Source of the DNA: Escherichia coli
Lineage (GTDB): Bacteria > Pseudomonadota > Gammaproteobacteria > Enterobacterales > Enterobacteriaceae
Length of the DNA stretch: 64,000 nucleotides
NCBI RefSeq assembly: GCF_030013205.1
Contig: NZ_CP122648.1
Direction: 5' to 3' (one strand)
Shown: one piece after another, positions 1 through 64,000 of the stretch
How the letters are laid out: every line of letters begins with the position of its first letter
Position numbering within the stretch: position 1 is the first letter of the stretch
Program-made: the position numbers and the translations under genes
The notes under the pieces: model-generated
The model's database searches: none
Told to the model about the DNA's origin: nothing
What the model saw: the letters and a program-made list of their open reading frames with translations, nothing else

Positions 1-532
1 GGAAGGTGACGGTAACTGCCGCCGCCGCCTGGCAACCTGGCTGCTGGACGGGAGTCAGCCGCCAACTCTATTACTGCCGGAGCAGGAAGGCATTAATGGC
101 ATTCGTTTCCCCATCTGGCTGGATGAAAACGGCAAACGTGTTGCCGCTGATTGCCCTCAGGCGCGACAAGAAATGATAAATGTCTGGCCGCTACCGCTGG
201 AACCCTGGTTGCCCGCATCAGAACGCCGCGCTGTGCGCTTACCACCGGCCTCGACAATTTGCCCGCCATACGGTCACGATGCACAACTCCCACTGCAGCT
301 GACAGGTGTTTGCGATGGCGCGATTATTAAACGTTTACCGGGCGCAGCGGAAGCGACTTTGCCGTTGCAATCAAGTGGAGGGGCAGGCGAACGCTGGTGG
401 TTTCTGAATGGCGAACCGTTAACTGAACGCGGGCGCAACGTGACCCTGCATTTGATGGATAAAGGCGATTATCAATTGCTGGTGATGGATGAGGTGGGGC
501 AAATCGCGACAGTGAAATTTGTCATGCAATAG
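1..532 (+). CDS. pbpC: 3' end of penicillin-binding protein 1C gene (partial; start lies upstream of window)
   Basis: ORF frame is open back to the window edge and ends at 530-532; position immediately upstream of ndk matches the E. coli pbpC-ndk arrangement. Identity rests on synteny, not motif. Confidence 0.5.
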   Translation, partial: EGDGNCRRRLATWLLDGSQPPTLLLPEQEGINGIRFPIWLDENGKRVAADCPQARQEMINVWPLPLEPWLPASERRAVRLPPASTICPPYGHDAQLPLQLTGVCDGAIIKRLPGAAEATLPLQSSGGAGERWWFLNGEPLTERGRNVTLHLMDKGDYQLLVMDEVGQIATVKFVMQ

Positions 533-680
533 TCTGTTTTGTCCCTGATTGTTGCTTAAACTAGGTTTATTTTAAAAAAATGTTACCTTCATCAATAGTC
601 AACGGCCCTGTTGCTCATTATAATCCGCGCCATCTCGTACGCTGGTACAGACAACAACAGAACAATTTACAGAGGTAAAA

Positions 681-1112
681 ATGGCTATTGAACGTACTTT
701 TTCCATCATCAAACCGAACGCGGTAGCAAAAAACGTCATAGGTAATATCTTTGCGCGCTTTGAAGCTGCAGGGTTCAAAATTGTCGGCACCAAAATGCTG
801 CACCTGACCGTTGAACAGGCTCGTGGCTTTTATGCTGAACACGATGGAAAACCGTTCTTTGATGGTCTGGTTGAATTCATGACTTCTGGCCCGATCGTTG
901 TTTCCGTGCTGGAAGGTGAAAATGCTGTTCAGCGTCATCGCGATCTGCTGGGCGCGACCAATCCGGCAAATGCACTGGCCGGTACTCTGCGTGCTGATTA
1001 CGCCGACAGCCTGACCGAAAATGGTACCCACGGTTCTGATTCCGTCGAATCTGCCGCTCGCGAAATCGCTTATTTCTTCGGCGAAGGCGAAGTGTGCCCG
1101 CGCACCCGTTAA
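681..1112 (+). CDS. ndk: nucleoside diphosphate kinase
   Basis: 143-aa ORF starting [15 protein letters not shown] with the NDK active-site region NGTHGSDS; length matches E. coli Ndk. Confidence 0.95.
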
Positions 1113-1175
1113 TAATTTCGTAAATGCCGCGTGCAAACGTGGCATCCGTGCGCCAGAATTTGTACAATGCAGCGC

Positions 1176-1214
1176 CCCCGGACGAGCAGCCGCTCACCGG
1201 GGCGTTTCTTTTTT
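1176..1214 (+). terminator. putative rho-independent terminator after ndk
   Basis: GC-rich inverted repeat (ccccgg...ccgggg) followed by a T-run (cgtttcttttttc). Confidence 0.45.
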
Positions 1215-1261
1215 CAACCCTCCAGGGGCCATAACGTGTAATAACGAGGCCGGAATAGCAT

Positions 1262-2416
1262 ATGTCTGAACAATTAGTCACACCTGAAAACGTCACCACG
1301 AAAGATGGAAAAATCAACCTGCTGGATCTCAACCGTCAGCAGATGCGGGAGTTTTTTAAAGATTTAGGTGAAAAACCCTTCCGCGCCGATCAGGTGATGA
1401 AGTGGATGTATCACTATTGCTGCGACAACTTTGATGAGATGACCGACATCAACAAAGTGTTGCGCGGCAAACTGAAAGAGGTGGCGGAGATCCGCGCACC
1501 GGAAGTGGTTGAAGAACAGCGTTCATCTGACGGCACCATTAAATGGGCAATTGCCGTTGGCGATCAGCGCGTCGAAACGGTGTATATCCCGGAAGACGAC
1601 CGCGCAACGCTCTGCGTCTCTTCGCAGGTGGGGTGTGCGCTGGAGTGTAAATTCTGTTCCACTGCCCAGCAGGGCTTTAACCGCAACCTGCGGGTATCGG
1701 AAATTATCGGCCAGGTGTGGCGTGCAGCGAAAATCGTCGGCGCAGCAAAAGTCACCGGTCAGCGTCCAATCACTAACGTAGTGATGATGGGCATGGGCGA
1801 GCCGCTGCTCAACCTGAACAATGTCGTTCCGGCGATGGAAATCATGCTTGATGATTTCGGTTTTGGCCTGTCTAAACGTCGCGTGACGCTTTCCACTTCC
1901 GGTGTAGTTCCGGCGCTGGATAAACTGGGCGATATGATCGACGTTGCACTGGCAATTTCCCTGCACGCGCCGAACGACGAAATTCGTGACGAAATTGTGC
2001 CGATCAACAAAAAGTACAATATCGAAACGTTCCTTGCTGCGGTGCGCCGTTATCTGGAGAAATCCAACGCCAATCAGGGCCGAGTCACTATTGAATACGT
2101 GATGCTTGACCACGTTAACGACGGCACTGAACACGCGCACCAACTGGCGGAGCTACTGAAAGATACGCCGTGTAAGATCAACCTGATCCCGTGGAACCCG
2201 TTCCCGGGCGCGCCGTATGGACGCAGTTCGAACAGCCGTATCGACCGTTTCTCAAAAGTGCTGATGAGCTACGGTTTCACCACTATTGTGCGTAAAACTC
2301 GTGGTGATGATATCGATGCTGCCTGTGGACAGTTGGCGGGCGATGTTATCGACCGTACGAAACGTACTCTGCGTAAACGGATGCAGGGTGAAGCCATCGA
2401 CATTAAAGCGGTCTGA
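1262..2416 (+). CDS. rlmN: 23S rRNA/tRNA m2A methyltransferase, radical SAM (RlmN)
   Basis: 384-aa ORF with radical-SAM cysteine motif CALECKFC; conserved position between ndk and rodZ. Confidence 0.92.
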
Positions 2417-2420
2417 TAGC

Positions 2421-2464
2421 CATTACGCCACGGTTACTTTATGTACCGTGGCGTAATCTTTTAT
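2421..2464 (+). terminator. rho-independent terminator after rlmN
   Basis: Perfect stem ttacgccacgg / ccgtggcgtaa followed by tcttttat. Confidence 0.55.
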
Positions 2465-2700
2465 GAATGAAGTATTAAGTTGCAATTGTCTGGTCAATAT
2501 TAACGGTGCGTTTTTGCTGACTTTAAGGCAGTATGTAACGATGCAACAGTAAGTTAGCCTTAGTGAATGTGGGCTTTGTCACGAGCACACAGACGGTCTT
2601 ATACTGTATGATAACGGTTAACTTAACGGATGTTTCGCGGTGTGGGTGAGCATGATGGTTCACCGGCATCTCAATTCTCATTTAAACGTACCTGCAGCGA

Positions 2701-3714
2701 ATGAATACTGAAGCCACGCACGACCAAAATGAAGCACTTACTACCGGCGCTCGCCTGCGTAATGCTCGCGAACAACTAGGACTTAGTCAGCAGGCCGTTG
2801 CCGAGCGACTTTGCCTGAAGGTTTCCACGGTACGCGACATTGAAGAAGATAAGGCACCCGCCGATCTTGCTTCAACATTCCTGCGCGGATATATCCGCTC
2901 TTATGCGCGTCTGGTACATATTCCAGAAGAAGAACTGCTGCCAGGGCTGGAAAAGCAGGCTCCACTACGGGCTGCAAAAGTTGCGCCGATGCAGAGTTTT
3001 TCCCTCGGTAAACGCCGCAAAAAACGCGACGGCTGGCTGATGACCTTCACCTGGCTGGTGTTGTTTGTGGTTATCGGCCTGAGCGGTGCCTGGTGGTGGC
3101 AAGACCACAAAGCTCAGCAGGAAGAGATCACCACTATGGCCGATCAATCTTCGGCGGAACTGAGCAGTAATAGCGAGCAGGGGCAGAGTGTTCCGTTAAA
3201 TACGTCGACAACTACAGACCCGGCTACAACGTCCACGCCGCCAGCGTCTGTGGATACTACCGCAACCAACACGCAAACACCTGCCGTAACTGCGCCAGCA
3301 CCAGCTGTTGATCCGCAACAGAATGCGGTTGTTTCGCCTTCGCAGGCAAATGTTGATACCGCCGCGACCCCGGCACCAACGGCAACAACAACGCCAGATG
3401 GTGCTGCGCCGTTGCCAACCGATCAGGCTGGCGTGACCACGCCGGCGGCTGATCCGAATGCGCTGGTGATGAACTTTACTGCCGATTGCTGGCTGGAGGT
3501 CACTGATGCTACCGGTAAAAAACTGTTTAGCGGGATGCAGCGTAAAGACGGTAATTTGAATTTAACCGGCCAGGCACCGTATAAACTGAAAATTGGTGCG
3601 CCAGCCGCAGTACAGATCCAGTATCAAGGGAAACCTGTCGATCTGAGTCGTTTTATCAGAACTAACCAGGTTGCGCGTCTGACCCTCAATGCCGAACAAT
3701 CACCGGCGCAGTAA
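2701..3714 (+). CDS. rodZ: cytoskeleton protein RodZ (HTH, single TM, Thr/Pro-rich linker)
   Basis: 337-aa ORF with N-terminal XRE-type HTH ([12 protein letters not shown]), TM segment ([16 protein letters not shown]) and low-complexity T/P/A linker; synteny with ispG. Confidence 0.9.
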
Positions 3715-3740
3715 CAGACGGGTAACGCGGGAGATTTTTC

Positions 3741-4859
3741 ATGCATAACCAGGCTCCAATTCAACGTAGAAAATCAACACGTATTTACGTTGGGAATGTG
3801 CCGATTGGCGATGGTGCTCCCATCGCCGTACAGTCCATGACCAATACGCGTACGACAGACGTCGAAGCAACGGTCAATCAAATCAAGGCGTTGGAACGTG
3901 TTGGCGCTGATATCGTCCGTGTCTCAGTACCGACGATGGACGCGGCAGAAGCGTTCAAACTCATCAAACAGCAGGTTAACGTGCCGCTGGTGGCTGACAT
4001 CCACTTCGACTATCGCATTGCGCTGAAAGTAGCGGAATACGGCGTCGATTGTCTGCGTATTAACCCTGGCAATATCGGTAATGAAGAGCGTATTCGCATG
4101 GTGGTTGACTGTGCGCGCGATAAAAACATTCCGATCCGTATTGGCGTTAACGCCGGATCGCTGGAAAAAGATCTGCAAGAAAAGTATGGCGAACCGACGC
4201 CGCAGGCGTTGCTGGAATCCGCCATGCGTCATGTTGATCATCTCGATCGCTTGAACTTCGAACAGTTCAAAGTCAGCGTGAAAGCGTCAGACGTCTTCCT
4301 CGCTGTTGAGTCTTATCGTTTGCTGGCAAAACAGATCGATCAGCCGCTGCATCTGGGGATCACCGAAGCGGGTGGTGCGCGCAGCGGGGCGGTTAAATCC
4401 GCCATTGGTTTAGGTCTGCTGCTGTCTGAAGGCATTGGCGACACGCTGCGCGTATCGCTGGCGGCCGATCCGGTTGAAGAGATCAAAGTCGGTTTCGATA
4501 TTTTGAAATCGCTGCGTATCCGTTCGCGCGGGATCAACTTCATCGCCTGTCCAACCTGTTCGCGTCAGGAGTTTGATGTTATCGGTACGGTTAACGCGCT
4601 GGAGCAACGCCTGGAAGATATCATCACTCCGATGGACGTTTCGATTATCGGCTGTGTGGTGAATGGCCCAGGTGAGGCGCTGGTTTCTACACTCGGCGTC
4701 ACCGGCGGTAACAAGAAAAGCGGCCTCTATGAAGATGGCGTGCGCAAAGACCGTCTGGACAACAACGATATGATCGACCAGCTGGAAGCGCGCATTCGTG
4801 CGAAAGCCAGTCAGCTGGACGAAGCGCGTCGAATTGACGTTCAGCAGGTTGAAAAATAA
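3741..4859 (+). CDS. ispG: 4-hydroxy-3-methylbut-2-enyl diphosphate synthase (IspG/GcpE)
   Basis: 372-aa ORF starting [18 protein letters not shown]; Fe-S cysteines CPTCSR and GCVVNGPGE near the C-terminus. Confidence 0.95.
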
Positions 4860-4955
4860 TAACGTGATGGGAAGCGCCTCGCTTCCCGTGTATGATTGAA
4901 CCCGCATGGCTCCCGAAACATTGAGGGAAGCGTTGAGGGTTCATTTTTATATTCA
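4860..4955 (+). ncRNA. sroE: possible SroE-like small RNA in the ispG-hisS intergenic region
   Basis: Recalled only: an sRNA is reported 3' of ispG in E. coli; the spacer shows a stem (gggaagcgcctcgcttccc). No independent sequence proof. Confidence 0.3.
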
Positions 4956-4969
4956 GAAAGAGAATAAAC

Positions 4970-6244
4970 GTGGCAAAAAACATTCAAGCCATTCGCGGCA
5001 TGAACGATTACCTGCCTGGCGAAACGGCCATCTGGCAGCGCATTGAAGGCACACTGAAAAACGTGCTCGGCAGCTACGGTTACAGTGAAATCCGCTTGCC
5101 GATTGTAGAGCAGACCCCGCTATTCAAACGTGCGATTGGTGAAGTCACCGACGTGGTTGAAAAAGAGATGTACACCTTTGAGGATCGCAATGGCGACAGC
5201 CTGACTCTGCGCCCTGAAGGGACGGCGGGCTGTGTACGCGCCGGCATCGAGCATGGTCTTCTGTACAATCAGGAACAGCGTCTGTGGTATATCGGGCCGA
5301 TGTTCCGTCACGAGCGTCCGCAGAAAGGGCGTTATCGTCAGTTCCATCAGTTGGGCTGCGAAGTTTTCGGTCTGCAAGGTCCGGATATCGACGCTGAATT
5401 GATTATGCTCACCGCCCGCTGGTGGCGCGCGCTGGGTATCTCCGAGCACGTAACTCTTGAGCTGAACTCTATCGGTTCGCTGGAAGCACGCGCCAATTAC
5501 CGCGATGCGCTGGTGGTATTCCTTGAGCAGCATAAAGAAAAGCTGGACGAAGACTGCAAACGCCGCATGTACACTAACCCGCTGCGCGTGCTGGATTCAA
5601 AAAATCCGGAAGTGCAGGCGCTTCTCAACGATGCTCCGGCATTAGGCGATTATCTGGACGAGGAATCTCGTGAGCATTTTGCCGGTCTGTGCAAACTGCT
5701 TGAGAGCGCGGGGATCGCTTACACCGTAAACCAGCGTCTGGTGCGTGGTCTGGATTACTATAACCGTACCGTTTTCGAGTGGGTGACTAACAGCCTCGGC
5801 TCTCAGGGCACCGTGTGTGCAGGCGGTCGTTATGACGGTCTGGTGGAACAACTGGGCGGTCGTGCAACACCGGCTGTCGGTTTTGCGATGGGCCTCGAAC
5901 GTCTTGTATTGTTAGTTCAGGCCGTTAATCCGGAATTTAAGGCCGATCCTGTTGTCGATATATACCTGGTGGCTTCAGGTGCTGATACACAATCTGCGGC
6001 TATGGCATTAGCTGAGCGTCTGCGTGATGAATTACCGGGCGTGAAATTGATGACCAACCACGGCGGCGGCAACTTTAAGAAACAGTTTGCCCGTGCTGAT
6101 AAATGGGGTGCCCGCGTTGCTGTGGTGCTGGGTGAGTCTGAAGTGGCTAACGGCACAGCAGTAGTGAAGGATTTGCGCTCTGGTGAGCAAACGGCAGTTG
6201 CGCAGGATAGCGTAGCCGCGCATTTGCGCACGTTAATGGGTTAA
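4970..6244 (+). CDS. hisS: histidine--tRNA ligase
   Basis: 424-aa ORF (GTG start) with class-II aaRS motifs ([23 protein letters not shown]). Confidence 0.95.
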
Positions 6245-6261
6245 GGAAGGAGAAGGACAGC

Positions 6262-6882
6262 GTGGAAATTTACGAGAACGAAAACGACCAGGTGGAAGCG
6301 GTTAAACGCTTTTTTGCTGAAAATGGCAAAGCACTGGCTGTTGGGGTGATTTTGGGCGTTGGCGCACTAATTGGCTGGCGCTACTGGAACAGCCATCAGG
6401 TTGATTCTGCACGCTCCGCTTCTCTTGCCTATCAAAATGCGGTTACCGCAGTGAGCGAAGGCAAACCGGATAGCATCCCGGCGGCGGAAAAATTTGCTGC
6501 TGAAAATAAAAATACTTATGGTGCGCTGGCTTCTTTGGAACTTGCGCAGCAATTTGTTGACAAAAATGAACTAGAGAAAGCTGCCGCCCAGTTACAACAG
6601 GGGCTGGCAGACACGAGCGATGAAAATCTCAAAGCCGTGATAAATCTGCGTCTTGCTCGCGTTCAGGTTCAGCTCAAGCAGGCTGATGCCGCGCTGAAAA
6701 CCCTTGATACCATCAAAGGTGAAGGGTGGGCTGCCATTGTTGCCGACCTGCGTGGTGAAGCATTGCTGAGCAAAGGTGATAAGCAAGGTGCGCGTAGTGC
6801 ATGGGAAGCAGGCGTGAAAAGCGATGTTACCCCGGCACTGAGCGAAATGATGCAGATGAAAATTAATAATTTGTCCATCTGA
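6262..6882 (+). CDS. yfgM: membrane-anchored TPR-like protein YfgM
   Basis: 206-aa ORF with one N-terminal TM segment; conserved position between hisS and bamB. Confidence 0.85.
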   Translation: MEIYENENDQVEAVKRFFAENGKALAVGVILGVGALIGWRYWNSHQVDSARSASLAYQNAVTAVSEGKPDSIPAAEKFAAENKNTYGALASLELAQQFVDKNELEKAAAQLQQGLADTSDENLKAVINLRLARVQVQLKQADAALKTLDTIKGEGWAAIVADLRGEALLSKGDKQGARSAWEAGVKSDVTPALSEMMQMKINNLSI

Positions 6883-6892
6883 GAGGGACCCG

Positions 6893-8071
6893 ATGCAATT
6901 GCGTAAATTACTGCTGCCAGGACTGCTTTCCGTTACCCTTTTAAGCGGCTGTTCGCTGTTTAACAGCGAAGAAGATGTGGTAAAGATGTCCCCATTGCCA
7001 ACCGTTGAAAACCAGTTTACGCCGACCACGGCGTGGAGTACTTCCGTTGGTAGCGGCATTGGCAACTTCTATTCCAATCTTCATCCGGCACTGGCGGACA
7101 ACGTTGTCTATGCAGCGGACCGCGCTGGTTTAGTAAAAGCGCTGAATGCGGATGATGGCAAAGAAATCTGGTCTGTCAGCCTGGCCGAGAAAGATGGCTG
7201 GTTCTCTAAAGAGCCTGCATTACTTTCTGGCGGTGTGACCGTGTCTGGTGGGCATGTCTACATTGGCAGCGAAAAGGCGCAGGTTTACGCGCTGAATACC
7301 AGCGATGGTACTGTGGCATGGCAAACTAAAGTCGCGGGTGAAGCACTTTCGCGTCCGGTGGTCAGCGACGGTCTGGTGTTAATCCACACCAGTAACGGTC
7401 AGTTACAAGCGCTGAACGAAGCTGACGGCGCTGTCAAATGGACAGTTAACCTCGATATGCCTTCGCTCTCTTTGCGTGGCGAGTCTGCGCCGGCAACGGC
7501 TTTTGGTGCGGCCGTCGTGGGTGGCGATAATGGTCGCGTCAGCGCAGTGCTGATGGAACAGGGCCAGATGATTTGGCAGCAGCGTATTTCCCAGGCGACC
7601 GGTTCAACCGAAATTGACCGTCTGAGCGATGTTGACACGACTCCCGTCGTTGTTAACGGCGTTGTTTTCGCGCTGGCCTATAATGGTAACCTGACGGCGC
7701 TTGATCTGCGCAGCGGTCAGATTATGTGGAAACGCGAACTGGGTTCGGTGAATGATTTCATCGTCGACGGCAACCGCATCTATCTGGTCGATCAAAATGA
7801 CCGGGTGATGGCGTTGACCATTGATGGCGGCGTTACGCTGTGGACACAAAGCGATCTGCTGCATCGCCTGCTGACTTCTCCGGTGCTGTATAATGGCAAC
7901 CTGGTGGTAGGTGACAGCGAAGGTTATCTGCACTGGATTAACGTCGAAGATGGTCGTTTCGTTGCCCAGCAAAAAGTTGATAGTTCCGGTTTCCAGACTG
8001 AACCGGTTGCCGCTGACGGCAAACTGCTGATCCAGGCAAAAGACGGAACTGTGTACTCTATTACACGTTAA
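6893..8071 (+). CDS. bamB: outer membrane protein assembly factor BamB (lipoprotein, PQQ-like beta-propeller)
   Basis: 392-aa ORF with lipobox LLSGC and repeated propeller blades. Confidence 0.9.
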   Translation: MQLRKLLLPGLLSVTLLSGCSLFNSEEDVVKMSPLPTVENQFTPTTAWSTSVGSGIGNFYSNLHPALADNVVYAADRAGLVKALNADDGKEIWSVSLAEKDGWFSKEPALLSGGVTVSGGHVYIGSEKAQVYALNTSDGTVAWQTKVAGEALSRPVVSDGLVLIHTSNGQLQALNEADGAVKWTVNLDMPSLSLRGESAPATAFGAAVVGGDNGRVSAVLMEQGQMIWQQRISQATGSTEIDRLSDVDTTPVVVNGVVFALAYNGNLTALDLRSGQIMWKRELGSVNDFIVDGNRIYLVDQNDRVMALTIDGGVTLWTQSDLLHRLLTSPVLYNGNLVVGDSEGYLHWINVEDGRFVAQQKVDSSGFQTEPVAADGKLLIQAKDGTVYSITR

Positions 8072-8188
8072 TCGTCTCTGTCGTTCACTTTGAAAACGGC
8101 TCCTGGACAGGGGCCGTTTTCCTGTTTTTAACAACGACACGAATATAGCGTGCGTTGTCTGATGATTTATAAAAATGAGGCTTTAAAC

Positions 8189-9661
8189 ATGGTACCTGTG
8201 GTCGCGCTTGTCGGGCGCCCTAACGTAGGAAAATCCACGTTATTTAACCGTCTAACTCGCACCCGAGATGCGCTGGTTGCGGATTTCCCGGGTCTGACTC
8301 GTGACCGTAAGTACGGTCGTGCAGAAATTGAAGGCCGTGAGTTTATCTGCATTGATACCGGCGGGATTGATGGCACAGAAGACGGTGTAGAAACTCGCAT
8401 GGCGGAACAGTCGCTGCTGGCGATTGAAGAAGCGGACGTCGTACTGTTTATGGTGGATGCGCGCGCGGGCCTGATGCCGGCGGATGAAGCGATTGCTAAA
8501 CATCTGCGCTCCCGTGAAAAACCGACCTTCCTGGTGGCAAACAAAACTGACGGTCTGGATCCCGATCAGGCAGTGGTTGATTTCTACTCGCTTGGTTTAG
8601 GGGAAATCTACCCGATCGCCGCGTCTCACGGTCGTGGCGTATTAAGTCTGCTGGAGCACGTGCTGCTGCCGTGGATGGAAGATCTCGCACCGCAAGAAGA
8701 AGTCGACGAAGACGCTGAATACTGGGCGCAATTTGAAGCAGAAGAAAACGGCGAAGAAGAAGAGGAAGATGACTTCGACCCGCAAAGTCTGCCGATCAAA
8801 CTGGCGATTGTGGGTCGTCCGAACGTAGGTAAGTCTACACTCACTAACCGTATTCTTGGTGAAGAGCGCGTTGTTGTTTACGACATGCCTGGCACGACGC
8901 GTGACAGCATCTACATTCCAATGGAGCGCGATGGACGTGAGTATGTACTCATTGACACCGCAGGCGTACGTAAACGCGGCAAAATCACCGATGCTGTAGA
9001 GAAATTCTCGGTAATCAAAACGTTGCAGGCCATTGAAGATGCCAACGTGGTGATGTTGGTGATTGATGCGCGCGAAGGTATTTCCGATCAGGATCTCTCC
9101 CTGCTGGGCTTTATTCTCAATAGTGGGCGCTCACTTGTCATTGTGGTGAATAAGTGGGATGGCCTGAGCCAGGAAGTGAAAGAGCAGGTGAAAGAAACGC
9201 TGGACTTCCGTCTGGGCTTTATCGATTTTGCTCGTGTGCATTTTATCTCAGCCTTGCACGGCAGTGGTGTTGGTAATCTGTTTGAATCAGTACGTGAAGC
9301 GTATGACAGCTCCACCCGTCGTGTGGGGACCTCTATGCTGACGCGCATCATGACGATGGCTGTTGAAGATCACCAACCGCCGTTGGTACGCGGTCGTCGT
9401 GTGAAGCTGAAATATGCCCACGCTGGTGGTTATAACCCGCCGATTGTGGTGATTCACGGTAACCAGGTGAAAGACCTGCCTGATTCCTACAAGCGTTACT
9501 TGATGAACTACTTCCGCAAATCGCTGGACGTAATGGGATCGCCGATTCGTATTCAGTTCAAAGAAGGGGAAAACCCGTATGCGAACAAGCGTAATACCCT
9601 GACGCCAACCCAGATGCGCAAGCGTAAGCGCCTGATGAAGCATATCAAGAAAAGTAAGTAA
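8189..9661 (+). CDS. der: ribosome-associated GTPase Der/EngA (two GTPase domains + KH-like domain)
   Basis: Two P-loops ([14 protein letters not shown] and [14 protein letters not shown]); start placed at [17 protein letters not shown] (8189) rather than the upstream ATG at 8150. Confidence 0.92.
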
Positions 9662-9723
9662 TCACTTATCTGGTTTCCCTTTCCACACGGAAAGGGAAAC
9701 CGAATAACGCGCGAGGAGTATTT

Positions 9724-9939
9724 ATGGCACTCAACTGTCCAACCTGCAAAACCCCTCTCGAACGCAATGGCGAGACTGCCCACTGTGCAACTTGCGACAA
9801 AGACTTTACCGTCCAGGCACTTTGCCCTGAGTGTCATCAGCCGTTACAAGTGTTAAAAGCTTGTGGTGCTGTGGATTATTTCTGCCAACATGGGCACGGT
9901 TTAATATCTAAAAAACGCGTTGAATTTGTTATTGCTTAA
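9724..9939 (+). CDS. yfgJ: small zinc-ribbon protein YfgJ
   Basis: 71-aa ORF with CPTC...CATC and CPEC...CQHGH cysteine pairs, adjacent to der. Confidence 0.75.
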   Translation: MALNCPTCKTPLERNGETAHCATCDKDFTVQALCPECHQPLQVLKACGAVDYFCQHGHGLISKKRVEFVIA

Positions 9940-10148
9940 TATCATGTGAATATATTGTTTTATCATTTATATTTAATATGTGAATGGTAAAACAATCTGT
10001 TATTAGTGGAATAACTAATGTAATTGAGTGAAATCACTAATTTAAATAATTAAGAATATATTTATTCTTTATGACATGCCTTTCTGAATAATCAGGGATA
10101 CAATATTAAAGCTTATTTTTGACTGTATCATTGTTACAGGGAAAGTGC

Positions 10149-12326
10149 ATGCTGCGATGGAAACGCTGTATTATGCTAACATTTATCTCTGGTGCTGCTT
10201 TCGCGGCACCAGAGATAAATGTTAAGCAAAACGAATCGTTACCTGATTTAGGTAGCCAGGCAGCACAGCAGGATGAACAAACCAACAAGGGTAAATCGCT
10301 GAAAGAGCGCGGAGCCGATTACGTCATCAACTCCGCCACGCAAGGGTTTGAAAACTTGACCCCTGAGGCGCTGGAATCTCAGGCCAGAAGCTATCTGCAA
10401 AGTCAAATCACCTCAACCGCACAATCTTATATTGAAGACACACTCTCTCCCTACGGTAAGGTCCGTTCGAACCTCTCCATTGGCCAGGACGGCGATCTGG
10501 ATGGTAGTTCCATCGATTATTTTGTTCCCTGGTACGATAATCAAACCACTGTTTATTTCAGTCAATTTTCTGCGCAACGAAAAGAAGATCGTACAATCGG
10601 GAATATTGGTCTTGGGGTAAGACATAATTTTGATGAATGGTTATTGGGCGGAAATATATTTTATGATTATGATTTTACCCGAGGACATCGCCGTTTAGGT
10701 TTAGGCGGCGAAGCGTGGACTGATTATTTAAAATTCTCTGGCAACTATTATCATCCGCTTTCTGACTGGAAAGACTCTGAAGATTTCGACTTTTATGAAG
10801 AACGCCCTGCGCGCGGCTGGGATATTCGTGCCGAAGCCTGGTTACCTTCTTATCCGCAACTGGGGGGCAAAGTTGTCTTCGAGCAATATTACGGCGATGA
10901 AGTCGCCCTTTTTGGTACGGATAATTTGGAGAAAGATCCCTACGCGGTAACACTTGGACTGAATTATCAACCGGTGCCATTACTAACCGTTGGGGCGGAC
11001 TATAAAGCGGGGACCGGAGATAACAGCGATGTCAGCATTAATGCCACTCTTAATTATCAGTTCGGCGTTCCGCTAAAAGATCAATTGGATAGCGATAAAG
11101 TGAAAGCGGCTCACTCGTTGATGGGCAGTCGTCATGATTTTGTTGAGCGTAATAACTTTATTGTTCTGGAATACAAAGAAAAAGATCCGCTTGATGTCAC
11201 CCTGTGGTTAAAAGCGGATGCCACCAACGAGCACCCTGAGTGCGTCATTAAGGACACTCCCGAAGCGGCCGTCGGGCTGGAAAAATGTAAGTGGACCATT
11301 AACGCGCTTATCAACCACCACTACAAAATTGTCGCTGCGTTATGGCAGGCGAAAAACAATGCTGCCCGCACGTTGGTTATGCCGGTTATCAAAGAGAATA
11401 CCCTGACAGAGGGTAACAATAACCACTGGAACCTGGTGCTGCCCGCCTGGCAGTACAGCTCTGACAAAGCCGAACAAGAAAAACTCAATACCTGGCGAGT
11501 ACGTCTGGCACTGGAAGATGAAAAGGGCAACCGACAGAACTCTGGCGTGGTGGAAATCACCGTTCAGCAGGACCGTAAAATAGAGTTGATTGTTAATAAC
11601 ATCGCGAACGTGCCGGAAGAGAACAACCACAGCCACGAAGCCAGCGCTCAGGCAGATGGCGTTGATGGTGTGGTGATGGATCTCGATGTAACCGACAGCT
11701 TTGGCGATAACACCGACCGCAATGGCGATGCGCTGCCGGAAGATAACCTCACGCCGCAGCTTTACGACGCGCAGGACAAACGAGTGACGTTAACCAACAA
11801 GCCTTGCTCGACCGACAACCCCTGCGTTTTTATCGCTAAACAAGATAAAGAAAAGGGCACTGTCACCCTCTCCAGTACCTTACCCGGCACCTATCGCTGG
11901 AAAGCAAAAGCTGCGCCCTACGACGACAGTAACTATGTGGATGTCACTTTCCTCGGGGCAGAAATTGGTGGGCTAAATGCATTTATCTATCGTGTGGGGG
12001 CGGCTAAACCCAGCAACCTGATAGGTAAAGATAAAGAACCGCTGCCGCTCAACAACACTTATCGATTTGTTTTGTGGCGTGACAGCAATAAAGACGGTGT
12101 CTTCCAGCAGGTCGAAAAACTGACTGACGAAGAGATGGCGCAGTACGACTACAAGTGGGAATTTACCGGCAAGAGCATCAATGGTGAAGTGGGTGCACAG
12201 GCGAACACTTCCAATGAGGACATTGTGATTCCGGCCACTAACCGCGAAGCAGCGCAAACCTATGGCGCACAAGCGGGAGATGGCTTGCAGGGATACGGTT
12301 TACGCGTGCTGTATACCAAAAAATAA
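10149..12326 (+). CDS. sinH: intimin/invasin-family inverse autotransporter adhesin (SinH-like)
   Basis: Signal peptide MLRWKRCIMLTFISGAAFA; beta-barrel region with the typical alternating aromatic pattern of the intimin/invasin family; AT-rich upstream region; locus between yfgJ and xseA matches the Salmonella CS54/sinH position as recalled. Confidence 0.7.
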   Translation: MLRWKRCIMLTFISGAAFAAPEINVKQNESLPDLGSQAAQQDEQTNKGKSLKERGADYVINSATQGFENLTPEALESQARSYLQSQITSTAQSYIEDTLSPYGKVRSNLSIGQDGDLDGSSIDYFVPWYDNQTTVYFSQFSAQRKEDRTIGNIGLGVRHNFDEWLLGGNIFYDYDFTRGHRRLGLGGEAWTDYLKFSGNYYHPLSDWKDSEDFDFYEERPARGWDIRAEAWLPSYPQLGGKVVFEQYYGDEVALFGTDNLEKDPYAVTLGLNYQPVPLLTVGADYKAGTGDNSDVSINATLNYQFGVPLKDQLDSDKVKAAHSLMGSRHDFVERNNFIVLEYKEKDPLDVTLWLKADATNEHPECVIKDTPEAAVGLEKCKWTINALINHHYKIVAALWQAKNNAARTLVMPVIKENTLTEGNNNHWNLVLPAWQYSSDKAEQEKLNTWRVRLALEDEKGNRQNSGVVEITVQQDRKIELIVNNIANVPEENNHSHEASAQADGVDGVVMDLDVTDSFGDNTDRNGDALPEDNLTPQLYDAQDKRVTLTNKPCSTDNPCVFIAKQDKEKGTVTLSSTLPGTYRWKAKAAPYDDSNYVDVTFLGAEIGGLNAFIYRVGAAKPSNLIGKDKEPLPLNNTYRFVLWRDSNKDGVFQQVEKLTDEEMAQYDYKWEFTGKSINGEVGAQANTSNEDIVIPATNREAAQTYGAQAGDGLQGYGLRVLYTKK

Positions 12327-12380
12327 GATTGGCGTAAGGCCAGTCGGCCAGTCGCTGAAGGTTCATTAAGGAGAGCATCA

Positions 12381-13358
12381 ATGAAGCAGGATAAAAGACG
12401 CGGTCTGACCCGGATCGCATTGGCGCTGGCACTGGCAGGTTATTGTGTGGCACCTGTGGCACTGGCGGAAGAAAGCGCCTGGGTCGACAGCGGCGAAACC
12501 AATATTTTCCAGGGAACCATTCCGTGGCTCTATTCGGAAGGGGGAAGCGCTACGACAGATGCCGACCATGTAACGTTGACTTCTGATCTAAAAGGCGCTC
12601 GCCCGACAGGTAGTGAAACGGACAAGCGTCTTTACTCGGGTGATAAATTAACCGTAAGTTGGGAAATTGGTGATACCGAAGGCGACGTGGATCTTGGGGG
12701 ATTGGGCGATAACGCAAAGACTATCGATACTATCCGCTGGATGAGCTACAAGGACGCTCAGGGTAACGATCCAAAAGAGCTGGTAACGAAGGTGACCAGT
12801 TACACCCTTACCGATGCCGACCGTGGTCGTTATATCGGTATTGAAATTACGCCAACCACGCAGACCGGTACGCCAAACGTCGGGAATGCGCTGCATCTTT
12901 ATGACATTTCCACTGCCAGCGGCGGCGGAAGCGACAGCGACAACGTTGCGCCAGGGCCGGTGGTTAACCAGAACCTGAAAGTCGCCATCTTTGTTGATGG
13001 TACCAGTATCAACCTTATCAACGGCAGCACGCCAATCGAACTTGGCAAAACCTACGTGGCCAAACTGTACTCGGATGAGAACAAAAACGGCAAGTTTGAT
13101 GCGGGTACCGATGCTGACGTTACCGCCAATTATGACTTCCGTTGGGTACTTTCTGGCAGCAGCCAGCAGCTCGGCACCTCGGGTGGTATCGTTAACTCAA
13201 GCTTCGATAATAACAATCTGGTCATCCCTGCGACCAACGAAGACGCCAGAACCAACCTTAACGGCCCTGCGCGCGATGGTAAAGAAGCTCTTACCATCCC
13301 GACCAACGGCGACGGGGTACAGGGGTACAAACTTCACATTATTTACAAACACAAATAA
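12381..13358 (+). CDS. secreted SinI-like protein sharing domains with both neighbours
   Basis: Signal peptide ending VALA-EESAW; C-terminus (GVQGYKLHIIYKHK) parallels the SinH-like C-terminus (GLQGYGLRVLYTKK); N-terminus parallels the mature N-terminus of the downstream giant protein. Confidence 0.6.
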   Translation: MKQDKRRGLTRIALALALAGYCVAPVALAEESAWVDSGETNIFQGTIPWLYSEGGSATTDADHVTLTSDLKGARPTGSETDKRLYSGDKLTVSWEIGDTEGDVDLGGLGDNAKTIDTIRWMSYKDAQGNDPKELVTKVTSYTLTDADRGRYIGIEITPTTQTGTPNVGNALHLYDISTASGGGSDSDNVAPGPVVNQNLKVAIFVDGTSINLINGSTPIELGKTYVAKLYSDENKNGKFDAGTDADVTANYDFRWVLSGSSQQLGTSGGIVNSSFDNNNLVIPATNEDARTNLNGPARDGKEALTIPTNGDGVQGYKLHIIYKHK

Positions 13359-13478
13359 CGCGTACTCAGCAGCATTCCCGCAAGGGAATGCTGTTTCCGC
13401 ATATTTTGCTTAATCCCGGATTAAGCAAAATATGTTGATGCGACAAGCGTCCGTTTAACAACCGGTGGAGTTTCTGTC

Positions 13479-16400
13479 ATGTCCCTGACCCTGAATAAAA
13501 TCCTTGTGTTATGCGCATTGCTGATAAGCGCAATGCTGCCTGGGTGGTCATGGGCAGAATCTGCATGGCAAGACTCTTCAGATACGGTCGGCGAATTTAA
13601 CGGTACCGTGCCCACCGCCGACAGTGCCAGCATACCCGTCTACCAGGGCAGTGTCTTTCTGGATCCTGCAAAGACGCATGAGGTAGCGTTTACCGCTAAA
13701 CCGAGTGAATTCAGCGCGGATATTAGCGTCTCTAAATTGCTCGTCACCAATCCGCAAGACAGAGAAGGCGATATCATTTCCACCCCACGTTGGGAAAACC
13801 AAACGCCACCGACAGTATCTTTAGTTTGGGCGGATGCCGCGACGCCGGACACCTTACTGGACCCACAGCCAGTCGCAGATCGCTCGTTTTGCGCTCAGGG
13901 ACTTGCCGGGCGTTCGCTGGTCGCCTGGGCGCAGCCTGATCCCCAACAGACCATGCCGCTGTTATATTTACTCACCTCGACGGGCTATCCCTATGAAAGT
14001 GTTCTGACGCTCGCCGATCAGAAAGTGACGCTGAAGATTGCGCCCGCGCAGGGTGACCTTATTTCCGTCAGCGCCGCGGGCTATGACGAATCCTCCGGTG
14101 CGGCGAAAACGACGGTTGGCGGCAGTATCACGTTAACGGTCACCACCAAAGATTGCGTCGGTAATGTTGTGGGGAATATTCCTTTTGTTATCAAACGCAA
14201 AGATGCTGAAAACCGCCAGGGTGTGGTGAACAATACTGCGCCGGTAAAACTGGGCACGACCGAATTAACCACCACCGCGACGGAATATCGTGGTACTACC
14301 GATGCGAATGGTGTTGCCACGGTTACGGTCACCCAGGCCAACGGCCCTGGTGTAAAAACGCCGTTGGTCGCGAGCCTTGCGGGTATTGCTCAGGCCAGTG
14401 AAACGGCAGTGATCTTTACCGTCCTCACCAGCCCGGATGTCCCGCAGGCTACAATGTGGGGTCATATGCCCGATACGCTGAAGGCCCGTGATTACACTTT
14501 TAGTCGACCAAAACTGGCGGCGGAAGTCGATAATGAAGACGGTACGGTTAACGATCACAATGAAACCTGGTCCACCTTTACCTGGAGCGGCGCGGATAAA
14601 CATTGCGACATTTTGCCCGGAATGCGTCAGTTCGGTGCGCTGGCGACGGTGGTGCCAACGTCAGTGCAGGATGTGGCTGGTTGGCCGATGCAGGGTAATT
14701 TCTACTGGTCATCACTGGCGGGGATGAGTGGCCAGCACCATGCGGCGGATGTTTCGAACCGCAGCGAAGCGCAAAAACCGGACGATACGACGTTTATTGT
14801 GAGCTGTGTCGATAAAGAAGCGCCCGATGTTGAACCGAAGCTGGTACTGACGCCGGGCAGTTATGATTCGACGATAAAAGCGATGAAAGTAAAGGTGGGG
14901 GAAGAGGCTTCTTTACGCCTGACGATTACCGATAGCAAGAACAACGATCAGCCGCTGGCGTACTACTACTTTTCGCTGCATCTGGATGACGGCGTTAACC
15001 GTAAGAATCAAACTGACACCGCGTGGCAGGCGAATCCGGTACAAATAGCGGGCGGCAGTAATGTCCATCAGGTTGACGCGCATACCTATGAAGGGATCAC
15101 TGATGCTAACGGAGAGGCCTCTCTGACGCTGACCCAGCCAGGCGGTGTGGGGGTGAAAACTCACATCACCGCGAGAATGCGCAGCGATTTTACCGCCTCG
15201 GATGAGAAAGACGTTATTTTTACGGTGATCACCAGCCCTGATTCCGACAAAGCGCGGATGTGGGGACATATGTTGGGCATTATTGAAGCGAATAATATCT
15301 TTAAACGCCCACGGCTGGCGGATGAAACCGACAACGAACTGGGTGCAGTGCGGGAAAATAACGAAGACTGGGCGCTGTTTGATCAGAATAGCAGTATGCA
15401 GGCTGAGTGTGGTTTAGGTCATATTCCGAGCCAAAGCTCATTGCACAGTTTGTTTGCCGCACATCCAGCCAATGTCATCGGCACCGAATATGGCTGGCCA
15501 ACGTTGCAAAAAGCGTATCTTAGTGCGGTGGAAGAGACGTCGCACGCGTCGGTGAACCTGGCCACGGGCAACATCGACACCTATTCCGGCTTTAAGCAAA
15601 ACTACCTTTCTTGTTCGGGCAATGAGATGGTCGCCCAGATTGCTGCGACCACCGATCATGATGTTTCCACAAGCAGCAGAGCGCAGGCTAAAGTGGGTGA
15701 AACGATTACCATGACGGTACGCACCTTTAATGCCTTGAATAATGCGCCCGTGCCGTATACCGCGTTCACCATCACTAAAGATATGGGGAAAAATCGTCAG
15801 GGGCAGAGCACGGGTTTCGATGATCCAACCCGCGGCGCAATCGAGATGAATGGCACGCTCTACGGAACATCGCAACCGTCTTTAGTCTATGCAGGTACTA
15901 CGGATGCGCAGGGTTTTGCTACTGTGGAAATTAAGCAACCGCAAGGTGTGGGCTTAGCGACGCCGCTGAATATTGCGCCTGTAAACTCCTATATTCCCAA
16001 TACTGTTAATTACAATGTGATTTTCACTACGCTCACCAGTCCGGATGCGGTTGGCGCGCAGATGTGGGGGCATATGGATGAGACGATTACCGTCGATGCA
16101 TTAACCTTTGCCCGACCCCGGCTGGCTGCGGAAGTGTCCAGCCCGGACGGCACATTAACGGAAAATAACGAAGTGTGGTCGCGCGTTAGCCAGGCCAACA
16201 CTTCCAGCACCAGTAAAGGTGGCTGTGGTGCCAATATGCTCCCACGCCGTTCCCAGCTTAACGCGCTCTATGATGCTAACAGCGGTAACGCCGTTCAAAC
16301 GGTACACGGTTGGCCAACGCAGCGTCAGCCCTACTGGAGCAGTTCGCCCGCGGATCAGGTGCCGCATTACTACACCATAGCCCTCAACGATGGCGCGCGG

Positions 16401-19400
16401 ACCGTTGGCGGTAGCACGGCGGTTTATGTCAGTTGCCTGACGACGGCTAACAATCCTGCCAGCAGCATTACGCTGGAAGTGGTGGACCCGGCGCAGTGGA
16501 ACGCGGCAGCAAATGCGGCGAAGCTGAAAAAAGGCGAAACGCTACAGGTGAAGGTGACGGTAAAAGATGCTCAGGGCAATCCATTGGGTGATATGCCTTT
16601 TACGCTGAAGCGTGGCGATGGTTATACCCGATCAAACGAAAAACACATTGCCGGTAGCGGTGATGCGCTGGTTGCGCCGGTTGTGATCAATAGTGGCCTG
16701 GCGGATGAAACTTCGCTCAATGATACCGCCGCAGCATACAGCGCGATGACCGGTAGCGATGGCACTAAAATTCTCACTATTACCCGCCCGGATACCCATG
16801 GCACAAAAACGTCGCTGACCGCCGCGCTCTATTCAGACACAACGAAAAAAGCGACCCTCGATACCATTTTTACCGTTGTCACCAGCCCAGACAGCAATAA
16901 AGCGAAAATGTGGGGGCATATGCCGGAAACGGTGACGGCTGCGGATGGAACGGTCTTTAAACGCCCATTATTGTTGAAAGAGTTATCCAGTACGTCGGGT
17001 CGAACAGCGATTGCAGAAGATAATGAGGACTGGGCGCAATTTACCCAAACTCAGGCGACAAGCACATCCTCTAATGGTTGTGGTAGTGAATATGTTCCCT
17101 CTCAGGCCGGGCTGGAGTCATTGTATGAAGCCAACCGCGGCAATGCGATGAAAACGGTTCAGGGCTGGCCCGTCGCCTCAAGTTACCTTACCAGCACGAC
17201 AGGCAGCAGTAGTCTGGAACAGCGTGACTTAAAGGCCGTCAATCTCAGTTCAGGCACCAGTTCGATAATTCCATCGGCCACAAAAGAACTGCTTACCTGC
17301 CAGACGACGCCGATCGTCAAGGCTAGCCAAATCGTTCTTGAGGCTGCGGACCCCACAAAATTTGACAGTACGAATAATGTTGTCAAAGCGAAAAAAGGGG
17401 AAGAAGTCGTGGTTCGCGTGACCACTAAAGATTCGCAGGGTAACCCGGTGGGAAATACCGCGTTTACGCTTAAACGTAACCTTAGCGTCAATCGGGCAAA
17501 TGCGTCTACAACGGTGACAGCAGGCGCGCTCATCGTGACGGATGCCTGGGGTAACACGCAGAGTAATTTTTCCTCAACAACAGCACTGATTTATGGCGTT
17601 ACCGGCGCAGATGGTACGACAACACTTGCACTGAAACAGGACAATACCACGGGTTTAAAAACCGAACTGACCGCCATGCTGGATACAGATAATAACGTAA
17701 AATCAATGCTTCCGGTGGTCTTTACGGTGATAACCAGCCCCGATACCCCTAAAGCAAAATTCTGGGGGCATATGGCCGAAACGATGACCGGTGCAGGCGG
17801 GCTTATTTATAAAAGACCGTTATTGCAAGATGAGCTTTCCGTTACAACCAGTCGAAGCTCTTTTCAGGAAGATGGAGAGAGCTGGTCACTGTTCTCGCCG
17901 GACCAGTCGAACAACACATCTGTAAATGGTTGCGGTGCAGGATATGTCCCGATTGAAAGTGAGCTGGAGTCACTGTATGCCGATGAAGGTTACGTGCCAA
18001 TACATGACGTTACGGGATGGCCTGTATCACGCGCCTATATCTCCAGTACGGTTGTTGCCTATTACACTCAAACATTTAATTTTAAAGCGGTTTCGTTAAA
18101 AACGGGTGATGGAACGGAGGTCATGTCAAGCAGTCTAGGACTGCTAAGTTGTCGGGCTACCCCAGTGGCGGTGACCAGCCACATTATTGTTGAAGCGAAC
18201 GATGCGACACAATTTGTCAAAGTTGACGAAACCCTCAGCGCACTAAAACGGAAAAAAGGTGACGACGCGGTGATTCGCGTGGTGACAAAAGATGCGCAGG
18301 GAAATGTCGTACCAAATGTTCCGTTTATTCTCAAACGTGAAGGATCGACAAATCGCCAGAATGTACAGTTGTCGAACAGAACTATCACTGTAATCAACGC
18401 TGCGGGAACGTCGGCAAGAGTGGATACTCCATCAATCTCCCTTTATGCGGTGACAGGTGCAGACGGGACAGCCACGTTTACGGTAAAGCAGGATGATTCT
18501 ATAGGCCTGGTAACCAATGTGTACGCTCAGGCCTATCAGTCGAGCCTGGAATCCAACAAATTACCCGTGATGTTTACCGTGATAACCAGCCCGGATACCC
18601 CCCTGGCAAGTTACTGGGGGCATATGGCGGAAACGTTCACTACGCGTTCTGGTACTGCCTTCAAACGCCCCTTACTCTCTGCTGAAAGATCGTCGGGCCA
18701 GTCGTTTATAGAAGACAATGAAGAGTGGGCCGTGTTGAGATCGGCAACAAAGGGGGATATCGATAAAAGCGGGTGCGATGTACATTATCAACCACTGTTA
18801 AGCGAACTACAGGCATTGTACGACGAACACCCAAGTCGTGCGATAAAGACCGATCTGGGTATTCCGGTAAATAGCTACTGGTGGGCTTACGACATGGTGG
18901 CATATGCGGGTAACTGGTACGATCAATATATTTATCTGTTAAATGGATCAAGTGGAAGAGCGTCTTCAACCACCTCGGCATTAATGCTGTGCCTGGTAAA
19001 CCCTCATCCAGAGGCGGCTTCTATTGAAATGACCTCAACGGCGGAGGATGCAACGAAAACGGCCAGCAATGATGGCAGGCCCAGCGCAACAGCGAAGAAG
19101 GGAGAGGTTATCCCGATGACTGTTACGGTGCGAGATAGCGCAGGCAATCCACTGCCAGGTGCCAGCTTTAACCTTAAACGAGGAACTGCGCTGAACCGCG
19201 CTAAAGCTGCGTACGATGCCTCTGCAGATGATCTTACCATCATACCTGTGGAACCTACTGGGGTAACGTCAATCTTGTATGGGGATGGGACGCAGGCTCT
19301 TCTGAAGACAGGGAGCGATGGTAAAGCTACGTTTGAGGTCAGCCAGAATAGCAGTTATGGGCTGTCAACGCCGCTCAGCGCAGAACTCATGCGCGATACC

Positions 19401-21521
19401 TCGAAAAGCGTCACGCTGGATGTCATTTTCACGGTGATAACCAGCCCGGATTCGCCAAAAGCGAAATACTGGGGCCATATGCCGGAAACGTTTACCAGTT
19501 CGGCAGGCGTGACCTTCAAGCGCCCATTACTGGCAGCGGAAGCGACTACGGGGAGCTCGGTAAACGGTAATAATGAGACATGGTCATATATATATAGTAC
19601 TCAAAAAGCGACGGCAGATTGTTCGCTGGAATATCAACCGCGCCTCAGCGAATTGCAGGGGTTATATGACGATCACCCAAACGGGGCGTTAACGAAAGAT
19701 CTGGGGTTGCCGATAGCGTCAGGAAACTGGTGGATTTATGAATTGCTTAACTCCAATGGTAGCTCCTGGTATTATCAGGTCTTTAACCTAAGTACGGGAC
19801 GAGTATCATCCGCACTCTCTCCGGTTGCTCTAATGCTCTGCCTGGCACAGCCTCACTCTAAGCCGTCAAGCGTTACCCTGACTTCAATAGCATTTGATGA
19901 GACGAGAACCGCAAGTAACGGCGGCACACCTTCGGCATCGGCGAAAAAGGGCGAGACAATCCCGTTAGTCGTGACAGTAAAAGACCAAAATGGCAACCTG
20001 GTGAGTGGTGAGGGCGTGACGCTTCAGCGGGCGCAGGCGAAAAGTCGTTCAGGAATTAGGCCCTCATCGTTGGCAGATGATCTTATTGTAGATGTTGTCA
20101 CACCGACAGCAACCCGTATTTCTTTTGCTCAGGATACGGCAAAATGGCTTGGTTTTACCGGCAGTGATGGCACAGTGACGTTCAATGTTACGCAAAACGC
20201 CACCACCGGCCTGGCAACGCCGTTTACGGTCTCGCTTGCACAAGATCCGCAGATCACGTCAAACTTGGACCTGATATTTACCGTGGTCACCAGCCCTGAC
20301 GCCCAGGATGCCGACTACTGGGGTCATATGCCAGAAACGGTGACAGCGGCAAATGGAACCGTCTTTGAACGACCGAAATTGTGGAAGGAGCTGCCATCGA
20401 CCTCCGGGGTAAATAAAACCAATAACAATAATGAGGACTGGCCCTATTTTTCGTCAACCACTAAAGCAAATGCCAGCCTCAGCCCTTGTGAGGAAGCCCG
20501 GCAACCGTTGCTCAGCGATATGAAGTCACTGTATCAACGTTATCCCAATAACACCCTTACGACGGAAACTGGCTGGTCAGTTTATTATTACTGGTGGGCG
20601 CAGGATAAGACTACAGATGGTAAAAATCAGTCGCTCAATATGAAAGATGGCACAACGACATTGAATGGTAATGCCGCTTATCAGGCGTGTCTGGTGTCTG
20701 CGCGCGCGACGGTTTCCAGCGTCACACTGACCTCAACAGCGTTTGATGCTGACAGCCAGGCGGCGAAAGTGAAAAAAGGCGAAGCCATGCCCGTTACCGT
20801 GACGGTGAAAGACAGCGCCGGGAATACGGTACCGAATGTGGAATTTACTTTGAAACGTGGCGATGCATCGCCGCGTAACGCTGGGGCGACGTTGTATGGT
20901 GATGTGGTGGCGATGGACGATCTCATCGTTCAGCCGTTATCTGGTTCGGCTGTTACGCTGAGTGAAAGCGGTAATACCATTAGTGGCATGACAGGCGCGG
21001 ATGGGACGGCAAGTTTTACGCTCCGCCAGGATAATACCCCTGGTTATAAAACGCCACTGACGGTTACTCTGGCTAATTACGCTTCCGCGACAGACACGCT
21101 GGACGCTATTTTTACGGTACCAACCAGCCCGAATGTTTCCTCGGCGCACTTTTGGGGACATATGGCAGACACTGTAGTGGTGAATGGTAAATCGCTACAT
21201 CGACCGTTGTTAACGACAGAATTGCCGTCCGGGGCTAATCCCGTATCCTCACCGATTATTAACTACGAAAACTGGGCTTCTGCACATATCATTGATGCCA
21301 GTAAATGGGATATTGCAAGGCAGTGTGGCAGCATAGAAAATGCACCGACATACAATGAATTAGAGTTGTTGCACACTGTTTTTAATTCACTGGGATGGCC
21401 GTCTTCACCAAGTTTTCCTTATTTGTCCTCTCAACAGTGTGGGATGGACGAAGGCACTGGAGCACAGGATTGTAGTATCACGCTAATGAATAAACCGGGT
21501 CTGGTGACCTGCTTCCAGTAA
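13479..21521 (+). CDS. giant RatA/RatB-like secreted repeat protein (9 tandem ~290-aa repeats)
   Basis: 2680-aa ORF with signal peptide; nine repeats each marked by IFTV(I/V)TSPD..(K/A)..WGHM; repeat-internal opposite-strand ORFs are artefacts. Confidence 0.7.
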
Positions 21522-21526
21522 CCAGC

Positions 21527-21580
21527 ATGGCGCATCTGGCGTGGCCTGGGAGCCAGTGCCGGATGCGATGCTGGCGCATC
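21527..21580. repeat. REP-like extragenic palindrome between the giant adhesin gene and xseA
   Basis: Sequence gccggatgcgatgctggcgcatcttat resembles E. coli REP units. Confidence 0.4.
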
Positions 21581-23118
<1,538 letters not shown>

Positions 23119-24585
23119 ATGCTACGTATCGCTAAAGAAGCTCTGACGTTTGACGACGTTCTCCTCGTTCCTGCTCATTCTACCGTTCTGCCGAATACTG
23201 CTGACCTCAGCACCCAGCTGACGAAAACTATTCGTCTGAATATCCCTATGCTTTCCGCAGCAATGGATACCGTAACGGAAGCGCGCCTGGCTATTGCTCT
23301 GGCTCAGGAAGGCGGTATCGGCTTTATCCACAAAAATATGTCCATTGAACGCCAGGCGGAAGAAGTTCGCCGTGTGAAAAAACACGAATCTGGCGTGGTG
23401 ACTGACCCGCAGACTGTTCTGCCAACCACGACGCTGCGCGAAGTGAAAGAACTGACCGAGCGTAACGGCTTTGCGGGCTACCCGGTCGTTACCGAAGAAA
23501 ACGAACTGGTGGGTATTATCACCGGTCGTGACGTACGTTTTGTTACCGACCTGAGCCAGCCGGTTAGCGTTTACATGACGCCGAAAGAACGTCTGGTCAC
23601 CGTGCGTGAAGGTGAAGCCCGTGAAGTTGTGCTGGCAAAAATGCACGAAAAACGCGTTGAAAAAGCGCTGGTGGTTGATGACGAATTCCACCTGATCGGC
23701 ATGATCACCGTGAAAGATTTCCAGAAAGCAGAACGTAAACCGAACGCCTGTAAAGACGAGCAAGGCCGTCTGCGTGTTGGTGCAGCGGTTGGCGCGGGTG
23801 CGGGTAACGAAGAGCGTGTTGACGCGCTGGTTGCCGCAGGCGTTGACGTTCTGCTGATCGACTCCTCTCACGGTCACTCTGAAGGCGTTCTGCAGCGTAT
23901 CCGTGAAACTCGTGCTAAATATCCGGATCTGCAAATCATCGGCGGCAACGTGGCAACAGCTGCGGGGGCACGCGCTCTGGCAGAAGCTGGTTGCAGCGCG
24001 GTTAAAGTCGGCATTGGCCCTGGCTCTATCTGTACGACTCGTATCGTGACTGGCGTAGGTGTTCCGCAGATCACCGCCGTTGCTGACGCCGTAGAAGCCC
24101 TGGAAGGCACCGGTATTCCGGTTATCGCTGACGGTGGTATCCGTTTCTCAGGCGATATCGCCAAAGCTATCGCCGCAGGTGCAAGCGCGGTAATGGTGGG
24201 TTCCATGCTGGCGGGTACTGAAGAATCTCCGGGTGAAATCGAACTCTACCAGGGCCGTTCTTACAAATCTTACCGTGGGATGGGCTCTCTGGGTGCGATG
24301 TCCAAAGGTTCTTCTGACCGTTACTTCCAGAGCGACAACGCTGCCGACAAACTGGTGCCGGAAGGTATCGAAGGTCGCGTGGCCTATAAAGGTCGCCTGA
24401 AAGAGATCATTCACCAGCAGATGGGCGGCCTGCGCTCCTGTATGGGCCTGACCGGCTGTGGTACTATCGACGAACTGCGTACTAAAGCGGAGTTTGTACG
24501 TATCAGCGGTGCGGGCATTCAGGAAAGCCACGTTCACGACGTGACCATTACTAAAGAGTCCCCGAACTACCGTCTGGGCTCCTGA
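23119..24585 (+). CDS. guaB: IMP dehydrogenase
   Basis: Start chosen at [19 protein letters not shown] (23119), giving 488 aa; CBS pair and catalytic loop [11 protein letters not shown] present. Confidence 0.95.
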
Positions 24586-24653
24586 TTCTCTTCGCCCGAC
24601 TTCATGTCGGGCGATTTATATTATCTGTTTCACTTGCCTCGGAATAAGCGTCA

Positions 24654-26231
24654 ATGACGGAAAACATTCATAAGCATCGCATCCTCATTCTGGACTTCGG
24701 TTCTCAGTACACTCAACTGGTTGCGCGCCGCGTGCGTGAACTGGGTGTTTACTGCGAACTGTGGGCGTGGGATGTGACAGAAGCACAAATTCGTGACTTC
24801 AACCCAAGCGGCATTATTCTTTCCGGCGGCCCGGAAAGCACCACCGAAGAAAACAGCCCGCGTGCGCCGCAGTATGTCTTTGAAGCAGGCGTACCGGTAT
24901 TCGGCGTTTGCTATGGCATGCAGACCATGGCAATGCAGTTGGGCGGTCACGTTGAAGCCTCTAACGAACGTGAATTTGGCTACGCGCAGGTTGAAGTCGT
25001 AAACGACAGCGCACTGGTTCGCGGTATCGAAGATGCGCTGACTGCAGACGGTAAACCGCTGCTCGATGTCTGGATGAGCCACGGCGATAAAGTTACCGCT
25101 ATCCCGTCCGACTTCGTCACCGTAGCCAGCACCGAAAGCTGCCCGTTTGCCATTATGGCTAACGAAGAAAAACGCTTCTATGGTGTACAGTTCCATCCGG
25201 AAGTGACTCACACCCGCCAGGGTATGCGCATGCTGGAGCGTTTTGTGCGTGATATCTGCCAGTGTGAAGCCCTGTGGACGCCAGCGAAAATTATCGACGA
25301 CGCCGTAGCTCGCATCCGCGAGCAGGTAGGCGACGATAAAGTGATCCTCGGCCTCTCTGGTGGCGTGGATTCCTCCGTAACCGCAATGCTGCTGCACCGC
25401 GCTATCGGTAAAAACCTGACTTGCGTATTCGTCGACAACGGCCTGCTGCGTCTCAACGAAGCAGAGCAGGTTCTGGATATGTTTGGCGATCACTTTGGTC
25501 TCAATATTGTTCACGTTCCGGCAGAAGATCGCTTCCTGTCAGCGCTGGCTGGCGAAAACGATCCGGAAGCAAAACGTAAAATCATCGGGCGCGTTTTCGT
25601 TGAAGTATTCGATGAAGAAGCGCTGAAACTGGAAGACGTGAAGTGGCTGGCGCAGGGTACTATCTACCCTGACGTTATCGAATCTGCGGCGTCTGCAACC
25701 GGTAAAGCACACGTCATCAAATCTCACCACAACGTGGGCGGCCTGCCGAAAGAGATGAAGATGGGCCTGGTTGAACCGCTGAAAGAGCTGTTCAAAGACG
25801 AAGTGCGTAAGATTGGTCTGGAGCTGGGCCTGCCGTACGACATGCTGTACCGTCATCCGTTCCCGGGACCAGGCCTTGGCGTTCGTGTTCTGGGTGAAGT
25901 GAAGAAAGAGTACTGTGACCTGCTGCGCCGCGCTGACGCCATCTTCATTGAAGAACTGCGTAAAGCGGACCTGTACGACAAAGTCAGCCAGGCGTTCACC
26001 GTCTTCCTGCCAGTACGTTCCGTTGGCGTAATGGGCGATGGTCGTAAGTATGACTGGGTTGTCTCTCTGCGTGCTGTCGAAACCATCGACTTTATGACCG
26101 CACACTGGGCGCATCTGCCGTACGATTTCCTCGGTCGCGTTTCCAACCGCATTATCAATGAAGTGAACGGTATTTCCCGCGTGGTGTATGACATCAGCGG
26201 CAAGCCGCCAGCTACCATTGAGTGGGAATGA
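24654..26231 (+). CDS. guaA: GMP synthase (glutamine-hydrolysing)
   Basis: 525-aa ORF with GATase cysteine (GVCYGMQ) and PP-loop SGGVDSSV; ends ...ATIEWE. Confidence 0.95.
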
Positions 26232-26233
26232 TT
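26217..26233. repeat. attL core (overlaps guaA stop codon)
   Basis: Exact 17-bp match to 55362-55378. Confidence 0.8.
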
Positions 26234-26277
26234 AACAGCTAACTCATAGCAAATCATTCCTATTCAGATGCCAACTC

Positions 26278-26310
26278 AACCCTCTGTTTTTGCAGAGGGT
26301 TTTTGTTTTT
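26278..26310 (+). terminator. phage-supplied terminator replacing the native guaA terminator
   Basis: Stem ccctctg/cagaggg plus T-run; near-copy of the hairpin at 55403-55434. Confidence 0.55.
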
Positions 26311-26423
26311 ATGTATTCATTTCTATTCACTCTACACCATATTTTTCGGCGGTACAGGTGACGGTATTACCTTAAAGGTATACTCTCATACCGTCATGAA
26401 AATGGTTTCTATACGGGTGAATT

Positions 26424-27674
26424 GTGCTTACCGATACAAAATTAAAAAACCTCAAGCCGCAGGACAAACTGTACAAGGTCTCCGATCGTGACGGGCTGTA
26501 TGTAGCTGTGCTTACGTCAGGCACGGTCTCATTTCGTTATGACTACCGTATCAACGGTCGCCGCGAAACACTGGTAATCGGGCAGTATGGGCGTGACGGT
26601 ATCAGCCTGGCAGAAGCGCGGGAAGAACTGATTGCTGCAAAGAAGCTGCTTAAAGCAGGCCAGTCACCGGCTGCGGCTAAACGTGACGGTATCAAAAAGA
26701 TTCGTGGTGCCGAAACGTTTGCGGTACATACCGACAGTTATATGAAACACGTCATCCTGGCTGAAAGTACCCGCGCAATGAAGCAGGCAGTGATCGACCG
26801 TGACATACTTCCGGTTCTTGGCAACAAAATGATGGCTGAAATTACCACATCGATGGTTCGTGATTTGTGTGACCGGATTGTCGAACGCGGTGGCCGGGCA
26901 ACAGCAGTGCAGGCCAGGGAGATCATCAGCAGCGTATACCGTCACGCCAATGACCGTGGTCATGGTTTGTTTAATCCTGCGGCTGACATTAAGCCTTCGT
27001 CTATCGCCATATTTAAACCACGAGAGCGAACACTGACACCAGAAGAAATTGGCCTGTTCTTCCGCACGTTGGATGCCATTGGTGCTATGGGCACTATGAA
27101 AATGGCTTTAAAACTGGTGCTTATCACTATGGTTCGTAAGGGCGAATTCACCAATGCAACGTGGGATGAAATAGATTTTAAAAAATGGACATGGACAATT
27201 CCTTCAGACCGCATGAAGGGAAGCCGGGCGCATGTTATTTACCTGCCTAAACAGGCTCAGGATATATTGGTCGGGTTGCAGATGTGCGCTGGTGGAAGTG
27301 AATATCTGGTTCCTGGTCGTTACAATTTCCGGAAGCCATTATCTAATGCCGCGCTGAACTCTCTGATCGACAGAACGGTGAAAATAATAAATGAAGATGG
27401 TGAGCATATTCAGGATTTCACCGTACACGATATGCGCCGTACAGCCAGTACGTTGTTGCATGAGGCTGGTTATCCTTCAGACTGGATTGAAAAGGCTCTG
27501 GCACATGAGCAGAAAGGTGTGCGCGCCGTATATAACAAAGCGGAATACGCCAGACAGCGCGCCTACATGTTGCAGCAGTGGGCCGATATGATTGATTCCT
27601 GGATTAACGGGGAGCATACGGATCTGATTCCGTTCTCCCCGTCGAAGTTTGAGAAGTGGATGGCGGGGGAATAA
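26424..27674 (+). CDS. int: tyrosine-type site-specific integrase (P4-like, N-terminal DUF4102-type arm-binding domain)
   Basis: 416-aa ORF (GTG start) with LTDTKLKNLKP...YKVSDRDGLYVAV N-terminus and C-terminal catalytic region (HDMRRTASTLL...AYNK); sits next to attL. Confidence 0.9.
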   Translation: MLTDTKLKNLKPQDKLYKVSDRDGLYVAVLTSGTVSFRYDYRINGRRETLVIGQYGRDGISLAEAREELIAAKKLLKAGQSPAAAKRDGIKKIRGAETFAVHTDSYMKHVILAESTRAMKQAVIDRDILPVLGNKMMAEITTSMVRDLCDRIVERGGRATAVQAREIISSVYRHANDRGHGLFNPAADIKPSSIAIFKPRERTLTPEEIGLFFRTLDAIGAMGTMKMALKLVLITMVRKGEFTNATWDEIDFKKWTWTIPSDRMKGSRAHVIYLPKQAQDILVGLQMCAGGSEYLVPGRYNFRKPLSNAALNSLIDRTVKIINEDGEHIQDFTVHDMRRTASTLLHEAGYPSDWIEKALAHEQKGVRAVYNKAEYARQRAYMLQQWADMIDSWINGEHTDLIPFSPSKFEKWMAGE

Positions 27675-27677
27675 CGT

Positions 27678-27872
27678 TTAATTATTCTGCTGATTTTCTT
27701 CCATCTCGGCTTCTGCTGCCAGTGATTCAATTTTATCTGTGAATATTGCTGACAGTGTTGCAAATTCAGCATCAGTGACAGCGGGAATTGGAACAAACCT
27801 GATCCCGCTGTGTGCAAGCATGTTTGCAGTTTCAAGGCATTTCCTTAAATCTGATGGTGATGCCCTGTTCAT
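27678..27872 (-). CDS. small hypothetical phage protein, start overlaps the methyltransferase stop (ATGA)
   Basis: 64-aa ORF MNRASPSDLRK... read within the 27678..27992 track ORF; no recognisable domain. Confidence 0.3.
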   Translation of the reverse strand: MNRASPSDLRKCLETANMLAHSGIRFVPIPAVTDAEFATLSAIFTDKIESLAAEAEMEENQQNN

Positions 27873-28531
27873 GCTGCACGCTCCCGCCCCTGGTTGTCTG
27901 TTGGTGACAGCGGAGCATTGCTGAATGCATTTGTTAATCTGGCAATATCCAACGCGTATCCAGGGTGTAGTTGCACTGCCGGGTCTTCGCACTGATTACC
28001 CCAAACATCGAAACCATGAGACGACTGGCGGGCGAACAGTTCAATGCGAGAAACATCGCCTAACAATTGCACAAGTTTTTCACGAACGATATCTGGTTTT
28101 CTTGAATGCTCAAGCCGCGGTGCGGTAAATGACTGAACGATCCCTGCATTAATGCGCGTAGGTAGTTTTCCCTTTACTGCAAACAGGCAATCTTCACTAT
28201 TGGCGCGAGTCATGTGACCCATACCCATAACCAGTTTATCTGGTTGTCGACTACCACATTTTATCCACGTGAATCCCTTCATGGTCATCAGACGGAATCC
28301 CCAGGCCTCAACAACTTTTAGTGCTTCGAGTGGTTGTGTTGGCACCCACCACATGGCCAACAGACAGTTTTCATCGGCCAAATCCCACACAGGAAGGCGG
28401 CAGATATCCAGCACACTCATAACCGGATATTTAAAACCGGCACCGCGATTACCATCTGCGGCTTTGTCCCGGTATACCCAGGGTGGATCTGCATAGATTA
28501 GTGTGTATTTCTTAGTCATAAACCACCCCAC
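27869..28531 (-). CDS. MT-A70-family DNA N6-adenine methyltransferase (orphan)
   Basis: DPPW catalytic motif (LIYADPPWVY); no adjacent restriction endonuclease gene. Confidence 0.8.
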   Translation of the reverse strand: MGWFMTKKYTLIYADPPWVYRDKAADGNRGAGFKYPVMSVLDICRLPVWDLADENCLLAMWWVPTQPLEALKVVEAWGFRLMTMKGFTWIKCGSRQPDKLVMGMGHMTRANSEDCLFAVKGKLPTRINAGIVQSFTAPRLEHSRKPDIVREKLVQLLGDVSRIELFARQSSHGFDVWGNQCEDPAVQLHPGYALDIARLTNAFSNAPLSPTDNQGRERAA

Positions 28532-28811
28532 AACATCCTATGCCGCTATAGTCGCCACGGCGAAGGCCGTTACCTTTTGTGATACATTGGTCCCTGCGAA
28601 CCGCGATCCTTGCACGCTCAACATCACCAGAAGCAACATCCATACACTGAAGCCAAAGGTGAGCGGCAATGCGGAACTGCCCTTTTTTCTCTCTTTCAAT
28701 CGCGCGTTTTTCGATCTCTATCGCCGCAGGAGTAACGGCGACAATCTTTGACGGACTGCGCATTGAAACCTTGTTCATGTGATATTTTTCAAGTCGGCTT
28801 AACTTTCTCAC
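28512..28811 (-). CDS. hypothetical phage protein
   Basis: 99-aa ORF upstream of and co-oriented with the methyltransferase; no motif recognised. Confidence 0.35.
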   Translation of the reverse strand: MRKLSRLEKYHMNKVSMRSPSKIVAVTPAAIEIEKRAIEREKKGQFRIAAHLWLQCMDVASGDVERARIAVRRDQCITKGNGLRRGDYSGIGCCGVVYD

Positions 28812-28920
28812 TTAATCCAACCCTCTCTGAAAATTAATGCCAGCAGATAAAGCCATGCTGAAACAGAGGCCAGGAATAAGTACCATCCTGACCATTTGCT
28901 CCAGTGCCTTAGCAGCACAC

Positions 28921-29169
28921 TCATGCCGCGTTGCTCACGGGACGATATACACGTTGCTGAACAGGAGGTTTTTTACCCTGGAACTCTGCCGGGCTTGCTG
29001 CCTGACGTTCATCAAGCCAACGCTCAACTTCATCACGGTTCCATGCGCAGCGTTTATCGGTGATATACCAGCGTTTAGGAAATTCCCCTGCGCGCTCCAT
29101 ACGGTCGATAGTGCTCCATGACAGTGGAACCACCGCCAGGAGTTCCTTCTTACCTAATGCACCTTTCAT
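28921..29169 (-). CDS. AlpA/excisionase-like HTH protein
   Basis: 82-aa ORF with HTH-like segment (LSWSTIDRMERAGEFPKRWYI) typical of AlpA/Xis family; located between int and recombination genes. Confidence 0.6.
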   Translation of the reverse strand: MKGALGKKELLAVVPLSWSTIDRMERAGEFPKRWYITDKRCAWNRDEVERWLDERQAASPAEFQGKKPPVQQRVYRPVSNAA

Positions 29170-29218
29170 AAATACCTCTCTTGGTTGCAGTGCGGCGCGC
29201 GTGGCGCCGCGGTGGTGG

Positions 29219-30160
29219 TTACATAGATGTTTCGTTTAATTCTTCCCGACGAACGCTGTAAACGTCGGTGGCTTTTGCCAGCAGTTCGTCATCATCTGAA
29301 AGTTTTTGTGCAATGTATTTGTAAGCCTTATCCAGTTCGGAGACAGTGCTGTAATTCATCGCTGCGCTGGTAAAGGCCATCAGCATTTCTTCTGGATCAC
29401 GGCTGTCCGATTTACGCGTTTGCTCATCAGGCTTTTTCGCTGGTTTAGCGTTGATCAGACTGTTCATTCCCGCAGCAGTGGTCGTTTGCGGAGTAATGTC
29501 TCGCTCAACGCGCGGTGCCGTTTCCTGTAATTCGTCTGGGGTGTAGACGCCCATGATTACGTCAGGACAGTGCAGGCGAGACCAGCGTTTTGTCGCAAGG
29601 TATGCGAGTTGTTGTTTCGGATCACTGGCCCAAAGTGTGGAGTTTCTTACCTGTGCTTGAGACAGCATTAACTCAAGCACTCGAGGTTGATCCTCGCCCT
29701 TCATGGTTGCCCATACGCGAACACCGCAGCCTTCTTCGTCTTTTAGAGTCCAGCCTGGTGCGATATATGGATTGCCGTTTTTGGATGTTTTCTCAACAAA
29801 CTTACCGATCACGCGTTCCCACGGCCCGAACCACTCGTAGTTGATGCGATCTTTTGTTGGCGACATCGTTGAGATAACTGCGTTTACTAATTGGGCTTCA
29901 TAACCTAGCGTGCCGTTCACAACATGGGTTTTCTGAGCCACGGCAAACGGGTTCATTCCCCACTGCGCAGCCTGCATTGCCACGGCCATGCAATCAGCTG
30001 GTTTCCCGGCGAGGTGCGCCGGTACCGTTACGCGGCTTTGCGCCATTACCTCGGCGAATTTCATCAGTTGGTTCAAGCCGTCTGGGCTGAAAATAGTTGC
30101 AGCAGTTCCAGCGATTGCTGTGTCTACTGGTGCGTTGATGTTTGCGATGTCGTTGCTCAT
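29219..30160 (-). CDS. phage single-strand annealing recombinase (RecT/Bet-like)
   Basis: Partner position immediately downstream of an exonuclease gene; start set at MSNDIAN so it abuts the exonuclease stop. Family assignment from general similarity, not a motif. Confidence 0.55.
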   Translation of the reverse strand: MSNDIANINAPVDTAIAGTAATIFSPDGLNQLMKFAEVMAQSRVTVPAHLAGKPADCMAVAMQAAQWGMNPFAVAQKTHVVNGTLGYEAQLVNAVISTMSPTKDRINYEWFGPWERVIGKFVEKTSKNGNPYIAPGWTLKDEEGCGVRVWATMKGEDQPRVLELMLSQAQVRNSTLWASDPKQQLAYLATKRWSRLHCPDVIMGVYTPDELQETAPRVERDITPQTTTAAGMNSLINAKPAKKPDEQTRKSDSRDPEEMLMAFTSAAMNYSTVSELDKAYKYIAQKLSDDDELLAKATDVYSVRREELNETSM

Positions 30161-30978
30161 ATGTACATATCCTGTTTGCGTGCCCACTCAGGGCGTTTAA
30201 TGATTTCCACACCGCCCCATTCATCATTGATGCGGCATTCGTGATAGGTATTCAGATCCCGGCGGAACAGAGCGTGCCCGGCATCGACATCCTGCGCATC
30301 CAGCTCGAACACGCGTACCGGATACCGACCACAATCAATGCTTTCGCTCACGGCAAGAAAGAAAAAACCATGCGGCTGACCAGTAACCCTCATTGCGCCT
30401 TCGCGGTACATTGCGTCCTGCACGTGGTAGCGGAATTCCTCGATGTGGCGTGCAAAACGGTCCATATCTGCAACCTTTTTCACGTCGACGATCACGTTGT
30501 GCTCGTTCAGCCATTTGTCTGGACGAATTCGGCACAACTCCCCCGTCTCTTCATCGTTCCAGTACATTGATGCTTCGCAGTAACCAGGTGCTTCCAGCAT
30601 CCAGCGTGCCGCCGGGTGAGCCATTGCGCTATCACGCATCAGCTCCAGTTTCCGCCACTGCTCGGCATCAAGTACCGTAATCCCCATATCCGCCACATCA
30701 CGAAGAAATTCCTCTTCGTCAGCTTTACCTTGTTTCGTCCGACGATCGAATTTCGGTGAAACAATGAAGCGTTTGTCGAACTCTCCAGGCTCCAGAAGCA
30801 GACAGTGCAATGCGGTTCCCATATCCAGTGCAGACTTTTTCTCTTCGTCTTCTGGTGCTGCCTGAACCCATTTAAGAAGCGCCGGATTCTTGGCAACCAT
30901 GTCCAGTTGCGACTTACTCACGCCGTCACCGGCGTGGTAGTCTTCGTTGCTGATGTCGAAATAAATTCCCGGTTTCAT
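30157..30978 (-). CDS. PD-(D/E)XK-type phage exonuclease (YqaJ/RecE-like)
   Basis: 273-aa ORF with acidic/lysine residues in an IVDVKK context consistent with PD-(D/E)XK nucleases; upstream partner of the annealing protein. Confidence 0.65.
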   Translation of the reverse strand: MKPGIYFDISNEDYHAGDGVSKSQLDMVAKNPALLKWVQAAPEDEEKKSALDMGTALHCLLLEPGEFDKRFIVSPKFDRRTKQGKADEEEFLRDVADMGITVLDAEQWRKLELMRDSAMAHPAARWMLEAPGYCEASMYWNDEETGELCRIRPDKWLNEHNVIVDVKKVADMDRFARHIEEFRYHVQDAMYREGAMRVTGQPHGFFFLAVSESIDCGRYPVRVFELDAQDVDAGHALFRRDLNTYHECRINDEWGGVEIIKRPEWARKQDMYI

Positions 30979-31289
30979 GCCGCGTCCCTCTGCCCATCAA
31001 GCTGATCAGCCAGATCCCAGCGGGCGATAATTGCCATTGCCTCGCGCCGGTAGGCATCCATTAGTTCTTCGAACTCAGGGCTGTCTTTAGCGGCCTCCAG
31101 TACTTCCTGGCGAACGCCTTTAACTGTTACAACGTCGAAAGTTGATGCCAGTTGATGAAGCCGGATACTCTCAATCAGTTCAACTTGTCGGTCATATAGC
31201 TGTTCTGACAGACGGTAGTCCTTGTCGAATGCCAGCATGATTTTTTGAAGATTTTTCTGCTGATTAACGTTCATTATCAGCCCTCCCAT
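30975..31289 (-). CDS. hypothetical early phage protein
   Basis: 104-aa ORF in the leftward early operon. Confidence 0.4.
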   Translation of the reverse strand: MGGLIMNVNQQKNLQKIMLAFDKDYRLSEQLYDRQVELIESIRLHQLASTFDVVTVKGVRQEVLEAAKDSPEFEELMDAYRREAMAIIARWDLADQLDGQRDAA

Positions 31290-31582
31290 ATCTCGTTATC
31301 GTTGGCCACATCGCGAGCTTCTTTGCTGACGAAAGCCCACTTAATGCCTTCCTGTAAGGTGCGGAACTTCCAGCTCATGAATCCGCATGCAGTAACGCAG
31401 TACCAACCGTTGATGATTTTCCACTGCATAACTTGTTACCTCGGTCTGTTACCGTTGAGGTAATAATTATGCGTATATGGTTTGATGTCAATAGATATGA
31501 GTTAAAAAAATTACCCGTTAGGTAATCGAATAGGCAATAAAAAAGCCGCCATAAGGCGGCTTACTTACTGAAAAATATGGTT

Positions 31583-32167
31583 TTATTGTTTGTTTTTTTC
31601 GTTCTGGTTGATGACAAATTCAATGTAACTTTCGATCTTTGCTTTCTCGGTTTCGGGTAACAATGCGTAGCGCGAGCGATCATAGTTGATGGTCGCAGGG
31701 TCGTGCGGGTGAATCAGTAATTCATAGCCGTGACGCCCGAATGCGGATGCAACATTCTCCAGGGTGGAAATGGAAACGCTGACCTCATTGTTTAACAGGC
31801 GGCTGATTGTCACCTGGGCTACGCCGGATGCGCGGTGAAGTTTTCCCTGTGTTGAAAGGTCGCGGCTTTCGCTCATCCAGCGTTCCAGGTTGTGAGCCGC
31901 CAGCTGGCCAATGTCGCTTGGGCCGACAGGCTGAAAACCTTCCTGAGAAAGCGAGCGATCGATATCAAGCCAGTTACGGGGTTTATTGGCGGCAGCTTCA
32001 ATTTTTCGTGCAACCTGGTCGCCGATAACCTTCTTGCCAAGAGCCCAGCGGTTTACCAGATTTGCCTGAGTTCCAAGTTTTTCAGCCATCCGCGTCTGAA
32101 CACCATTGAATTCACGGTCGATCAAGTCGTTGAGATTTTGCCTGCGGACGTCCTGGATACTTTTCAT
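31583..32167 (-). CDS. prophage repressor with two HTH domains and no peptidase domain
   Basis: N-terminal XRE-like HTH (TRMAEKLGTQANLVNRWALGKK) and second HTH-like segment (GVAQVTISRLLNNE); divergent from a cro-like gene with operator-like palindromes between them. Confidence 0.65.
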   Translation of the reverse strand: MKSIQDVRRQNLNDLIDREFNGVQTRMAEKLGTQANLVNRWALGKKVIGDQVARKIEAAANKPRNWLDIDRSLSQEGFQPVGPSDIGQLAAHNLERWMSESRDLSTQGKLHRASGVAQVTISRLLNNEVSVSISTLENVASAFGRHGYELLIHPHDPATINYDRSRYALLPETEKAKIESYIEFVINQNEKNKQ

Positions 32168-32221
32168 TTTCTGGAAAATCGCCTCATATATGAATCAGTA
32201 GATGATTCAATTTAAAGCAAT

Positions 32222-32286
32222 ATTACCCAACAGGTAAATGCACCTCATAGGTAACTATCCTTGATTTTTGTTACCTTATGGGTGAA
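32222..32286. promoter_or_regulatory. immunity-region operator cluster (three ATTACC-N5-GGTAAT-like sites)
   Basis: Sites at 32222-32238, ~32240-32255 and 32270-32286 in the repressor/cro intergenic region; OR1-3-like layout. Confidence 0.5.
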
Positions 32287-32321
32287 TATTTATTATCTGA
32301 AATAAATATCAGGCAATAGCT

Positions 32322-32552
32322 ATGAGCGATAACGGACATTTCGATTTCAAAAAGCACTGGCTTGCACTTACTCCGGATGAGCGTGAAGCCTTCGCACAGG
32401 AAGCCGGAACGACGAGTCACTATATCCAGACTCACTTAACAGGTAAGCGCAAAATGCCAGGTAAAGTATTGATGAATGGGCTTTTTAAAGCCTGTAAAAC
32501 AAGACAATGGCTGCGCTCAAAAGCAGAACTGGCATACTTCTTCTACTCATGA
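32322..32552 (+). CDS. Cro-like small DNA-binding protein
   Basis: 76-aa ORF divergent from the repressor; first gene of the rightward early operon. Confidence 0.5.
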   Translation: MSDNGHFDFKKHWLALTPDEREAFAQEAGTTSHYIQTHLTGKRKMPGKVLMNGLFKACKTRQWLRSKAELAYFFYS

Positions 32553-32702
32553 TATCCAGCTACAACCCTCTGTAGACCGCCACCCGGCGGTCTTTTCATA
32601 TCTATTCGTACCTCAAAGGTAATAAATAACCAAATCTGGTTGATCTTTTTTTTGTGTCAGCACAAAATGACCGTAATCCCAATACTAATAACAGGGCTTA
32701 CC

Positions 32703-32903
32703 ATGGAAATCATTACACGTATTGATGCCGCAAAGCGCGGACTTAAACGCTACTACACCGGAAAACCATGCAAGCACGGACATGACAGTGAACGCTGGGT
32801 TTACAACGGACACTGTGTTGAGTGCACCATGGAATCAAACCGTCGTATCAGGGCAGAGATTAAGCAGATCATGATTAATTCCTCCCCACAACATTCAAGC
32901 TGA
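32703..32903 (+). CDS. small Cys/His-rich phage protein
   Basis: 66-aa ORF (MEIITRIDAAKRG...) with CKHGH...CVEC; preceded by an operator-like site at 32608-32623. Confidence 0.4.
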   Translation: MEIITRIDAAKRGLKRYYTGKPCKHGHDSERWVYNGHCVECTMESNRRIRAEIKQIMINSSPQHSS

Positions 32904-32918
32904 TAGCGGAGATTAATC

Positions 32919-33752
32919 ATGAGCAGACATGCAACAGATTGGGCCTGGGAGACAGATCCAGGTAGCTCGTCATTAAAGCTCATACTGCTCTCGATGGCTG
33001 ACAGAGCCGATGAATATAACCTCTGCTACCCCAGCATAGAACGCCTCGTTAAAGACACTTGCCTGAATAAAAAAACCGTGCAGGCCGGGCTTATATCGCT
33101 CATGAAAATGGGGCTTATTTCAGATACCGGAGAGAGAAAGGGAGCGACGAAAAGAGTGCGGGTTTTCTCTCTTAATATAACCAAAAACGGGAACATTAAA
33201 GGCAACCGGGAAGGGGGTAATGGACCCGAAAACGGTAATGTTACCGAAAACGGTAATGTTACCGAAAACGGGAATATACCCAAAAACGGGATGTTGAATG
33301 ATCCCAAAAACGGGATGTTGAATGATCCCAAAAACGGGATCCAGAACCAGTCATATAACCAGTCATTTAACCAAGAGAGGGAGAGCAGGACAAAAAGCGG
33401 GGATTCTGTGCCTCATGACCCCGGCGCAAACAACGCCGTGATGAATAACTTTGTTCCTCCTGGTGGGCCAGGGCAATTAGGCAAATTTGTCATGCATGAA
33501 CAATGGCAGCCATCAGATGACTTTCTTCGGAAAAGCTCATTGCAGGGGATCTACCTGGACAGTCTGCCAACGGCACAGGAACTTGCAGAGTTCAGAATTT
33601 ACTGGATGGCTGAGGGTAAGGCATACCATCAGGCACAGTGGGAGCAGAAGCTGGCAAGGCGGCTGCAGATTAGCAGACAGAAGCAATCAACATTACCTGA
33701 TAACAACGTTCCGCACTGGAACAGCCCTGAAGCATGGGAGGATTTCTTGTGA
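32919..33752 (+). CDS. replication initiator (lambda O-like) with in-gene iterons
   Basis: N-terminal winged-helix-like region (LKLILLSMADRADEYNLCYPSIERL), internal DNA iterons, immediately upstream of a P-like gene. Confidence 0.6.
   Translation: MSRHATDWAWETDPGSSSLKLILLSMADRADEYNLCYPSIERLVKDTCLNKKTVQAGLISLMKMGLISDTGERKGATKRVRVFSLNITKNGNIKGNREGGNGPENGNVTENGNVTENGNIPKNGMLNDPKNGMLNDPKNGIQNQSYNQSFNQERESRTKSGDSVPHDPGANNAVMNNFVPPGGPGQLGKFVMHEQWQPSDDFLRKSSLQGIYLDSLPTAQELAEFRIYWMAEGKAYHQAQWEQKLARRLQISRQKQSTLPDNNVPHWNSPEAWEDFL
33226..33345. repeat. iteron array (3 x 18 bp + 3 x 24 bp) inside the O-like gene; candidate ori
   Basis: gaaaacggtaatgttacc repeats followed by cccaaaaacgggatgttgaatgat repeats; encodes GNVTEN/GMLNDPKN peptide repeats. 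Confidence 0.6.
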
Positions 33753-34534
33753 ACAACGTTTTTACCGCGATACAAAACCGTGACGGAGAAGCCCTTTCTC
33801 GCATGTCAGGTTATGAGCATCAGTACGTCAACAATGACAATGTGGTGAACATGTCAGCAGAGAGGCTTGTTGATGCCCTTTTTAAACAGCTGAAACAACT
33901 GTTTCCGGCGGCAGTGGTAACCAACCTGAAGACGCCAGAGCAGGAAGTTGCTGCAAAACAGCAGTGGATTGCTGCGTTTGCCGAAGGGGGGATCCGAACC
34001 CGTGAACAGGTTTCTGCTGGTATGCGCCACGCCCGCGCCAGTGAGTCTCCGTTCTGGCCGTCGCCAGGGCAATTCATCAAGTGGTGTAAAGACAGCAAGA
34101 TGGTTCTTGGCGTCACCATTGACGATGTGATGGCGGAGTTTCACCGGTACAGCAAGGAAAAAAGTTTATATCCTGGTGGTCCCGAAAGATTCCCGTGGCG
34201 ACATCCGGTTATGTACTGGGTCGTATGTGATACCCGCCGTGCAATGTATCAGCGCCAGCTTAGCGAGATTGAGGTTGAGAAACACGCGCGCAGGCTGCTC
34301 GATGATTGGGCGAAAAAGGTGGCTTCCGGACAGCAGATACCCGATCCGGTGATCAGCATACAGGCAAAGCCAGAGCCCATGAGTACGCCTCCGGACACAG
34401 GGAGAGACGTTTACCATCCACCAGGGCGAAGTTTCGGGTGTATGCCTAACGCCGCCACCCTGGGGGGAATAACACCGGCGCAGTGGCTGATAGAGGAATA
34501 CAGGCGGGGAAAGGCGGCAGGATTTATCAAGTAA
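33734..34534 (+). CDS. replication protein P-like (helicase loader)
   Basis: Segment REQVSAGMRHARASESPFWPSPGQFIKWCKD closely parallels the recalled lambda P segment MEQVNAGMRVARRQNRPFLPSPGQFVAWCRE. Confidence 0.75.
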   Translation: MGGFLVNNVFTAIQNRDGEALSRMSGYEHQYVNNDNVVNMSAERLVDALFKQLKQLFPAAVVTNLKTPEQEVAAKQQWIAAFAEGGIRTREQVSAGMRHARASESPFWPSPGQFIKWCKDSKMVLGVTIDDVMAEFHRYSKEKSLYPGGPERFPWRHPVMYWVVCDTRRAMYQRQLSEIEVEKHARRLLDDWAKKVASGQQIPDPVISIQAKPEPMSTPPDTGRDVYHPPGRSFGCMPNAATLGGITPAQWLIEEYRRGKAAGFIK

Positions 34535-34651
34535 TACCAGCGCGATAGCGCATTTTTTTACGTCTCAATAATTACCCATCGGGTAACAAAACATTCTAAA
34601 CTCTATTGATTTCGTGTCTTATGTGGTTTTTAATTACCTTAGAGGTAAATC

Positions 34652-34996
34652 ATGAGAAAACAGATACAGGCTCTTGGTCGACTCAAAACAGGCCAGATGA
34701 ACAAAACAGAATCTGCGTATTGCCAGCACCTTGAGCAGCGTAAACGTGCAGGGGAAATCGCCTGGTATCGATTCGAGGGTATCAAGCTGCGGTTAGCTGA
34801 CAACACGTTCTATACGCCCGATTTTGCTGTGATGCTCGCCACCGGCGAGATGGAACTGCACGAAGTGAAAGGTTTCTGGACCGACGACGCCAGGGTGAAA
34901 ACCAAAGTCGCCGCAGATCAGTATCCGTTCCGAATCATCGGGGTAACGGTTAAGCCAAAGAAAGCAGGTGGTGGCTGGAACATCGAAGAGTTCTGA
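34652..34996 (+). CDS. hypothetical phage protein (DUF1064-like)
   Basis: 114-aa ORF preceded by two operator-like sites (34571-34587, 34633-34649). Confidence 0.4.
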   Translation: MRKQIQALGRLKTGQMNKTESAYCQHLEQRKRAGEIAWYRFEGIKLRLADNTFYTPDFAVMLATGEMELHEVKGFWTDDARVKTKVAADQYPFRIIGVTVKPKKAGGGWNIEEF

Positions 34997-35057
34997 ATCG
35001 ACGATCTTTTTAGTTATCAATGTAATCAATAAGTTATGTGGATAAGCGAGGGTAAAG

Positions 35058-35447
35058 ATGGAAAGTAATATCAAAGGGTTAGTTGCCGCCGGGCATGAGA
35101 TGGCTTCGGAACTGAAAGCAGAATGTGGTGCCGTTGATATGCGTAGTGTGGCAAAACTGATCAGCGATTTGGCAACGCAACTGGAAGTGCAACTGGTGCG
35201 TGCTAATGCGCTGGCAGCGGAGAATGCAAAGCTGAAGGATTACCTGGCCCCTATAGGGCTGAAGGTTGAAGGGACTCCAACCACCGACGCTGTCCTGGCT
35301 GAAATTGAACGCAAAGCAATCCGCAAGTTCATTAACAGCATTGAACACATCCTGCGTGACAAGTTATCACCGTATGACACCGAAGAGATGCTTGAGGCTA
35401 TGCGTATTTTTCTGGAAGAACAGGGAGGTGAGCAAAAATGGCAATAA
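35058..35447 (+). CDS. hypothetical phage protein (coiled-coil)
   Basis: 129-aa ORF in the nin-like region. Confidence 0.4.
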   Translation: MESNIKGLVAAGHEMASELKAECGAVDMRSVAKLISDLATQLEVQLVRANALAAENAKLKDYLAPIGLKVEGTPTTDAVLAEIERKAIRKFINSIEHILRDKLSPYDTEEMLEAMRIFLEEQGGEQKWQ

Positions 35448-35755
35448 CAAAGCAACGTGTAGAAGAAATCATATCCCGTATTGAAATGTATGGGCATGGC
35501 GCAGGGTATACAGTCGAAGAGGTTTATGACCTTGCTGTACTGGCGCTGAATTTATCAAATATCGCAAAACTCAAGCGATACGAGCTTGATATGGATGGTT
35601 GTGACTCGTTCGGTCAGGATTGTGGCGCTGACATGACTGAAGATTCTGATGGCGATTATGTCCTGTTTGATGACGTGGTTAAGTTGTTTGAGTTTGATAC
35701 AACCACTCAGAAGTTAGAAAGCACAGCAAAGGAGGCAGCCAGTGAGCGAGATTGA
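35438..35755 (+). CDS. hypothetical phage protein
   Basis: 105-aa ORF overlapping its neighbours' ends. Confidence 0.4.
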   Translation: MAITKQRVEEIISRIEMYGHGAGYTVEEVYDLAVLALNLSNIAKLKRYELDMDGCDSFGQDCGADMTEDSDGDYVLFDDVVKLFEFDTTTQKLESTAKEAASERD

Positions 35756-36317
35756 CTATCAGGCACTGCGTGACAAGGCAGAGAAAGCAACGTGTGGTGA
35801 GTGGTCGATCGAATATGGAGATGGCAGCTTTGATGGTGATGATGCACTAATTCATCGCGAGGCTGCTGGATATATTCCCATTTGCAGAATTGAAGGAGCG
35901 CATCCTGAAAGCGGTTTCGATGAAGATTTCCAAATGGAACAGCAGGCCAATGCTGAATTCATCGCTGCAGCCAATCCGGCTACCGTCTTGGCGCTGCTTG
36001 GCGAGCTGGAAGCAGCAAAAAAGCGCATAGCAGAACTGGAAGCCGAACTCGTAAGCCAAACTTACAAGTTGAACGAGCTATCGGGCAACTCTCCGGTAAC
36101 TCCGGATGGTTGGATAAGCTGTAGTGAGCGAATGCCGGATAGCAAAACAGCCGTTCTTGTTGCCAGGGAGTTTGACAGGAAAGGTGACTGGCGAATGAAA
36201 TGGGCGACTTACATCCCTGGGCATCCTGACGCTAATGATGGGTGGATAATTCCTGGTGCGTCGTGGATACCATCACACTGGATGCAACTACCAGAACCGC
36301 CGCAGGAGGCGAAATGA
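35742..36317 (+). CDS. Ead/Ea22-like protein with DUF551-like C-terminus
   Basis: Motif ANAEFIAAANPATVLALLGELEAAKKRIAELE and C-terminal W-rich domain typical of lambdoid Ea22-like proteins (from memory). Confidence 0.55.
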   Translation: MSEIDYQALRDKAEKATCGEWSIEYGDGSFDGDDALIHREAAGYIPICRIEGAHPESGFDEDFQMEQQANAEFIAAANPATVLALLGELEAAKKRIAELEAELVSQTYKLNELSGNSPVTPDGWISCSERMPDSKTAVLVAREFDRKGDWRMKWATYIPGHPDANDGWIIPGASWIPSHWMQLPEPPQEAK

Positions 36318-36407
36318 TGGACTATTCACAGTTAAGTGATTTTGAAATTAACAGAAGAGGCGAAATGATGGACTATTCACAGTTAAGTGATTTTGAAATT
36401 AACAGAA
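36306..36407. repeat. exact 51-bp tandem duplication spanning a stop/start junction
   Basis: gaggcgaaatgatggactattcacagttaagtgattttgaaattaacagaa occurs at 36306-36356 and 36357-36407. Confidence 0.9.
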
Positions 36408-36718
36408 TGGTAGGAGACATAATTTTTAAAGGCCTTTGGGCGTGTAAACCGGAAACATCAGGGAATAACACCAACAAATGGTATTACGGAAATACTGATA
36501 CAACTTTTGAGCCATTAAACCCTTTACCTGACTACTGCAATAATCCATCGGATGCATGGCCTATTATTGTTGATAATAAAATCAGTCTAACCTGCCACCA
36601 CTCTCGCGGTGAGTGGTCAGCAGTTTTTAATGCCGACAACATTTGCTTTCATGCGAATAATCCACTCCGAGCCGCCATGATTGTATTTCTCATGATGCAG
36701 GAAAATCAGAATGGCTAA
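36314..36718 (+). CDS. hypothetical phage protein carrying a 17-aa N-terminal duplication
   Basis: ORF begins MMDYSQLSDFEINRRGE-MMDYSQLSDFEINRM; start overlaps the upstream stop (ATGA). Confidence 0.45.
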   Translation: MMDYSQLSDFEINRRGEMMDYSQLSDFEINRMVGDIIFKGLWACKPETSGNNTNKWYYGNTDTTFEPLNPLPDYCNNPSDAWPIIVDNKISLTCHHSRGEWSAVFNADNICFHANNPLRAAMIVFLMMQENQNG

Positions 36719-37115
36719 ATCAGCAGCAGAGCGCAAAGCCGCTCAGAGAGCCAGACAAGCTGCATCTGGCGTGCGTAAGCTGGAAATTGTGCTTGATGCT
36801 CAGGAAATTGAAATGCTGGAGCGTAACTGTGCCACGCGTCGCCCCGGGCGTGCGCCTTACGAATTTGGTGAGTATATAGCGTTACTGATCCGCCAGGATG
36901 ATGCACGCGTGCGCGGGCGTATAAAATCGATCAGCAGAAAACGTTGCGGTAAGTGCGGCGAGATAGTTCCTGTGAATTCATGCCCGTGTACCGTACCCAT
37001 TACAAATGGGACAACGGACTTGCTCTGCGTGACTGGCGTTATGTTGTTCGCATTGCAAACATCGATGTCAGCAATCTTTCAGAACCTTCCTCTGCCGCAA
37101 ATATTGCGAAGTTGA
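36711..37115 (+). CDS. hypothetical basic protein; possible gene remnant at a deletion junction
   Basis: 134-aa ORF whose 3' part overlaps the next ORF in another frame. Confidence 0.3.
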   Translation: MAKSAAERKAAQRARQAASGVRKLEIVLDAQEIEMLERNCATRRPGRAPYEFGEYIALLIRQDDARVRGRIKSISRKRCGKCGEIVPVNSCPCTVPITNGTTDLLCVTGVMLFALQTSMSAIFQNLPLPQILRS

Positions 37116-37333
37116 TGGTTAAAGCACTGCATCGCATTCCAAATCGTGGCATGGGTCGCCCGGTGTTCTACATGAACCGCACTGTAGGCCAGGCTCTTGA
37201 TCTGCAATCTCTGGAGAAAACATCTCTGGCGATCAGCGTAAAAGAGACAGAAGGCGAGTGGTGGACTTCATTCCGTGGTGTACCAATCCGTGAAACTGAT
37301 GCGCTTCTGGAAACAGAAGCCCGCGTGGTGTAA
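36953..37333 (+). pseudogene. possible 3' remnant of a head/structural gene
   Basis: 126-aa ORF with no proper 5' context and an overlapping upstream ORF; no terminase or portal gene precedes it. Confidence 0.3.
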
Positions 37334-37384
37334 CGCCTGTTATTAACCTGTGGGTCGTAACAGACCCACTAATGGAGAAAGAAG

Positions 37385-37753
37385 ATGATCACCGACAAAC
37401 TGTTGATGTTCTCCGAAGCTCAGGCGGTTACGAATACCGCGGCTTCTACTGACGTAATCGATCTCGGTCCAATTGACGGAAAACGTCGTGATATCGGCGT
37501 GGGTTACCCGCTTGAGTTTTGGGCGCTGGTTAACACAGCCGCCGCGGCAAGCGGTGATGCAACTGTAAACATCCAGTTGCAGGCGAGTGAGAATAACAGC
37601 TCATGGACCACTATTTATGATAGTGGCGCACTGGCAAAGACCGCCCTGACAGCAGGTAAACGAGTTGTTTCTGCAAAGGTGCCTGCCGGTGTTCAGCGAT
37701 ATCTGCGTGTTAACTACTCCGTCGCAACTGGCCCACCGGGACAATTACGTTAA
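37385..37753 (+). CDS. hypothetical virion-associated protein
   Basis: 122-aa ORF with RBS-like gagaaagaag upstream. Confidence 0.4.
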   Translation: MITDKLLMFSEAQAVTNTAASTDVIDLGPIDGKRRDIGVGYPLEFWALVNTAAAASGDATVNIQLQASENNSSWTTIYDSGALAKTALTAGKRVVSAKVPAGVQRYLRVNYSVATGPPGQLR

Positions 37754-37794
37754 CGGCAAGCGCCTCTATTTTTGGCGCGGAGCAGGTAGGCAAA

Positions 37795-38391
37795 TTGTTC
37801 TATCTGGAACAGCCTGCAGTGGATTCTGTGCCGGTAACCAGCAATACCGCTGTAGTGGTTCGTGCCAACAGGAACGTCCCGCCATCCCTCAGGAATACGG
37901 CCACCACGAACTGGCAGATGGCGCGCCGGACATTTGGAGGCCTGTCTCATCTTGAAGGCCAGACCGTAAACATTCTCTCTGATGCGAGCGTGGAACCACA
38001 GAAAGTGGTTTCCGGAGGTGCCGTCACGCTGGAATCTCCGGGGGCTGTAGTGCACATCGGCCTGCCAATAACTGCTGAATTCGAAACACTGGATATCAAC
38101 ATTAACGGACAGGAAACGCTGCTGGACAAAAAACAGGTGATCCCCTCCGTTACTCTGGTTGTGAATGCCAGTCGCGGCATCTGGGCGACTACGCCTGGCG
38201 GTAAATGGTACGAATATCCACAGCGTGAATTCGAGTTCTACGATGATCCTGTTGATGATGCTACCGGAAAAGTAGAAGTGAAACTGGACAGTAACTGGGG
38301 CAAAAACGGACGTGTAAAAATCCGTCAGCTTGATCCGTTGCCGCTGTCTGTTCTTGCCGTTATTCCTCGCCTTACTGTTGGGGGATTTTGA
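37795..38391 (+). CDS. hypothetical structural protein
   Basis: 198-aa ORF in the structural cluster. Confidence 0.4.
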   Translation: MFYLEQPAVDSVPVTSNTAVVVRANRNVPPSLRNTATTNWQMARRTFGGLSHLEGQTVNILSDASVEPQKVVSGGAVTLESPGAVVHIGLPITAEFETLDININGQETLLDKKQVIPSVTLVVNASRGIWATTPGGKWYEYPQREFEFYDDPVDDATGKVEVKLDSNWGKNGRVKIRQLDPLPLSVLAVIPRLTVGGF

Positions 38392-38855
38392 TGATCGACG
38401 TTAAAATTATTCCCGCTACCGAAGAGCATCTTCAGATGATTTTGCCGGATGTTCGTCAGGCTGATATTGACGAACTGTATGCGGTATCGCTGATGACTAC
38501 CGAAGATGCGCTGCGTGTTGGTCTGCGCACTGCGACTATGGCCTGGTCAGGGTTCGCGAACGGAGAACTGGTAACCATGTTTGGTGTATCTCCGGCGTCA
38601 ATGATCGGTGGCAATGGTACGCCTTGGCTGGTAGGAACCAGCCGTATTGAAAAATATCAGAAGACATTTCTTCGCCACTGCCGACCTGTATTGCAGCAGA
38701 TGCTGGCAGTTTATCCGCGCCTGGAAAACTACGTCGACGAGCGAAACCATGTTGCCAAAGCATGGCTGCACTGGCTTGGATTCAGGCTTGAAGAAGCCGC
38801 GCCTTATGGTGCTCTTGGTCTTAATTTCCACAGATTTCACATGGAGAGAAAATAA
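38388..38855 (+). CDS. hypothetical virion protein
   Basis: 155-aa ORF, stop/start overlap with neighbours. Confidence 0.4.
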   Translation: MMIDVKIIPATEEHLQMILPDVRQADIDELYAVSLMTTEDALRVGLRTATMAWSGFANGELVTMFGVSPASMIGGNGTPWLVGTSRIEKYQKTFLRHCRPVLQQMLAVYPRLENYVDERNHVAKAWLHWLGFRLEEAAPYGALGLNFHRFHMERK

Positions 38856-39400
38856 TGTGCGATCCGGTTATTGCTGGTGGCGCAATGCTCGCCATGAGTG
38901 GCATTCAGGCATACACCCAGTACCAACAGGGAAAGTATGCCTCGAAGGTTGCAGAAGCGAACGCAGATATAGCCACAGCTCAGGCAAATGATGCAATAAA
39001 CAGAGGTAACGCTGAAGCTGAGCAACGGCGCAGAGAGACGCGACAGCGGCTTGGTACACAGGCGGCGACAATGGGGGCGACCGGCGCTGATTTATCTACC
39101 GGTAACGCGCTGGATATATTTGGTGACACTGCTCAGTTTGGCGCTCTTGATTCGCTGACGACGGTGAATAACGCGCAACGCGAGGCTTACGGTTATCAGG
39201 TTCAGGCTGCCAACTATAAAGCAGAAGCCAGTTCAGCCCGTAAACAGGGGAATGTGGGAGCAGCAACAACATTGCTCACTGCGCCTCTGAAGGCATACGG
39301 TGCGTACCAGATGTTTGGTGGGACGTGGAGTCCGTTTACTCAAAGCACCCCCGCGCCAATCAGGGCAGCAGCAGGAACCAGATTACCCGGAGGATTATAA
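38855..39400 (+). CDS. internal virion/ejection protein (small)
   Basis: 181-aa Ala/Gln-rich protein directly upstream of the SLT-domain protein, as in podovirus ejection-protein sets. Confidence 0.45.
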   Translation: MCDPVIAGGAMLAMSGIQAYTQYQQGKYASKVAEANADIATAQANDAINRGNAEAEQRRRETRQRLGTQAATMGATGADLSTGNALDIFGDTAQFGALDSLTTVNNAQREAYGYQVQAANYKAEASSARKQGNVGAATTLLTAPLKAYGAYQMFGGTWSPFTQSTPAPIRAAAGTRLPGGL

Positions 39401-42021
39401 TGCCAGTCGTACCAACAGTATCCGGACGTCAGGTTGAGAGCCGTGGAGTTCAGTCAGCAGGCTTGCAGACGTTTTCTCAGCCAGGTATTGGTGATGCTTT
39501 TGTTCGGGCAGGGACAGAGGCAATTGATGTTCTGGGTCAGGCAAAACAGCGCGCCAATATTGCCTTGATTCAGGAGGCATCCCTTAAACTCAGTCAGACA
39601 GGCAGTGATCTGCTGAATAATCCTGAAACAGGATTGCTTAACCTGAAAGGGAAAAATGCTATTGGAAAAGGTCAGGAGTATACGCAGCAGTTTGATGCCC
39701 AGGTCGAGCAACTGGCTATGTTGCTGCCGGATGAACAGGCTCGTAATGCTTTCATGCAGCAGGCGCAGCAGCAGCGCATTCAGTTCACTACGCAGGCCGG
39801 GAGGTACGAAATAGGACAGGTTCGCCAGTATGAGGCGGATATGCAGGATGCGACACTAAAAAACCTATCGATGCAGTTCCGTAACCCGACAATGGCAAAC
39901 CAGGCAGGATTGAAGGCATATCATAGCATCATCGCTTACGGCGAAGCCCACGGCCAGAGTCAGGAAGAGATCGAACAGAACTGGGTTTCGTGGCGCGAGA
40001 ATGCCGCGAACGGTGCGGCGGAGGCGTGGTATGTGCCGATGTATCAACAGATGATGGGTCCGAACGGCAAGATTGAGGTAACCGATACACCGAGTGAGGC
40101 GCAGTTATTCTCTGCAATAATCTGGCAGGAGAGTGGCGGAAATCAGTACGGAAAGGACGGAACACCTCTGGTGTCGCCAAAAGGCGCTGTTGGCGTAGCG
40201 CAGGTGACGGAAGATACTGGCCCCGAAGCTGCCCGCCTTGCTGGCGTGCCGTGGGACCGCGATAAATGGTTGAATGACCCGCGCTATAATGCCCGCTTGG
40301 GGCAAGCTTATTTCGGCGCGCAGATGAAGAAATACGACAATAACCCGGTTCTGGCAGTAGCTGCCTATAACGCTGGCCCAGGAAAGGTTGACGGCTGGAT
40401 TAAACAGATTGGCGACCCGCGCACAGGCGAAGTCAGTAACGCCCAGTTTGCCGCAGCTATCCCATACGACGAGACGCGCAATTATGTGGCAAAAGTAACT
40501 GGCAGTGCTGGAGCTATTCCTGGATCTGCGACGATGGAAAACCTCATCGCACAGCCATTCTGGAACGCCATGAGTCCGGACAAAAAGTCGCAGATGATGA
40601 GCAAGGTTGCTGGCATGTACGACATGCAGGCTTCAGCCGGTCGCGTTGCGCTACAGAGTCGAATGCAGGACGACCTATCCAAAATTGAGGCCGGTAAGCA
40701 GGTGACGCCTATTTCAGCGCACGAATGGGCCGCCGTTATGCCGCTTCAGGCAGCGCCTGCCGAGCGCCTGCAGATGGAAAAAACCTTCCAGCAATACCAG
40801 CAGGCAATGACGCTACAACCTGTTTATCAGACCATTATGCAGGGCAACGTCCAGCAGGGTACCGCCGCCGTGCAGGCAATGGCACCGCAGGAAAACGCCC
40901 CTGACTTTAAATACAAAGCAGAGCTTTATGCATCGGCAAAGGTCAAGCTTGGGCAGGTACTGAAGGCGCGGGAAGCGGATCCGGGGGCATGGCTGCAACA
41001 AAACTCTCCGGTTGTGCAGGCTGCATTCCAGCAGTACCTGAATGACCCTTCATCTGGTGAATACCTAGTTTCCCGCATACAGTCTGAAAAAGACCGCCTG
41101 GGGATAATGAGCAAAAAAGTTTTACCGGAGTCCATGGTCAATGATGTACTGCAGCGTATTGACAACACGCAGGAATCTAGCGTTAAGGCCATTCAGTCGG
41201 TGGCGCAGTCGTTCGGCAAATACTCGGATCAGGTGATGCGGCAGGTGCAAAATAAAGCATTCCCAGCTTTAAAGGTTGTAATGTCTACAGAAAACCAACG
41301 GGCAGCAGATGCGTTGTGGCAAATACGGAATGTACCTACTTCTGATTTGAGATCTGGTTTGGATAAAAACCAGGCAGACAGTGCAGACTCATCGTGGACA
41401 GATCAATTTAAAGATTTTTCTTCAACTCTTATTCCTCAGAGAAATGGTGCTGAAAACTGGACTATTTATAACGAGCAGGGAAAACGCTTGACCTACAACT
41501 ACATGCAGCGCGGAATGTCGGCGTCTGATGCAGCAAAACAGGCGTATCAGGACCTTCTCGGCGAGCAGTACCAGACCAATGGCACTTGGCGGCTACCTAA
41601 TCGTGCAGGGGTAGATATTCGTGACGTTAACGATGGTGCCAATGCGTATCTGAAAAACCTGTCAGCAGATCAGATTATGCCGCTTATTGGTGACCCAAGG
41701 CTACCTGATGAGGTCAACCGTGAGCAGAGTATCTCCCGCATTCGTGATAATGCGCAGTGGGTTACCAACAGCGACGAAACAGGACTTACCCTGATGCTCA
41801 ACGGGCTGATCGTCAACGGTGCCGACGGCAACCCGATTACGGTGACGTTCAACGATCTGGCGAAACTGGGAACAACCAACCGATCAGTATGGAACCGCAT
41901 TACCAAGTTCATTGATACTCCGGTGAAATATACTCCCGGACAGTCTAAGGAATACAGCGCAGAAAGTCAGCGCGACAACCTGATTAACATTTTCCAGAAC
42001 GGCCAGCAATCAGGACGATAA
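39400..42021 (+). CDS. internal virion protein with soluble lytic transglycosylase (SLT) domain
   Basis: SLT motifs AIIWQESGGNQ...GAVGVAQV and AYNAGPGKV; start set at MPVVPTV where ATG overlaps the upstream stop. Confidence 0.7.
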   Translation: MPVVPTVSGRQVESRGVQSAGLQTFSQPGIGDAFVRAGTEAIDVLGQAKQRANIALIQEASLKLSQTGSDLLNNPETGLLNLKGKNAIGKGQEYTQQFDAQVEQLAMLLPDEQARNAFMQQAQQQRIQFTTQAGRYEIGQVRQYEADMQDATLKNLSMQFRNPTMANQAGLKAYHSIIAYGEAHGQSQEEIEQNWVSWRENAANGAAEAWYVPMYQQMMGPNGKIEVTDTPSEAQLFSAIIWQESGGNQYGKDGTPLVSPKGAVGVAQVTEDTGPEAARLAGVPWDRDKWLNDPRYNARLGQAYFGAQMKKYDNNPVLAVAAYNAGPGKVDGWIKQIGDPRTGEVSNAQFAAAIPYDETRNYVAKVTGSAGAIPGSATMENLIAQPFWNAMSPDKKSQMMSKVAGMYDMQASAGRVALQSRMQDDLSKIEAGKQVTPISAHEWAAVMPLQAAPAERLQMEKTFQQYQQAMTLQPVYQTIMQGNVQQGTAAVQAMAPQENAPDFKYKAELYASAKVKLGQVLKAREADPGAWLQQNSPVVQAAFQQYLNDPSSGEYLVSRIQSEKDRLGIMSKKVLPESMVNDVLQRIDNTQESSVKAIQSVAQSFGKYSDQVMRQVQNKAFPALKVVMSTENQRAADALWQIRNVPTSDLRSGLDKNQADSADSSWTDQFKDFSSTLIPQRNGAENWTIYNEQGKRLTYNYMQRGMSASDAAKQAYQDLLGEQYQTNGTWRLPNRAGVDIRDVNDGANAYLKNLSADQIMPLIGDPRLPDEVNREQSISRIRDNAQWVTNSDETGLTLMLNGLIVNGADGNPITVTFNDLAKLGTTNRSVWNRITKFIDTPVKYTPGQSKEYSAESQRDNLINIFQNGQQSGR

Positions 42022-42022
42022 C

Positions 42023-43720
42023 ATGCCAATTTACACAGATGATCCGGGACAGGGAATTAACCAGCCAATTGGCAACGCGCCAGCAGGGCTTGGCGAATCG
42101 CTGCTTTCTTCCCTTAAGCAGGGATTTGAAGAGGGGCCGGTCATGTCCGGCTACCGTTTTGCGCAGGCCGACTCGCTGGCGAATGACCCAAACTCTACAG
42201 TTATCAGTAAGCAGGAAGCGGATGAGCTCCTGAAGCAGTACGGCGTAAAGAGCATAAACGTGCCAGATTCTGGCGTTACGCAGGCTTTTCTCGATCATGT
42301 TATTGCCGAACGCAAAGATTCTCTGGCACGCCAGCAGATCGCGATGTCGGCACCGAGCGGGTGGGTAGCCACGCCGCTTAATTTCGCAGCCAGCCTAGCT
42401 GGTTCAATGGCAGATCCTGGTAACGTGGCGCTGGCGCTGGTTCCGTTCGCTGGAGAAGCAAAGGCGGCTTCTGTGCTTGGCCGATTTGGCGAGCGATTTG
42501 TTGCTGGTGCACGCATGGGGGCAGCGCAGGCGTTGGTGACCGTGCCGCTTACCGGGCTGGCAGCGGCGGCGGAAGGTGACGACTTCACCTATAGCAACGC
42601 GTTGGAAAGTACTTTCTTTAACACGATGGCTGGCGGTCTAATGCATGCCGGCGGCGGCCTTATCGCCGATATCGTGCGACCGCGTCGCGTTCCCGATGCT
42701 GCAACGGGAGAGTCCCCGGCGTTTTCTGGCGATGCGCAGCCAACCCCGGTGATAACGCCTGACAACATTCCGGCGGGCGTGAATATCCCTGAGGTTGGCG
42801 CTAACGCAGATCTGGCGGCGGCCATTTCCAGTGAAGCGGAGAGCTACGCATACAGCCGGGCTTATGACGACGTGGTTCCTGACTATATGGCGCGCCAGCA
42901 GGAGTTACAGAGCGGGCAGATCGGTAACGTTGCCGACCTGCGTGCCGAGCTTGCGGCTAATCAACGTCATGCTGACTCGCTTGATGCGACGCTGCAGCAG
43001 CGCACCAAAAAGTATCAGGGGCAGCGGATGAAGTTTAAGGATGCGCGCTCTAGGGCACTGAAAGAGATTCAGGCCGAGAAAGACGCCATCGCTGCACGCA
43101 ATCAGGAGATCAACACATCGCTGGAGCAGAACGCGACAGCAGAGCAGGCGCGCTGGCGCCAGTCTCAGATTTCCCGCGGCGAGATCCCCGACGACCTGAA
43201 AGTCACCATTTCCGAGCGTGCGCAGCAGATCCTGGACGGCATGCAGATGTCTCCGGTCGCTGGCGCAGTTCGCACTGCCGCAAGCGCCATCAGGGATGCT
43301 GACTGGAGCGTGAACCAGCAGGCGTATCGCGCTGCGCTGGCACACATGATGGAAGGACGTATCCCAGATGTTGAGCCCTTCTATGAACTGCACAAACCGG
43401 CACTGCGTGAACGCGCCATCCATCGCATACAGAACCCGGCACGGCAGGTTGATGAAACGGCTCGCCCAGCAAGCGAAACAGCCGATCGGGTTTATCAAGA
43501 AACGCAAAAGGCAGATCATGAAATTACCGCTGCCGCTGCAGACCTTGATAACGAGCTCAACCTGAGTAACGCACTGCTTGACGATATCGCTGTCGATAAC
43601 CCTGATCTTGCGACCACGTTGCGCCAGAAACTCAATGATATTCGTGCCGACGCCAGCGACAATAGCATGAGCAACGCTTTCCGGGCATTTGCCGCCTGTA
43701 TGATTAACCGGGGGATGTGA
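42023..43720 (+). CDS. internal virion/ejection protein
   Basis: 565-aa ORF, Ala-rich, translationally coupled within the core-protein operon. Confidence 0.45.
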   Translation: MPIYTDDPGQGINQPIGNAPAGLGESLLSSLKQGFEEGPVMSGYRFAQADSLANDPNSTVISKQEADELLKQYGVKSINVPDSGVTQAFLDHVIAERKDSLARQQIAMSAPSGWVATPLNFAASLAGSMADPGNVALALVPFAGEAKAASVLGRFGERFVAGARMGAAQALVTVPLTGLAAAAEGDDFTYSNALESTFFNTMAGGLMHAGGGLIADIVRPRRVPDAATGESPAFSGDAQPTPVITPDNIPAGVNIPEVGANADLAAAISSEAESYAYSRAYDDVVPDYMARQQELQSGQIGNVADLRAELAANQRHADSLDATLQQRTKKYQGQRMKFKDARSRALKEIQAEKDAIAARNQEINTSLEQNATAEQARWRQSQISRGEIPDDLKVTISERAQQILDGMQMSPVAGAVRTAASAIRDADWSVNQQAYRAALAHMMEGRIPDVEPFYELHKPALRERAIHRIQNPARQVDETARPASETADRVYQETQKADHEITAAAADLDNELNLSNALLDDIAVDNPDLATTLRQKLNDIRADASDNSMSNAFRAFAACMINRGM

Positions 43721-46269
43721 TGGCAGCAAACGAATTTTTGACGCAGTGCGAGCGCAGTGTAAATGCTGCCGCTGGTCGCGAGCTTTCTTCCGATGAGATG
43801 GAGTCGCTGGTGCGTGACATGAACGACACCACTAGGCGAATTCTGGCGACCAATGAGGCGCTGTCTCTGGAAGAGGCCGCGATGCGCGCAGCGGAAGAAC
43901 TGAGCAATGCCGATATGCTGGCAAAACAGATTGAGGCTCGCAATAAGGCAATCAACACCCGTATTGCCGCACAACGACTTAGAGAGCTTCGTACTATCTG
44001 GAAAGACCGCCCGGATATCGGGCTTGAAGCAATGCTGGTTGGCCGCAACGATGCGCGTACCGGCGCCCGCCGGTCGGTATCTTCGGAGGTGGCGCAACTG
44101 CGCGGCAAGTATCATTCCGGTATCAACTACGATTTTGACCGTGCCGGGCTGGTGCAATTCATCGCCAGCGGCAGCAATGACAGGGAAATTGCCGATGCAA
44201 TGTGGCGCATAGGGCGCGGGCAGTCAACTGACGGTATGACAAAGCAATCCGTAAGCGCTGCACAAATCATCATGAAATGGCAGGAAACTGCGCGCATTGA
44301 TGAGAACCGCGCCGGGGCATGGATACGCAAAGAGCCGGGCTATATAGTGCGCCAGTCACACGACATCATGAAGATCCGCGCCGCAGGTTATGAAGCATGG
44401 CGAAATGCTATTCTCCCGCGCCTTGATGAGCGCACTTTTGACGGCGTGGCTGACCGCGAGCAGTTCATGCGTAACATTTATAACGGGCTGGCTTCCGGCG
44501 TGCATCTTACATCTGAAAAGCCAGATTGGATGAATGGCTTTAAGGGATCGGCGAACGCAGCTAAACGCGCCAGCCAAGAGCGAATTTTGCACTTCAAAGA
44601 TGGTATCTCGTGGCACGAGTACAACCAGCAATTCGGCACCGGCAGCCTGCGAGAGGCGCTGTTTGGTGGCTTAAACAGCGCTGCCCGCACAACGGGCATG
44701 ATGCGCGTACTGGGCACTAACCCACAGAACATGTTTAAGTACCTGACGGACACCATTGCTGAAGATATCAGCAAATCCGGAAGACCGGCAGCGTTGGCTG
44801 ACTACATGACGAAGGTGCGTCGCATTAACCGTACCGTAATGCCGCAGGTTGACGGCTCGCTAAATATTCCTGGCAGCGTAGGCTGGGCCAATGCGTCGGC
44901 GGCTGTACGCGGCTGGTTGCGTATGAGCCAGCTTGGTGGCGCGGTAATCTCATCGTTTAACGACGTGCCTATCGCCGCTACCGAGATGCGCTACCAAGGG
45001 CAGAATTTTATGCAGGCGTTGCTTGGTGCTATGAGAGGCCGCTTCACGCGTTACAACAGCGCGGAGCAGAAAGAGATCCTTTCCTCTATCGGAGTTTATT
45101 CCGACTCCATGACGCAGGAAATCATCCGGCGCATATCTGGTGATGACACGCTGAATGGAAAACTTGGTCGCGCGCAGCAGCTTTTCTTTAAGTACAACCT
45201 CATGAACTTCTGGACCGAGAGCGGTCGTAACAGCAACGCCATGATGATAACCAACTGGCTTGCAAAGAATGCTGACCAGTCTCATGCGCGGCTACCGGAA
45301 GACCTGCGACGCGTGCTGGATCTGCACGGTATTGGCGAACGTGAGTGGGAAATTTTTCGTAACATGGACATGGCCGATAGCGAAGGTCGTAAGTTCATGA
45401 CGACCAGCGGCATGCGCGGCGTGCCTGACGAAGTGATTGCCGGTTATGTAGAGAGTAAGGGGATCAAACCAACGCAGCGCGCTATCGCTGACGCACGCGA
45501 TCAATTGGAAGGGCAGTTGCGCGGCTACATCCTTGACCGCCTGAATATCGCCATGTCAGAGCCTGGCGATCGCACGCAGGCGTTTATGAAGATGGGCACG
45601 GTGCCAGGAACGGTGGCTGGGGAAGCAATACGATTCGCTGGTCAATACAAATCGTTCACTGCAAGCTTCATGCAGAACGTACTAGGACGCGAAGTATTCG
45701 GGCGTGGTTATATTCCTGCTGGGCTTGGTGAGTCGAAAACCGGATCGCTGACGAATGCGCTGCTACGTAACGGGAAGGGGGCTTTCCTTGGTGCTGCAAA
45801 CCTCTTTGTCTGGGCGACTATGTTTGGTTATATCTCCATGCAGTCAAAACTCATGCTGAAAGGGCAAACACCACGCCCGGCAGATGCCAAGACGTTTCTC
45901 GCAGCCGCATCTCAGGGGGGCGGTCTTGGCATCTTGGGTGACTTCATGTTTGGCGAGGTCAACCGCATGGGGGCCGGGCCGGTTACGTCGCTAATGGGGC
46001 CAGCAGCATCGAACGCTGACAGCATTATCACGCTGCTCCAGCAGACCACGAGAGGGGATGCAGATTTGGGTGACTGGTATCGCACGGCACTTGACAATAC
46101 GCCATTCCTCAACGTGTTCTGGCTTCGTACGGCGATGAATGGTTTAATATTGAACCGGATACAAGATGCCCTTGACCCAGGCTCTCTTGAGCGTTATCAG
46201 CGCCGTGTTGAGCGTGAGCAGGGTAACGACTTTTTGATCCCACCATCGCAGTTCATGCTAGGTAAATAA
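43717..46269 (+). CDS. large internal virion/ejection protein
   Basis: 850-aa ORF without Walker A or portal features; last gene of the core operon. Confidence 0.45.
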   Translation: MMAANEFLTQCERSVNAAAGRELSSDEMESLVRDMNDTTRRILATNEALSLEEAAMRAAEELSNADMLAKQIEARNKAINTRIAAQRLRELRTIWKDRPDIGLEAMLVGRNDARTGARRSVSSEVAQLRGKYHSGINYDFDRAGLVQFIASGSNDREIADAMWRIGRGQSTDGMTKQSVSAAQIIMKWQETARIDENRAGAWIRKEPGYIVRQSHDIMKIRAAGYEAWRNAILPRLDERTFDGVADREQFMRNIYNGLASGVHLTSEKPDWMNGFKGSANAAKRASQERILHFKDGISWHEYNQQFGTGSLREALFGGLNSAARTTGMMRVLGTNPQNMFKYLTDTIAEDISKSGRPAALADYMTKVRRINRTVMPQVDGSLNIPGSVGWANASAAVRGWLRMSQLGGAVISSFNDVPIAATEMRYQGQNFMQALLGAMRGRFTRYNSAEQKEILSSIGVYSDSMTQEIIRRISGDDTLNGKLGRAQQLFFKYNLMNFWTESGRNSNAMMITNWLAKNADQSHARLPEDLRRVLDLHGIGEREWEIFRNMDMADSEGRKFMTTSGMRGVPDEVIAGYVESKGIKPTQRAIADARDQLEGQLRGYILDRLNIAMSEPGDRTQAFMKMGTVPGTVAGEAIRFAGQYKSFTASFMQNVLGREVFGRGYIPAGLGESKTGSLTNALLRNGKGAFLGAANLFVWATMFGYISMQSKLMLKGQTPRPADAKTFLAAASQGGGLGILGDFMFGEVNRMGAGPVTSLMGPAASNADSIITLLQQTTRGDADLGDWYRTALDNTPFLNVFWLRTAMNGLILNRIQDALDPGSLERYQRRVEREQGNDFLIPPSQFMLGK

Positions 46270-46271
46270 TA

Positions 46272-64000: not shown

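Follow-up and report, generated by a model that had tools for sequence, protein, structure and literature searches.

The sinH-sinI-ratA adhesin locus between yfgJ and xseA of Escherichia coli, a likely three-gene counterpart of Salmonella CS54 with a shared N-terminal motif and intercistronic hairpins

The window, a 64-kb stretch of an E. coli chromosome, contains an island of three genes inserted between yfgJ and xseA; porcine ETEC/O139:H1 E. coli chromosomes match this region with 100% identity. The locus is composed of the following features:

9724–9939: yfgJ, upstream of the island
9940–21580: the island, 11.6 kb, between yfgJ and xseA
9940–10148, plus strand: AT-rich region, presumed promoter or regulatory region
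10149–12326, plus strand: sinH, encoding a 725-aa intimin-like inverse autotransporter (type Ve)
12381–13358, plus strand: sinI, encoding a 325-aa SinI-family autotransporter-associated protein
13359–13478, plus strand: intercistronic element between sinI and ratA, containing two conserved RNA hairpins
13479–21521, plus strand: ratA-like gene, encoding 2680 aa
21522–21580: putative REP-like hairpin separating ratA from the convergent xseA; right-hand limit of the island
21581–22957, minus strand: xseA, downstream of the island and convergent with ratA

The coordinates of the three open reading frames agree with those that RefSeq gives for an identical genome, where 13479–21521 is labeled “adhesion domain-containing protein,” and each protein exceeds the cut-off of a curated NCBI family. 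Hence, both the three-gene island and the SinH, SinI and RatA-like assignments, which an earlier note had made from the sequence alone, are confirmed. The existence and layout of the locus are already known from the RefSeq annotation and several papers: it has been published as the “ila cluster,” extending from xseA to yfgJ (PMC12928451), and also as the sinH pathogenicity island and the CS54-like island. In island-free strains yfgJ and xseA overlap by 4 bp. About one third of complete E. coli genomes (1749 of 5426), ST131 and CFT073 among them, carry sinH, and Salmonella, Citrobacter, Kluyvera, and Pseudocitrobacter have the same cassette at this site. The locus is very likely the E. coli sinH-sinI-ratA adhesin locus, a three-gene counterpart of Salmonella CS54 at yfgJ/xseA.

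The island starts with a stretch that had been described as very AT-rich, and it indeed has 23.9% G+C, compared to 50.2% for the window. It contains an imperfect tandem repeat of 22 bp at 9998–10045, and alignment of upstream regions reveals a box, TTAAGAATATATTTAT, at 10050–10065, kept across genera. A scan of 9940–10148 with the sigma-70 consensus yielded zero sites, site counts being not above those in shuffled sequences.

SinH has the following regions:

about aa 1–19: signal peptide
aa 63–336 (10335–11156): beta-barrel
aa 337–725: Ig-like passenger
aa 619–725 (12003–12323): C-terminal SinI-like domain

SinH matches the equivalog NF033423 with 1483.8 bits (cut-off 999), its residues 1–725 aligning to profile positions 1–730. 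IAT_beta (PF11924) covers the barrel with E 3.8e-109, and the barrel structures of invasin (PDB 4E1T, E 4e-73) and intimin (4E1S, E 1e-64) match as well; the score against the intimin model NF033627 is below the cut-off (251 bits vs 1400), with the barrel region alone aligned. SinH is thus a type Ve inverse autotransporter whose N-terminal barrel is homologous to those of invasin and intimin, as the earlier note had proposed for the first gene. Its orthologue IatB is surface-located and biofilm-forming (PMC6714894), and the Ig-like passenger of IatB/SinH is published to be surface-displayed and to mediate biofilm formation and adhesion. The SinH domains have been described, SinH being a vaccine antigen (PMC9937491), and sinH and sinI are co-transcribed (PMC12525524).

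The next gene, sinI, lies directly downstream, 54 bp after sinH, and its product comprises:

about aa 1–29: signal peptide
aa 30–49 (12468–12527): N-terminal motif
about aa 62–178: Ig-like middle domain
aa 190–325: C-terminal domain, homologous to the SinH C-terminus

SinI family membership follows from the match to NF040711 (336.6 bits, cut-off 165); “secreted,” as the protein had also been called, is suggested by the signal peptide alone. The C-terminal domain had been claimed to be common to SinI and SinH, and it is: SinI 211–325 aligns with SinH 623–725 at 36% identity (BLASTP, E 4e-13), the NCBIfam models of the two proteins cross-match, and the motifs Y-x-[FY]-[RK]-W, IPATN and DGVQGY occur in both C-domains and are kept across genera. 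Identity between the SinH and SinI C-domains is 35–52% for every locus combination, with no excess within loci; hence, the duplication is old, exchange is not ongoing, and gene conversion between the two domains is rejected.

The claim of an N-terminal domain common to SinI and the giant protein holds for a short motif, while domain-level homology is weak. Pairwise BLASTP of SinI and Rat N-termini aligns 41 residues including the signal peptides (E 0.005), about 20 of them past the cleavage site, and profile-profile comparison of the families (hhalign) aligns SinI 8–112 with Rat 7–106 (probability 94%, E 1.2e-7); by this comparison the two N-termini share about 80 residues. The AlphaFold2 model of SinI has pLDDT 69.6, with aa 1–61 below 50. 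A sequence search of SinI against PDB gave zero matches, and in the Foldseek search of the model against PDB, E was never below 0.03 and the hits were generic Ig/FnIII sandwiches, which supports no more specific description of the modeled fold than “Ig-like.”

The ratA-like product is built as follows:

about aa 1–26: signal peptide
aa 27–45 (13557–13613): N-terminal motif
to about aa 210: N-domain
aa 214–2654 (14118–21440): nine BIg21 + InvE_AD units

It matches PRK15316/NF011844 end to end (5384.7 bits, cut-off 3870; aa 1–2680 on 1–2683), and scores below the cut-offs of the Salmonella equivalogs, both RatA (NF011843, 2095 vs 3700 bits) and RatB (NF011842, 2235 vs 4079). By these scores, it is a paralogue or an orthologue-group relative, neither Salmonella RatA nor RatB; we refer to it as RatA for brevity. 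Pfam finds nine BIg21 (DUF823) and nine InvE_AD (DUF824) domains in alternation, and so the nine repeats noticed earlier are real, with a period of 268–285 aa rather than approximately 290. WGHM motifs recur at aa 327, 595, 863, 1145, 1429, 1713, 1998, 2281, and 2559, and at the DNA level a 57-nt segment is present nine times with a spacing of 804–855 nt. Aligned by motif anchoring and MAFFT, the units are mutually 24–46% identical in protein; in DNA, their identity is 60–77%. Self-BLASTP of RatA gave the identity match only, or none, and Tandem Repeats Finder reported no long-period array in ratA, as expected with units so divergent. Judged from this divergence, the repeats are old.

In principle, repeat collapse or expansion during assembly could have produced a giant nine-repeat ORF as an artefact. 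Units as divergent as these leave no concern about collapse or expansion and make a read-depth check needless; moreover, 15 or more independent complete genomes carry an identical ORF, and nine units are also present in two other E. coli RatA alleles, 85% and 66% identical in protein. We therefore reject the artefact, which is practically out of the question. One unit matches the “putative invasin” of PDB 5N40 (InvE) with E 1e-23; as each unit is homologous to the C-terminal Ig and adhesion-domain “head” of InvE, RatA looks like a long nine-headed adhesin.

The feature shared by the two downstream proteins is a motif at the mature N-terminus with the core T-G-x-I/F-x-G-T-x-P, usually preceded by W. 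SinI and all cargo proteins of the loci examined carry it, and in the six-frame translation of the window it occurs in SinI and RatA only. The motif has two forms, which switch together in SinI and Rat of one locus, although this co-variation amounts to one co-change event in one clade and is statistically weak; the joint change may be a new point. In the AlphaFold2 models of both proteins the motif falls in low-confidence, apparently flexible tails, but the underlying alignments are shallow (23 and 9 sequences), and the low N-terminal pLDDT may reflect only that.

All 13 loci examined have the inverse autotransporter gene first, then the SinI-like gene and then the cargo gene: four E. coli alleles, Salmonella, Citrobacter, Kluyvera, Pseudocitrobacter, Leminorella, and four more, including two metagenome contigs (for one of the last four, L014, the view covered its two rat-like genes only). 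Neither a different genomic location of the locus nor a cargo of a type other than BIg21/InvE_AD alters this order, and a distant system with a different cargo still carries the motif in both partner proteins.

Two hairpins are located between sinI and ratA:

13367–13393: hairpin 1, a GC-rich stem followed by UUUCC, terminator-like in appearance
13399–13434: hairpin 2, a 17-bp stem with the conserved core TTTGCTTA/TAAGCAAA

The intercistronic element folds with a z-score of –6.2. In the nine loci compared, 95% of the cells are paired and compensatory changes occur at 14 pairs, a covariation level reached by none of 500 shuffles. A search of 9000–23500 against Rfam gave no match at the gathering score, the intercistronic region yielding chance hairpin matches only. 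By attenuating read-through, the hairpins probably reduce the amount of ratA made relative to sinH-sinI, and this covarying double hairpin may be a new point. Another hairpin closes the island on the right (21522–21580, 69.5% G+C, –36.9 kcal/mol, z-score –3.9), and presumably resembles REP elements.

Both SinI and RatA have a Sec signal peptide only and no barrel, and no other secretion genes are found near sinI and ratA. We suggest that SinI and RatA would reach, or stay on, the surface via SinH, as ZirS does via ZirT; that the conserved motif at their mature N-termini would be the recognition element; and that the sinI–ratA hairpins would damp read-through, setting ratA output below that of sinH-sinI. 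This joint mechanism, derived from sequence comparison, is tentative, and we place it slightly short of an even chance. Partner dependence is suggested by the conserved gene order, by the motif in SinI and all cargo, and by the ZirS/ZirT precedent, ZirS secretion requiring ZirT (PMC2270342); a dependence of SinI and Rat proteins on SinH has been proposed already (PMC4943183). The more specific reading, in which a SinH-type “inverse two-partner” system uses the motif for targeting or docking and thereby for either export via SinH or assembly of a non-covalent SinH-SinI-RatA fibre, is doubtful. Partner dependence also faces the problem that the barrel pore is filled by the linker of its own passenger, which fits poorly with the export of a 2680-aa protein (PMC4943183).

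SinH alone could be a classical inverse-autotransporter adhesin, with SinI and RatA independent of it, periplasmic or using another surface route, SinI being, e.g., an Ig-fold chaperone in the periplasm, and the shared domains being traces of an old duplication. The 35–52% identity of the C-domains, with no within-locus excess, agrees with such a duplication, and colonisation phenotypes in Salmonella were reportedly found by Kingsley et al. in 2003 for sinH, ratB and shdA rather than for sinI or ratA. Moreover, biofilm formation by IatB (SinH) does not need the downstream gene (PMC6714894), which also speaks against SinH dependence as such. On the other hand, the three genes keep their order in different genera and at different genomic sites, a 2680-aa multi-head adhesin has no obvious periplasmic use, and both partners retain the motif even in the distant system with other cargo; we regard the independent action of SinH as somewhat unlikely. 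Alternatively, the proteins could form a non-covalent chain, where a flexible N-terminal tail docks on a domain of the SinH-C/SinI-C type: the tail of SinI would attach to SinH-C and that of RatA to SinI-C, building a surface fibre SinH-SinI-RatA. SinI is chimeric, joining a Rat-like N-terminus to a SinH-like C-terminus, and a role as an adaptor would account for its having one module in common with each neighbour. Conservation of the three C-domain motifs across genera is consistent with such docking, as are the non-covalently attached passenger extensions suggested by Tsai et al. for the Yfr4 operon (PMC3008723). Still, the chain is drawn purely from sequence features and leaves the crossing of the outer membrane by SinI and RatA unexplained, so that we consider it quite unlikely.

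Apart from the two small conserved features, the N-terminal motif and the hairpins, which may be undescribed, the locus is ordinary. Its medical relevance stems from SinH being a current ExPEC vaccine candidate and from the island's presence in a third of complete E. coli genomes. As the SinI C-terminus is homologous to the domain that serves as the SinH-3 vaccine antigen, anti-SinH-3 antibodies may also recognize SinI, if the docking reading of the motif is true. The co-varying motif and the domain sharing provide a concrete handle for mutagenesis, and the covarying hairpins, a testable explanation for unequal expression of sinH-sinI and ratA.

Among known systems, the closest is the “ila cluster”/sinH island of ExPEC (CFT073, BEN2908, ST131), with the same genes, order and insertion site, that is, sinH (iatB)-sinI-ratA between yfgJ and xseA (PMC12928451; PMC6714894). 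Compared to CFT073, SinH is 97.8% and SinI 96.9% identical, and both RatA proteins have nine units; however, the window carries a different allele, that of porcine ETEC/O139:H1, with RatA only 84.9% identical. The difference is mosaic: aa 1–1300 and 2400–2680 retain at least 89% identity per 100-aa block, while aa 1300–2400 have 61–78%.

The Salmonella CS54 layout had been named in the earlier note, and a Salmonella enterica contig has the same order at the same site: der, yfgJ, sinH (730 aa), sinI (319 aa), ratA (1865 aa), and ratB (2435 aa). CS54 and the window locus have in common the post-yfgJ position, the sinH-sinI-rat order, the protein families, the N-terminal motif, and the hairpins between sinI and ratA. 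The likeness does not extend to the full island, given as sinH-sinI-ratA-ratB-shdA (Kingsley et al., 2003, as cited in PMC4943183): the window has a single 2680-aa Rat in place of RatA and RatB, and ratB is missing, as is shdA, whose placement in CS54 is taken from the literature. The ratA stop and the xseA gene are only 59 bp apart, too little space for further genes. SinI proteins are about 45% identical between the two loci, and the motif class differs, AE..W...F.GT.P in the window vs LK.G.WQ...I.GT.P in Salmonella.

In ZirTSU of Salmonella, an IAT_beta barrel protein is likewise followed by Sec-dependent, barrel-less Ig-like proteins, and in both systems the partners resemble the passenger of the barrel protein. 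The SinI middle region matches the ZirU family NF040485 weakly (E 5e-7, 30.1 bits vs the cut-off of 100), and SinI is not a member; as the profile aligns from approximately residue 18 to SinI residue 69, the tail and motif at the N-terminus are seemingly missing from ZirU. Unlike ZirTSU, the cargo in the window is a 2680-aa repeat adhesin, and its dependence on SinH is putative. As for type Vb two-partner secretion, no TPS or Omp85/POTRA Pfam domains are found in SinH, SinI, or RatA. Finally, the last Ig domain and the C-terminal adhesion domain of Yersinia pseudotuberculosis InvE, for which the Pfam domain InvE_AD is named, align to one RatA unit, including the TSPD...MWG.M junction; but the InvE head is a single copy covalently linked to its own barrel, while RatA has nine copies and no barrel.

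The three-gene locus studied here is already known, and the reading of it in the earlier note, as an island between yfgJ and xseA encoding an inverse autotransporter (SinH), a SinI-like protein and a giant Rat-like protein (RatA), is supported. Two small additions, of which we could not find a mention in the literature as far as checked, are an N-terminal motif in SinI and Rat proteins and a hairpin element between sinI and ratA. Window positions 9500-22000 are 100% identical to porcine ETEC and O139:H1 E. coli chromosomes, and RefSeq gene coordinates match the mechanical ORF list of the window.

Features of the locus (window positions; genes from RefSeq annotation)
left flank, upstream of yfgJ: der
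9724-9939: yfgJ, zinc-ribbon protein
9998-10045: 22-bp imperfect tandem repeat in the AT-rich region, upstream of the conserved box
10050-10065: box TTAAGAATATATTTAG, kept from E. coli to Salmonella, Citrobacter and Kluyvera (cross-genus alignment)
10149-12326: sinH
12381-13358: sinI, SinI-family autotransporter-associated protein
13479-21521: ratA, giant protein, "adhesion domain-containing protein"
21581-22957, minus strand: xseA

Island-free strains, including K-12 and CE2050, have a 4-bp overlap between yfgJ and xseA, which makes 9940-21580 the inserted segment; the ORFs and RefSeq genes confirm the three-gene island. With NCBI curated cut-offs, SinH scores 1484 bits against NF033423 (equivalog, cut-off 999 bits), SinI, 337 bits against NF040711 (family, cut-off 165 bits), and the giant protein, 5385 bits against PRK15316 "RatA-like protein" (cut-off 3870 bits; aa 1-2680 on model positions 1-2683); the latter scores under the cut-offs of both models for Salmonella RatA and RatB proper. 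SinH aa 63-336 form an IAT_beta barrel (Pfam) matching the solved invasin and intimin barrels. The scores above cut-off, and for the intimin/invasin-type autotransporter also the barrel, bear out all three identities proposed earlier.

In RatA aa 214-2654, Pfam identifies nine copies each of the BIg21 and InvE_AD domains, which strictly alternate, one pair forming a unit. The WGHM motif also occurs nine times, at intervals of 268-285 aa, as does a 57-nt DNA segment of ratA (spacing 804-855 nt, identity 68-77%), so that the previously claimed count of nine giant repeats stands, but their length of ~290 aa gives way to the measured spacing. One unit matches the last Ig domain and adhesion domain of Yersinia InvE (PDB 5N40; E 1e-23). 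Protein identity among units is 24-46%; nine units are also found in RatA of the E. coli alleles CFT073 and Ecol_867, and eight in a Rat allele of another E. coli, while Rat proteins in other genera span 1858-2716 aa. These are old, stable repeats, for which assembly collapse is no worry. Compared to CFT073, RatA is mosaic: identity is 61-78% at aa ~1300-2400 (units 5-8, window 17380-20680) and at least 89% per 100-aa block elsewhere, which suggests recombination or diversifying selection inside the repeat array.

Of 5426 complete E. coli genomes, 1749 carry sinH, in every case on the chromosome, and the species holds several deeply divergent island alleles, SinI and RatA of the window being only about 67% identical to those of Ecol_867. 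The cassette occupies the yfgJ/xseA site in E. coli, Salmonella, Citrobacter, Kluyvera and Pseudocitrobacter, and a different site in Leminorella. G+C content is 50.9% in the island and 50.2% in the window, and the window ORF list contains no mobility genes within the island segment. Identity to K-12 is 96-100% in der until about 9590, but falls to 51-91% in 100-nt windows both in the 5' half of yfgJ (9590-9939) and in the last ~500 nt of xseA (21581-22100), with protein-level differences in the YfgJ N-terminal half and XseA C-terminus; hence, the divergent haplotype reaches past the island proper. Taken together, distribution, G+C content, absence of mobility genes and divergent flanks suggest an old polymorphic locus, swapped via flank recombination, no less than recent acquisition from Salmonella. 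Disrupted copies are also observed. In E. coli AST85 (NZ_AP043644.1, 2748319-2749557) only 57% of sinH matches, under the annotations "inverse autotransporter beta domain-containing protein" and "adhesion domain-containing protein", suggesting a variant degraded by deletion, and in a Pseudocitrobacter metagenome contig (L011, 7755-9944) sinH is broken into two ORFs.

The very AT-rich stretch reported before the island is confirmed, with G+C content of 23.9% at 9940-10148 upstream of sinH. A consensus promoter scan of this region yielded no site; box TTAAGAATATATTTAG and the 22-bp repeat may be regulator binding sites. The convergent ratA-xseA gap (21522-21580, G+C 69.5%) is filled by a hairpin of -36.9 kcal/mol, which we take to be similar to REP elements. 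The 120-nt sinI-ratA gap (13359-13478) has a two-hairpin fold (z-score -6.2). Among nine loci from several genera (the element is listed for the window and also for L004-L006, L008-L012 and L016), 95% of cells are paired and compensatory changes occur in 14 of the 31 pairs, a covariation reached by none of 500 shuffles, with at most 4 compensatory pairs in slid controls. As G-U pairs are kept, sense RNA rather than DNA is indicated as the conserved form; these hairpins match no Rfam family. Hairpin 1, followed by UUU(U)CC, resembles a weak intrinsic terminator, suggesting that the element may attenuate read-through into ratA; this fits the co-transcription of sinH with sinI published in PMC12525524 (citing Shea et al., 2022). 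The hairpins are probably an attenuator or mRNA-stability element setting the ratio of sinH-sinI to ratA.

SinI is chimeric. Within its C-terminal domain, aa 211-325 are 36% identical (E 4e-13) to SinH aa 623-725, the part of SinH known as the "SinH-3" receptor-binding domain, a vaccine antigen (aa 602-724; PMC9937491). This similarity is roughly equal across all combinations of loci, indicating an old duplication rather than gene conversion. Pairwise BLASTP of the SinI and RatA N-termini retains only signal peptides and a short motif after them (E 0.005), and profile-profile comparison of the SinI-family and Rat N-terminal alignments gives 94% probability (E 1.2e-7; SinI 8-112, Rat 7-106). 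From these comparisons, the earlier description of shared domains is right in substance: the C-terminal part holds fully, and the N-terminal part at the level of motif and profile, but homology past the motif is weak. Residues 19-22 of the SinI signal peptide (A-G-Y-C, window 12435-12446) do not vary among 23 homologues drawn from several genera; they are unusual for a signal-peptide core and not a canonical lipobox.

In the motif, W34, T40, G45, P48 and W49 are invariant among SinI homologues, and W30 and N-G-T-x-P, among Rat N-termini. Class A (LK.G.WQ....T..I.GT.P) occurs in Salmonella, Citrobacter, Kluyvera, Leminorella and one E. coli allele, and class B (AE..W.....T..F.GT.P), in the window, CFT073, Ecol_867 and Pseudocitrobacter. 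SinI and Rat proteins of the same locus always carry the same class, a co-variation that amounts to one joint change and is statistically weak, as class B forms a single clade. Six-frame translation of the whole window finds the motif in SinI and RatA only; in AlphaFold2 models, built from shallow alignments, it lies within low-confidence tails (SinI aa 1-61, RatA aa 19-42).

As published, SinH/IatB is a surface-exposed protein that favours biofilm formation (PMC6714894), mutation of sinH leads to attenuation, and mice vaccinated with SinH are protected (PMC12525524, PMC9937491). SinI and Rat-like proteins have been proposed to be substrates exported by the SinH barrel (PMC4943183, PMC6714894), or non-covalently attached passenger extensions (PMC3008723); in Salmonella, ZirT is required for ZirS secretion (PMC2270342). 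Every Rat N-domain relative with retrieved upstream flank lies downstream of genes for an IAT_beta and a SinI-like protein (L014, whose sequence ends too close upstream, was left out). This strict synteny, the shared co-varying motif and the chimeric architecture of SinI are consistent with dependence of SinI and RatA on SinH, without proving it. That SinH acts standalone, without such a partnership, is a reasonable alternative, as IatB, the SinH orthologue, still makes biofilm without the neighbouring gene. A distant relative of the system is seen in L015 (GCA_041359215.1, 4656-9242), where the SinI-like and cargo proteins alike keep the core TG.I.GT.P at their mature N-termini. The cargo has a Rat-type N-domain and lacks BIg21/InvE_AD repeats, and the sizes of the three proteins (IAT 760 aa, SinI-like 294 aa, cargo 413 aa) are similar to those published for the Yersinia Yfr4 operon.

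Follow-up and report, generated by a model that had tools for sequence, protein, structure and literature searches.

The perfect palindrome between sinI and a giant ratA-like adhesin gene of Escherichia coli is, on balance, probably the DNA image of a stem-loop formed in the + strand RNA. It would make up the second half of an element of about 75 nt with two hairpins, in which a leaky terminator at the end of sinI is followed by a structured boundary ahead of the giant gene. This element is present in single copy and is specific to the sinI-ratA junction. As judged from its sequence, it is an intercistronic RNA motif, conserved and so far uncharacterised, within a virulence island.

The palindrome is localized in a stretch of 64,000 nucleotides (hereafter the window) with the gene order ndk-rlmN-rodZ-ispG-hisS-yfgM-bamB-der-yfgJ (zinc-ribbon)-sinH-sinI-'adhesion domain-containing protein'-xseA(-)-guaBA, the names being taken from the RefSeq annotation of an identical E. 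coli record (CFSAN018748, 100% identity over the query). The giant protein of 2680 aa contains alternating BIg21 and InvE_AD repeats and is RatA-like, and the locus is the E. coli chromosomal ila cluster (ila/CS54 island). The ila cluster of ExPEC is related to the CS54 island of Salmonella (PMC12928451). The genes sinH and sinI and the Rat-like genes have been regarded as forming an operon, with SinH as a possible translocator of the products encoded downstream (PMC4943183), and a review describes sinH as co-transcribed with sinI (PMC12525524, citing Shea 2022). LeuO activates the promoter of the orthologous iatB (PMC6714894), and the genes are treated in several studies as an operon or cluster with a promoter upstream of sinH/iatB under LeuO (PMC4943183, PMC6714894, PMC12928451, PMC12525524). 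In the window, the region upstream of sinH (about 9940-10148), read from the sequence, is extremely AT-rich, as would be expected for an H-NS-silenced promoter. No regulator gene is annotated by RefSeq in the island. The features of the locus are as follows, in window coordinates:

10149..12326, + strand: sinH, intimin-like inverse autotransporter, first gene of the cluster (RefSeq; Pfam IAT_beta, E = 3e-109)
12381..13358, + strand: sinI, SinI-family autotransporter-associated protein, with the element just 3' of it
13367..13441, + strand: whole two-hairpin intercistronic element (hairpin 1, spacer, hairpin 2 and 3' flank), delimited by covariance model R1
13368..13395, + strand: hairpin 1, GC-rich, GCAA loop, about -20 kcal/mol, terminator-like (repeat finder, folding)
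13394..13399, + strand: U-rich spacer UUUCCG (UUUUCCG in most orthologues), the short U-tract of hairpin 1
13400..13434, + strand: hairpin 2, the reported palindrome, a perfect 17-bp stem with 31% GC and about -17 kcal/mol
13435..13440, + strand: conserved 3' flank UUGAUG (UUGAA in most orthologues)
13464..13470, + strand: Shine-Dalgarno sequence GGTGGAG of the giant adhesin gene, outside both hairpins
13479..21521, + strand: ratA-like giant adhesin gene, 2680 aa, downstream of the element

A sequence-only reading of the window had first drawn attention to the palindrome, describing near-perfect arms of 14 bp at 13399-13432. The palindrome is real, but it is both larger and perfect. Two arms of 17 nt, 100% complementary, were located by a repeat finder at 13400-13416 (CATATTTTGCTTAATCC) and 13418-13434 (GGATTAAGCAAAATATG), with the single base C13417 between them. 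No longer perfect short-range inverted repeat occurs in the 64-kb window, and this one was reproduced in 0 of 100 dinucleotide shuffles; it is not a chance feature. Its surroundings had been described correctly. Directly 5' of it stands a terminator-like hairpin (a 10-bp stem with a GCAA loop at 13370-13393, then TTTCCG), and the start of the giant gene, which had been placed about 45 bp downstream, is the ATG at 13479, 44 nt 3' of the palindrome.

From 5' to 3', the junction reads TAA (13356-13358, the last base of the sinI stop codon being 13358), CGCGTACTCAG, CAGCATTCCC, GCAA, GGGAATGCTG and TTTCCG, then hairpin 2 as CATATTTTGCTTAATCC-C-GGATTAAGCAAAATATG, followed by TTGATG, GGTGGAG and the ATG (13479). 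The 123-nt intergenic RNA is predicted to fold with -49 kcal/mol (z = -6.4). Hairpin 1 pairs 13370-13379 with 13384-13393, with an additional G13369.U13394 pair. Bases C13397 and G13399 of the spacer are invariant and able to pair with the 3' flank of hairpin 2; in the RNAalifold structure, the pairs G13399.U13435, C13397-G13437 and U13396-A13438 extend the hairpin 2 helix to about 20 bp. Counted as the 17-bp stem plus three to four flank pairs with one mismatch, the helix would reach about 20-21 bp, the flank pairs being invariant and without covariation. Downstream of the element come an unpaired linker, which is in many cases rich in A, and the ratA ribosome-binding site.

The occurrence of the palindrome was surveyed by BLAST with a 43-nt query around it against 5426 complete E. 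coli genomes, each site being reported twice owing to the palindromy. One site per genome was found in 946 of the 5426, and 0 on plasmids. The surrounding island is present in 938 genomes, nearly the same set, and among the 5426 there was no genome that had the palindrome without the island. A second site was found neither in the 64-kb window, with up to 3 mismatches, nor by BLAST in the 5426 genomes, a search that degenerate split sites would escape. Covariance model R1, built from the 15 orthologous junctions described below, scores 84.8 bits at 13367..13441 and otherwise gives only weak minus-strand echoes of the same site in the window. The genome search that the sequence-only reading had proposed as a check on a generic repeat points instead to a selected element, present once and confined to carriers of the island. 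In the main E. coli lineage, the only common variant is G13434A (about 170 genomes), which opens the terminal pair alone. In Salmonella, the element is absent from the ratA-ratB junction, which precedes the next giant gene. No family of Rfam 15 corresponds to the element, the only matches being to microRNAs at chance level (14-18 bits against gathering scores of 49-95).

A metagenome scan with the core pattern TTTGCTTA-N7-11-TAAGCAAA matched at least 120 places. Two of the matches listed are sinI-ratA junctions (L040 and L140), the other places being unrelated and heterogeneous; at 75 of the 120 places listed, the palindrome ends with the pattern and has no extension. One unrelated sequence that contains the core pattern, tttcatcaTTTGCTTATGAAAGTAATAAGCAAAgcagaggg, recurs in both orientations in about a dozen human gut metagenome contigs (L024, L026, L035, L036, L044, L057, L060, L062, L070, L074, L094, L120), and is apparently a conserved locus of some gut organism that contains the pattern by accident. 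A contig of 3.1 kb binned in a 'Collinsella sp.' MAG (L003, JAIJJM010000381.1) carries an E. coli SinI (98% identity) and an element identical to that of the window; this binning is almost certainly a contamination of the public MAG.

Orthologous sinI-ratA junctions were collected through SinI homologues, by protein search and contig look-ups, and 15 were compared. Those from Escherichia are the window itself, an E. coli allele of 84% identity, EPEC E2348/69, two E. coli/Escherichia lineages (42-49% identity) and E. albertii; the others come from three Pseudocitrobacter, S. enterica, S. bongori, C. youngae, Kluyvera, Superficieibacter and Leminorella. Both hairpins, the spacer and the 3' flank are kept in 15 of 15 junctions, down to a SinI identity of about 42%, and the remainder of the sinI-ratA spacer is not alignable across them. 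Hairpin 1 is a GC-rich stem of 10-13 bp with a loop of mostly 4 nt (3-6), followed by U3-5 and then CCG or CAG. Hairpin 2 has 13-17 bp and is followed by GUUGA(A); from there a linker that resists alignment, and that is often rich in A, leads to the Shine-Dalgarno sequence and the ATG. The distance from the element to the start codon ranges over about 30-51 nt.

The same boundaries appear in pairwise alignment. When the junction of the Escherichia sp. E4208 type was searched by blastn against E. coli genomes, only query positions 35-110, which correspond to the element, were aligned (81.8% identity); this alignment was obtained in about 740 window-type genomes, and the flanking coding DNA gave none. 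One lineage departs from the compact arrangement. In E. coli 95-3192 (NZ_CP027362.1; L145, 161-335), a REP/BIME insertion of about 175 nt, which contains two inverted REP-like units and repeats part of the 3' half of hairpin 1, separates the two hairpins at a point equivalent to 13393/13394 or so of the window, and hairpin 2 with its GTTGAA flank is intact. About 48 genomes match the island type of 95-3192. This insertion makes it doubtful that strict adjacency of the hairpins is required, and it is evidently not essential in every lineage.

Base pairing within the 15 sequences provides evidence for an RNA structure. Over both hairpins, 97.3% of the cells of the alignment form standard pairs, and compensatory changes are seen in 11 of 25 pairs. 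The observed percentage of pairing and covariation score were reached in 0 of 500 column shuffles, a statistic that overstates the significance, given the relatedness of the 15 sequences. When the 3' partners are shifted by 1-3 columns, the pairing falls to about 40%. When no structure was supplied, RNAalifold returned the same two helices together with the three spacer-flank pairs (G.U, C-G, U-A), all of which are invariant, so that covariation speaks neither for nor against this extension. Hairpin 1 alone has 99.3% of its cells paired and compensatory changes in five of its ten pairs. In hairpin 2, five outer and two inner pairs covary, as in the replacement of CAUA/UAUG by CCUG/CAGG or in the series U-A / U.G / C-G and A-U / G.U / G-C at single positions, and the sequence of the loop is free. 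Its eight central pairs, UUUGCUUA/UAAGCAAA, are almost invariant, as are the top of hairpin 1 (UCCC/GGGA) and the flank GUUGA.

Departures from perfect complementarity are unequally distributed between the strands. Read as + strand RNA, the differences between the arms of hairpin 2 are G.U in 24 cells (7 positions, several of them common to many taxa), as against A.C in 3 cells, all singletons. Hairpin 2 is 96.0% paired on the + strand and 86.7% on the - strand, and the whole structure 97.3% and 90.6%, respectively. Altogether, this comparative evidence shows both hairpins to be under selection for + strand base pairing across Enterobacterales.

The two hairpins differ in what follows them. 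Hairpin 1, of about -20 kcal/mol, leads into UUUCCG or UUUUCCG, with T-tail scores of 2.5-3.7 in 14 of 15 orthologues and 1.75 in the EPEC lineage. It fits a Rho-independent terminator loosely (a GC-rich stem of 10-13 bp, a tetraloop and 3-5 U), and it looks like an intrinsic terminator of weak to moderate strength; a strict scan for the terminator consensus called neither hairpin. Hairpin 2 is AU-rich and is followed in 15 of 15 orthologues by GUUGAUG or GUUGAA, never by a U-run, unlike Rho-independent terminators. Because it lacks a U-run and is AU-rich, it is not itself a terminator, which agrees with the earlier suggestion that the palindrome is something other than just a terminator.

These features can be joined in a tentative course of events. 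Transcription would start from the AT-rich promoter of H-NS/LeuO type upstream of sinH. Hairpin 1 and its short U-tract would then act as a leaky intrinsic terminator, ending most sinH-sinI transcripts and capping the terminated mRNA with a protective 3' hairpin. A fraction of the polymerases would pass hairpin 1, and only on such read-through RNA would hairpin 2 fold. Its flank UUGAA would pair with UUC.G of the spacer, whereby the U-tract would be absorbed into a helix of about 20 bp, and the folded hairpin 2 would leave hardly any single-stranded linker between both helices. The 8-kb ratA message would in this way gain a structured 5' boundary. Such a boundary might serve as a determinant of processing or stability, for example as a helix of a size suited to RNase III or as a protective 5' stem-loop, and might also act as an insulator that keeps the ribosome-binding region of ratA unpaired. 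An attenuator-plus-boundary element of this kind would determine how much RatA is made relative to SinH/SinI. That polymerases pass hairpin 1, that ratA is co-transcribed and that the RNA is processed are steps that we infer from the sequence. Moreover, the near-invariance of UUUGCUUA/UAAGCAAA, UCCC/GGGA and GUUGA at this divergence points beyond a plain structural role, and the invariant stem core suggests that some factor may also read its sequence.

A similar arrangement is found in E. coli at rpsO-pnp, where the rpsO terminator t1 is followed by the long pnp leader hairpin that is cleaved by RNase III. At both loci a leaky terminator, putative in the case of hairpin 1, follows the upstream gene, and a long stem-loop and an unpaired linker then lead to the ribosome-binding site of a large gene; in both, too, the helix spans about two turns if the flank pairs of the element are counted. 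However, the two are unrelated in sequence, the hairpin of pnp is interrupted by internal loops and exceeds hairpin 2 in length, and pnp is also served by a promoter of its own. Cleavage by RNase III and autoregulation are features of rpsO-pnp, to which the element may be likened by layout alone. We know of no need of RNase III for an invariant core such as UUUGCUUA. Other intercistronic or 5' stem-loop elements include the processing site of papB-papA, the 5' hairpin of ompA and the REP stabilisers of malEFG. Like the sinI-ratA element, these are hairpins acting in cis outside a ribosome-binding site, and the element could similarly set differential expression within an operon. Those examples have been defined experimentally, mostly without sequence conservation across genera, whereas the element is known from its sequence, is single-copy and supported by covariation, and has an invariant core.

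The sequence-only reading had proposed a binding site for a dimeric regulator. In such a reading, a dimeric transcription factor bound to the duplex TTTGCTTA-N9-TAAGCAAA would govern how the giant adhesin gene is transcribed, acting for instance as a roadblock or by activating a weak internal promoter. Dimeric HTH operators (LacI, CRP, LysR type) do resemble the palindrome in having a perfect inverted repeat and conserved half-site cores near the start of a gene. From E. coli to Leminorella, loop and flanks drift and the 8-bp core of each arm hardly changes, which is what sequence-specific recognition would give, and the site is unique and adjoins the gene. TTTGCTTA and TAAGCAAA stand 9 nt apart in 11/15 orthologues; however, they are 8 nt apart in 3/15 and 11 nt apart in 1/15, a variation that suits a loop and not a rigid dimer. 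The bias toward G.U on one strand (24 vs 3) is not predicted by symmetric recognition of DNA, and the outer stem covaries instead of being fixed. Unlike those operators, moreover, the palindrome overlaps no promoter. A consensus scan and alignment revealed no sigma-70 promoter between sinI and ratA, and none that is conserved, the single match (13474-13501) overlapping the start codon; there is no conserved -35/-10 pair, and the ATG, at a variable distance, is too close to leave room for a promoter and a leader. The island encodes no regulator, and a second site was found neither in the window, with up to 3 mismatches, nor by BLAST in the 5426 E. coli genomes. A DNA operator is accordingly disfavoured and considered unlikely. 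Because of the G.U asymmetry, the variable core spacing, the floating distance to the start codon and the lack of a promoter, the evidence favours a stem-loop in the sense-strand RNA. The invariant 8-bp core allows for a sequence-specific partner, which would recognise RNA or, less probably, DNA.

Several candidate signals at the junction were considered and rejected. TTGCTT, or the conserved TTGAA located 3' of the hairpin, taken as a -35 hexamer on either strand, has no conserved -10 partner, and a transcript started from it would begin within or past the Shine-Dalgarno sequence. By eye, the consensus sequences of sigma-54, sigma-E and sigma-28 promoters do not fit. In an informal comparison with known operator consensus sequences, CRP, FNR, PurR, SlyA (TTAGCAAGCTAA), the RcsB box, LysR T-N11-A and IHF were also considered, and none fits across the orthologues. 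The antitermination signals boxA/nut and rrn, as well as RfaH ops, show a loose resemblance at most (UUGCUUA vs GCUCUUUA). A small ORF of 8 codons (ATG...TAA at 13432-13458) is not conserved in the orthologues.

Among readings that keep the RNA, it is rather unlikely, though conceivable, that the two hairpins form a sequence-specific functional RNA, which would either promote processive antitermination through the 8-20 kb of adhesin genes, in the manner of phage HK022 put, or be the site of an RNA-binding protein controlling translation or decay of ratA. The element as a whole, of about 75 nt, would then be a previously undescribed regulatory RNA of CS54/ila, put-like or an RNA operator of RatA, read by RNA polymerase or by a dedicated factor, and this we likewise hold to be of low probability. 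HK022 put RNAs are also two adjacent stem-loops in about 70 nt of nascent RNA upstream of a long transcription unit, and in the element two stem-loops, almost contiguous, occupy about 72 nt immediately before a very long one. The stem sequences of both hairpins are invariant beyond the needs of pairing, and the element is the sole conserved stretch between island types. In contrast to put, the first stem of the element is followed by a terminator-like U-tract, and hairpin 1 resembles an ordinary terminator. The lack of an Rfam match and the absence of the element before ratB in Salmonella also speak against such an RNA, and the lineage in which a REP insertion parts the hairpins is evidence against a compact unit of two stems. 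Nor did model R1 find a significant match in the HK022 genome, in the PL/PR leaders or elsewhere, the one partial match (13.9 bits, E = 0.08) being to a terminator-like hairpin of the PL leader. This hairpin (L144, 28194-28229, - strand), upstream of nun, is AU-rich, reads GGCUUUUUUGCUUUU...AAAAAGCAAAGCAGC and is followed by UUUUU; it matches the hairpin 2 half of R1 and has the stem words UUUGCUU/AAGCAAA in common with it. The likeness is probably a coincidence.

Tandem hairpins are common at 3' ends, and hairpin 2 lies directly 3' of the terminator-like hairpin at the end of sinI. It might be a generic 3'-end structure, a back-up terminator or exonuclease block for the sinH-sinI mRNA, with ratA expressed independently. 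This appears quite unlikely: the stem is AU-rich, a U-run follows it in none of the 15 orthologues (GUUGAA stands there instead), no ratA promoter is visible downstream, and a core that stays invariant at about 42% protein identity is not expected of generic stabiliser hairpins. A long perfect intergenic palindrome in a horizontally acquired island, with REP units nearby, could also be a mobile or repeated remnant, such as a REP/BIME, the end of a MITE or the inverted repeat of an IS. That origin is exceedingly improbable and effectively refuted, given exactly one site in each of the 946 genomes and none without the island, no similarity to REP, two sinI-ratA loci as the only ones with the element among the matches listed for at least 120 metagenome places, and an orthologous position in all 15 taxa.

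SinH, SinI and RatA are factors in the colonisation and virulence of ExPEC and of Salmonella, SinH being a vaccine candidate as well (PMC9937491, PMC12525524). The covariation-supported element at the sinI-ratA junction would offer a mutable handle on the expression of RatA relative to SinH, its presumed translocator, and it is a candidate for a new entry in an RNA family database. Should a factor or RNA polymerase prove to read the invariant core, giant adhesin genes in Enterobacterales would be shown to have a control step dedicated to them.

Some further sequences of the window are recorded here. The right-arm core of hairpin 2 is repeated as GTTAAGCAAAAC at 10223-10234, about 74 nt into the sinH coding region, where it is complementary to the left arm. 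It occurs at the same place in four Escherichia lineages (also L007 343, L010 339 and L018 358) and is absent from Salmonella, Citrobacter and E. albertii; it may reflect coding conservation, chance or a long-range pairing partner. A 9-mer in common with hairpin 2, TTGCTTAAT, is present at 9932-9940, at the yfgJ stop, with a chance expectation of about 0.5 per window. Directly 3' of der and before the zinc-ribbon gene, a hairpin with arms of 19 nt (TTATCTGGTTTCCCTTTCC/GGAAAGGGAAACCGAATAA) at 9666-9707 is probably a terminator or attenuator of der. A REP-like palindromic unit (GCCGGATGCGATGCTGGCGCATCTTATGG) was noticed by eye at 21548-21590, in the convergent gap between the stops of ratA and xseA. 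Rfam matches above the gathering score were obtained elsewhere in the window at 4859-4950 (+), 49048-49135 (-) and 49154-49230 (-), and comprise the sRNA sroE and a C4 antisense RNA adjoining isrK; the latter pair suggests a prophage of P4/P2 type, or a remnant of one, near 49 kb.

What the first reader, a model, noticed from the sequence alone, without database searches (positions are those of the whole stretch)
27869..28531. Orphan MT-A70-type adenine methyltransferase beside the integrase
DPPW-motif methyltransferase with no cognate endonuclease. Such phage orphan methylases can protect phage DNA from host restriction or alter host gene expression in the lysogen.
Basis: partly seen in the sequence, partly recalled or inferred. 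Interest (0 to 1): 0.4.

Follow-up and report, generated by a model that had tools for sequence, protein, structure and literature searches.

The report
Orphan prophage MT-A70 adenine methyltransferase
This is an intact and already annotated phage methyltransferase gene with no restriction enzyme partner, sitting in a decayed phiV10-like prophage next to guaA; it is ordinary as a gene, but its 83%-identical relative in Shiga-toxin phages is reported to methylate GATC in DNA and, with a helper protein that is missing here, 16S ribosomal RNA.

Summary
The minus-strand ORF 27869-28531 encodes an MT-A70 family (DPPW) methyltransferase. The annotated start is the ATG at 28519, giving 216 aa, identical to RefSeq WP_000163456.1.

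The gene lies in the leftward early operon of a phiV10/TL-2011b-like (Uetakevirus) prophage integrated at the guaA terminator. A 195-bp DUF1382 gene separates it from the convergent integrase. No restriction endonuclease was found in the prophage, so it is an orphan.

About 10% of complete E. coli genomes carry this module. The gene is under strong purifying selection (dN/dS 0.085 against a Salmonella orthologue).

Residues 1-187 are 83% identical to M.EcoPA8orf6770P of Stx2a phage phiPA8, which Gong et al. describe as highly similar to M.EcoGV. Published work reports GATC DNA methylation for M.EcoGV when over-expressed. It also reports 16S rRNA methylation by the phiPA8 enzyme in complex with PNB-2, which raises spontaneous prophage induction.

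Here PNB-2 is absent and the C-terminal tail is unrelated. A Dam-like DNA activity is my leading guess and remains unproven.

In this strain (ETEC4079) the prophage has lost terminase, portal and half of the capsid gene, so protection of virion DNA cannot operate. This is known biology of low novelty.

The parts
27869..28519 (-).
   Evidence: RefSeq WP_000163456.1. dN/dS is 0.085 against the Salmonella orthologue.
28478..28489 (-). Codons for the catalytic motif IV, DPPW (residues 11-14)
   Evidence: Read from the sequence. D11, P12 and W14 are at least 90% conserved in a 65-sequence family alignment.
28226..28264 (-). Residues 86-98, the most variable internal loop of the family. It is nearly identical to phiPA8 gp5 but different in the Salmonella orthologue. 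I infer that it is a candidate substrate or interface loop.
   Evidence: Entropy and gap profile; pairwise alignments; lower pLDDT in this block.
27872..27958 (-). C-terminal tail, residues 188-216, specific to the phiV10-type enzymes. It is unrelated to the tail of the phiPA8/M.EcoGV type.
   Evidence: pLDDT is below 50 for residues 198-216. dN/dS of the tail is 0.19.
27678..27872 (-). DUF1382 gene, translationally coupled to the methyltransferase by an ATGA overlap. It is 49% identical to phiPA8 gp4, which follows the methyltransferase there too.
28512..28811 (-). PerC-like small regulator gene whose stop overlaps the methyltransferase start by 8 nt. The true start is probably the GTG at 28811 (99 aa), not the RefSeq ATG at 28763.
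   Evidence: phrog_868, positions 1-99 of 99; N-terminus conserved with the Salmonella 99-aa homologue; GTG aligned with ATG.
28860..28893 (-). Hairpin (8 bp, 10-nt loop) followed by a U-rich tract, between the xis-like gene and perC. It is a possible weak terminator or regulatory element and is conserved in the Salmonella prophage.
   Evidence: It was not called by the strict terminator scan.
28921..29169 (-). AlpA/excisionase-like HTH gene
29219..30160 (-). RecT recombinase gene
30157..30978 (-). PD-(D/E)XK (DUF3799) recombination exonuclease. It is the partner of RecT, not a restriction enzyme.
31463..31491 (-). PL-like sigma-70 promoter candidate (TTGACA-17-AATTAT) at the head of the leftward early operon
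   Evidence: 10 of 12 positions match. This is a consensus match only.
31583..32167 (-). cI-like HTH repressor gene, followed by a terminator-like hairpin at 31543-31562
26424..27674 (+). Tyrosine integrase, convergent with the early-left operon
26278..26304 (.). attL region at the guaA terminator hairpin. The matching attR copy is at about 55409-55436.
   Evidence: terminator; shared core CAGAGGGTTTTT and flanking hairpin.
36990..36995 (.). Deletion junction that removes both terminase subunits, portal, protease and the N-terminal part of the capsid gene. Further deletions lie near 37736 and 37836.
   Evidence: comparison with the intact YDC107 prophage; capsid fragment; junction unique to ETEC4079; RefSeq pseudogenes.

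Best explanation
The gene encodes an intact, stand-alone MT-A70 (class beta, DPPW) SAM-dependent N6-adenine methyltransferase. It is an accessory gene of a phiV10-like temperate podovirus prophage integrated at guaA in porcine E. coli ETEC4079.

Shown here:
- It is the penultimate gene of the leftward early operon: PL-like promoter, exo, recT, xis-like gene, perC-like gene, methyltransferase, DUF1382.
- It is translationally coupled to both neighbouring genes.
- It has no restriction endonuclease partner.
- It consists of the bare catalytic core plus a disordered 30-residue tail.
- It belongs to the same subfamily as M.EcoPA8orf6770P of Stx2a phages (83% identity over residues 1-187, same variable loop, same downstream DUF1382 gene). 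Gong et al. describe M.EcoGV as highly similar to that enzyme.

Inferred: its intrinsic activity is most likely Dam-like m6A methylation of GATC in DNA, as reported for M.EcoGV expressed alone in a methylation-free host. I expect it to be made mainly when the early-left operon is derepressed, so that replicating phage DNA is methylated faster than host Dam can manage. This would give protection against GATC-cutting, methylation-sensitive restriction, or serve Dam-dependent phage functions.

The rRNA-directing subunit PNB-2 used by the Stx-phage enzyme is absent and the tail thought to bind it is replaced. I therefore do not expect the 16S rRNA activity here unless another partner exists. In this particular strain the prophage cannot make virions, so the gene is at present a passenger.
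For: - **Family and fold:**
- **Operon position and coupling:**
- **Orphan status:**. Homologues in five other phage contexts also have no adjacent restriction enzyme.
- **Purifying selection:**
- **Relation to the characterised enzyme:**. The paper's mutagenesis primers map onto the phiPA8 gene that I compared.
- **C227-11 prophage:** the MT-A70 gene is the only intact orphan methyltransferase annotated in the 50-kb stretch of the C227-11 Stx2a prophage that I read.
- **Published GATC assignment:** for M.EcoGV and its REBASE relatives, see PMC10810198 and PMC6602927 Table 3.
- **PNB-2 absent:** the best tblastn match in the window has E=0.9.
- **Defective prophage:**
Against: - Purified M.EcoPA8orf6770P alone showed almost no activity on dam- DNA in vitro, and its authors argue that the GATC result is an over-expression artefact (PMC10810198).
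- I could not read Fang et al. 2012 directly. The identification of M.EcoGV with the MT-A70 protein rests on Gong et al.'s statement that the two are 'highly similar' and on my check of the C227-11 prophage.
- All solved MT-A70 enzymes work as heteromers.
- The window enzyme's tail differs, so its partner and specificity could differ.
- Expression timing is inferred from gene order and one consensus promoter match. A hairpin upstream of perC could define a separate unit that is expressed in lysogens, as in phiPA8.
Confidence: 0.5

Rival explanations
1. It is an RNA (16S rRNA) methyltransferase catalytic subunit, like M.EcoPA8orf6770P. It would work with a different, unidentified specificity subunit, possibly the co-transcribed PerC-like protein or a host factor recruited by the phiV10-type tail. 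It would then modulate translation and spontaneous prophage induction in the lysogen.
For: - Residues 1-187 are 83% identical to the phiPA8 enzyme, whose holoenzyme prefers 16S rRNA and 30S subunits and raises spontaneous induction (PMC10810198).
- The nearest structures are METTL3 and MTA1, which need partner subunits.
- The C-terminal tail is hypervariable across the family but conserved within the phiV10 type.
- The layout parallels phiPA8: hairpin, small-protein gene, methyltransferase, DUF1382.
- A PerC-like 99-aa gene lies upstream in all four phiV10-type contexts that I examined.
Against: - There is no PNB-2 homologue in the window.
- The tail implicated in PNB-2 binding is replaced.
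- PerC-like and PNB-2 share no detectable similarity.
- The gene immediately upstream of the methyltransferase varies: PerC-like, DUF1317 or PDDEXK_5.
- The four contexts are one syntenic lineage, so the co-occurrence may simply be shared ancestry.
- The published rRNA result rests on a SAM-consumption assay and the modified base was not mapped.
Confidence: 0.25
2. It is a DNA adenine methyltransferase with a different short or degenerate specificity, or none at all as for M.EcoGII. It would act as a broad anti-restriction device during lytic growth.
For: - The protein is a bare catalytic core of about 180 residues with no recognisable target-recognition domain.
- Prophage methyltransferases are often promiscuous and silent in lysogens (PMC5778455; PMC4659465).
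- Homologues sit in early lytic operons (nin region or early-left) of many temperate phages.
Against: The closest relative with a reported in vivo readout gives GATC, not non-specific methylation. The variable loop is almost identical to that relative's. M.EcoGI and M.EcoGII belong to a different family: 349 aa, DPPY motif.
Confidence: 0.15
3. It is a functionless relic in this genome: either the enzyme is inactive, or it is never expressed from a decaying prophage.
For: The prophage has lost its packaging and head genes. Some related phages carry disrupted copies, for example phiv142-3, which is annotated as a 279-nt fragment, and phiPA2, which has an IS629 insertion (PMC10810198).
Against: The coding sequence is identical to that of intact prophages such as YDC107. 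All conserved motifs are present. dN/dS is 0.085. The deletion junction is unique to one genome out of 5426 and so is probably recent.
Confidence: 0.08
4. It is the modification half of a restriction-modification system whose endonuclease was overlooked.
For: PADLOC classifies the family under Type II methyltransferase models. One distant syntenic relative in Enterobacter has a weak PDDEXK_5 hit immediately upstream.
Against: Both flanking genes here are small (PerC-like and DUF1382). The only nuclease in the operon is the RecT-partner exonuclease. No restriction-enzyme domain appears among the annotated or Pfam-scanned prophage ORFs. Neighbouring genes differ from phage to phage.
Confidence: 0.02

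Closest known systems
M.EcoPA8orf6770P (gp5 of Stx2a phage phiPA8, KP682374; Gong, Chakraborty and Koudelka, NAR 2023, PMC10810198), which its authors call highly similar to M.EcoGV of E. coli O104:H4 C227-11
   Same: - It is an MT-A70 enzyme with the DPPW motif.
- Identity is 82.9% over residues 1-187, and the variable loop at 86-98 is nearly identical.
- It is an orphan gene in the early-left accessory region near int.
- It overlaps the upstream gene and is followed by a DUF1382 gene.
   Different: - The C-terminal tails after residue 187 are unrelated.
- The upstream gene is PerC-like rather than PNB-2, and no PNB-2 exists anywhere in the window.
- The host phage is a Uetakevirus podovirus at guaA rather than a Sepvirinae Stx phage at wrbA.
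- There are no experimental data for the phiV10-type enzyme.
Eukaryotic MT-A70 writers: METTL3 (with METTL14) and ciliate MTA1/AMT1 (with MTA9, p1 and p2)
   Same: They share the fold and the catalytic and SAM-binding motifs. Sequence E-values are 3.5e-13 (MTA1) and about 5e-6 (METTL3). Foldseek E-values are about 1e-13 to 1e-14, with rmsd 2.4-3.0 A to MTA1.
   Different: The phage protein is only the catalytic core. It has no paralogous dead partner in the prophage and no CCCH or other accessory domains. Sequence identity is only 20-26%.
Classical phage and host Dam methyltransferases (E. coli Dam, M.EcoVT2Dam, T4 Dam)
   Same: They may share the GATC m6A product and the role of an orphan phage-borne enzyme (PMC6602927).
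   Different: They belong to unrelated families (PF02086 and PF05869, alpha class). The window protein matches neither of them.
M.EcoGI and M.EcoGII, non-specific prophage adenine methyltransferases
   Same: They are orphan, prophage-encoded class beta enzymes that are silent in lysogens (PMC5778455).
   Different: They are 349 aa long with a DPPY motif, a central target-recognition domain and a C-terminal FxGxG motif. The window protein is 216 aa, has DPPW and matches only MT-A70 in Pfam.

Membership tests
MT-A70 family (Pfam PF05063; class beta N6-adenine methyltransferases) | Profile match above the curated cut-off over the whole domain | tested here: met
   79.6 bits against a cut-off of 23.9, profile positions 1-172 of 172, E=3.4e-22.
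MT-A70 family (Pfam PF05063; class beta N6-adenine methyltransferases) | Catalytic motif IV (DPPW) near the N-terminus, with SAM-binding elements towards the C-terminus (beta order, IV before I) | tested here: met
   DPPW is at residues 11-14. The HSRKP, IELFAR and WGNQ blocks at residues 138-176 are conserved in the family and align with MTA1.
MT-A70 family (Pfam PF05063; class beta N6-adenine methyltransferases) | MT-A70 fold | tested here: met
   AlphaFold2 model with mean pLDDT 86.9. The top Foldseek hits are METTL3 and Tetrahymena MTA1, all at probability 1.00.
MT-A70 family (Pfam PF05063; class beta N6-adenine methyltransferases) | SAM-dependent N6-adenine methyl transfer | not testable with these tools
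   This needs an enzyme assay or a methylome of an expression strain.
M.EcoGV / M.EcoPA8orf6770P subfamily of Stx-phage MT-A70 enzymes | High identity of the catalytic core to the characterised enzyme | tested here: met
   82.9% identity over residues 1-187. The identity of the phiPA8 gene was confirmed with the paper's primers.
M.EcoGV / M.EcoPA8orf6770P subfamily of Stx-phage MT-A70 enzymes | The full-length C-terminal region (last 27 aa or so), proposed to be needed for the PNB-2 holoenzyme | tested here: not met
   The tails after residue 187 show no similarity.
M.EcoGV / M.EcoPA8orf6770P subfamily of Stx-phage MT-A70 enzymes | Adjoining upstream gene for PNB-2, the rRNA-directing subunit | tested here: not met
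   The upstream gene is PerC-like. tblastn of PNB-2 against the whole window gives a best E of 0.9.
M.EcoGV / M.EcoPA8orf6770P subfamily of Stx-phage MT-A70 enzymes | GATC m6A in DNA in vivo, and/or 16S rRNA methylation | not testable with these tools
   Only literature on the relatives is available.
Type II restriction-modification system | A cognate restriction endonuclease gene adjacent to or linked with the methyltransferase | tested here: not met
   The flanking genes are PerC-like and DUF1382. No endonuclease other than the RecT-partner exonuclease was found in the prophage.
M.EcoGI / M.EcoGII non-specific methyltransferases | About 349 aa with a DPPY motif, a central target-recognition domain and a C-terminal FxGxG motif, as described in PMC5778455 | tested here: not met
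   The protein is 216 aa with DPPW and matches only MT-A70 in Pfam. The family description comes from PMC5778455.
ParB-fused phage methyltransferases | An N-terminal ParB_N domain fused to the methyltransferase domain | tested here: not met
   The MT-A70 domain starts at residue 5 of the protein. ParB_N fusions are seen only in distant relatives.

The most novel reading that the evidence does not exclude
The phiV10-type enzyme carries a swapped, lineage-conserved C-terminal tail and sits in about 10% of complete E. coli genomes. It could be a second, distinct phage MT-A70 holoenzyme. In that reading the tail recruits a different specificity subunit (the co-transcribed PerC-like protein is the obvious candidate), which directs it to an RNA or DNA target other than that of the Stx-phage enzyme. 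Prophage-encoded m6A writing on host RNA would then be a widespread, modular way of tuning lysogen physiology or induction.
Probability: 0.15. Interest if true: 0.55.

Novelty: already known. Interest (0 to 1): 0.2.

Why it matters
On its own this is a routinely annotated accessory gene. [quoted passage not shown]

It matters mainly as context. Its Stx-phage relative has been tied to spontaneous prophage induction and to STEC virulence. The substrate of that subfamily is disputed between GATC DNA and 16S rRNA. The phiV10-type variant lacks PNB-2 and has a different tail, so it is a natural comparison case for settling what the catalytic core does on its own.

For this strain, the practical message is that the prophage is decayed. 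A lysogen methylome would probably show nothing new whatever the enzyme does.

Tried and rejected
**Candidate identities rejected**
- M.EcoGIX turned out to be a plasmid-borne, DPPY, single-strand-specific enzyme.
- M.EcoGI and M.EcoGII are 349-aa DPPY enzymes.
- M.EcoMIV of ST131 is a D12-class enzyme, PF02086.
- NCBIfam gave no hit for the methyltransferase.

**Regulatory signals**
- The strict promoter and terminator scan found no internal promoter or terminator between the PL-like site and the gene.
- Folding of the xis-perC spacer was not significantly stable overall (z = -0.93), although it contains one conserved hairpin.

**Literature**
- Searches for phiV10 plus methyltransferase, MT-A70 plus prophage or orphan or SMRT, and 'methylase IME4' plus phage found no study of this exact protein.
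- Fang et al. 2012 is not held in the library, so the M.EcoGV data are second-hand.

**Search for a conserved partner gene**
- The gene immediately upstream (PerC-like, DUF1317, PDDEXK_5, NinB) and the gene downstream (DUF1382, NinI phosphatase, 59-aa, 124-aa, NinD) vary between phages. No obligatory adjacent partner emerges.

**Not attempted**
- I did not predict a complex structure. The tool models single chains, and Gong et al. report that AlphaFold failed on the known complex.

Full report
**1. The observation**

The minus strand carries an ORF from 28531 (GTG) to 27869. Its product matches Pfam MT-A70 (PF05063) across the entire 172-position profile, with E=3.4e-22 and 79.6 bits against a cut-off of 23.9. 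It also matches PHROG 'DNA methyltransferase' families (phrog_359, E=6.6e-121) and a PADLOC Type II methyltransferase model (E=2.2e-77).

The DPPW motif is encoded at 28478-28489. RefSeq places the start at the ATG at 28519, giving 216 aa (WP_000163456.1). This agrees with the N-termini of homologues. The feature is therefore real and the coordinates are right apart from the start codon.

**2. Where it sits**

The window is from E. coli ETEC4079, a porcine ETEC strain (NZ_CP122643.1). This was identified through a deletion junction found in only one of 5426 complete genomes.

Downstream of guaB-guaA lies a prophage of the phiV10/TL-2011b type (genus Uetakevirus, epsilon15-like podoviruses). 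The 1.3-kb segment around the gene is 98-100% identical to phiV10, TL-2011b, ZX5 and others. It occurs in 544 of 5426 complete E. coli genomes.

The att core overlaps the guaA terminator hairpin at about 26278-26304, and a matching copy lies at about 55409-55436.

The leftward gene order on the minus strand is:
- cI-like repressor (31583-32167) and a terminator-like hairpin
- a PL-like promoter match (31491-31463)
- two small ORFs
- a PD-(D/E)XK exonuclease
- RecT
- an AlpA/Xis-like HTH gene
- a PerC-like gene
- the methyltransferase
- DUF1382

The integrase is convergent.

The methyltransferase start overlaps the PerC-like stop by 8 nt. Its stop overlaps the DUF1382 start as ATGA. It is therefore separated from the integrase by the 195-bp DUF1382 gene.

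**3. Orphan status**

No restriction endonuclease is annotated in the intact reference prophage of strain YDC107 or in ETEC4079. Pfam scans of the unannotated ORFs found none. The only nuclease in the operon is the RecT-partner exonuclease.

Homologues of 68-84% identity sit in other temperate-phage contexts. These include the position between NinB and NinD in P22/lambda-like prophages, the region between the replication genes and Q, and a position after a lysis cassette. None has a restriction enzyme beside it.

**4. The protein**

The family is very large: 12,122 cluster representatives at E<=1e-3 and 6,443 at E<=1e-10. Most members are stand-alone proteins of 185-260 aa, and some distant ones carry ParB_N fusions.

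In a 65-sequence alignment, D11, P12, W14, H138, S139, K141, P142, E160, F162, R164 and G174 are invariant or nearly so. The most variable internal segment is residues 91-96, and everything after about residue 180 is hypervariable.

The AlphaFold2 model is confident, with mean pLDDT 86.9. Residues 198-216 fall below 50. Its best PDB matches are the METTL3 catalytic domain and Tetrahymena MTA1 (Foldseek E about 1e-13 to 1e-14; rmsd 2.4-3.0 A to MTA1). This agrees with the sequence search (7f4r at E=3.5e-13; METTL3 at about 5e-6). There is no extra target-recognition domain.

A Salmonella orthologue in a syntenic guaA prophage is 81% identical. Comparison with it gives dN/dS = 0.085 overall and 0.19 for the tail. 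The gene is therefore maintained by selection.

**5. The closest characterised relative**

A protein search of the phage collection showed 82-83% identical homologues in more than 110 Stx2a-converting phages. A literature search then found Gong, Chakraborty and Koudelka (NAR 2023, PMC10810198).

That paper studies M.EcoPA8orf6770P (gp5) of Stx2a phage phiPA8, an MT-A70/DPPW enzyme, and reports the following:
- Disruption of the gene by IS629 in phiPA2 lowers spontaneous induction and amoeba killing.
- The wild-type gene complements this defect, but the APPA mutant does not.
- The purified enzyme alone is nearly inactive on DNA (including dam- DNA) and on RNA.
- In a 1:1 complex with PNB-2 (gp6, the upstream gene), it prefers 16S rRNA and 30S subunits.
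- The 'highly similar' M.EcoGV of O104:H4 methylates GATC in vivo when over-produced.

PMC6602927 likewise lists M.EcoGV homologues as GATC enzymes. It notes that they cannot be told apart from Dam in lysogen methylomes.

I confirmed which phiPA8 gene is meant by mapping the paper's mutagenesis primers to KP682374 positions 2801-2840, inside the gene at 2228-2854. I also checked the 50-kb stretch of the C227-11 Stx2a prophage that I read. There the MT-A70 gene is the only intact orphan methyltransferase. The others are the PstI-like restriction-modification pair and a 114-nt methylase remnant.

**6. Comparison with the window gene**

The window protein is 82.9% identical to phiPA8 gp5 over residues 1-187. 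The variable loop is almost the same: IKCGSRQPDKLVM here against NKCGKRQTDKLVM in phiPA8. After residue 187 the tails are unrelated.

The downstream DUF1382 gene is shared (49% identity to phiPA8 gp4). The upstream gene is PerC-like rather than PNB-2, and no PNB-2 homologue exists anywhere in the 64-kb window (best tblastn E=0.9).

The phiV10-type tail (…NAPLSPTDNQxRERAA) is conserved in E. coli, Salmonella and Enterobacter relatives. In those lineages the genes immediately adjacent to the methyltransferase vary. A 99-aa PerC-like gene is present upstream in the same operon in every case. These loci are all syntenic relatives, so this co-occurrence is weak evidence for a functional link.

**7. 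State of the prophage in this strain**

Compared with the intact YDC107 prophage, the window lacks about 7 kb. The missing region holds both terminase subunits, portal, protease and the N-terminal part of the capsid gene, with the junction at 36990/36995. Two smaller deletions lie near 37736 and 37836.

Pfam sees only the C-terminal 124 residues of the capsid protein. RefSeq flags the remnants as pseudogenes. The first junction is unique to ETEC4079. The prophage therefore cannot package DNA. Any role in protecting virion DNA is moot in this strain, although the methyltransferase coding sequence is identical to that of intact prophages.

**8. Interpretation**

Four things are shown: the gene is an intact, selected, orphan MT-A70 methyltransferase; it lies in the early-left accessory operon; it belongs to the M.EcoGV/M.EcoPA8orf6770P subfamily by its catalytic core; and it lacks the PNB-2 subunit and the matching tail.

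The rest is inferred. I rate a Dam-like GATC DNA activity exerted during phage development as most likely, at about 0.5 including the identity claims. My reasons are that the only in vivo readout reported for the core expressed alone was GATC, and that the putative substrate loop is conserved.

The main rival, at about 0.25, is an RNA-directed holoenzyme with a different partner. Smaller probabilities go to another or no DNA specificity (0.15), a dead relic (0.08) and a hidden restriction-modification system (0.02).

It is therefore not a valid refutation.

**9. Novelty**

The gene, its family assignment and its orphan status are already in public annotation, and a close relative has been studied experimentally. 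What this analysis adds is that the phiV10-type enzyme is a tail-swapped, PNB-2-less variant of that subfamily, and that the prophage carrying it here is defective. Interest is low.

Noticed in passing
window 36711-39400 (junctions at 36990/36995, about 37736 and about 37836): The phiV10-like prophage is defective in this strain. Both terminase subunits, portal, protease and the N-terminal part of the capsid gene are deleted, and further small deletions truncate the Bbp16 gene and the following gene. The first junction occurs in only one of 5426 complete genomes (ETEC4079).
   Followed up: yes
window 28763-28811 (minus strand): The PerC-like gene probably starts at the GTG at 28811 (99 aa), not at the RefSeq ATG at 28763 (83 aa). 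The extra N-terminal residues are conserved in the Salmonella 99-aa homologue, and the start codons align (GTG against ATG).
   Followed up: partly
window 28812-28920 (minus strand); hairpin 28893-28860: The spacer between the xis-like gene and perC is 90% identical between the E. coli and Salmonella prophages, although synonymous sites of the neighbouring methyltransferase gene are saturated. It contains an 8-bp hairpin with a U-rich tail. In phiPA8, a terminator sits at the equivalent position upstream of PNB-2.
   Followed up: partly
window 27674-27678: The integrase (plus strand) and the early-left operon (minus strand) converge with only 3 nt between their stop codons and no terminator match. 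Read-through from the PL-like promoter would therefore be antisense to int.
   Followed up: no
L020 (phage PA8, KP682374) positions 1634-1655: The reverse cloning primer printed in Gong et al. 2023 for the p-M.EcoPA8F1 construct anneals at the 3' end of gp3 (DUF1627-like, ending ...INELSE), not at the end of the methyltransferase gene. That construct therefore also carried gp4 (DUF1382) and gp3. This bears on which proteins could have been co-expressed with the methyltransferase.
   Followed up: partly
window about 56421-57118: An IS1 element is inserted just outside the prophage. It truncates the yfgH-like glycine-zipper gene (RefSeq pseudogene) and accounts for the roughly 770-bp insertion relative to strain YDC107.
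   Followed up: partly
window 42023-43720 (plus strand): RefSeq names this 565-aa ORF 'exodeoxyribonuclease VII large subunit'. It lies among the virion-core genes (T7 gp14-like and SLT-domain proteins), and it has no Pfam hit. The name is probably an annotation error.
   Followed up: partly
L023 (Enterobacter hormaechei) positions 3498-4025: In a syntenic guaA prophage, a 175-aa protein with a weak PDDEXK_5 hit overlaps the start of the MT-A70 gene. This is the only context I saw that hints at a nuclease partner for this family.
   Followed up: no
L011-L013 (Klebsiella prophages) about 5656-7415: An AAA_15/AAA_21 ATPase gene and an RloB-like gene lie on the opposite strand directly after the MT-A70 gene. 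This looks like a two-gene ATPase-plus-RloB-like defence cassette inserted beside the methyltransferase.
   Followed up: no

What the first reader, a model, noticed from the sequence alone, without database searches (positions are those of the whole stretch)
31583..32167. Repressor with two HTH domains and no autocleavage domain
The 194-aa repressor shows two XRE-like HTH segments (residues ~20-45 and ~125-150) and nothing resembling an S24 peptidase Ala-Gly/Ser-Lys module, unlike lambda CI. This implies SOS-independent or antirepressor-mediated control.
Basis: inference. Interest (0 to 1): 0.45.

Follow-up and report, generated by a model that had tools for sequence, protein, structure and literature searches.

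The report
Known phiV10/SPC32H-type repressor with antirepressor switch
This is the already described immunity repressor of phiV10/epsilon15-like prophages; it is not cut during DNA damage but is most likely pulled off the DNA by a small antirepressor whose gene is held silent by the host LexA protein, so the finding is correct but ordinary.

Summary
The 194-aa ORF at 31583-32167 (-) is real. It has two XRE-type helix-turn-helix segments (residues 24-43 and 107-125) and no S24 peptidase module.

It is not new. The protein is 100% identical to the phiV10 gp40 and vB_EcoP_ZX5 ORF21 repressors. The phiV10 record already notes "two helix-turn-helix motifs". It is a full-length 42%-identical homologue of Salmonella phage SPC32H Rep, solved alone and bound to its antirepressor Ant (PDB 5D4Z, 5D50).

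By that homology it has three modules:
- an N-terminal DNA-binding HTH;
- a middle HTH-like dimerisation domain;

The rest of the SPC32H switch is in the window:
- an Ant gene (50145-50402, 88% identical to SPC32H Ant);
- a near-consensus LexA box 20 bp upstream of it (50422-50441);
- nine perfect TTACC-N5-GGTAA operators (0.04 expected) at syntenic promoters.

It is very probably SOS-dependent through LexA, not SOS-independent.

A second Ant-domain protein, a Bro-N fusion behind isrK and C4 RNAs, lies nearby. The prophage sits at guaA and has lost its packaging genes.

The parts
31583..32167 (-). rep: 194-aa immunity repressor (stop codon included)
   Evidence: ORF. 100% identical to phiV10 gp40 and ZX5 ORF21. 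E 4e-42 to PDB 5D50 chain A over residues 1-190.
31958..32167 (-). Residues 1-70: N-terminal DNA-binding domain; HTH proper is residues 24-43 (nt 32039-32098)
   Evidence: PHROG repressor families hit residues 1-76. AF2 helices at 24-31 and 35-43. The recognition-helix motif NLVNRW is shared with SPC32H Rep. This domain is 54% identical to SPC32H.
31712..31915 (-). Residues 85-152: second XRE/HTH_3-like domain; HTH-like helices at 107-125 (nt 31793-31849). Corresponds to the middle dimerisation domain of SPC32H Rep
   Evidence: Pfam HTH_3 at 106-147, E 4.9e-5. Homologous to PDB 5D4Z, E 4e-20. Foldseek TM 0.79 to 5D4Z, followed by XRE proteins. Role taken from PMC9986798.
31586..31711 (-). Residues 153-194: C-terminal tail, equivalent to the SPC32H Rep tetramerisation and Ant-binding domain (CAD)
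   Evidence: Aligned to 5D50/5D4Z up to residue 190. 47% identical to SPC32H against 32% for the middle domain. Y162, L170 and F184 are invariant in 25 homologues. Role taken from PMC9986798.
31543..31562 (-). Intrinsic terminator after rep
   Evidence: Stem of 8 bp followed by a T run. The phiV10 record annotates a terminator at the syntenic position.
31449..31525 (.). Leftward operator region: TTACC-N5-GGTAA sites at 31449-31463 and 31511-31525. They flank a promoter-like site (TTGACA-17-AATTAT, 31463-31491, minus strand) that faces the early-left operon
   Evidence: The epsilon15 record annotates the same ATTACC-N5-GGTAAT motif at the syntenic place as 'repressor, lysogeny' binding sites.
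32223..32285 (.). rep-cro intergenic operators: 32223-32237 (perfect), 32240-32254 (2 mismatches), 32271-32285 (1 mismatch). The last overlaps the -35 of a rightward promoter-like site at 32268-32296
   Evidence: SPC32H has three sites with the same spacing (17 and 29 bp) in its rep-cro gap.
32322..32552 (+). Divergent Cro-like gene (76 aa)
   Evidence: phrog_35 'transcriptional repressor', E 5.6e-13. Syntenic with phiV10p41 and epsilon15 gp39.
50145..50402 (-). ant: 85-aa antirepressor
   Evidence: 88% identical to SPC32H Ant. E 1.3e-47 to PDB 5D50 chain E.
50422..50441 (.). LexA box AACTGTATATTTATACAGTA, 20 bp upstream of the ant start codon
   Evidence: 18/20 match to the consensus, unique in the window, 0 expected. 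Conserved in position in SPC32H, phiV10, Tyrion, BUCT554 and epsilon15.
50479..50493 (.). Rep operator in the ant/tailspike divergent promoter region
   Evidence: Present at the same offset from the LexA box in 6 of 7 loci; the seventh, phiV10, has a one-mismatch version (GGTGA). Annotated as a repressor site in epsilon15.
48307..48999 (-). Bro-N protein with an Ant-like C-terminal domain (residues 149-225): candidate second antirepressor
   Evidence: Pfam Bro-N at 16-106, E 4e-13. The C-terminus is 42% identical to the small Ant, E 7e-16, and gives E 9e-14 to 5D50 chain E. The aligned C-terminal ~130 residues show no differences from ZX5 ORF4, which was tested by overexpression (PMC9782041).
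49048..49230 (-). C4 antisense RNA (49048-49135) and isrK RNA (49154-49230), directly upstream of the Bro-N/Ant gene on the same strand
   Evidence: Rfam scores of 78.6 and 74.7 bits, both above the gathering thresholds. The same pair is found in ZX5 and is absent from SPC32H.
49267..49374 (.). Two Rep operators (49267-49281 and 49360-49374) upstream of isrK and of the divergent ORF at 49395
   Evidence: Minus-strand promoter-like sites abut the 49267 operator, but their number is at chance level.
26217..55378 (.). The prophage that carries the switch, bounded by 17-bp att cores ATTGAGTGGGAATGATT at 26217 and 55362, at the 3' end of guaA
   Evidence: The att core sequence and the guaA site are given in PMC9782041. 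guaA lies just upstream in a near-identical genome.

Best explanation
The ORF is the immunity repressor (Rep) of a phiV10/epsilon15-type (Uetakevirus) prophage integrated at guaA. It works like SPC32H Rep.

1. The N-terminal HTH reads 15-bp TTACC-N5-GGTAA palindromes. These sit on the early-left and early-right promoters and on about ten other intergenic promoters of the prophage.
2. The middle HTH-like domain and the C-terminal tail assemble Rep into dimers and tetramers, which are needed for tight binding.
3. Rep has no protease domain and is not cleaved.
4. Host LexA sits on a box just upstream of the small ant gene. DNA damage removes LexA and Ant is made.
5. Ant binds the C-terminal part of Rep, breaks up the DNA-bound tetramer, and the lytic promoters fire.

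Shown here:
- sequence identity with studied proteins;
- the domain layout and the absence of S24;
- the presence and conservation of Ant, the LexA box and the operator motif.

Inferred by homology or from the literature:
- tetramerisation;
- binding of Ant to the C-terminal tail;
- LexA occupancy of the box;
- absence of Rep cleavage.
For: Identity with studied proteins:
- 100% identical to the phiV10, ZX5 and O157 typing-phage repressors.
- Overexpressing the identical ZX5 ORF21 abolished free phage and cut endolysin and holin transcripts by more than 99.9% (PMC9782041).
- Full-length homology to SPC32H Rep in PDB 5D50 and 5D4Z, E 4e-42. Foldseek ranks these first.

No autocleavage module:
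- No S24 in this protein or in 86 relatives.

Antirepressor and its control:
- Ant homologue at 88% identity, E 1e-47 to 5D50 chain E.
- Ant and Rep co-occur in 35 of 36 phage records out of 50,697 searched.
- LexA box matches 18/20 with 0 expected and is positionally conserved in five of six other phages examined.

Operators:
- Nine perfect TTACC-N5-GGTAA sites against 0.04 expected, all inside the prophage and intergenic.
- SPC32H has ten such sites at syntenic positions.
- The epsilon15 GenBank record annotates them as repressor-binding sites.

Literature:
- Rep binds DNA as a tetramer and the Ant tetramer disrupts it (PMC9638917).
- The architecture is DBD, middle dimerisation domain, and C-terminal tetramerisation/Ant-binding domain (PMC9986798).
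- LexA-controlled Ant is cited for Kim & Ryu 2013 (PMC7380047).
- phiV10-species prophages are induced by a DNA-damaging microcin.
Against: - The mechanistic work was done on a protein only 42% identical (32% in the middle domain, 47% in the tail). No Rep-Ant binding, LexA binding or operator footprint exists for this E. coli protein.
- The two primary SPC32H papers (J Virol 2013, PNAS 2016) were not readable here. Their content is taken from citing papers and from my own recollection of the abstracts.
- No consensus sigma-70 promoter was detected for ant at the scan threshold.
- The antirepressor tested in ZX5 was the Bro-N protein, not the small Ant.
- This particular prophage lacks its packaging genes, so the switch may have no lytic outcome in this strain.
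Confidence: 0.85

Rival explanations
1. Rep is controlled without any SOS input. Induction is spontaneous, or driven only by the C4/isrK-regulated Bro-N antirepressor or by superinfection, and the LexA-like box upstream of ant is not used.
For: - ZX5 lysogens, which carry the identical Rep, release about 1e7 PFU/mL spontaneously, and the ZX5 paper does not mention LexA.
- A second Ant-domain protein under RNA control exists in this prophage.
Against: - The LexA box matches 18/20 with none expected by chance. It is conserved in position across phages whose Reps are only 42-78% identical.
- Uetakevirus phiV10-type prophages are induced by a DNA-damaging microcin.
- The SPC32H precedent applies.
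Confidence: 0.08
2. Both HTH domains bind DNA. The second HTH (107-125) is a second DNA reader, which would make Rep a tandem-HTH repressor that recognises composite operators.
For: - The second domain scores as HTH_3 and LacI-type HTH at E about 5e-5.
- Q118 is nearly invariant and R123 invariant in its 'recognition' helix among 25 homologues.
- The N- and C-domain profiles align in register over helix 1 to helix 3, E 4.7e-4.
Against: - In the solved orthologue this domain is described as the dimerisation domain, and the N-terminal domain as the DNA binder (PMC9986798; PMC9638917).
- Only one palindromic motif type is over-represented in the prophage.
- The hhalign probability is only 32%.
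Confidence: 0.1
3. The protein is a HigA/VapI-type antitoxin or a generic XRE regulator rather than the prophage immunity repressor.
For: - One phage record annotates the identical protein as 'plasmid maintenance system antidote protein VapI' (H13).
- There is a weak NCBIfam HigA hit, 18.7 bits.
Against: - The HigA score is far below the 47.7-bit cut-off.
- No toxin ORF is adjacent. The gene sits in the classical divergent rep/cro position.
- Overexpression of the identical protein blocks lytic growth.
Confidence: 0.02

Closest known systems
Salmonella phage SPC32H Rep / Ant / LexA switch (Kim & Ryu 2013; Kim et al. 2016; PDB 5D4Z, 5D50)
   Same: - Full-length homologue (42% identity, E 4e-42) of the same length, with the same three-module layout and no S24.
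- Same operator half-sites, TTACC-N5-GGTAA, at syntenic promoters.
- Ant is 88% identical, sits in the same place next to the tailspike gene, and has a LexA box and one operator at the same offsets.
   Different: - The Rep sequence has diverged, most in the middle domain (32% identity).
- The E. coli lineage carries an extra isrK-C4-Bro-N/Ant module that SPC32H lacks.
- No biochemistry has been done on this protein.
phiV10 gp40, vB_EcoP_ZX5 ORF21 and O157 typing phage 9/10 repressors
   Same: - Identical amino-acid sequence.
- The phiV10 record already notes 'two helix-turn-helix motifs (PF01381)'.
- ZX5 ORF21 was shown by overexpression to block the lytic cycle.
   Different: The copy here sits in a deleted prophage of a swine ETEC strain. 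Otherwise there is no difference.
Lambda CI, P22 C2 and LexA (S24 autocleaving repressors)
   Same: - N-terminal XRE-type HTH that binds palindromic operators.
- Divergent repressor/cro layout.
- Induction linked to the SOS response.
   Different: - No S24 domain, no Ala-Gly site and no Ser/Lys dyad.
- The SOS signal is relayed through LexA and an antirepressor rather than through RecA-stimulated self-cleavage.
Other LexA-controlled antirepressor switches (coliphage 186 Tum/CI; Gifsy GfoA/GfoR; N15 AntC) and the P1/P7 immI c4-icd-ant module
   Same: - The logic is the same: a non-cleavable repressor is inactivated by a small protein whose gene is repressed by LexA (PMC7380047).
- The second module here has a C4 antisense RNA upstream of an antirepressor gene, as in P1/P7 (the P1 role of C4 is from general knowledge).
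   Different: - These antirepressors and repressors are unrelated in sequence to Rep and Ant.
- According to citing papers, SPC32H-type Ant binds the repressor's C-terminal oligomerisation domain. My recollection of the Kim et al. 2016 abstract is that Ant does not compete for Rep's DNA-binding surface.

Membership tests
SPC32H-type Rep (Uetakevirus immunity repressor) | Full-length sequence homology to SPC32H Rep (PDB 5D50 chain A) | tested here: met
   E 4e-42 with residues 1-190 aligned to 2-197. Foldseek ranks 5D50 and 5D4Z first.
SPC32H-type Rep (Uetakevirus immunity repressor) | N-terminal HTH DNA-binding domain, then a middle domain, then a C-terminal tetramerisation/Ant-binding tail, with no protease domain | tested here: met
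   Pfam and PHROG hits. AF2 secondary structure. Alignment of 25 homologues. The reference architecture comes from PMC9986798.
SPC32H-type Rep (Uetakevirus immunity repressor) | A cognate small Ant encoded in the same genome | tested here: met
   Gene at 50145-50402, 88% identical to SPC32H Ant. Rep and Ant co-occur in 35 of 36 phage records.
SPC32H-type Rep (Uetakevirus immunity repressor) | LexA box at the ant promoter | tested here: met
   AACTGTATATTTATACAGTA at 50422-50441, 18/20 match. Position conserved. LexA binding itself was not tested.
SPC32H-type Rep (Uetakevirus immunity repressor) | ATTACC-N5-GGTAAT operators at the early promoters and the ant promoter | tested here: met
   Nine perfect sites against 0.04 expected. 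Syntenic with SPC32H. Matches the repressor sites annotated in epsilon15.
SPC32H-type Rep (Uetakevirus immunity repressor) | Tetramer binds DNA; Ant tetramer binds the Rep C-terminal domain and releases it; Rep is not cleaved on SOS | not testable with these tools
   Needs biochemistry or a multimer structure prediction. The structure tool used here models a single chain only.
S24 autocleaving repressors (lambda CI / LexA type) | Peptidase_S24 C-terminal domain with a Ser/Lys dyad | tested here: not met
   No S24 hit in Pfam-A, and none in 86 homologues. The C-terminal half is all-helical in the model.
S24 autocleaving repressors (lambda CI / LexA type) | Ala-Gly (or Cys-Gly) cleavage site in the linker | tested here: not met
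   No AG or CG dipeptide anywhere in the 194 residues.
XRE / HTH_3 (Cro/C1-type) DNA-binding domain | Match to Pfam PF01381 or related profiles | tested here: met
   Residues 106-147, E 4.9e-5. The N-terminal copy is only E 0.14 in Pfam, but E 1e-10 to 1e-11 against PHROG repressor families.
HigA/VapI antitoxin | Score above the NCBIfam TIGR02607 cut-off, and an adjacent toxin gene | tested here: not met
   18.7 bits against a 47.7-bit cut-off. No toxin-like ORF is adjacent.

The most novel reading that the evidence does not exclude
In the E. coli (phiV10/ZX5) branch, the same non-cleavable Rep may take input from two antirepressors that share one Ant domain.

- The first is the LexA-controlled 85-aa Ant.
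- The second is a Bro-N::Ant fusion transcribed behind isrK and C4 RNAs and flanked by Rep operators, an arrangement like P1 immI.

The switch would then integrate SOS with an RNA-gated or superinfection signal. Even a packaging-defective prophage like this one could induce resident Uetakeviruses in trans, or be induced by them.
Probability: 0.35. Interest if true: 0.35.

Novelty: already known. Interest (0 to 1): 0.12.

Why it matters
It matters little as a discovery. The exact protein is in GenBank as the phiV10 repressor, with its two HTH motifs already noted. Its repressor function was tested in phage ZX5. The structure and the antirepressor/LexA mechanism were solved for the Salmonella orthologue.

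The useful outcomes are corrections:
- The second HTH-like domain is most likely an oligomerisation module.
- There is a third, Ant-binding tail.
- Induction should be SOS-dependent through LexA and Ant, without RecA-stimulated cleavage of Rep.

A modest open point is whether the second, RNA-controlled Bro-N/Ant protein acts on the same repressor.

Tried and rejected
- **Primary SPC32H papers.** I tried to read them (DOI 10.1073/pnas.1602618113, PMC4983836, PMC3807360). None is held, so mechanistic statements rest on citing papers and on my memory of the abstracts.
- **S24 autocleavage.** Rejected.
- **HigA antitoxin, RstR and TreR (NCBIfam).** All are far below their cut-offs.
- **A LexA box at rep itself.** None found. 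The only other CTGT-N8-ACAG in the window (37348) is GC-rich, lies in a capsid gene, and two such matches are within chance.
- **Tandem duplication of the two HTH domains.** hhalign gives an in-register alignment but only 32% probability. This is suggestive, not established.
- **Consensus promoter scan.** The counts do not exceed shuffled controls, so promoter assignments are positional inferences only.
- **tRNA genes in the window.** None.

Full report
**Observation**

The minus-strand ORF at 31583-32167 exists, starts with ATG and encodes 194 aa.

- **No S24 module.** Pfam-A finds no Peptidase_S24 domain. The sequence has no Ala-Gly or Cys-Gly dipeptide. None of 86 database relatives, nearly all 190-200 aa long, carries S24.
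- **C-terminal HTH.** Pfam gives HTH_3 at 106-147 (E 4.9e-5), LacI-type HTH at 112-148 (E 5.8e-5) and HTH_26 at 104-144 (E 1e-4).
- **N-terminal HTH.** Pfam is weak here: HTH_3 at 24-67 (E 0.14) and YdaS at 21-61 (E 0.005). PHROG repressor families are clear: phrog_5736 at 4-76 (E 2.8e-11), phrog_12107 at 1-75 (E 4e-10) and phrog_2328 at 24-67 (E 6e-7).
- **Structure model.** An AlphaFold2 model built on 25 homologues (mean pLDDT 75.9) has helices at 4-19, 24-31, 35-43 and 50-59. A disordered linker covers 72-82. Helices follow at 85-100, 107-114, 118-125, 133-141 and 147-151. A low-confidence stretch at 157-164, a short helix at 164-168 and a long helix at 172-193 complete the chain.

The two helix-turn-helix motifs are therefore residues 24-43 and 107-125.

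A profile-profile comparison aligns the N-domain with the second domain in register (9-48 against 91-131, E 4.7e-4, probability 32%). This is compatible with an old duplication but does not prove one.

**What it is**

The protein is 100% identical to the annotated repressors of Escherichia phages phiV10 (gp40), vB_EcoP_ZX5 (ORF21), phiv142-3, PAS61 and O157 typing phages 9 and 10. It is 75-78% identical to those of Enterobacter phages Tyrion and BUCT554. It is about 42-45% identical to those of Klebsiella Uetakeviruses, epsilon15, SPN1S and SPC32H.

Against the PDB, the whole protein matches SPC32H Rep in the Rep-Ant complex 5D50 (E 4e-42, residues 1-190). Its C-terminal half matches 5D4Z (E 4e-20). 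Foldseek on the model returns these entries first, then XRE-family proteins such as NHTF, SinR, HigA, ClgR and DdrO.

About 10% of complete E. coli genomes (563 of 5426) carry this region.

**Context**

The window holds a phiV10-like prophage between two copies of the att core ATTGAGTGGGAATGATT, at 26217 and 55362. This is the attP/attB core reported for phiV10, epsilon15 and ZX5 at the 3' end of guaA (PMC9782041). guaA lies immediately upstream in a near-identical genome.

rep sits in the classical position:
- A terminator follows it at 31543-31562.
- The early-left operon lies beyond the terminator. It includes the RecT and exonuclease genes.
- A Cro-like gene lies on the other side of rep at 32322-32552 (phrog_35, E 5.6e-13), followed by replication genes.

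**Operators**

The palindrome TTACC-N5-GGTAA occurs nine times in the window against 0.04 expected (a tenth match, at 33241, has a 6-bp spacer and lies inside the 32919-33752 ORF). All nine are inside the prophage and intergenic: 31449, 31511, 32223, 34572, 34634, 48226, 49267, 49360 and 50479.

One-mismatch copies add 26367 (upstream of int), 32271, 32608 and 53335 (upstream of the lysis genes).

- The pair at 31449 and 31511 flanks a leftward TTGACA-17-AATTAT promoter-like site.
- The sites at 32223, 32240 and 32271 fill the rep-cro gap. The last overlaps the -35 of a rightward promoter-like site.

SPC32H has ten copies of the same motif at the syntenic places. They include three in its rep-cro gap with the same spacing, and three downstream of rep. 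The epsilon15 GenBank record annotates exactly these ATTACC-N5-GGTAAT sequences as "repressor, lysogeny" binding sites.

The putative recognition helix, NLVNRW, is shared between this protein and SPC32H Rep. This fits the shared half-site.

**The inactivation route**

tblastn with SPC32H Ant finds an 85-aa ORF at 50145-50402 on the minus strand. It is 88% identical to SPC32H Ant and gives E 1.3e-47 to 5D50 chain E. It lies divergent from the tailspike gene, as in SPC32H.

Twenty base pairs upstream of its ATG lies AACTGTATATTTATACAGTA (50422-50441). It matches the LexA consensus at 18 of 20 positions, is the only such site in the window, and none is expected by chance.

I compared the ant upstream regions of the window, SPC32H, phiV10, Tyrion, BUCT554, epsilon15 and a Klebsiella phage:
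- The LexA box is at the same offset in six of the seven. In the Klebsiella phage it is one base off.
- A Rep operator lies about 54 bp further upstream in six of the seven; in phiV10 it carries one mismatch (GGTGA).

Among 50,697 phage records, all 35 that encode Ant also encode Rep. 35 of the 36 with a full-length Rep encode Ant.

**Mechanism, with its basis**

- Rep of SPC32H binds DNA as a tetramer. The DNA-binding pairs come from different dimers. The Ant tetramer binds two Rep dimers and breaks the tetramer (PMC9638917 citing Kim et al. 2016).
- The architecture is an N-terminal DBD, a middle dimerisation domain, and a C-terminal tetramerisation domain that also binds Ant (PMC9986798).
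- Ant synthesis follows LexA self-cleavage (PMC7380047 citing Kim & Ryu 2013).
- Mapping this onto the present protein gives DBD 1-70, middle domain 85-152 (the second "HTH") and tail 153-194.
- Identity to SPC32H Rep is 54%, 32% and 47% for these three parts. The DNA-reading and Ant-binding parts are thus the better conserved, in line with the shared operator and the 88%-identical Ant.
- Function of the identical protein has been tested. Overexpressing ZX5 ORF21 removed free phage and reduced endolysin and holin transcripts by more than 99.9% (PMC9782041).
- phiV10-species prophages are induced 21- to 47-fold by a DNA-damaging microcin (bioRxiv 10.64898/2026.05.26.727859).

Not shown for this protein are tetramerisation, Ant binding, LexA occupancy and lack of cleavage. 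I could not read the two primary SPC32H papers.

The inference "antirepressor-mediated" is right. The alternative "SOS-independent" is very probably wrong, because the system is cleavage-independent but wired to SOS through LexA.

"Two HTH domains" is right as a description of fold. It should not be read as two DNA-binding domains. By homology the second is an oligomerisation module, and a third C-terminal module is the antirepressor's target.

**A second module, seen in passing**

A 230-aa Bro-N protein is encoded at 48307-48999 on the minus strand (Pfam Bro-N, E 4e-13).

- Its C-terminal residues 149-225 are 42% identical to the small Ant (E 7e-16) and match 5D50 chain E at E 9e-14.
- Directly upstream on the same strand, Rfam finds a C4 antisense RNA (49048-49135, 78.6 bits) and isrK (49154-49230, 74.7 bits).
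- Two Rep operators (49267 and 49360) lie just upstream of these RNAs.
- ZX5 has the same isrK-C4-Bro-N arrangement, and SPC32H does not.
- ZX5 ORF4 shows no differences from this protein over the aligned C-terminal ~130 residues. It is the "anti-repressor" whose overexpression lowered lysogen counts about 1000-fold.

The E. coli branch may therefore feed two Ant-domain proteins into one repressor. This is untested.

**Novelty**

The finding is already known. The protein, its two-HTH annotation, its repressor role, the operator motif and the antirepressor/LexA logic are all on record.

Noticed in passing
window 48307-49374: A P1 immI-like module. isrK (49154-49230) and C4 antisense RNA (49048-49135) lie directly upstream, on the same strand, of a Bro-N protein gene (48307-48999). 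That protein's C-terminal 77 residues are homologous to the SPC32H-type Ant. Rep operators lie at 49267 and 49360. The same layout is found in phage ZX5 and is absent from SPC32H.
   Followed up: partly
window 26217-55378: The prophage is about 29 kb, against 39 kb for phiV10. phiV10 coordinates 1-6905 (terminase, portal, protease, start of the capsid gene), 7652-9587 and 9689-10977 are missing, with clean junctions near 36990, 37735 and 37835. It is probably packaging-defective. Only one of 5426 complete E. coli genomes (swine strain ETEC4079, NZ_CP122643.1) has these junctions.
   Followed up: partly
window 26367, 32608, 34572, 34634, 48226, 53335: Operator-like TTACC-N5-GGTAA sites, perfect or with one mismatch, also sit upstream of int, after the cro terminator, before the DUF1064 gene, after the Bro-N gene and before the lysis genes. 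This suggests Rep touches many more promoters than a lambda-type repressor does.
   Followed up: partly
L002 (phiV10 NC_007804.2) 19551-20230: The Bro-N protein of the phiV10 reference (p23) diverges and ends inside the Ant-like domain, compared with the window and ZX5 proteins. The small ORF p22 covers the remainder. This is an apparent frameshift or sequencing error in the reference.
   Followed up: partly
window 49395-50123 (+): A 242-aa ORF sits between the two antirepressor genes. It matches phrog_6762 (unknown function), has an N-terminal hydrophobic segment and two C-terminal Cys-rich repeats that hit endonuclease VII, HNH and Lar-like families. A Rep operator lies just upstream.
   Followed up: no
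window 29219-30978 (-): RecT (322 aa) and the PD-(D/E)XK exonuclease (273 aa) are separate overlapping ORFs here. The phiV10 reference annotates a single RecE-RecT fusion protein (p37).
   Followed up: no
window 33200-33340 (+): The DnaT-like replication protein (32919-33752) contains short tandem peptide repeats (NGNVTE x2, PKNGMLND x2) in an Asn/Gly-rich linker. The region varies in length among E. coli genomes: the best full-length matches differ by about 18 bp.
   Followed up: no

What the first reader, a model, noticed from the sequence alone, without database searches (positions are those of the whole stretch)
33226..33345. Iteron array inside the O-like replication gene (candidate origin)
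Three 18-bp repeats followed by three 24-bp repeats, all containing AAAACGG(G/T)A, lie in-frame within the O-like gene and encode a repetitive linker. This parallels lambda ori, which sits inside gene O.
Basis: partly seen in the sequence, partly recalled or inferred. Interest (0 to 1): 0.45.

Follow-up and report, generated by a model that had tools for sequence, protein, structure and literature searches.

The report
Replication-origin repeats inside phage initiator gene
The repeats are real and are most likely the replication origin of a phiV10-like prophage, built like the textbook lambda origin (initiator-binding sites inside the initiator's own gene), so this is an ordinary kind of feature in a protein family where nobody seems to have annotated it.

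Summary
Seven same-strand copies of a 16-bp dyad (NNNCC-R-AAAA-C-GGNNN) lie at 33178-33340: one outlier, four spaced 18 bp apart, then three spaced 24 bp apart. A 12-bp repeat follows at 33345-33373. All sit in-frame in the linker of a 277-aa protein made of an N-terminal winged helix (HTH_36) and a DnaT-like C-terminus, directly upstream of a lambda-P-family gene, in a phiV10-like (Uetakevirus) prophage.

The conserved thing is DNA, not peptide:
- Relatives sharing the N-terminal domain, in phages of seven host genera, carry the motif at the same place.
- Some carry it in all three reading frames, with 17-, 22- or 25-bp periods.
- The arms show compensatory changes, and synonymous sites are fixed.
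- Relatives sharing only the C-terminus have no repeats.
- Edwardsiella phage GF-2 joins this N-terminus and its repeats to lambda O's C-terminus exactly where lambda has its iterons.

Copy number varies among near-identical prophages.

Best reading (about 0.77): an iteron-type origin bound by the gene's own product. Weak points are that no strong AT-rich tract follows the array in this window, there is no detectable homology to lambda O, and there is no experiment. This is a new member of a known kind; interest is moderate to low.

The parts
32919..33752 (+). Replication initiator gene (277 aa): N-terminal winged helix, repeat-encoded linker, DnaT-like C-terminal domain.
   Evidence: ORF. Pfam finds HTH_36 at aa 18-67 (E 4e-10) and DnaT at aa 190-258 (E 2e-15). 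The best PHROG is phrog_1032, 'replication initiation protein', E 1e-109. The DNA is 96-98% identical to phiV10 gp43.
32919..33182 (+). Coding region of the N-terminal winged-helix domain (aa 1-88), the presumed iteron-binding domain.
   Evidence: AlphaFold2 gives mean pLDDT 93 with a four-helix, two-strand wing topology. Foldseek returns only weak matches (E 4e-3 or worse, TM about 0.5-0.6) to winged-helix DNA binders, including plasmid RepA N-terminal domains 4pql and 5kbj. A profile of the domain finds 2,561 cluster representatives at E<=1e-10, always at residues 1-88.
33178..33193 (+). Outlying, degenerate iteron 0 (TAACCAAAAACGGGAA), 45 bp upstream of the main array. It lies inside the least stable 40-mer of the gene (33162-33201).
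   Evidence: It is conserved in all six close phage records aligned.
33223..33292 (+). Four iterons at 18-bp spacing (33223-38, 33241-56, 33259-74, 33277-92). The dyad is TTACCG-AAAA-CGGTAA and variants; the fourth unit is transitional, TACCCAAAAACGGGAT.
   Evidence: This window has one more 18-bp unit than phiV10.
33301..33340 (+). Two further iterons at 24-bp spacing (33301-16, 33325-40), ATCCCAAAAACGGGAT. With the unit at 33277 they form the 100%-identical 24-bp array.
   Evidence: The unit resembles lambda iterons (ATCCCTCAAAACGAGGGA) and GF-2 units (ATCCCAAAATTGGGAT).
33341..33376 (+). Second repeat class, CAGAACC-AGTCATAT-AACC-AGTCATTT-AACC (12-bp period, 2.4 copies). It is the candidate unwinding or loading element and sits at a fixed distance from the last iteron.
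   Evidence: TRF. Vibrio phage H20 has the same sequence with a 13-bp period, so its copies fall in different frames. Analogous 9-12-bp repeats occur in Bcep176, Mcat8 and Ab105-2phi. QNxS follows the last unit at +5 aa in 53 of 59 representatives. Stability here is only moderately low (z 1.56, GC 0.42).
33474..33731 (+). Coding region of the DnaT-like C-terminal domain (aa 186-271).
   Evidence: phmmer against PDB matches the E. coli DnaT C-terminal ssDNA-binding domain (4ou6, 4ou7, 6aep, 2ru8, 9zbt) at E about 1e-19 to 1e-21.
33734..34534 (+). Lambda-P-family helicase-loader gene, overlapping the end of the initiator gene.
   Evidence: Pfam Phage_lambda_P, E 2e-56. PHROG phrog_109, 'P-like helicase loader', E 6e-91.
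32268..32296 (+). Rightward early promoter-like site whose transcript would read through the initiator gene and origin. This is context and is inferred.
   Evidence: Consensus scan, 9 of 12 matches. It lies between a divergent repressor-like ORF (31583-32167, minus strand) and a cro-like ORF (32322-32552). The layout matches the phiV10 annotation.

Best explanation
The array is the replication origin of a phiV10-like temperate phage, embedded in the coding sequence of its own initiator.

**Proposed mechanism.**
1. After derepression, rightward early transcription makes the 277-aa initiator and the lambda-P-like loader.
2. The initiator's N-terminal winged-helix domain, acting as a dimer, binds each 16-bp dyad (arms converging on an A-tract). 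Six or seven occupied sites, spaced 18 and then 24 bp apart, assemble a bent nucleoprotein complex like the lambda O-some.
3. This destabilises flanking DNA. The candidates are the CAGAACC/AGTCAT repeat segment immediately to the right or the low-stability left edge of the array.
4. The C-terminal DnaT-like domain, together with the P-like protein, then brings in host DnaB to start theta replication.

**Shown here.**
- The repeats exist, are dyads, and are constrained as DNA.
- They travel with the N-terminal domain and not with the C-terminal one.
- They sit where lambda's iterons sit.
- Their copy number varies among near-identical prophages.

**Inferred.** Binding by the N-terminal domain, unwinding, helicase loading, and origin activity.
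For: 1. **Clustering far beyond chance**, single strand, single array in 64 kb.
2. **Dyad units with compensatory arm changes.**
   - Within the window, TTACC/GGTAA alternates with ATCCC/GGGAT.
   - Across 31 distinct units from 8 phages, the covariation score is 0.215 against 0.135 shuffled (0 of 500 shuffles reach it).
   - 73.7% of cells are paired, against at most 46% in slid registers.
3. **A DNA constraint, not a peptide one.**
   - In the EBPR podovirus 1 the units fall in frames 1,2,0,0,1,0 with spacings of 25, 34, 33, 22 and 23 bp. Bcep176 has periods of 17 and 22 bp.
   - In 130 cluster representatives, all three frame-translations of the motif are enriched 16- to 140-fold in the linker.
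   - Lys/Glu codons inside units end in A in 17 of 17 cases, against 106 of 216 elsewhere (p = 1e-5). Pro is CCC in 8 of 8 cases against 5 of 55 elsewhere.
4. **The repeats track the N-terminal domain.** They are present in GF-2, H20, PPompW, AP22, Ab105-2phi, EBPR1 and Bcep176. They are absent in SPN1S and Tyrion, which share only the DnaT-like C-terminus.
5. **The GF-2 chimera.** GF-2 has the same N-terminus and iterons fused to a C-terminus 62% identical to lambda O aa 156-299. The junction lies at the end of lambda's AT-rich tract.
6. **A conserved layout.** Where both spacings occur, the 18-bp units precede the 24-bp units in 31 of 32 representatives, and QNxS lies at a fixed +5 aa in 53 of 59.
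7. **Gene context and fold.** A P-like loader lies immediately downstream, the winged-helix model is confident, and PHROG families named 'replication initiation O-like' match the N-terminal half.
8. **Published iteron designs.** Lambda iterons are inverted repeats in the middle of O, and their number differs between lambda and Stx phages (PMC7466680). RepA_N iterons are inverted repeats converging on a poly-A tract (PMC7145576).
Against: - No experiment exists; everything about binding and firing is inferred.
- In this window the 40 bp after the array are only mildly unstable (z 1.56, GC 0.42), whereas lambda's are extreme (z 3.5, GC 0.23). AP22 and Ab105-2phi show no low-stability tract there at all.
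- The N-terminal domain is not demonstrably homologous to lambda O.
- The covariation units were picked with a pattern that already fixes CC...GG and a W4 centre, and they come from related sequences, so the shuffle statistics overstate significance.
- The 18-bp and 24-bp units differ in their outer arms, so it is not certain that one protein binds both equally.
Confidence: 0.77

Rival explanations
1. The sites are real initiator-binding sites, but their main job is control rather than initiation. They might serve autoregulation, a roadblock to read-through into the loader gene, titration or handcuffing of initiator, or incompatibility between related prophages. The true start site would then lie elsewhere, for example in the AT-rich intergenic stretch at 32619-32658.
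For: The least stable 40-mer of the region is at 32619-32658 (z 2.89), not next to the array. Iterons in plasmids are known to act in copy control as well as initiation (established knowledge; see also PMC4980987, listed). Copy number varies freely among near-identical prophages.
Against: GF-2 shows positional equivalence with lambda's proven origin. Several relatives do have their least stable DNA right after the array: EBPR1, Bcep176, Mcat8 and GF-2. No second cluster of sites exists anywhere in the window. Control and initiation roles are not mutually exclusive.
Confidence: 0.12
2. The repeats are only a slippage-prone, low-complexity protein linker (Asn/Gly/Pro/Lys-rich) between two domains, with no function as DNA.
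For: All units in this window are in one frame with periods of 18, 24 and 12 bp, all multiples of 3. The encoded peptide looks like a flexible linker. Copy number changes by whole units.
Against: - Relatives keep the same DNA motif in different frames and with periods that are not multiples of 3.
- Three unrelated peptides that share only the DNA motif are all enriched in the linker.
- Synonymous positions are fixed.
- Arm changes preserve the dyad.
- Proteins with the same C-terminal domain but another N-terminal domain have linkers without repeats.
Confidence: 0.04
3. The dyads are binding sites for some other factor, not for the gene's own product. Candidates are a host protein, or another phage protein such as the repressor, the Cro-like protein or the small ORF at 32640-32903.
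For: No binding data exist. The A-tract-centred dyads would bend DNA and could suit architectural proteins.
Against: The motif co-occurs with the N-terminal domain across hosts as different as Escherichia, Vibrio, Acinetobacter, Burkholderia and an activated-sludge podovirus, whose neighbouring genes differ. When the N-terminal domain diverges strongly (Mcat8), the repeat sequence changes too. There are no DnaA boxes nearby.
Confidence: 0.05

Closest known systems
Bacteriophage lambda ori within gene O (O-some origin; also Stx phages 933W and P27)
   Same: - The iteron array lies in the middle of the initiator gene, between a DNA-binding N-terminal domain and a C-terminal domain.
- Each iteron is an inverted repeat around an A-tract: lambda has ATCCCTCAAAACGAGGGA, this window has ATCCCAAAAACGGGAT.
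- A P-family loader gene follows.
- Iteron number differs between relatives and changes the protein length.
- The module is recombined as a unit, as GF-2 shows.

Sources; PMC7466680.
   Different: - The N-terminal domain is Pfam HTH_36, not Phage_rep_O, and has no detectable sequence similarity to lambda O.
- The C-terminus is DnaT-like rather than lambda-O-C.
- The units are 16 bp rather than 18-19 bp.
- There are six or seven units in a two-tier 18/24-bp layout rather than four.
- No strong AT-rich tract follows the array. A 12-13-bp GAACC/AGTCAT repeat sits there instead.
RepA_N plasmid and satellite initiators (pSK41, pTZ2162, Vibrio cholerae PLE RepA)
   Same: Both have a winged-helix N-terminal DNA-binding domain plus a variable, host-specific C-terminal domain. 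Both use iterons that are semi-palindromic direct repeats whose inverted arms converge on a poly-A tract (PMC7145576). In many RepA_N plasmids the origin lies inside the rep coding sequence (my own knowledge, from Weaver et al. 2009, which I could not read here).
   Different: There is no Pfam RepA_N match. Only weak fold-level similarity was found, to 4pql and 5kbj at Foldseek E 0.01-0.03 and TM about 0.5-0.6. The context here is a Proteobacterial phage with a lambda-P-type loader.
E. coli DnaT (primosomal protein I), the name most databases give this protein
   Same: The C-terminal 85 residues are homologous to the DnaT C-terminal ssDNA-binding domain.
   Different: The N-terminal two-thirds are unrelated to DnaT, being a winged helix plus iteron-encoded linker. 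The protein sits in a phage early operon next to a P-like loader. The names 'primosomal protein I' and 'DnaT' in phage records describe only one domain.

Membership tests
Lambda-type origin embedded in the initiator gene | An array of at least four direct repeats (iterons) inside the initiator coding sequence, between the N- and C-terminal domains. | tested here: met
   Seven units at 33178-33340, lying between aa 88 and aa 141 of a 277-aa protein.
Lambda-type origin embedded in the initiator gene | Each iteron is itself an inverted repeat, that is, a site for a dimer. | tested here: met
   Arms of 5-6 bp in this window and up to 8 bp in relatives. Compensatory changes occur at pairs 1-16, 3-14 and 6-11.
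Lambda-type origin embedded in the initiator gene | A markedly AT-rich unwinding tract immediately beside the iterons. | tested here: inconclusive
   The window's 40-mer after the array has z 1.56 and GC 0.42, while the left edge 33162-33201 has z 2.75. Lambda's tract has z 3.5. Relatives EBPR1, Bcep176, Mcat8 and GF-2 meet the criterion; AP22 and Ab105-2phi do not.
Lambda-type origin embedded in the initiator gene | The initiator is a homologue of lambda O. | tested here: not met
   Pfam gives HTH_36 plus DnaT only. BLASTP finds no similarity. hhalign gives 12% probability. The resemblance is therefore analogy or very remote homology.
Lambda-type origin embedded in the initiator gene | The array occupies the same position as lambda's iterons relative to a lambda-O-type C-terminal domain. 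| tested here: met
   In GF-2 gp62 the iterons and spacer end where 62% identity to lambda O aa 156-299 begins. That point is the end of lambda's AT-rich tract.
Lambda-type origin embedded in the initiator gene | A helicase-loader (P-type) gene immediately downstream. | tested here: met
   Phage_lambda_P, E 2e-56, at 33734-34534.
Lambda-type origin embedded in the initiator gene | The initiator binds the iterons, and a fragment carrying initiator, loader and iterons replicates autonomously. | not testable with these tools
   This needs EMSA or footprinting and a replicon-rescue assay.
RepA_N-type initiator and iterons | [quoted passage not shown] | tested here: met
   The units have the form NNNCC-R-AAAA-C-GGNNN. 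The definition comes from PMC7145576.
RepA_N-type initiator and iterons | A RepA_N (PF06970) N-terminal domain. | tested here: not met
   There is no Pfam hit to RepA_N; DnaD_N scores only E 0.36. The fold matches to 4pql and 5kbj are weak.
DnaT (primosomal protein I) | Full-length DnaT architecture: DnaT N-terminal domain plus the C-terminal ssDNA-binding domain. | tested here: not met
   Only aa 186-271 match DnaT residues 85-170. The N-terminus is HTH_36.

The most novel reading that the evidence does not exclude
The N-terminal winged helix and the DNA that follows it (16-bp A-tract dyads in an 18-then-24-bp layout, then GAACC/AGTCAT-type short repeats at a fixed 15-bp distance) may form an ancient, self-contained 'initiator plus origin' cassette. 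It would be shared by thousands of phage lineages across Gamma- and Betaproteobacteria and would recombine freely with different helicase-recruiting C-termini (DnaT-like, lambda-O-C, others).

Within this cassette the second repeat class may be more than an AT-rich tract. It could be a sequence-specific unwinding or loading element, read in duplex or single-stranded form. That would be a lambda-like origin whose opening site is specified by sequence rather than by base composition.
Probability: 0.3. Interest if true: 0.55.

Novelty: new member of a known kind. Interest (0 to 1): 0.36.

Why it matters
- **Annotation.** It assigns a probable origin to phiV10/Uetakevirus-type prophages. These occur in 423 of 5,426 complete E. 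coli genomes, where the gene is annotated only as 'DnaT-like' or 'primosomal protein'.
- **A recognisable signature.** A very large initiator family (2,561 clusters at E<=1e-10) can now be recognised by a DNA signature that shows up in protein sequences as PKNG/TENG, TQKR or PKT repeats.
- **Practical uses.** These include correct annotation and the design of phiV10-based reporter or delivery phages and mini-replicons. The work also explains the length polymorphism and the assembly breaks seen in this gene.
- **A test set.** It supplies natural iteron-number variants (one to five 24-bp steps) for studying how origin architecture tunes phage replication, or its detection by origin-sensing defence systems such as Lamassu (PMC12663957).

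Tried and rejected
- **Homology to lambda O.** BLASTP and hhalign of the N-terminal profile against the lambda O N-terminus (12% probability) do not support it.
- **PDB sequence search with the N-terminal profile**. Nothing was significant.
- **Foldseek against PDB**. It returned only generic winged-helix matches at E >= 4e-3. This is enough to support the fold but not a family.
- **DnaA boxes**. There are none near the array, and the count in the window equals chance.
- **AT-rich DUE right of the array**. It is not clearly present in this window.
- **IMG/VR scan with the N-terminal alignment**. It returned only near-identical E. coli prophages, which were useful for copy-number polymorphism but not for diversity.
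- **Literature searches** for iterons or an origin in epsilon15, phiV10 or DnaT-type phage initiators. They found nothing relevant, though the held library lacks most subscription-journal papers, including the phiV10 and epsilon15 genome papers. The paper on non-lambdoid Stx replication regions does not mention these features.
- **Terminator-like hairpins on the minus strand** at 33251-33330. I rejected them as terminators. They are the unavoidable pairing of adjacent iteron half-sites, and they lie antisense inside an ORF.
- **The alternative dyad register** (GGGAT-N8-ATCCC between neighbouring units). I rejected it because inter-unit spacing varies from 17 to 34 bp across relatives, while the A-tract-centred CC-N6-GG spacing is constant.

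Full report
**1. What is in the sequence.**

Region 33178-33376 lies inside ORF 32919-33752 (277 aa). Tandem Repeats Finder reports three arrays:
- an 18-bp array at 33216-33289 (4.1 copies);
- a perfect 24-bp array at 33279-33340 (2.6 copies);
- a 12-bp array at 33345-33373 (2.4 copies).

The whole window holds 11 matches where 1.16 are expected, and no shuffle out of 100 reached 11. The dyad core CCRAAAWYGG gives 7 of its 10 window matches here and shows no second cluster.

**2. Anatomy of a unit.**

Each copy is a 16-bp inverted repeat whose arms converge on an A-tract:
- TTACCG-AAAA-CGGTAA for the 18-bp-spaced units;
- ATCCC(A)-AAAA-(C)GGGAT for the 24-bp-spaced units.

The two types differ by paired changes that keep the arms complementary (T..A to A..T, and A..T to C..G). 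The terminator-like hairpins that the scan finds on the minus strand are simply neighbouring half-sites pairing with each other.

**3. The gene and its neighbourhood.**

- Pfam finds HTH_36 (aa 18-67) and a DnaT DNA-binding domain (aa 190-258).
- The C-terminus matches solved E. coli DnaT C-terminal structures at E about 1e-20.
- AlphaFold2 models aa 1-92 as a confident winged helix (pLDDT 93). Foldseek finds only weak fold-level matches (E 4e-3 or worse) to winged-helix DNA binders, including plasmid RepA N-terminal domains.
- The next gene, 33734-34534, is a lambda-P-family loader (PHROG 'P-like helicase loader').
- Upstream lie a divergent repressor-like ORF, a cro-like ORF, a promoter-like site and a terminator-like site.
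- The locus is 96-98% identical to Escherichia phage phiV10 gp43/gp44 and other Uetakevirus records. Those records name the protein 'primosomal protein I', 'DnaT' or 'replication initiation protein' and annotate no origin.
- The gene occurs in 423 of 5,426 complete E. coli genomes.

**4. Population variation.**

Close relatives differ by whole units. This window has one more 18-bp unit than phiV10, the BP9 record has one fewer 24-bp unit, and phiV10 has one more 12-mer. Among 80 IMG/VR loci whose N-terminal domains are 99-100% identical, the array carries one to five 24-bp steps, one to four 18-bp steps and one to three 12-mers. Full-length proteins range from 263 to 295 aa. Protein clusters of 271 to 311 aa appear.

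**5. Is it the DNA or the peptide that is conserved?**

A tblastn search shows that the N-terminal part (with the repeats) and the C-terminal part have different sets of relatives.

Phages sharing the N-terminal domain at 37-58% identity all carry the motif directly after that domain:
- Edwardsiella GF-2, with ATCCCAAAATTGGGAT, 2.8 copies of a 24-bp unit;
- Vibrio H20, with 4.6 copies;
- PPompW;
- Acinetobacter AP22;
- Acinetobacter Ab105-2phi, with four copies of GTACCGAAATTGGTAC followed by ATCCC-type units;
- an activated-sludge podovirus (EBPR podovirus 1);
- Burkholderia Bcep176.

Four results point to a DNA-level constraint:
- **Reading frames.** In the EBPR podovirus the six units sit in frames 1,2,0,0,1,0 with spacings of 25, 34, 33, 22 and 23 bp. 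In Bcep176 the periods are 17 and 22 bp. A peptide repeat cannot explain this.
- **Three peptides from one motif.** The N-terminal profile finds 2,561 clusters at E<=1e-10. In 130 representatives of at least 200 aa, each under 50% identical to the others, all three translations of the motif are concentrated in residues 83-175:
  - [PTSA][KE][NI]G: 29.4 per 1,000 aa in the linker, 0.32 elsewhere;
  - [PTSA][QR][KN][RW]: 7.1 in the linker, 0.44 elsewhere;
  - PK[TSLM]x: 5.5 in the linker, 0.04 elsewhere.
- **Synonymous positions.** Lys/Glu codons inside units are AAA or GAA in 17 of 17 cases, against 106 of 216 elsewhere (p = 1e-5). Pro is CCC in 8 of 8 cases against 5 of 55, and Thr is ACC in 7 of 7 against 21 of 86.
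- **Arm covariation.** On 31 distinct units the score is 0.215 against 0.135 shuffled (0 of 500 shuffles reach it), and slid registers collapse. The caveat is that the units are related and were selected with CC...GG already fixed.

**6. Negative control.**

SPN1S and Tyrion (both Uetakevirus) have the same DnaT-like C-terminal domain but other N-terminal domains. Neither has a repeat array in the gene. The repeats therefore belong with the winged helix, not with a general need for a linker. When the N-terminal domain diverges strongly (Moraxella Mcat8), the repeat sequence differs too: a 21-bp unit in 9.6 copies.

**7. Direct link to lambda.**

Lambda's record annotates four iterons at 39034-39118 inside O. 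They read ATCCCTCAAAACGAGGGA and similar, followed by a 40-bp AT-rich tract. GF-2 gp62 has the phiV10-type N-terminus and iterons, and then a C-terminus 62% identical to lambda O residues 156-299. That shared part includes the DNA of lambda's right-hand palindrome, GAGAATTCTGNCGAATCCTC.

The homology starts at the end of lambda's AT-rich tract. The winged helix, the iterons and the spacer have therefore been exchanged as one block for lambda's N-terminus, iterons and AT tract. This is the strongest argument that the block is an origin module. PMC7466680 states that lambdoid origins lie in the middle of O, that each iteron is an inverted repeat, and that iteron number differs between lambda (4) and Stx phages (6), with a matching change in protein length. 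PMC7145576 describes RepA_N iterons as inverted repeats converging on a poly-A tract, which is the same design.

**8. Conserved higher-order layout.**

In the representatives, spacings of 8 aa (24 bp; 133 cases) and 6 aa (18 bp; 56 cases) dominate. Where both occur, the 18-bp units come first in 31 of 32 proteins. In 53 of the 59 proteins that have both a unit and the motif, the last unit is followed at exactly 5 aa by Q-N-x-S. This is the translation of CAGAACC..., the start of the second repeat class.

That class is AACCAGTCATAT in 2.4 copies here. It recurs as AGAACCAGTCATT in 2.5 copies with a 13-bp period in Vibrio phage H20, so its copies there are read in different frames. It appears as GAACAGTAG in 3.8 copies in Bcep176 and as the AT-rich CCTATTAATAAA in 3.6 copies in Mcat8.

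**9. The weak point: where does the DNA open?**

I computed nearest-neighbour stability. Lambda's least stable 40-mer starts 4 bp after its iterons (z 3.5). The same holds, or nearly so, for four relatives:
- EBPR1: +8 bp, z 3.1;
- Bcep176: -10 bp, z 3.3;
- Mcat8: +6 bp, z 3.0;
- GF-2: +4 bp, z 2.2.

In this window the segment after the array is only mildly unstable (z 1.56, GC 0.42). The least stable in-gene 40-mer is at the left edge, 33162-33201 (z 2.75). AP22 and Ab105-2phi show nothing. The unwinding element is thus not identified with confidence. No DnaA boxes are nearby.

**10. Verdict.**

The protein is an analogue of lambda O, not a demonstrable homologue, and the lambda-style AT tract is not evident here.

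The most likely mechanism is an O-some-like complex of winged-helix dimers on six or seven dyads. It would open adjacent DNA and recruit DnaB through the DnaT-like domain and the P-like loader. My confidence is about 0.77 that the array is the origin and higher that it is a functional protein-binding DNA array. The rivals are control-only sites, a pure peptide linker, or sites for another factor; the comparative data weaken or largely exclude them.

I found no paper describing this origin, but the library is incomplete. Because the kind of feature is textbook, I rate it a new member of a known kind with moderate to low interest. The family-wide, frame-independent DNA signature and the second repeat class are the parts worth following up.

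Noticed in passing
window 33341-33376; L009 1968-2010; L098 about 1640-1680: A second repeat class lies directly after the last iteron. Here it is CAGAACC/AGTCATAT with a 12-bp period. Nearly the same DNA is present in a Vibrio phage with a 13-bp period, so its copies fall in shifting frames, and Bcep176 has GAACAGTAG in 3.8 copies. It gives the widespread peptide 'QNQS(L)EP(V)IEP'. Its function is unknown; it may be an unwinding or loading element.
   Followed up: partly
window 49048-49230 (minus strand): Rfam finds a C4 antisense RNA (78.6 bits) and an isrK Hfq-binding RNA (74.7 bits) side by side, upstream of ORF 48307-49044 (minus strand). This looks like a P1/P7-type antisense immunity or anti-repressor control module inside the prophage.
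   Followed up: no
window 4859-4950 and 1-about 26000: An sroE sRNA match (116.6 bits) and long ORFs suggest that the left part of the window is bacterial chromosome rather than prophage. An ORF of 416 aa at 26424-27674 may mark the prophage end. I did not check this.
   Followed up: no
window 13479-21521 (+): A single ORF of 2,680 aa, which I did not examine. It is presumably a giant surface or adhesin-type host protein.
   Followed up: no
L012 1048-1863 (SPN1S); L013 1240-2007 (Tyrion): Other Uetakevirus phages keep the DnaT-like C-terminal domain but carry unrelated N-terminal domains and no in-gene repeat array. SPN1S also lacks a P-like gene after it. Their origins must be organised differently.
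   Followed up: partly
L005 (YDC107_2), L007 (O157 typing phage 9), L006 (BP9), PH444: Public records show artefacts at this locus.
- YDC107_2 has extra A or G bases in the iteron homopolymers, which split the gene into fragments.
- The typing-phage 9 and 10 records break inside the array: the match starts at query base 326, and the N-terminal part lies at the other end of the record.
- A 138-kb Vequintavirus record (BP9) and a 115-kb record (PH444) carry this phiV10-type module, which suggests chimeric assemblies.
   Followed up: partly
window 33251-33330 (minus strand): The terminator scan reports three hairpin-plus-T-run sites antisense within the array. They are by-products of neighbouring iteron half-sites followed by the T-tract complement of the A-tract, and are not likely to be terminators.
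   Followed up: yes
window 32640-32903 (+): A small ORF (87 aa by the longest-start rule; the phiV10 homologue gp42 is annotated at 66 aa) lies between the cro-like gene and the initiator. Its product is Cys/His-rich (CKHGH...CVEC), perhaps a zinc-binding regulator in the position of cII. I did not analyse it.
   Followed up: no

What the first reader, a model, noticed from the sequence alone, without database searches (positions are those of the whole stretch)
36700..38400. Prophage appears to lack terminase, portal and an intact major capsid gene
Between the nin-like early genes (to ~36.7 kb) and the internal virion genes (from 38.8 kb) there are only short ORFs with frame overlaps. No ORF in the element has a terminase Walker A/ATPase or portal-sized product; the three largest proteins are ejection-type proteins. 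At ~29 kb the element is about 10 kb shorter than recalled epsilon15-like genomes (~39 kb). Together with the acyltransferase remnant this suggests a decaying, non-inducible prophage that retains accessory and lysis genes.
Basis: inference. Interest (0 to 1): 0.55.

Follow-up and report, generated by a model that had tools for sequence, protein, structure and literature searches.

The report
Deletion-crippled phiV10-like prophage in pig ETEC
This is an ordinary defective prophage: three clean deletions removed about 10 kb holding the terminase, portal, protease, most of the capsid gene and the tail-adaptor genes. Sister strains preserve the intermediate stages of the decay.

Summary
The window comes from E. 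coli ETEC4079, a pig isolate from Belgium. Positions 26217-55378 (29,162 bp) are a phiV10-like (Uetakevirus) prophage at the 3' end of guaA, flanked by the 17-bp att repeat.

Three deletion junctions lie between the early genes and the internal-virion genes:
- D1 (36989/36990) fuses the regulator gp55 to capsid codon 215. It removes terS, terL, a tRNA-Arg, portal and protease.
- D2 (37734-37736) removes the cement 3' end, staple, adaptor and nozzle 5' end.
- D3 (37834-37836) removes 1,290 bp inside the nozzle gene.

About 10.0 kb is missing in all. No terminase, portal or protease homologue exists anywhere in the 64 kb. Everything else in the prophage is full length.

Sister genomes that are nearly identical elsewhere show stepwise decay. 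ETEC4070 carries D2 only. ETEC4069, ETEC4067, ETEC1748 and K_EC180 each add different private deletions.

"Non-inducible" is untested, because the excision, replication and lysis genes are intact. The acyltransferase "remnant" is weak and also sits in an intact relative.

One thing is unexplained. The later deletions in this clone almost all join at TA, often within a CGG(N)TA|GC context, and some breakpoints recur.

The main finding is ordinary and scores low.

The parts
26217..26233 (+). attL core ATTGAGTGGGAATGATT, overlapping the 3' end of guaA
   Evidence: A 17-bp exact direct repeat with 55362-55378. It is the same core reported for Uetakevirus ZX5 at guaA (PMC9782041).
26424..27674 (+). 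Integrase, intact
   Evidence: 99.5% aa identity to phiV10 p31 over the full length. PGAP calls it a tyrosine recombinase.
27678..31429 (-). Early-left operon, all genes full length: DUF1382, MT-A70 methyltransferase, PerC, AlpA-type HTH, RecT, PD-(D/E)XK nuclease and two small ORFs
   Evidence: tblastn at 97-100% identity to phiV10 p32-p39; PGAP annotation.
31583..32552 (.). Immunity region: repressor (31583-32167, minus strand) and cro-like gene (32322-32552, plus strand), both intact
   Evidence: 100% aa identity to phiV10 p40 and p41.
32703..36718 (+). Early-right operon: DnaT-like initiator, P-like protein, DUF1064, three small ORFs, ead/Ea22-like gene and NinX. NinX carries a 51-bp tandem duplication at 36306-36407.
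36711..36989 (+). gp55-type transcriptional regulator, truncated: codons 1-93 of 112. It reads on into out-of-frame capsid DNA as far as 37115.
   Evidence: blastn to phiV10 38766-39045. phrog_536 positions 2-97 of 115. PGAP pseudogene 'missing C-terminus'.
36989..36990 (.). Deletion junction D1, microhomology TA. It removes 6,802 bp relative to ETEC4070 and 5,094 bp relative to ETEC1748. Lost: the gp55 3' end, a terminator-like hairpin, a 70-aa ORF, terS, terL, tRNA-Arg, the p06 homologue, portal, p08, protease and capsid codons 1-214.
   Evidence: No tRNA is left in the element. No other of the 5,426 complete E. coli genomes matched across this junction.
36991..37333 (+). Major capsid protein remnant, codons 215-328 of 328
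   Evidence: tblastn 100% identity to phiV10 p10 residues 215-328. phrog_212 C-terminus. PGAP pseudogene.
37385..37735 (+). Bbp16-type capsid cement protein remnant, codons 1-117 of 145
37734..37736 (.). Deletion junction D2, microhomology CAC, 1,937 bp. It removes the cement 3' end, p12, staple p13, adaptor p14 and the first 175 codons of nozzle p15. This is the founding lesion, shared with ETEC4070, 4071, 4069, 4067 and 1748.
37737..37833 (+). Retained island of about 100 bp of nozzle gene p15 (codons 176-209)
   Evidence: blastn 100% to phiV10 9587-9689; tblastn.
37834..37836 (.). Deletion junction D3, microhomology GTA, 1,290 bp (430 codons) inside p15. Not seen in any of the related prophages examined.
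37837..38391 (+). C-terminal remnant of nozzle/tail protein p15 (about codons 640-823)
   Evidence: tblastn 96.8% identity. phrog_15566 positions 363-552 of 552. PGAP pseudogene.
38388..46832 (+). Intact internal-virion / ejection module: p16-like (155 aa), T7 gp14-family core protein (181 aa), SLT-domain protein (873-898 aa), 565-aa protein, 850-aa virion protein and a 186-aa protein
   Evidence: Full-length PHROG matches. Gene lengths match those in the intact GPEC1337 prophage. The module occurs in 60 E. coli genomes but has no near-identical match in the phage collection.
46869..50420 (.). Low-GC accessory cluster: small membrane/secreted proteins, a phrog_3630 protein, a Bro-N antirepressor, a 242-aa zinc-ribbon protein and a 91-aa protein
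   Evidence: No PADLOC hits.
50598..52967 (+). Tailspike, intact (789 aa)
   Evidence: phrog_1640 full length. N-terminal head-binding part 59% identical to phiV10 p25.
53088..53297 (-). Possible N-terminal scar of an O-antigen acyltransferase. Weak, and old.
   Evidence: Pfam Acyl_transf_3 E = 0.12. The spacer is shared with 12 other genomes, including the intact EC5654 prophage.
53454..55251 (+). Lysis cassette, intact: two holin-like proteins, a GH19 endolysin and a spanin
   Evidence: Full-length tblastn at 83-95% identity to phiV10 p27-p30; PGAP annotation.
55362..55378 (+). attR core

Best explanation
Positions 26217-55378 are a phiV10-like (Uetakevirus) prophage integrated at the 3' end of guaA. 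It has been made defective by three illegitimate-recombination deletions with 2-3 bp of microhomology.

Shown:
- D2 (1.9 kb) came first. It destroyed the cement, staple, adaptor and nozzle genes.
- D1 (5.1-6.8 kb) and D3 (1.3 kb) were seen only in ETEC4079 and came later. They removed the packaging and head-assembly genes: terS, terL, portal, protease and two thirds of the capsid gene.
- The short overlapping ORFs at 36.7-38.4 kb are the leftover gene ends.
- The immunity, integration/excision, recombination, replication, ejection-protein, tailspike and lysis genes are intact.

Inferred:
- The element cannot build capsids, package DNA or assemble a tail, so it is fixed in the chromosome.
- It probably still confers repressor immunity. 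On SOS derepression it could still excise, replicate and lyse the cell without releasing particles.
- Late expression may be altered. D1 truncates the gp55 regulator and removes a terminator-like hairpin that normally separates the early-right genes from terS.
For: - Colinear blastn map against phiV10 with three abrupt coordinate jumps.
- Base-level junctions against exact ancestors.
- tblastn with all phiV10 proteins shows the head and packaging set absent from the whole window.
- PHROG hits to C- or N-terminal parts only for the four fragments.
- PGAP independently flags the same four CDS as partial.
- ETEC4070 carries D2 only and is otherwise 99.98-100% identical.
- Intact relatives sit at the same att site.
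- 493 E. coli genomes hold at least 80% of the 11.2-kb head-tail module, so intact is the normal state.
- att repeats are present and match published attP/attB (PMC9782041).
- The terminator-like hairpin at the start of terS in ETEC4070 lies inside D1.
Against: - D1 and D3 rest on a single assembly and no reads were available, so an assembly error cannot be formally excluded.
- No expression or induction data exist, so every statement about residual immunity, excision, replication or lysis is inference from intact reading frames.
- The function of gp55 is unknown: no Pfam or NCBIfam match, only the PHROG label 'transcriptional regulator'.
Confidence: 0.9

Rival explanations
1. D1 and D3 are assembly artefacts, and the real ETEC4079 prophage looks like ETEC1748 or ETEC4070.
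For: No other of the 5,426 complete genomes matched across these junctions. No reads were available.
Against: - The junctions are clean with 2-3 nt of microhomology, like the deletions in the other genomes.
- Sister assemblies from the same project each carry different private deletions.
- An unrelated Korean assembly of the same clone, K_EC180, also carries deletions of the same type.
- Even if D1 and D3 were artefacts, the prophage would still be defective through D2, which six assemblies share.
Confidence: 0.04
2. The element is a functional satellite-like parasite. It has shed its own head and packaging genes and is mobilised by a co-infecting phiV10-like helper.
For: It keeps integrase, an excisionase candidate, replication genes and both att sites. 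These are the minimum a satellite needs.
Against: - It has no small terminase, and all DNA around terS is gone. In relatives of this kind the pac site is expected there (inference).
- It has no capsid-size-redirecting or helper-interference genes.
- The 'short ORFs' are random gene stumps, not a conserved compact architecture.
- The arrangement occurs in 1 of 5,426 genomes, and each sister has a different layout. That is the opposite of a transmissible element.
Confidence: 0.03
3. This is adaptive domestication. The lineage is selected to lose virion production while keeping modules useful to the host: immunity, accessory genes, tailspike and lysis.
For: - Several pig-ETEC lineages independently carry morphogenesis-defective versions that all keep integrase, immunity, tailspike and lysis genes.
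- The first four deletions mapped cluster within 10.9 kb, simulated P about 0.04.
Against: - The private deletions share no common target. ETEC4069 and ETEC4067 lost replication and nin genes instead. K_EC180 lost three ejection genes. ETEC4068 lost the whole ejection module.
- The retained genes are identical or nearly identical in sequence, so there has been no time for purifying selection to be visible.
- The clustering P is weak and post hoc.
Confidence: 0.12

Closest known systems
Escherichia phage phiV10 and relatives (genus Uetakevirus: ZX5, PAS61, phiv142-3, TL-2011b)
   Same: - Same integration site and 17-bp att core.
- 97.8% nucleotide identity over 9 kb of integrase-to-replication genes.
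- 97-100% identity in the surviving head and tail fragments and in p16-p17.
- Same gene order.
   Different: - About 10 kb of the packaging, head and neck module is missing.
- The nin region, ejection proteins p18-p20, tailspike receptor-binding part and accessory genes are mosaic replacements.
- There is no oac gene.
Salmonella phage epsilon15
   Same: Same overall architecture. About 72% nucleotide identity across p15-p18.
   Different: Much more distant than phiV10.
Cryptic or defective prophages of E. coli such as Rac, DLP12, Qin and e14 in K-12 (established knowledge)
   Same: A prophage fixed in the chromosome after deletion of morphogenesis genes, with regulatory, recombination and lysis genes retained.
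   Different: This one is very young. The remaining genes are 99.98-100% identical to those of sister prophages, and the intermediates still exist in sister strains.
Phage satellites (P4-like, PICI / cf-PICI) (established knowledge)
   Same: Small size. Has integrase and replication genes but lacks terminase large subunit, portal and capsid.
   Different: No satellite-specific genes, no own packaging signal or terS, contains gene stumps, and is not conserved as a unit.

Membership tests
phiV10-like (Uetakevirus) prophage | [quoted passage not shown] | tested here: met
   Direct repeats at 26217-26233 and 55362-55378. The core is identical to that published for ZX5.
phiV10-like (Uetakevirus) prophage | Colinear nucleotide homology with phiV10 in the integrase, early, replication and lysis modules | tested here: met
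   9,035 bp at 97.8% identity and 2,055 bp at 88.3% identity.
phiV10-like (Uetakevirus) prophage | Complete packaging / head / neck module (terS, terL, portal, protease, MCP, cement, staple, adaptor, nozzle) | tested here: not met
   No tblastn hits for terS, terL, portal, protease, staple or adaptor. Only fragments of MCP, cement and nozzle remain. The element is a derivative of the family, not a viable member.
Defective (cryptic) prophage | Prophage origin, with at least one essential virion or packaging gene destroyed | tested here: met
   Three mapped deletions.
Defective (cryptic) prophage | No infectious particles on induction | not testable with these tools
   Needs mitomycin C or carbadox induction followed by a plaque assay, electron microscopy or qPCR.
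Phage satellite (P4 / PICI type) | Dedicated helper-exploitation genes and its own packaging signal or small terminase | tested here: not met
   No terS. No relevant PHROG or PADLOC hits.
Phage satellite (P4 / PICI type) | The same compact architecture recurs in many unrelated genomes | tested here: not met
   The full arrangement occurs in 1 of 5,426 genomes. Sisters differ from one another.

The most novel reading that the evidence does not exclude
The decay is not random microhomology-mediated loss. It is driven by a sequence-specific breakage-and-rejoining activity acting on this prophage in a pig-ETEC clone.

What was seen:
- After the founding deletion D2, six of six further mapped deletions of at least 1 kb with microhomology ending in TA join at TA: D1, D3, DP, DR, DK1 and DK2. 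A seventh, D67, joins at TAGC.
- TA is the rarest dinucleotide in the prophage.
- Eight of 15 TA breakpoints lie in TAGC/GCTA, against a 9.9% background. Six fit GG(N0-2)TAGC.
- Two pairs of independent events reuse the same breakpoint. DR and DK1 share window 36141|36142. D67 and the ETEC6333 inversion share the site at about window 34797, in the DUF1064 gene.
- Deletions tend to come in pairs that leave islands of 0.1-0.75 kb.
- TA is self-complementary, so one activity could give both the deletions and the inversion.

This pattern would fit a nuclease or recombinase with a TA-centred site, encoded by the phage or the host. The DUF1064 protein, the RecT/PD-(D/E)XK pair and terminase are candidates by position only. 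No known E. coli system that I could name accounts for it.
Probability: 0.2. Interest if true: 0.6.

Novelty: new member of a known kind. Interest (0 to 1): 0.25.

Why it matters
The defective prophage itself matters little. Deletion-inactivated prophages are commonplace, and the NCBI annotation pipeline already flags these fragments as pseudogenes.

It has two modest uses. First, this clone gives an unusually complete natural series: intact relative, then one deletion, then several alternative further deletions, with almost no point mutations between them. That makes it a clean case for measuring how fast and by what route a prophage erodes once it is grounded. Second, if the TA / CGG(N)TAGC junction signature and the reused breakpoints reflect a real enzyme activity, they would point to an unrecognised source of structural mutation in prophages of livestock pathogens.

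Tried and rejected
- Pfam and NCBIfam on the intact gp55 regulator, the 70-aa ORF upstream of terS, NinX, and the accessory proteins 47124-47990, 49395-50123 and 46869-47102: no informative hits.
- PADLOC on ten accessory and nin proteins: nothing.
- phiV10 Oac against the 69-aa ORF: no similarity. Pfam gives only E = 0.12.
- Megablast of the ejection module against the phage collection: no near-identical phage. It was found only in E. coli chromosomes.
- Test for clustering of deletions in the head module: P about 0.04 for four events. It was then undercut by private deletions in the replication and nin region of ETEC4069 and ETEC4067. I do not claim that the head module is targeted.
- A selection target common to all lineages: the deleted intervals share no common segment.
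- Rpn (YhgA-like) nucleases as the source of the junction signature: reported to lack sequence specificity (PMC5350276).
- Other candidates considered from memory and found not to fit a TA core or an IS-free junction: IS10 or IS5 target preferences, integron secondary sites, RuvC or RusA specificity, gyrase cleavage consensus, REP/RAYT, serine resolvases, IS-excision enhancer. None of these was tested.
- Literature search for the strain names found nothing. A search for TA-junction deletions in bacteria found nothing relevant.
- Technical note: loci fetched in parallel, or fetched before an intervening fetch, were not copied to the scripting machine. Several regions had to be fetched again.
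Full report
**Identity of the window and the element.** Megablast against complete E. coli genomes places the window in the chromosome of strain ETEC4079 (pig faeces, Belgium; NZ_CP122643.1) at 100% identity. Positions 1-26 kb hold pbpC to guaA and positions 55.4-64 kb hold yfgI to ppk1. These are ordinary chromosomal genes. Between them lies a prophage bounded by an exact 17-bp direct repeat, ATTGAGTGGGAATGATT, at 26217-26233 and 55362-55378. That is the attachment core published for the Uetakevirus vB_EcoP_ZX5 at the 3' end of guaA (PMC9782041). The element is 29,162 bp long. Its best matches in the phage collection are phiV10 and its relatives; epsilon15 is only about 72% identical over a short stretch.

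**Checking the observation.** A blastn map of the window on phiV10 (39,104 bp; annotation) is colinear from attP through integrase, the early-left genes, repressor, and replication genes into DUF1064: 9,035 bp at 97.8% identity. It is colinear again through the lysis cassette. In between it makes three abrupt jumps.
- Window 36711-36990 matches phiV10 38766-39045, the gp55 regulator.
- 36989-37736 matches 6905-7652, the capsid 3' third and the cement 5' part.
- 37734-37836 matches 9587-9689, an internal piece of tail gene p15.
- 37834-39818 matches 10977-12961, the p15 3' end, p16, p17 and the start of p18.

The 'short ORFs with frame overlaps' are therefore the stumps of four genes. PGAP independently marks the same four CDS as incomplete. 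PHROGs match only the corresponding N- or C-terminal parts of the family profiles. tblastn with all phiV10 proteins finds nothing, anywhere in the 64 kb, for TerS, TerL, portal, p08, protease, p12, staple p13 or adaptor p14. ARAGORN finds no tRNA in the element, although intact relatives carry a tRNA-Arg between terL and portal.

**Small corrections to the observation.** The first intact internal-virion gene starts at 38388, not 38.8 kb. The third-largest product is the tailspike (789 aa), not an ejection protein.

**What happened, and in what order.** Six other complete genomes carry the same prophage at the same site, with the same IS1 in the neighbouring yfgH gene. They show only one or two base differences from the window over 36-44 kb.
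- ETEC4070 has only one lesion, D2. This is a 1,937-bp deletion with microhomology CAC. It removes the cement 3' end, p12, the staple, the adaptor and the first 175 codons of the nozzle. By the same match pattern, ETEC4071 looks the same.
- D2 is shared by all six Belgian isolates, so it is the founding, inactivating event.
- Relative to ETEC4070, the window strain has a 51-bp tandem duplication in NinX, deletion D1 and deletion D3.
- D1 is 6,802 bp relative to ETEC4070 and 5,094 bp relative to ETEC1748, which had already lost part of that interval. Its microhomology is TA.
- D3 is 1,290 bp with microhomology GTA.
- D1 fuses gp55 codon 93 to out-of-frame capsid sequence. It removes terS, terL, the tRNA, portal, p08, protease and capsid codons 1-214.
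- The three deletions sum to 10,029 bp. That implies an ancestor of about 39.1 kb, the size of phiV10.
- No other of the 5,426 complete genomes matched across D1, and D3 was absent from every relative examined.

**Intact relatives and the normal state.** Intact relatives at the same att site exist in SCZE5, GPEC1337 and EC5654. GPEC1337 carries the same ejection-protein module as the window. A search with its 11.2-kb head-tail module finds 493 E. coli genomes with at least 80% of it. An intact module is the norm.

**State of the rest of the element.** Every other gene has the length seen in intact relatives and in phiV10.
- Integrase: 99.5% aa identity.
- Repressor and cro-like protein: 100%.
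- AlpA-type HTH protein: 100%.
- RecT and its nuclease partner.
- DnaT-like and P-like replication proteins.
- The six-gene internal-virion / ejection block: full-length PHROG matches.
- The tailspike.
- The holin-holin-endolysin-spanin cassette: 83-95% aa identity.

The ejection block has no near-identical counterpart in the phage collection but occurs in 60 E. coli genomes. It is a mosaic variant, not a decay product.

**How it most likely behaves (inference).**
- Without terminase, portal, protease, a whole capsid protein, adaptor or nozzle, no head, no packaging and no tail are possible.
- The immunity and early modules are intact. The lysogen should still be immune to homo-immune phages. 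SOS derepression could still give excision, replication and lysis.
- D1 also removes a strong terminator-like hairpin at the start of terS in ETEC4070 (GCCGCCAACTATGGCGGC followed by a T-run). It truncates gp55, whose only annotation is the PHROG label 'transcriptional regulator'. Late-gene expression may be altered in either direction.

**The acyltransferase remnant.** The 69-aa ORF at 53088-53297 (minus strand) gives only a marginal Pfam hit to the first 50 positions of Acyl_transf_3, E = 0.12. It shows no similarity to phiV10 Oac. The tailspike-holin spacer that contains it is shared by 13 genomes. These include EC5654, whose prophage appears complete. If it is a scar, it predates the recent decay and should not be counted as evidence for it.

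**Rival explanations.**
- *Assembly error.* This cannot be excluded for D1 and D3 without reads. It is unlikely, because analogous private deletions occur in every sister assembly and in an assembly from another laboratory. The element would still be defective through D2.
- *Satellite lifestyle.* This is not supported. There is no terS, no satellite-type gene and no conservation of the arrangement.
- *Adaptive domestication.* This cannot be ruled out. However, the deletions in different lineages have no common target, and the retained genes have had no time to show purifying selection.

**Noticed along the way: a burst of private rearrangements with an odd signature.** Each member of the clone except ETEC4070 (and, by the same match pattern, ETEC4071) has its own further lesions.
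- ETEC4069: DR, 3,113 bp, from the DnaT-like gene into ead/Ea22.
- ETEC4067: D67, 1,234 bp, from DUF1064 into ead/Ea22, plus loss of one 24-bp repeat copy.
- ETEC1748: DP, 1,708 bp, an in-frame portal-protease fusion. It is unique among 5,426 genomes.
- K_EC180 (Korea): DK1, 7,066 bp, and DK2, 5,001 bp, leaving a 459-bp island of p15.

Structural events therefore far outnumber point changes.

**The junction signature in numbers.**
- The microhomologies are TA (D1), GTA (D3), TTA (DP, after correcting the BLAST overhang), TA (DR), GGATA (DK1), TA (DK2) and TAGC (D67). Only the founder D2 (CAC) differs.
- TA is the rarest dinucleotide in the prophage (4.8%).
- The chance that a 2-nt microhomology is TA is about 0.036. 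Five of seven gives a binomial tail of about 1e-6, or about 4e-5 after a generous post-hoc correction.
- Of 15 distinct TA breakpoints, 8 lie in TAGC/GCTA against a 9.9% background, P about 3e-5. Six fit GG(N0-2)TAGC, a pattern that covers only 38 of the 1,615 TA sites.

**Recurrent breakpoints.**
- The right end of DR and the left end of DK1 are the same phosphodiester bond, CCGGATA|GCAAAAC, at window 36141|36142.
- The left end of D67 coincides with both ends of an inversion in a different lineage, ETEC6333. The site is GCGGTTAGCTGAC in the DUF1064 gene. Read against the ETEC-type sequence, those junctions are CGGTTAGC and TA.

**Exceptions and status.** The third ETEC6333 junction and the two mapped junctions of ETEC4068/4075 are not TA. 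I could not assign this signature to any known E. coli activity. Rpn nucleases are reported as non-specific (PMC5350276). The other candidates I considered from memory do not fit a TA core with IS-free junctions. I report the signature as unexplained. All of its statistics are post hoc.

**Verdict.** It describes an ordinary, very young defective prophage: a new example of a well-known kind. Interest is low. It is raised slightly by the preserved stepwise series and by the unexplained junction signature.

Noticed in passing
Window junctions 36989/36990 and 37834-37836; also L004, L009, L013, L015 and L016: Deletions that arose in this clone after the founder D2 join at TA (TA, GTA, TTA, TA, GGATA, TA, TAGC). 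Eight of 15 TA breakpoints lie in TAGC/GCTA, often as CGG(N)TA|GC. The post-hoc probabilities are about 1e-6 and 3e-5. No known mechanism was identified.
   Followed up: partly
Window 36141|36142 (ead/Ea22-like gene) and about 34797 (DUF1064 gene): Independent rearrangements reuse the same breakpoints. ETEC4069 DR (right end) and K_EC180 DK1 (left end) break at the same bond. ETEC4067 D67 (left end) and both ends of the ETEC6333 inversion fall in GCGGTTAGCTGAC.
   Followed up: partly
L009 (K_EC180), L013 (ETEC4069), L015 (ETEC4067), L004 (ETEC1748), L016 (ETEC4070): Each sister genome of the clone carries different private deletions in the same prophage, while differing by only one or two bases over 36-44 kb. 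ETEC4070 has the founder deletion only. The set is a natural stepwise decay series.
   Followed up: yes
L010 (ETEC6333); L014 and L017 (ETEC4068, ETEC4075): Other pig-ETEC lineages carry independently wrecked versions of the related guaA prophage. ETEC6333 has an inversion from DUF1064 to the p20-like gene, plus loss of the terminase-to-capsid genes. ETEC4068 and ETEC4075 lack the terminase genes (that region was not fully mapped), have a deletion inside portal, and lack everything from mid-capsid to the end of the ejection module. All keep the integrase, immunity, tailspike and lysis genes.
   Followed up: partly
Window 36306-36407: A perfect 51-bp tandem duplication inside the NinX gene adds 17 in-frame codons (GEMMDYSQLSDFEINR repeated). 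It is shared with ETEC1748 only and is absent from ETEC4069, 4067 and 4070.
   Followed up: yes
Window 42023-43720: PGAP names this 565-aa virion / ejection-module protein 'exodeoxyribonuclease VII large subunit', and in other genomes 'V-type ATP synthase subunit E family'. It matches phrog_3003 over its full length and weakly matches an internal virion protein. The RefSeq name looks like a mis-annotation.
   Followed up: partly
Window 46869-50420: A low-GC (about 41-46%) accessory cluster sits between the ejection genes and the tailspike. It includes a 242-aa protein whose C-terminus has two zinc-ribbon repeats, like the zinc-binding N-terminus of endonuclease VII / HNH proteins, but no recognisable nuclease domain. 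There are no PADLOC hits.
   Followed up: partly
Window 53088-53297 (minus strand): A 69-aa ORF weakly resembles the N-terminus of Acyl_transf_3 (E = 0.12). The spacer that contains it is also present in the apparently intact EC5654 prophage, so it is an old scar if it is a scar at all.
   Followed up: yes
Window 56026-57119 and 58174-60416: An IS1 is inserted in yfgH just outside attR, and pdeF is frameshifted with an internal stop. Both are shared by the clone, including K_EC180 for the IS1. The ETEC6333 and ETEC4068 lineages lack the IS1 insertion.
   Followed up: no
Window about 47030-47123: The window-to-RefSeq coordinate offset changes by one base between 46.8 kb and 52.9 kb. Comparing PGAP and ORF coordinates places the change at about 47030-47123. 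The window therefore differs from NZ_CP122643.1 by a 1-bp indel in or near an intergenic stretch (compared).
   Followed up: no
L016 14594-14611 (ancestral sequence, deleted from the window by D1): A strong terminator-like hairpin sits at the very start of terS, between the early-right genes and the late genes. Its loss could let early transcription run into the remaining late genes.
   Followed up: no
L006 (GPEC1337): This chicken isolate appears to carry two phiV10-like prophages in tandem. A second integrase and early region follows directly after the lysis cassette of the first.
   Followed up: no
Window about 33279 (DnaT-like gene): A 24-bp tandem repeat (CCCAAAAACGGGATGTTGAATGAT) varies in copy number between sisters. 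ETEC4067 has one copy fewer.
   Followed up: no
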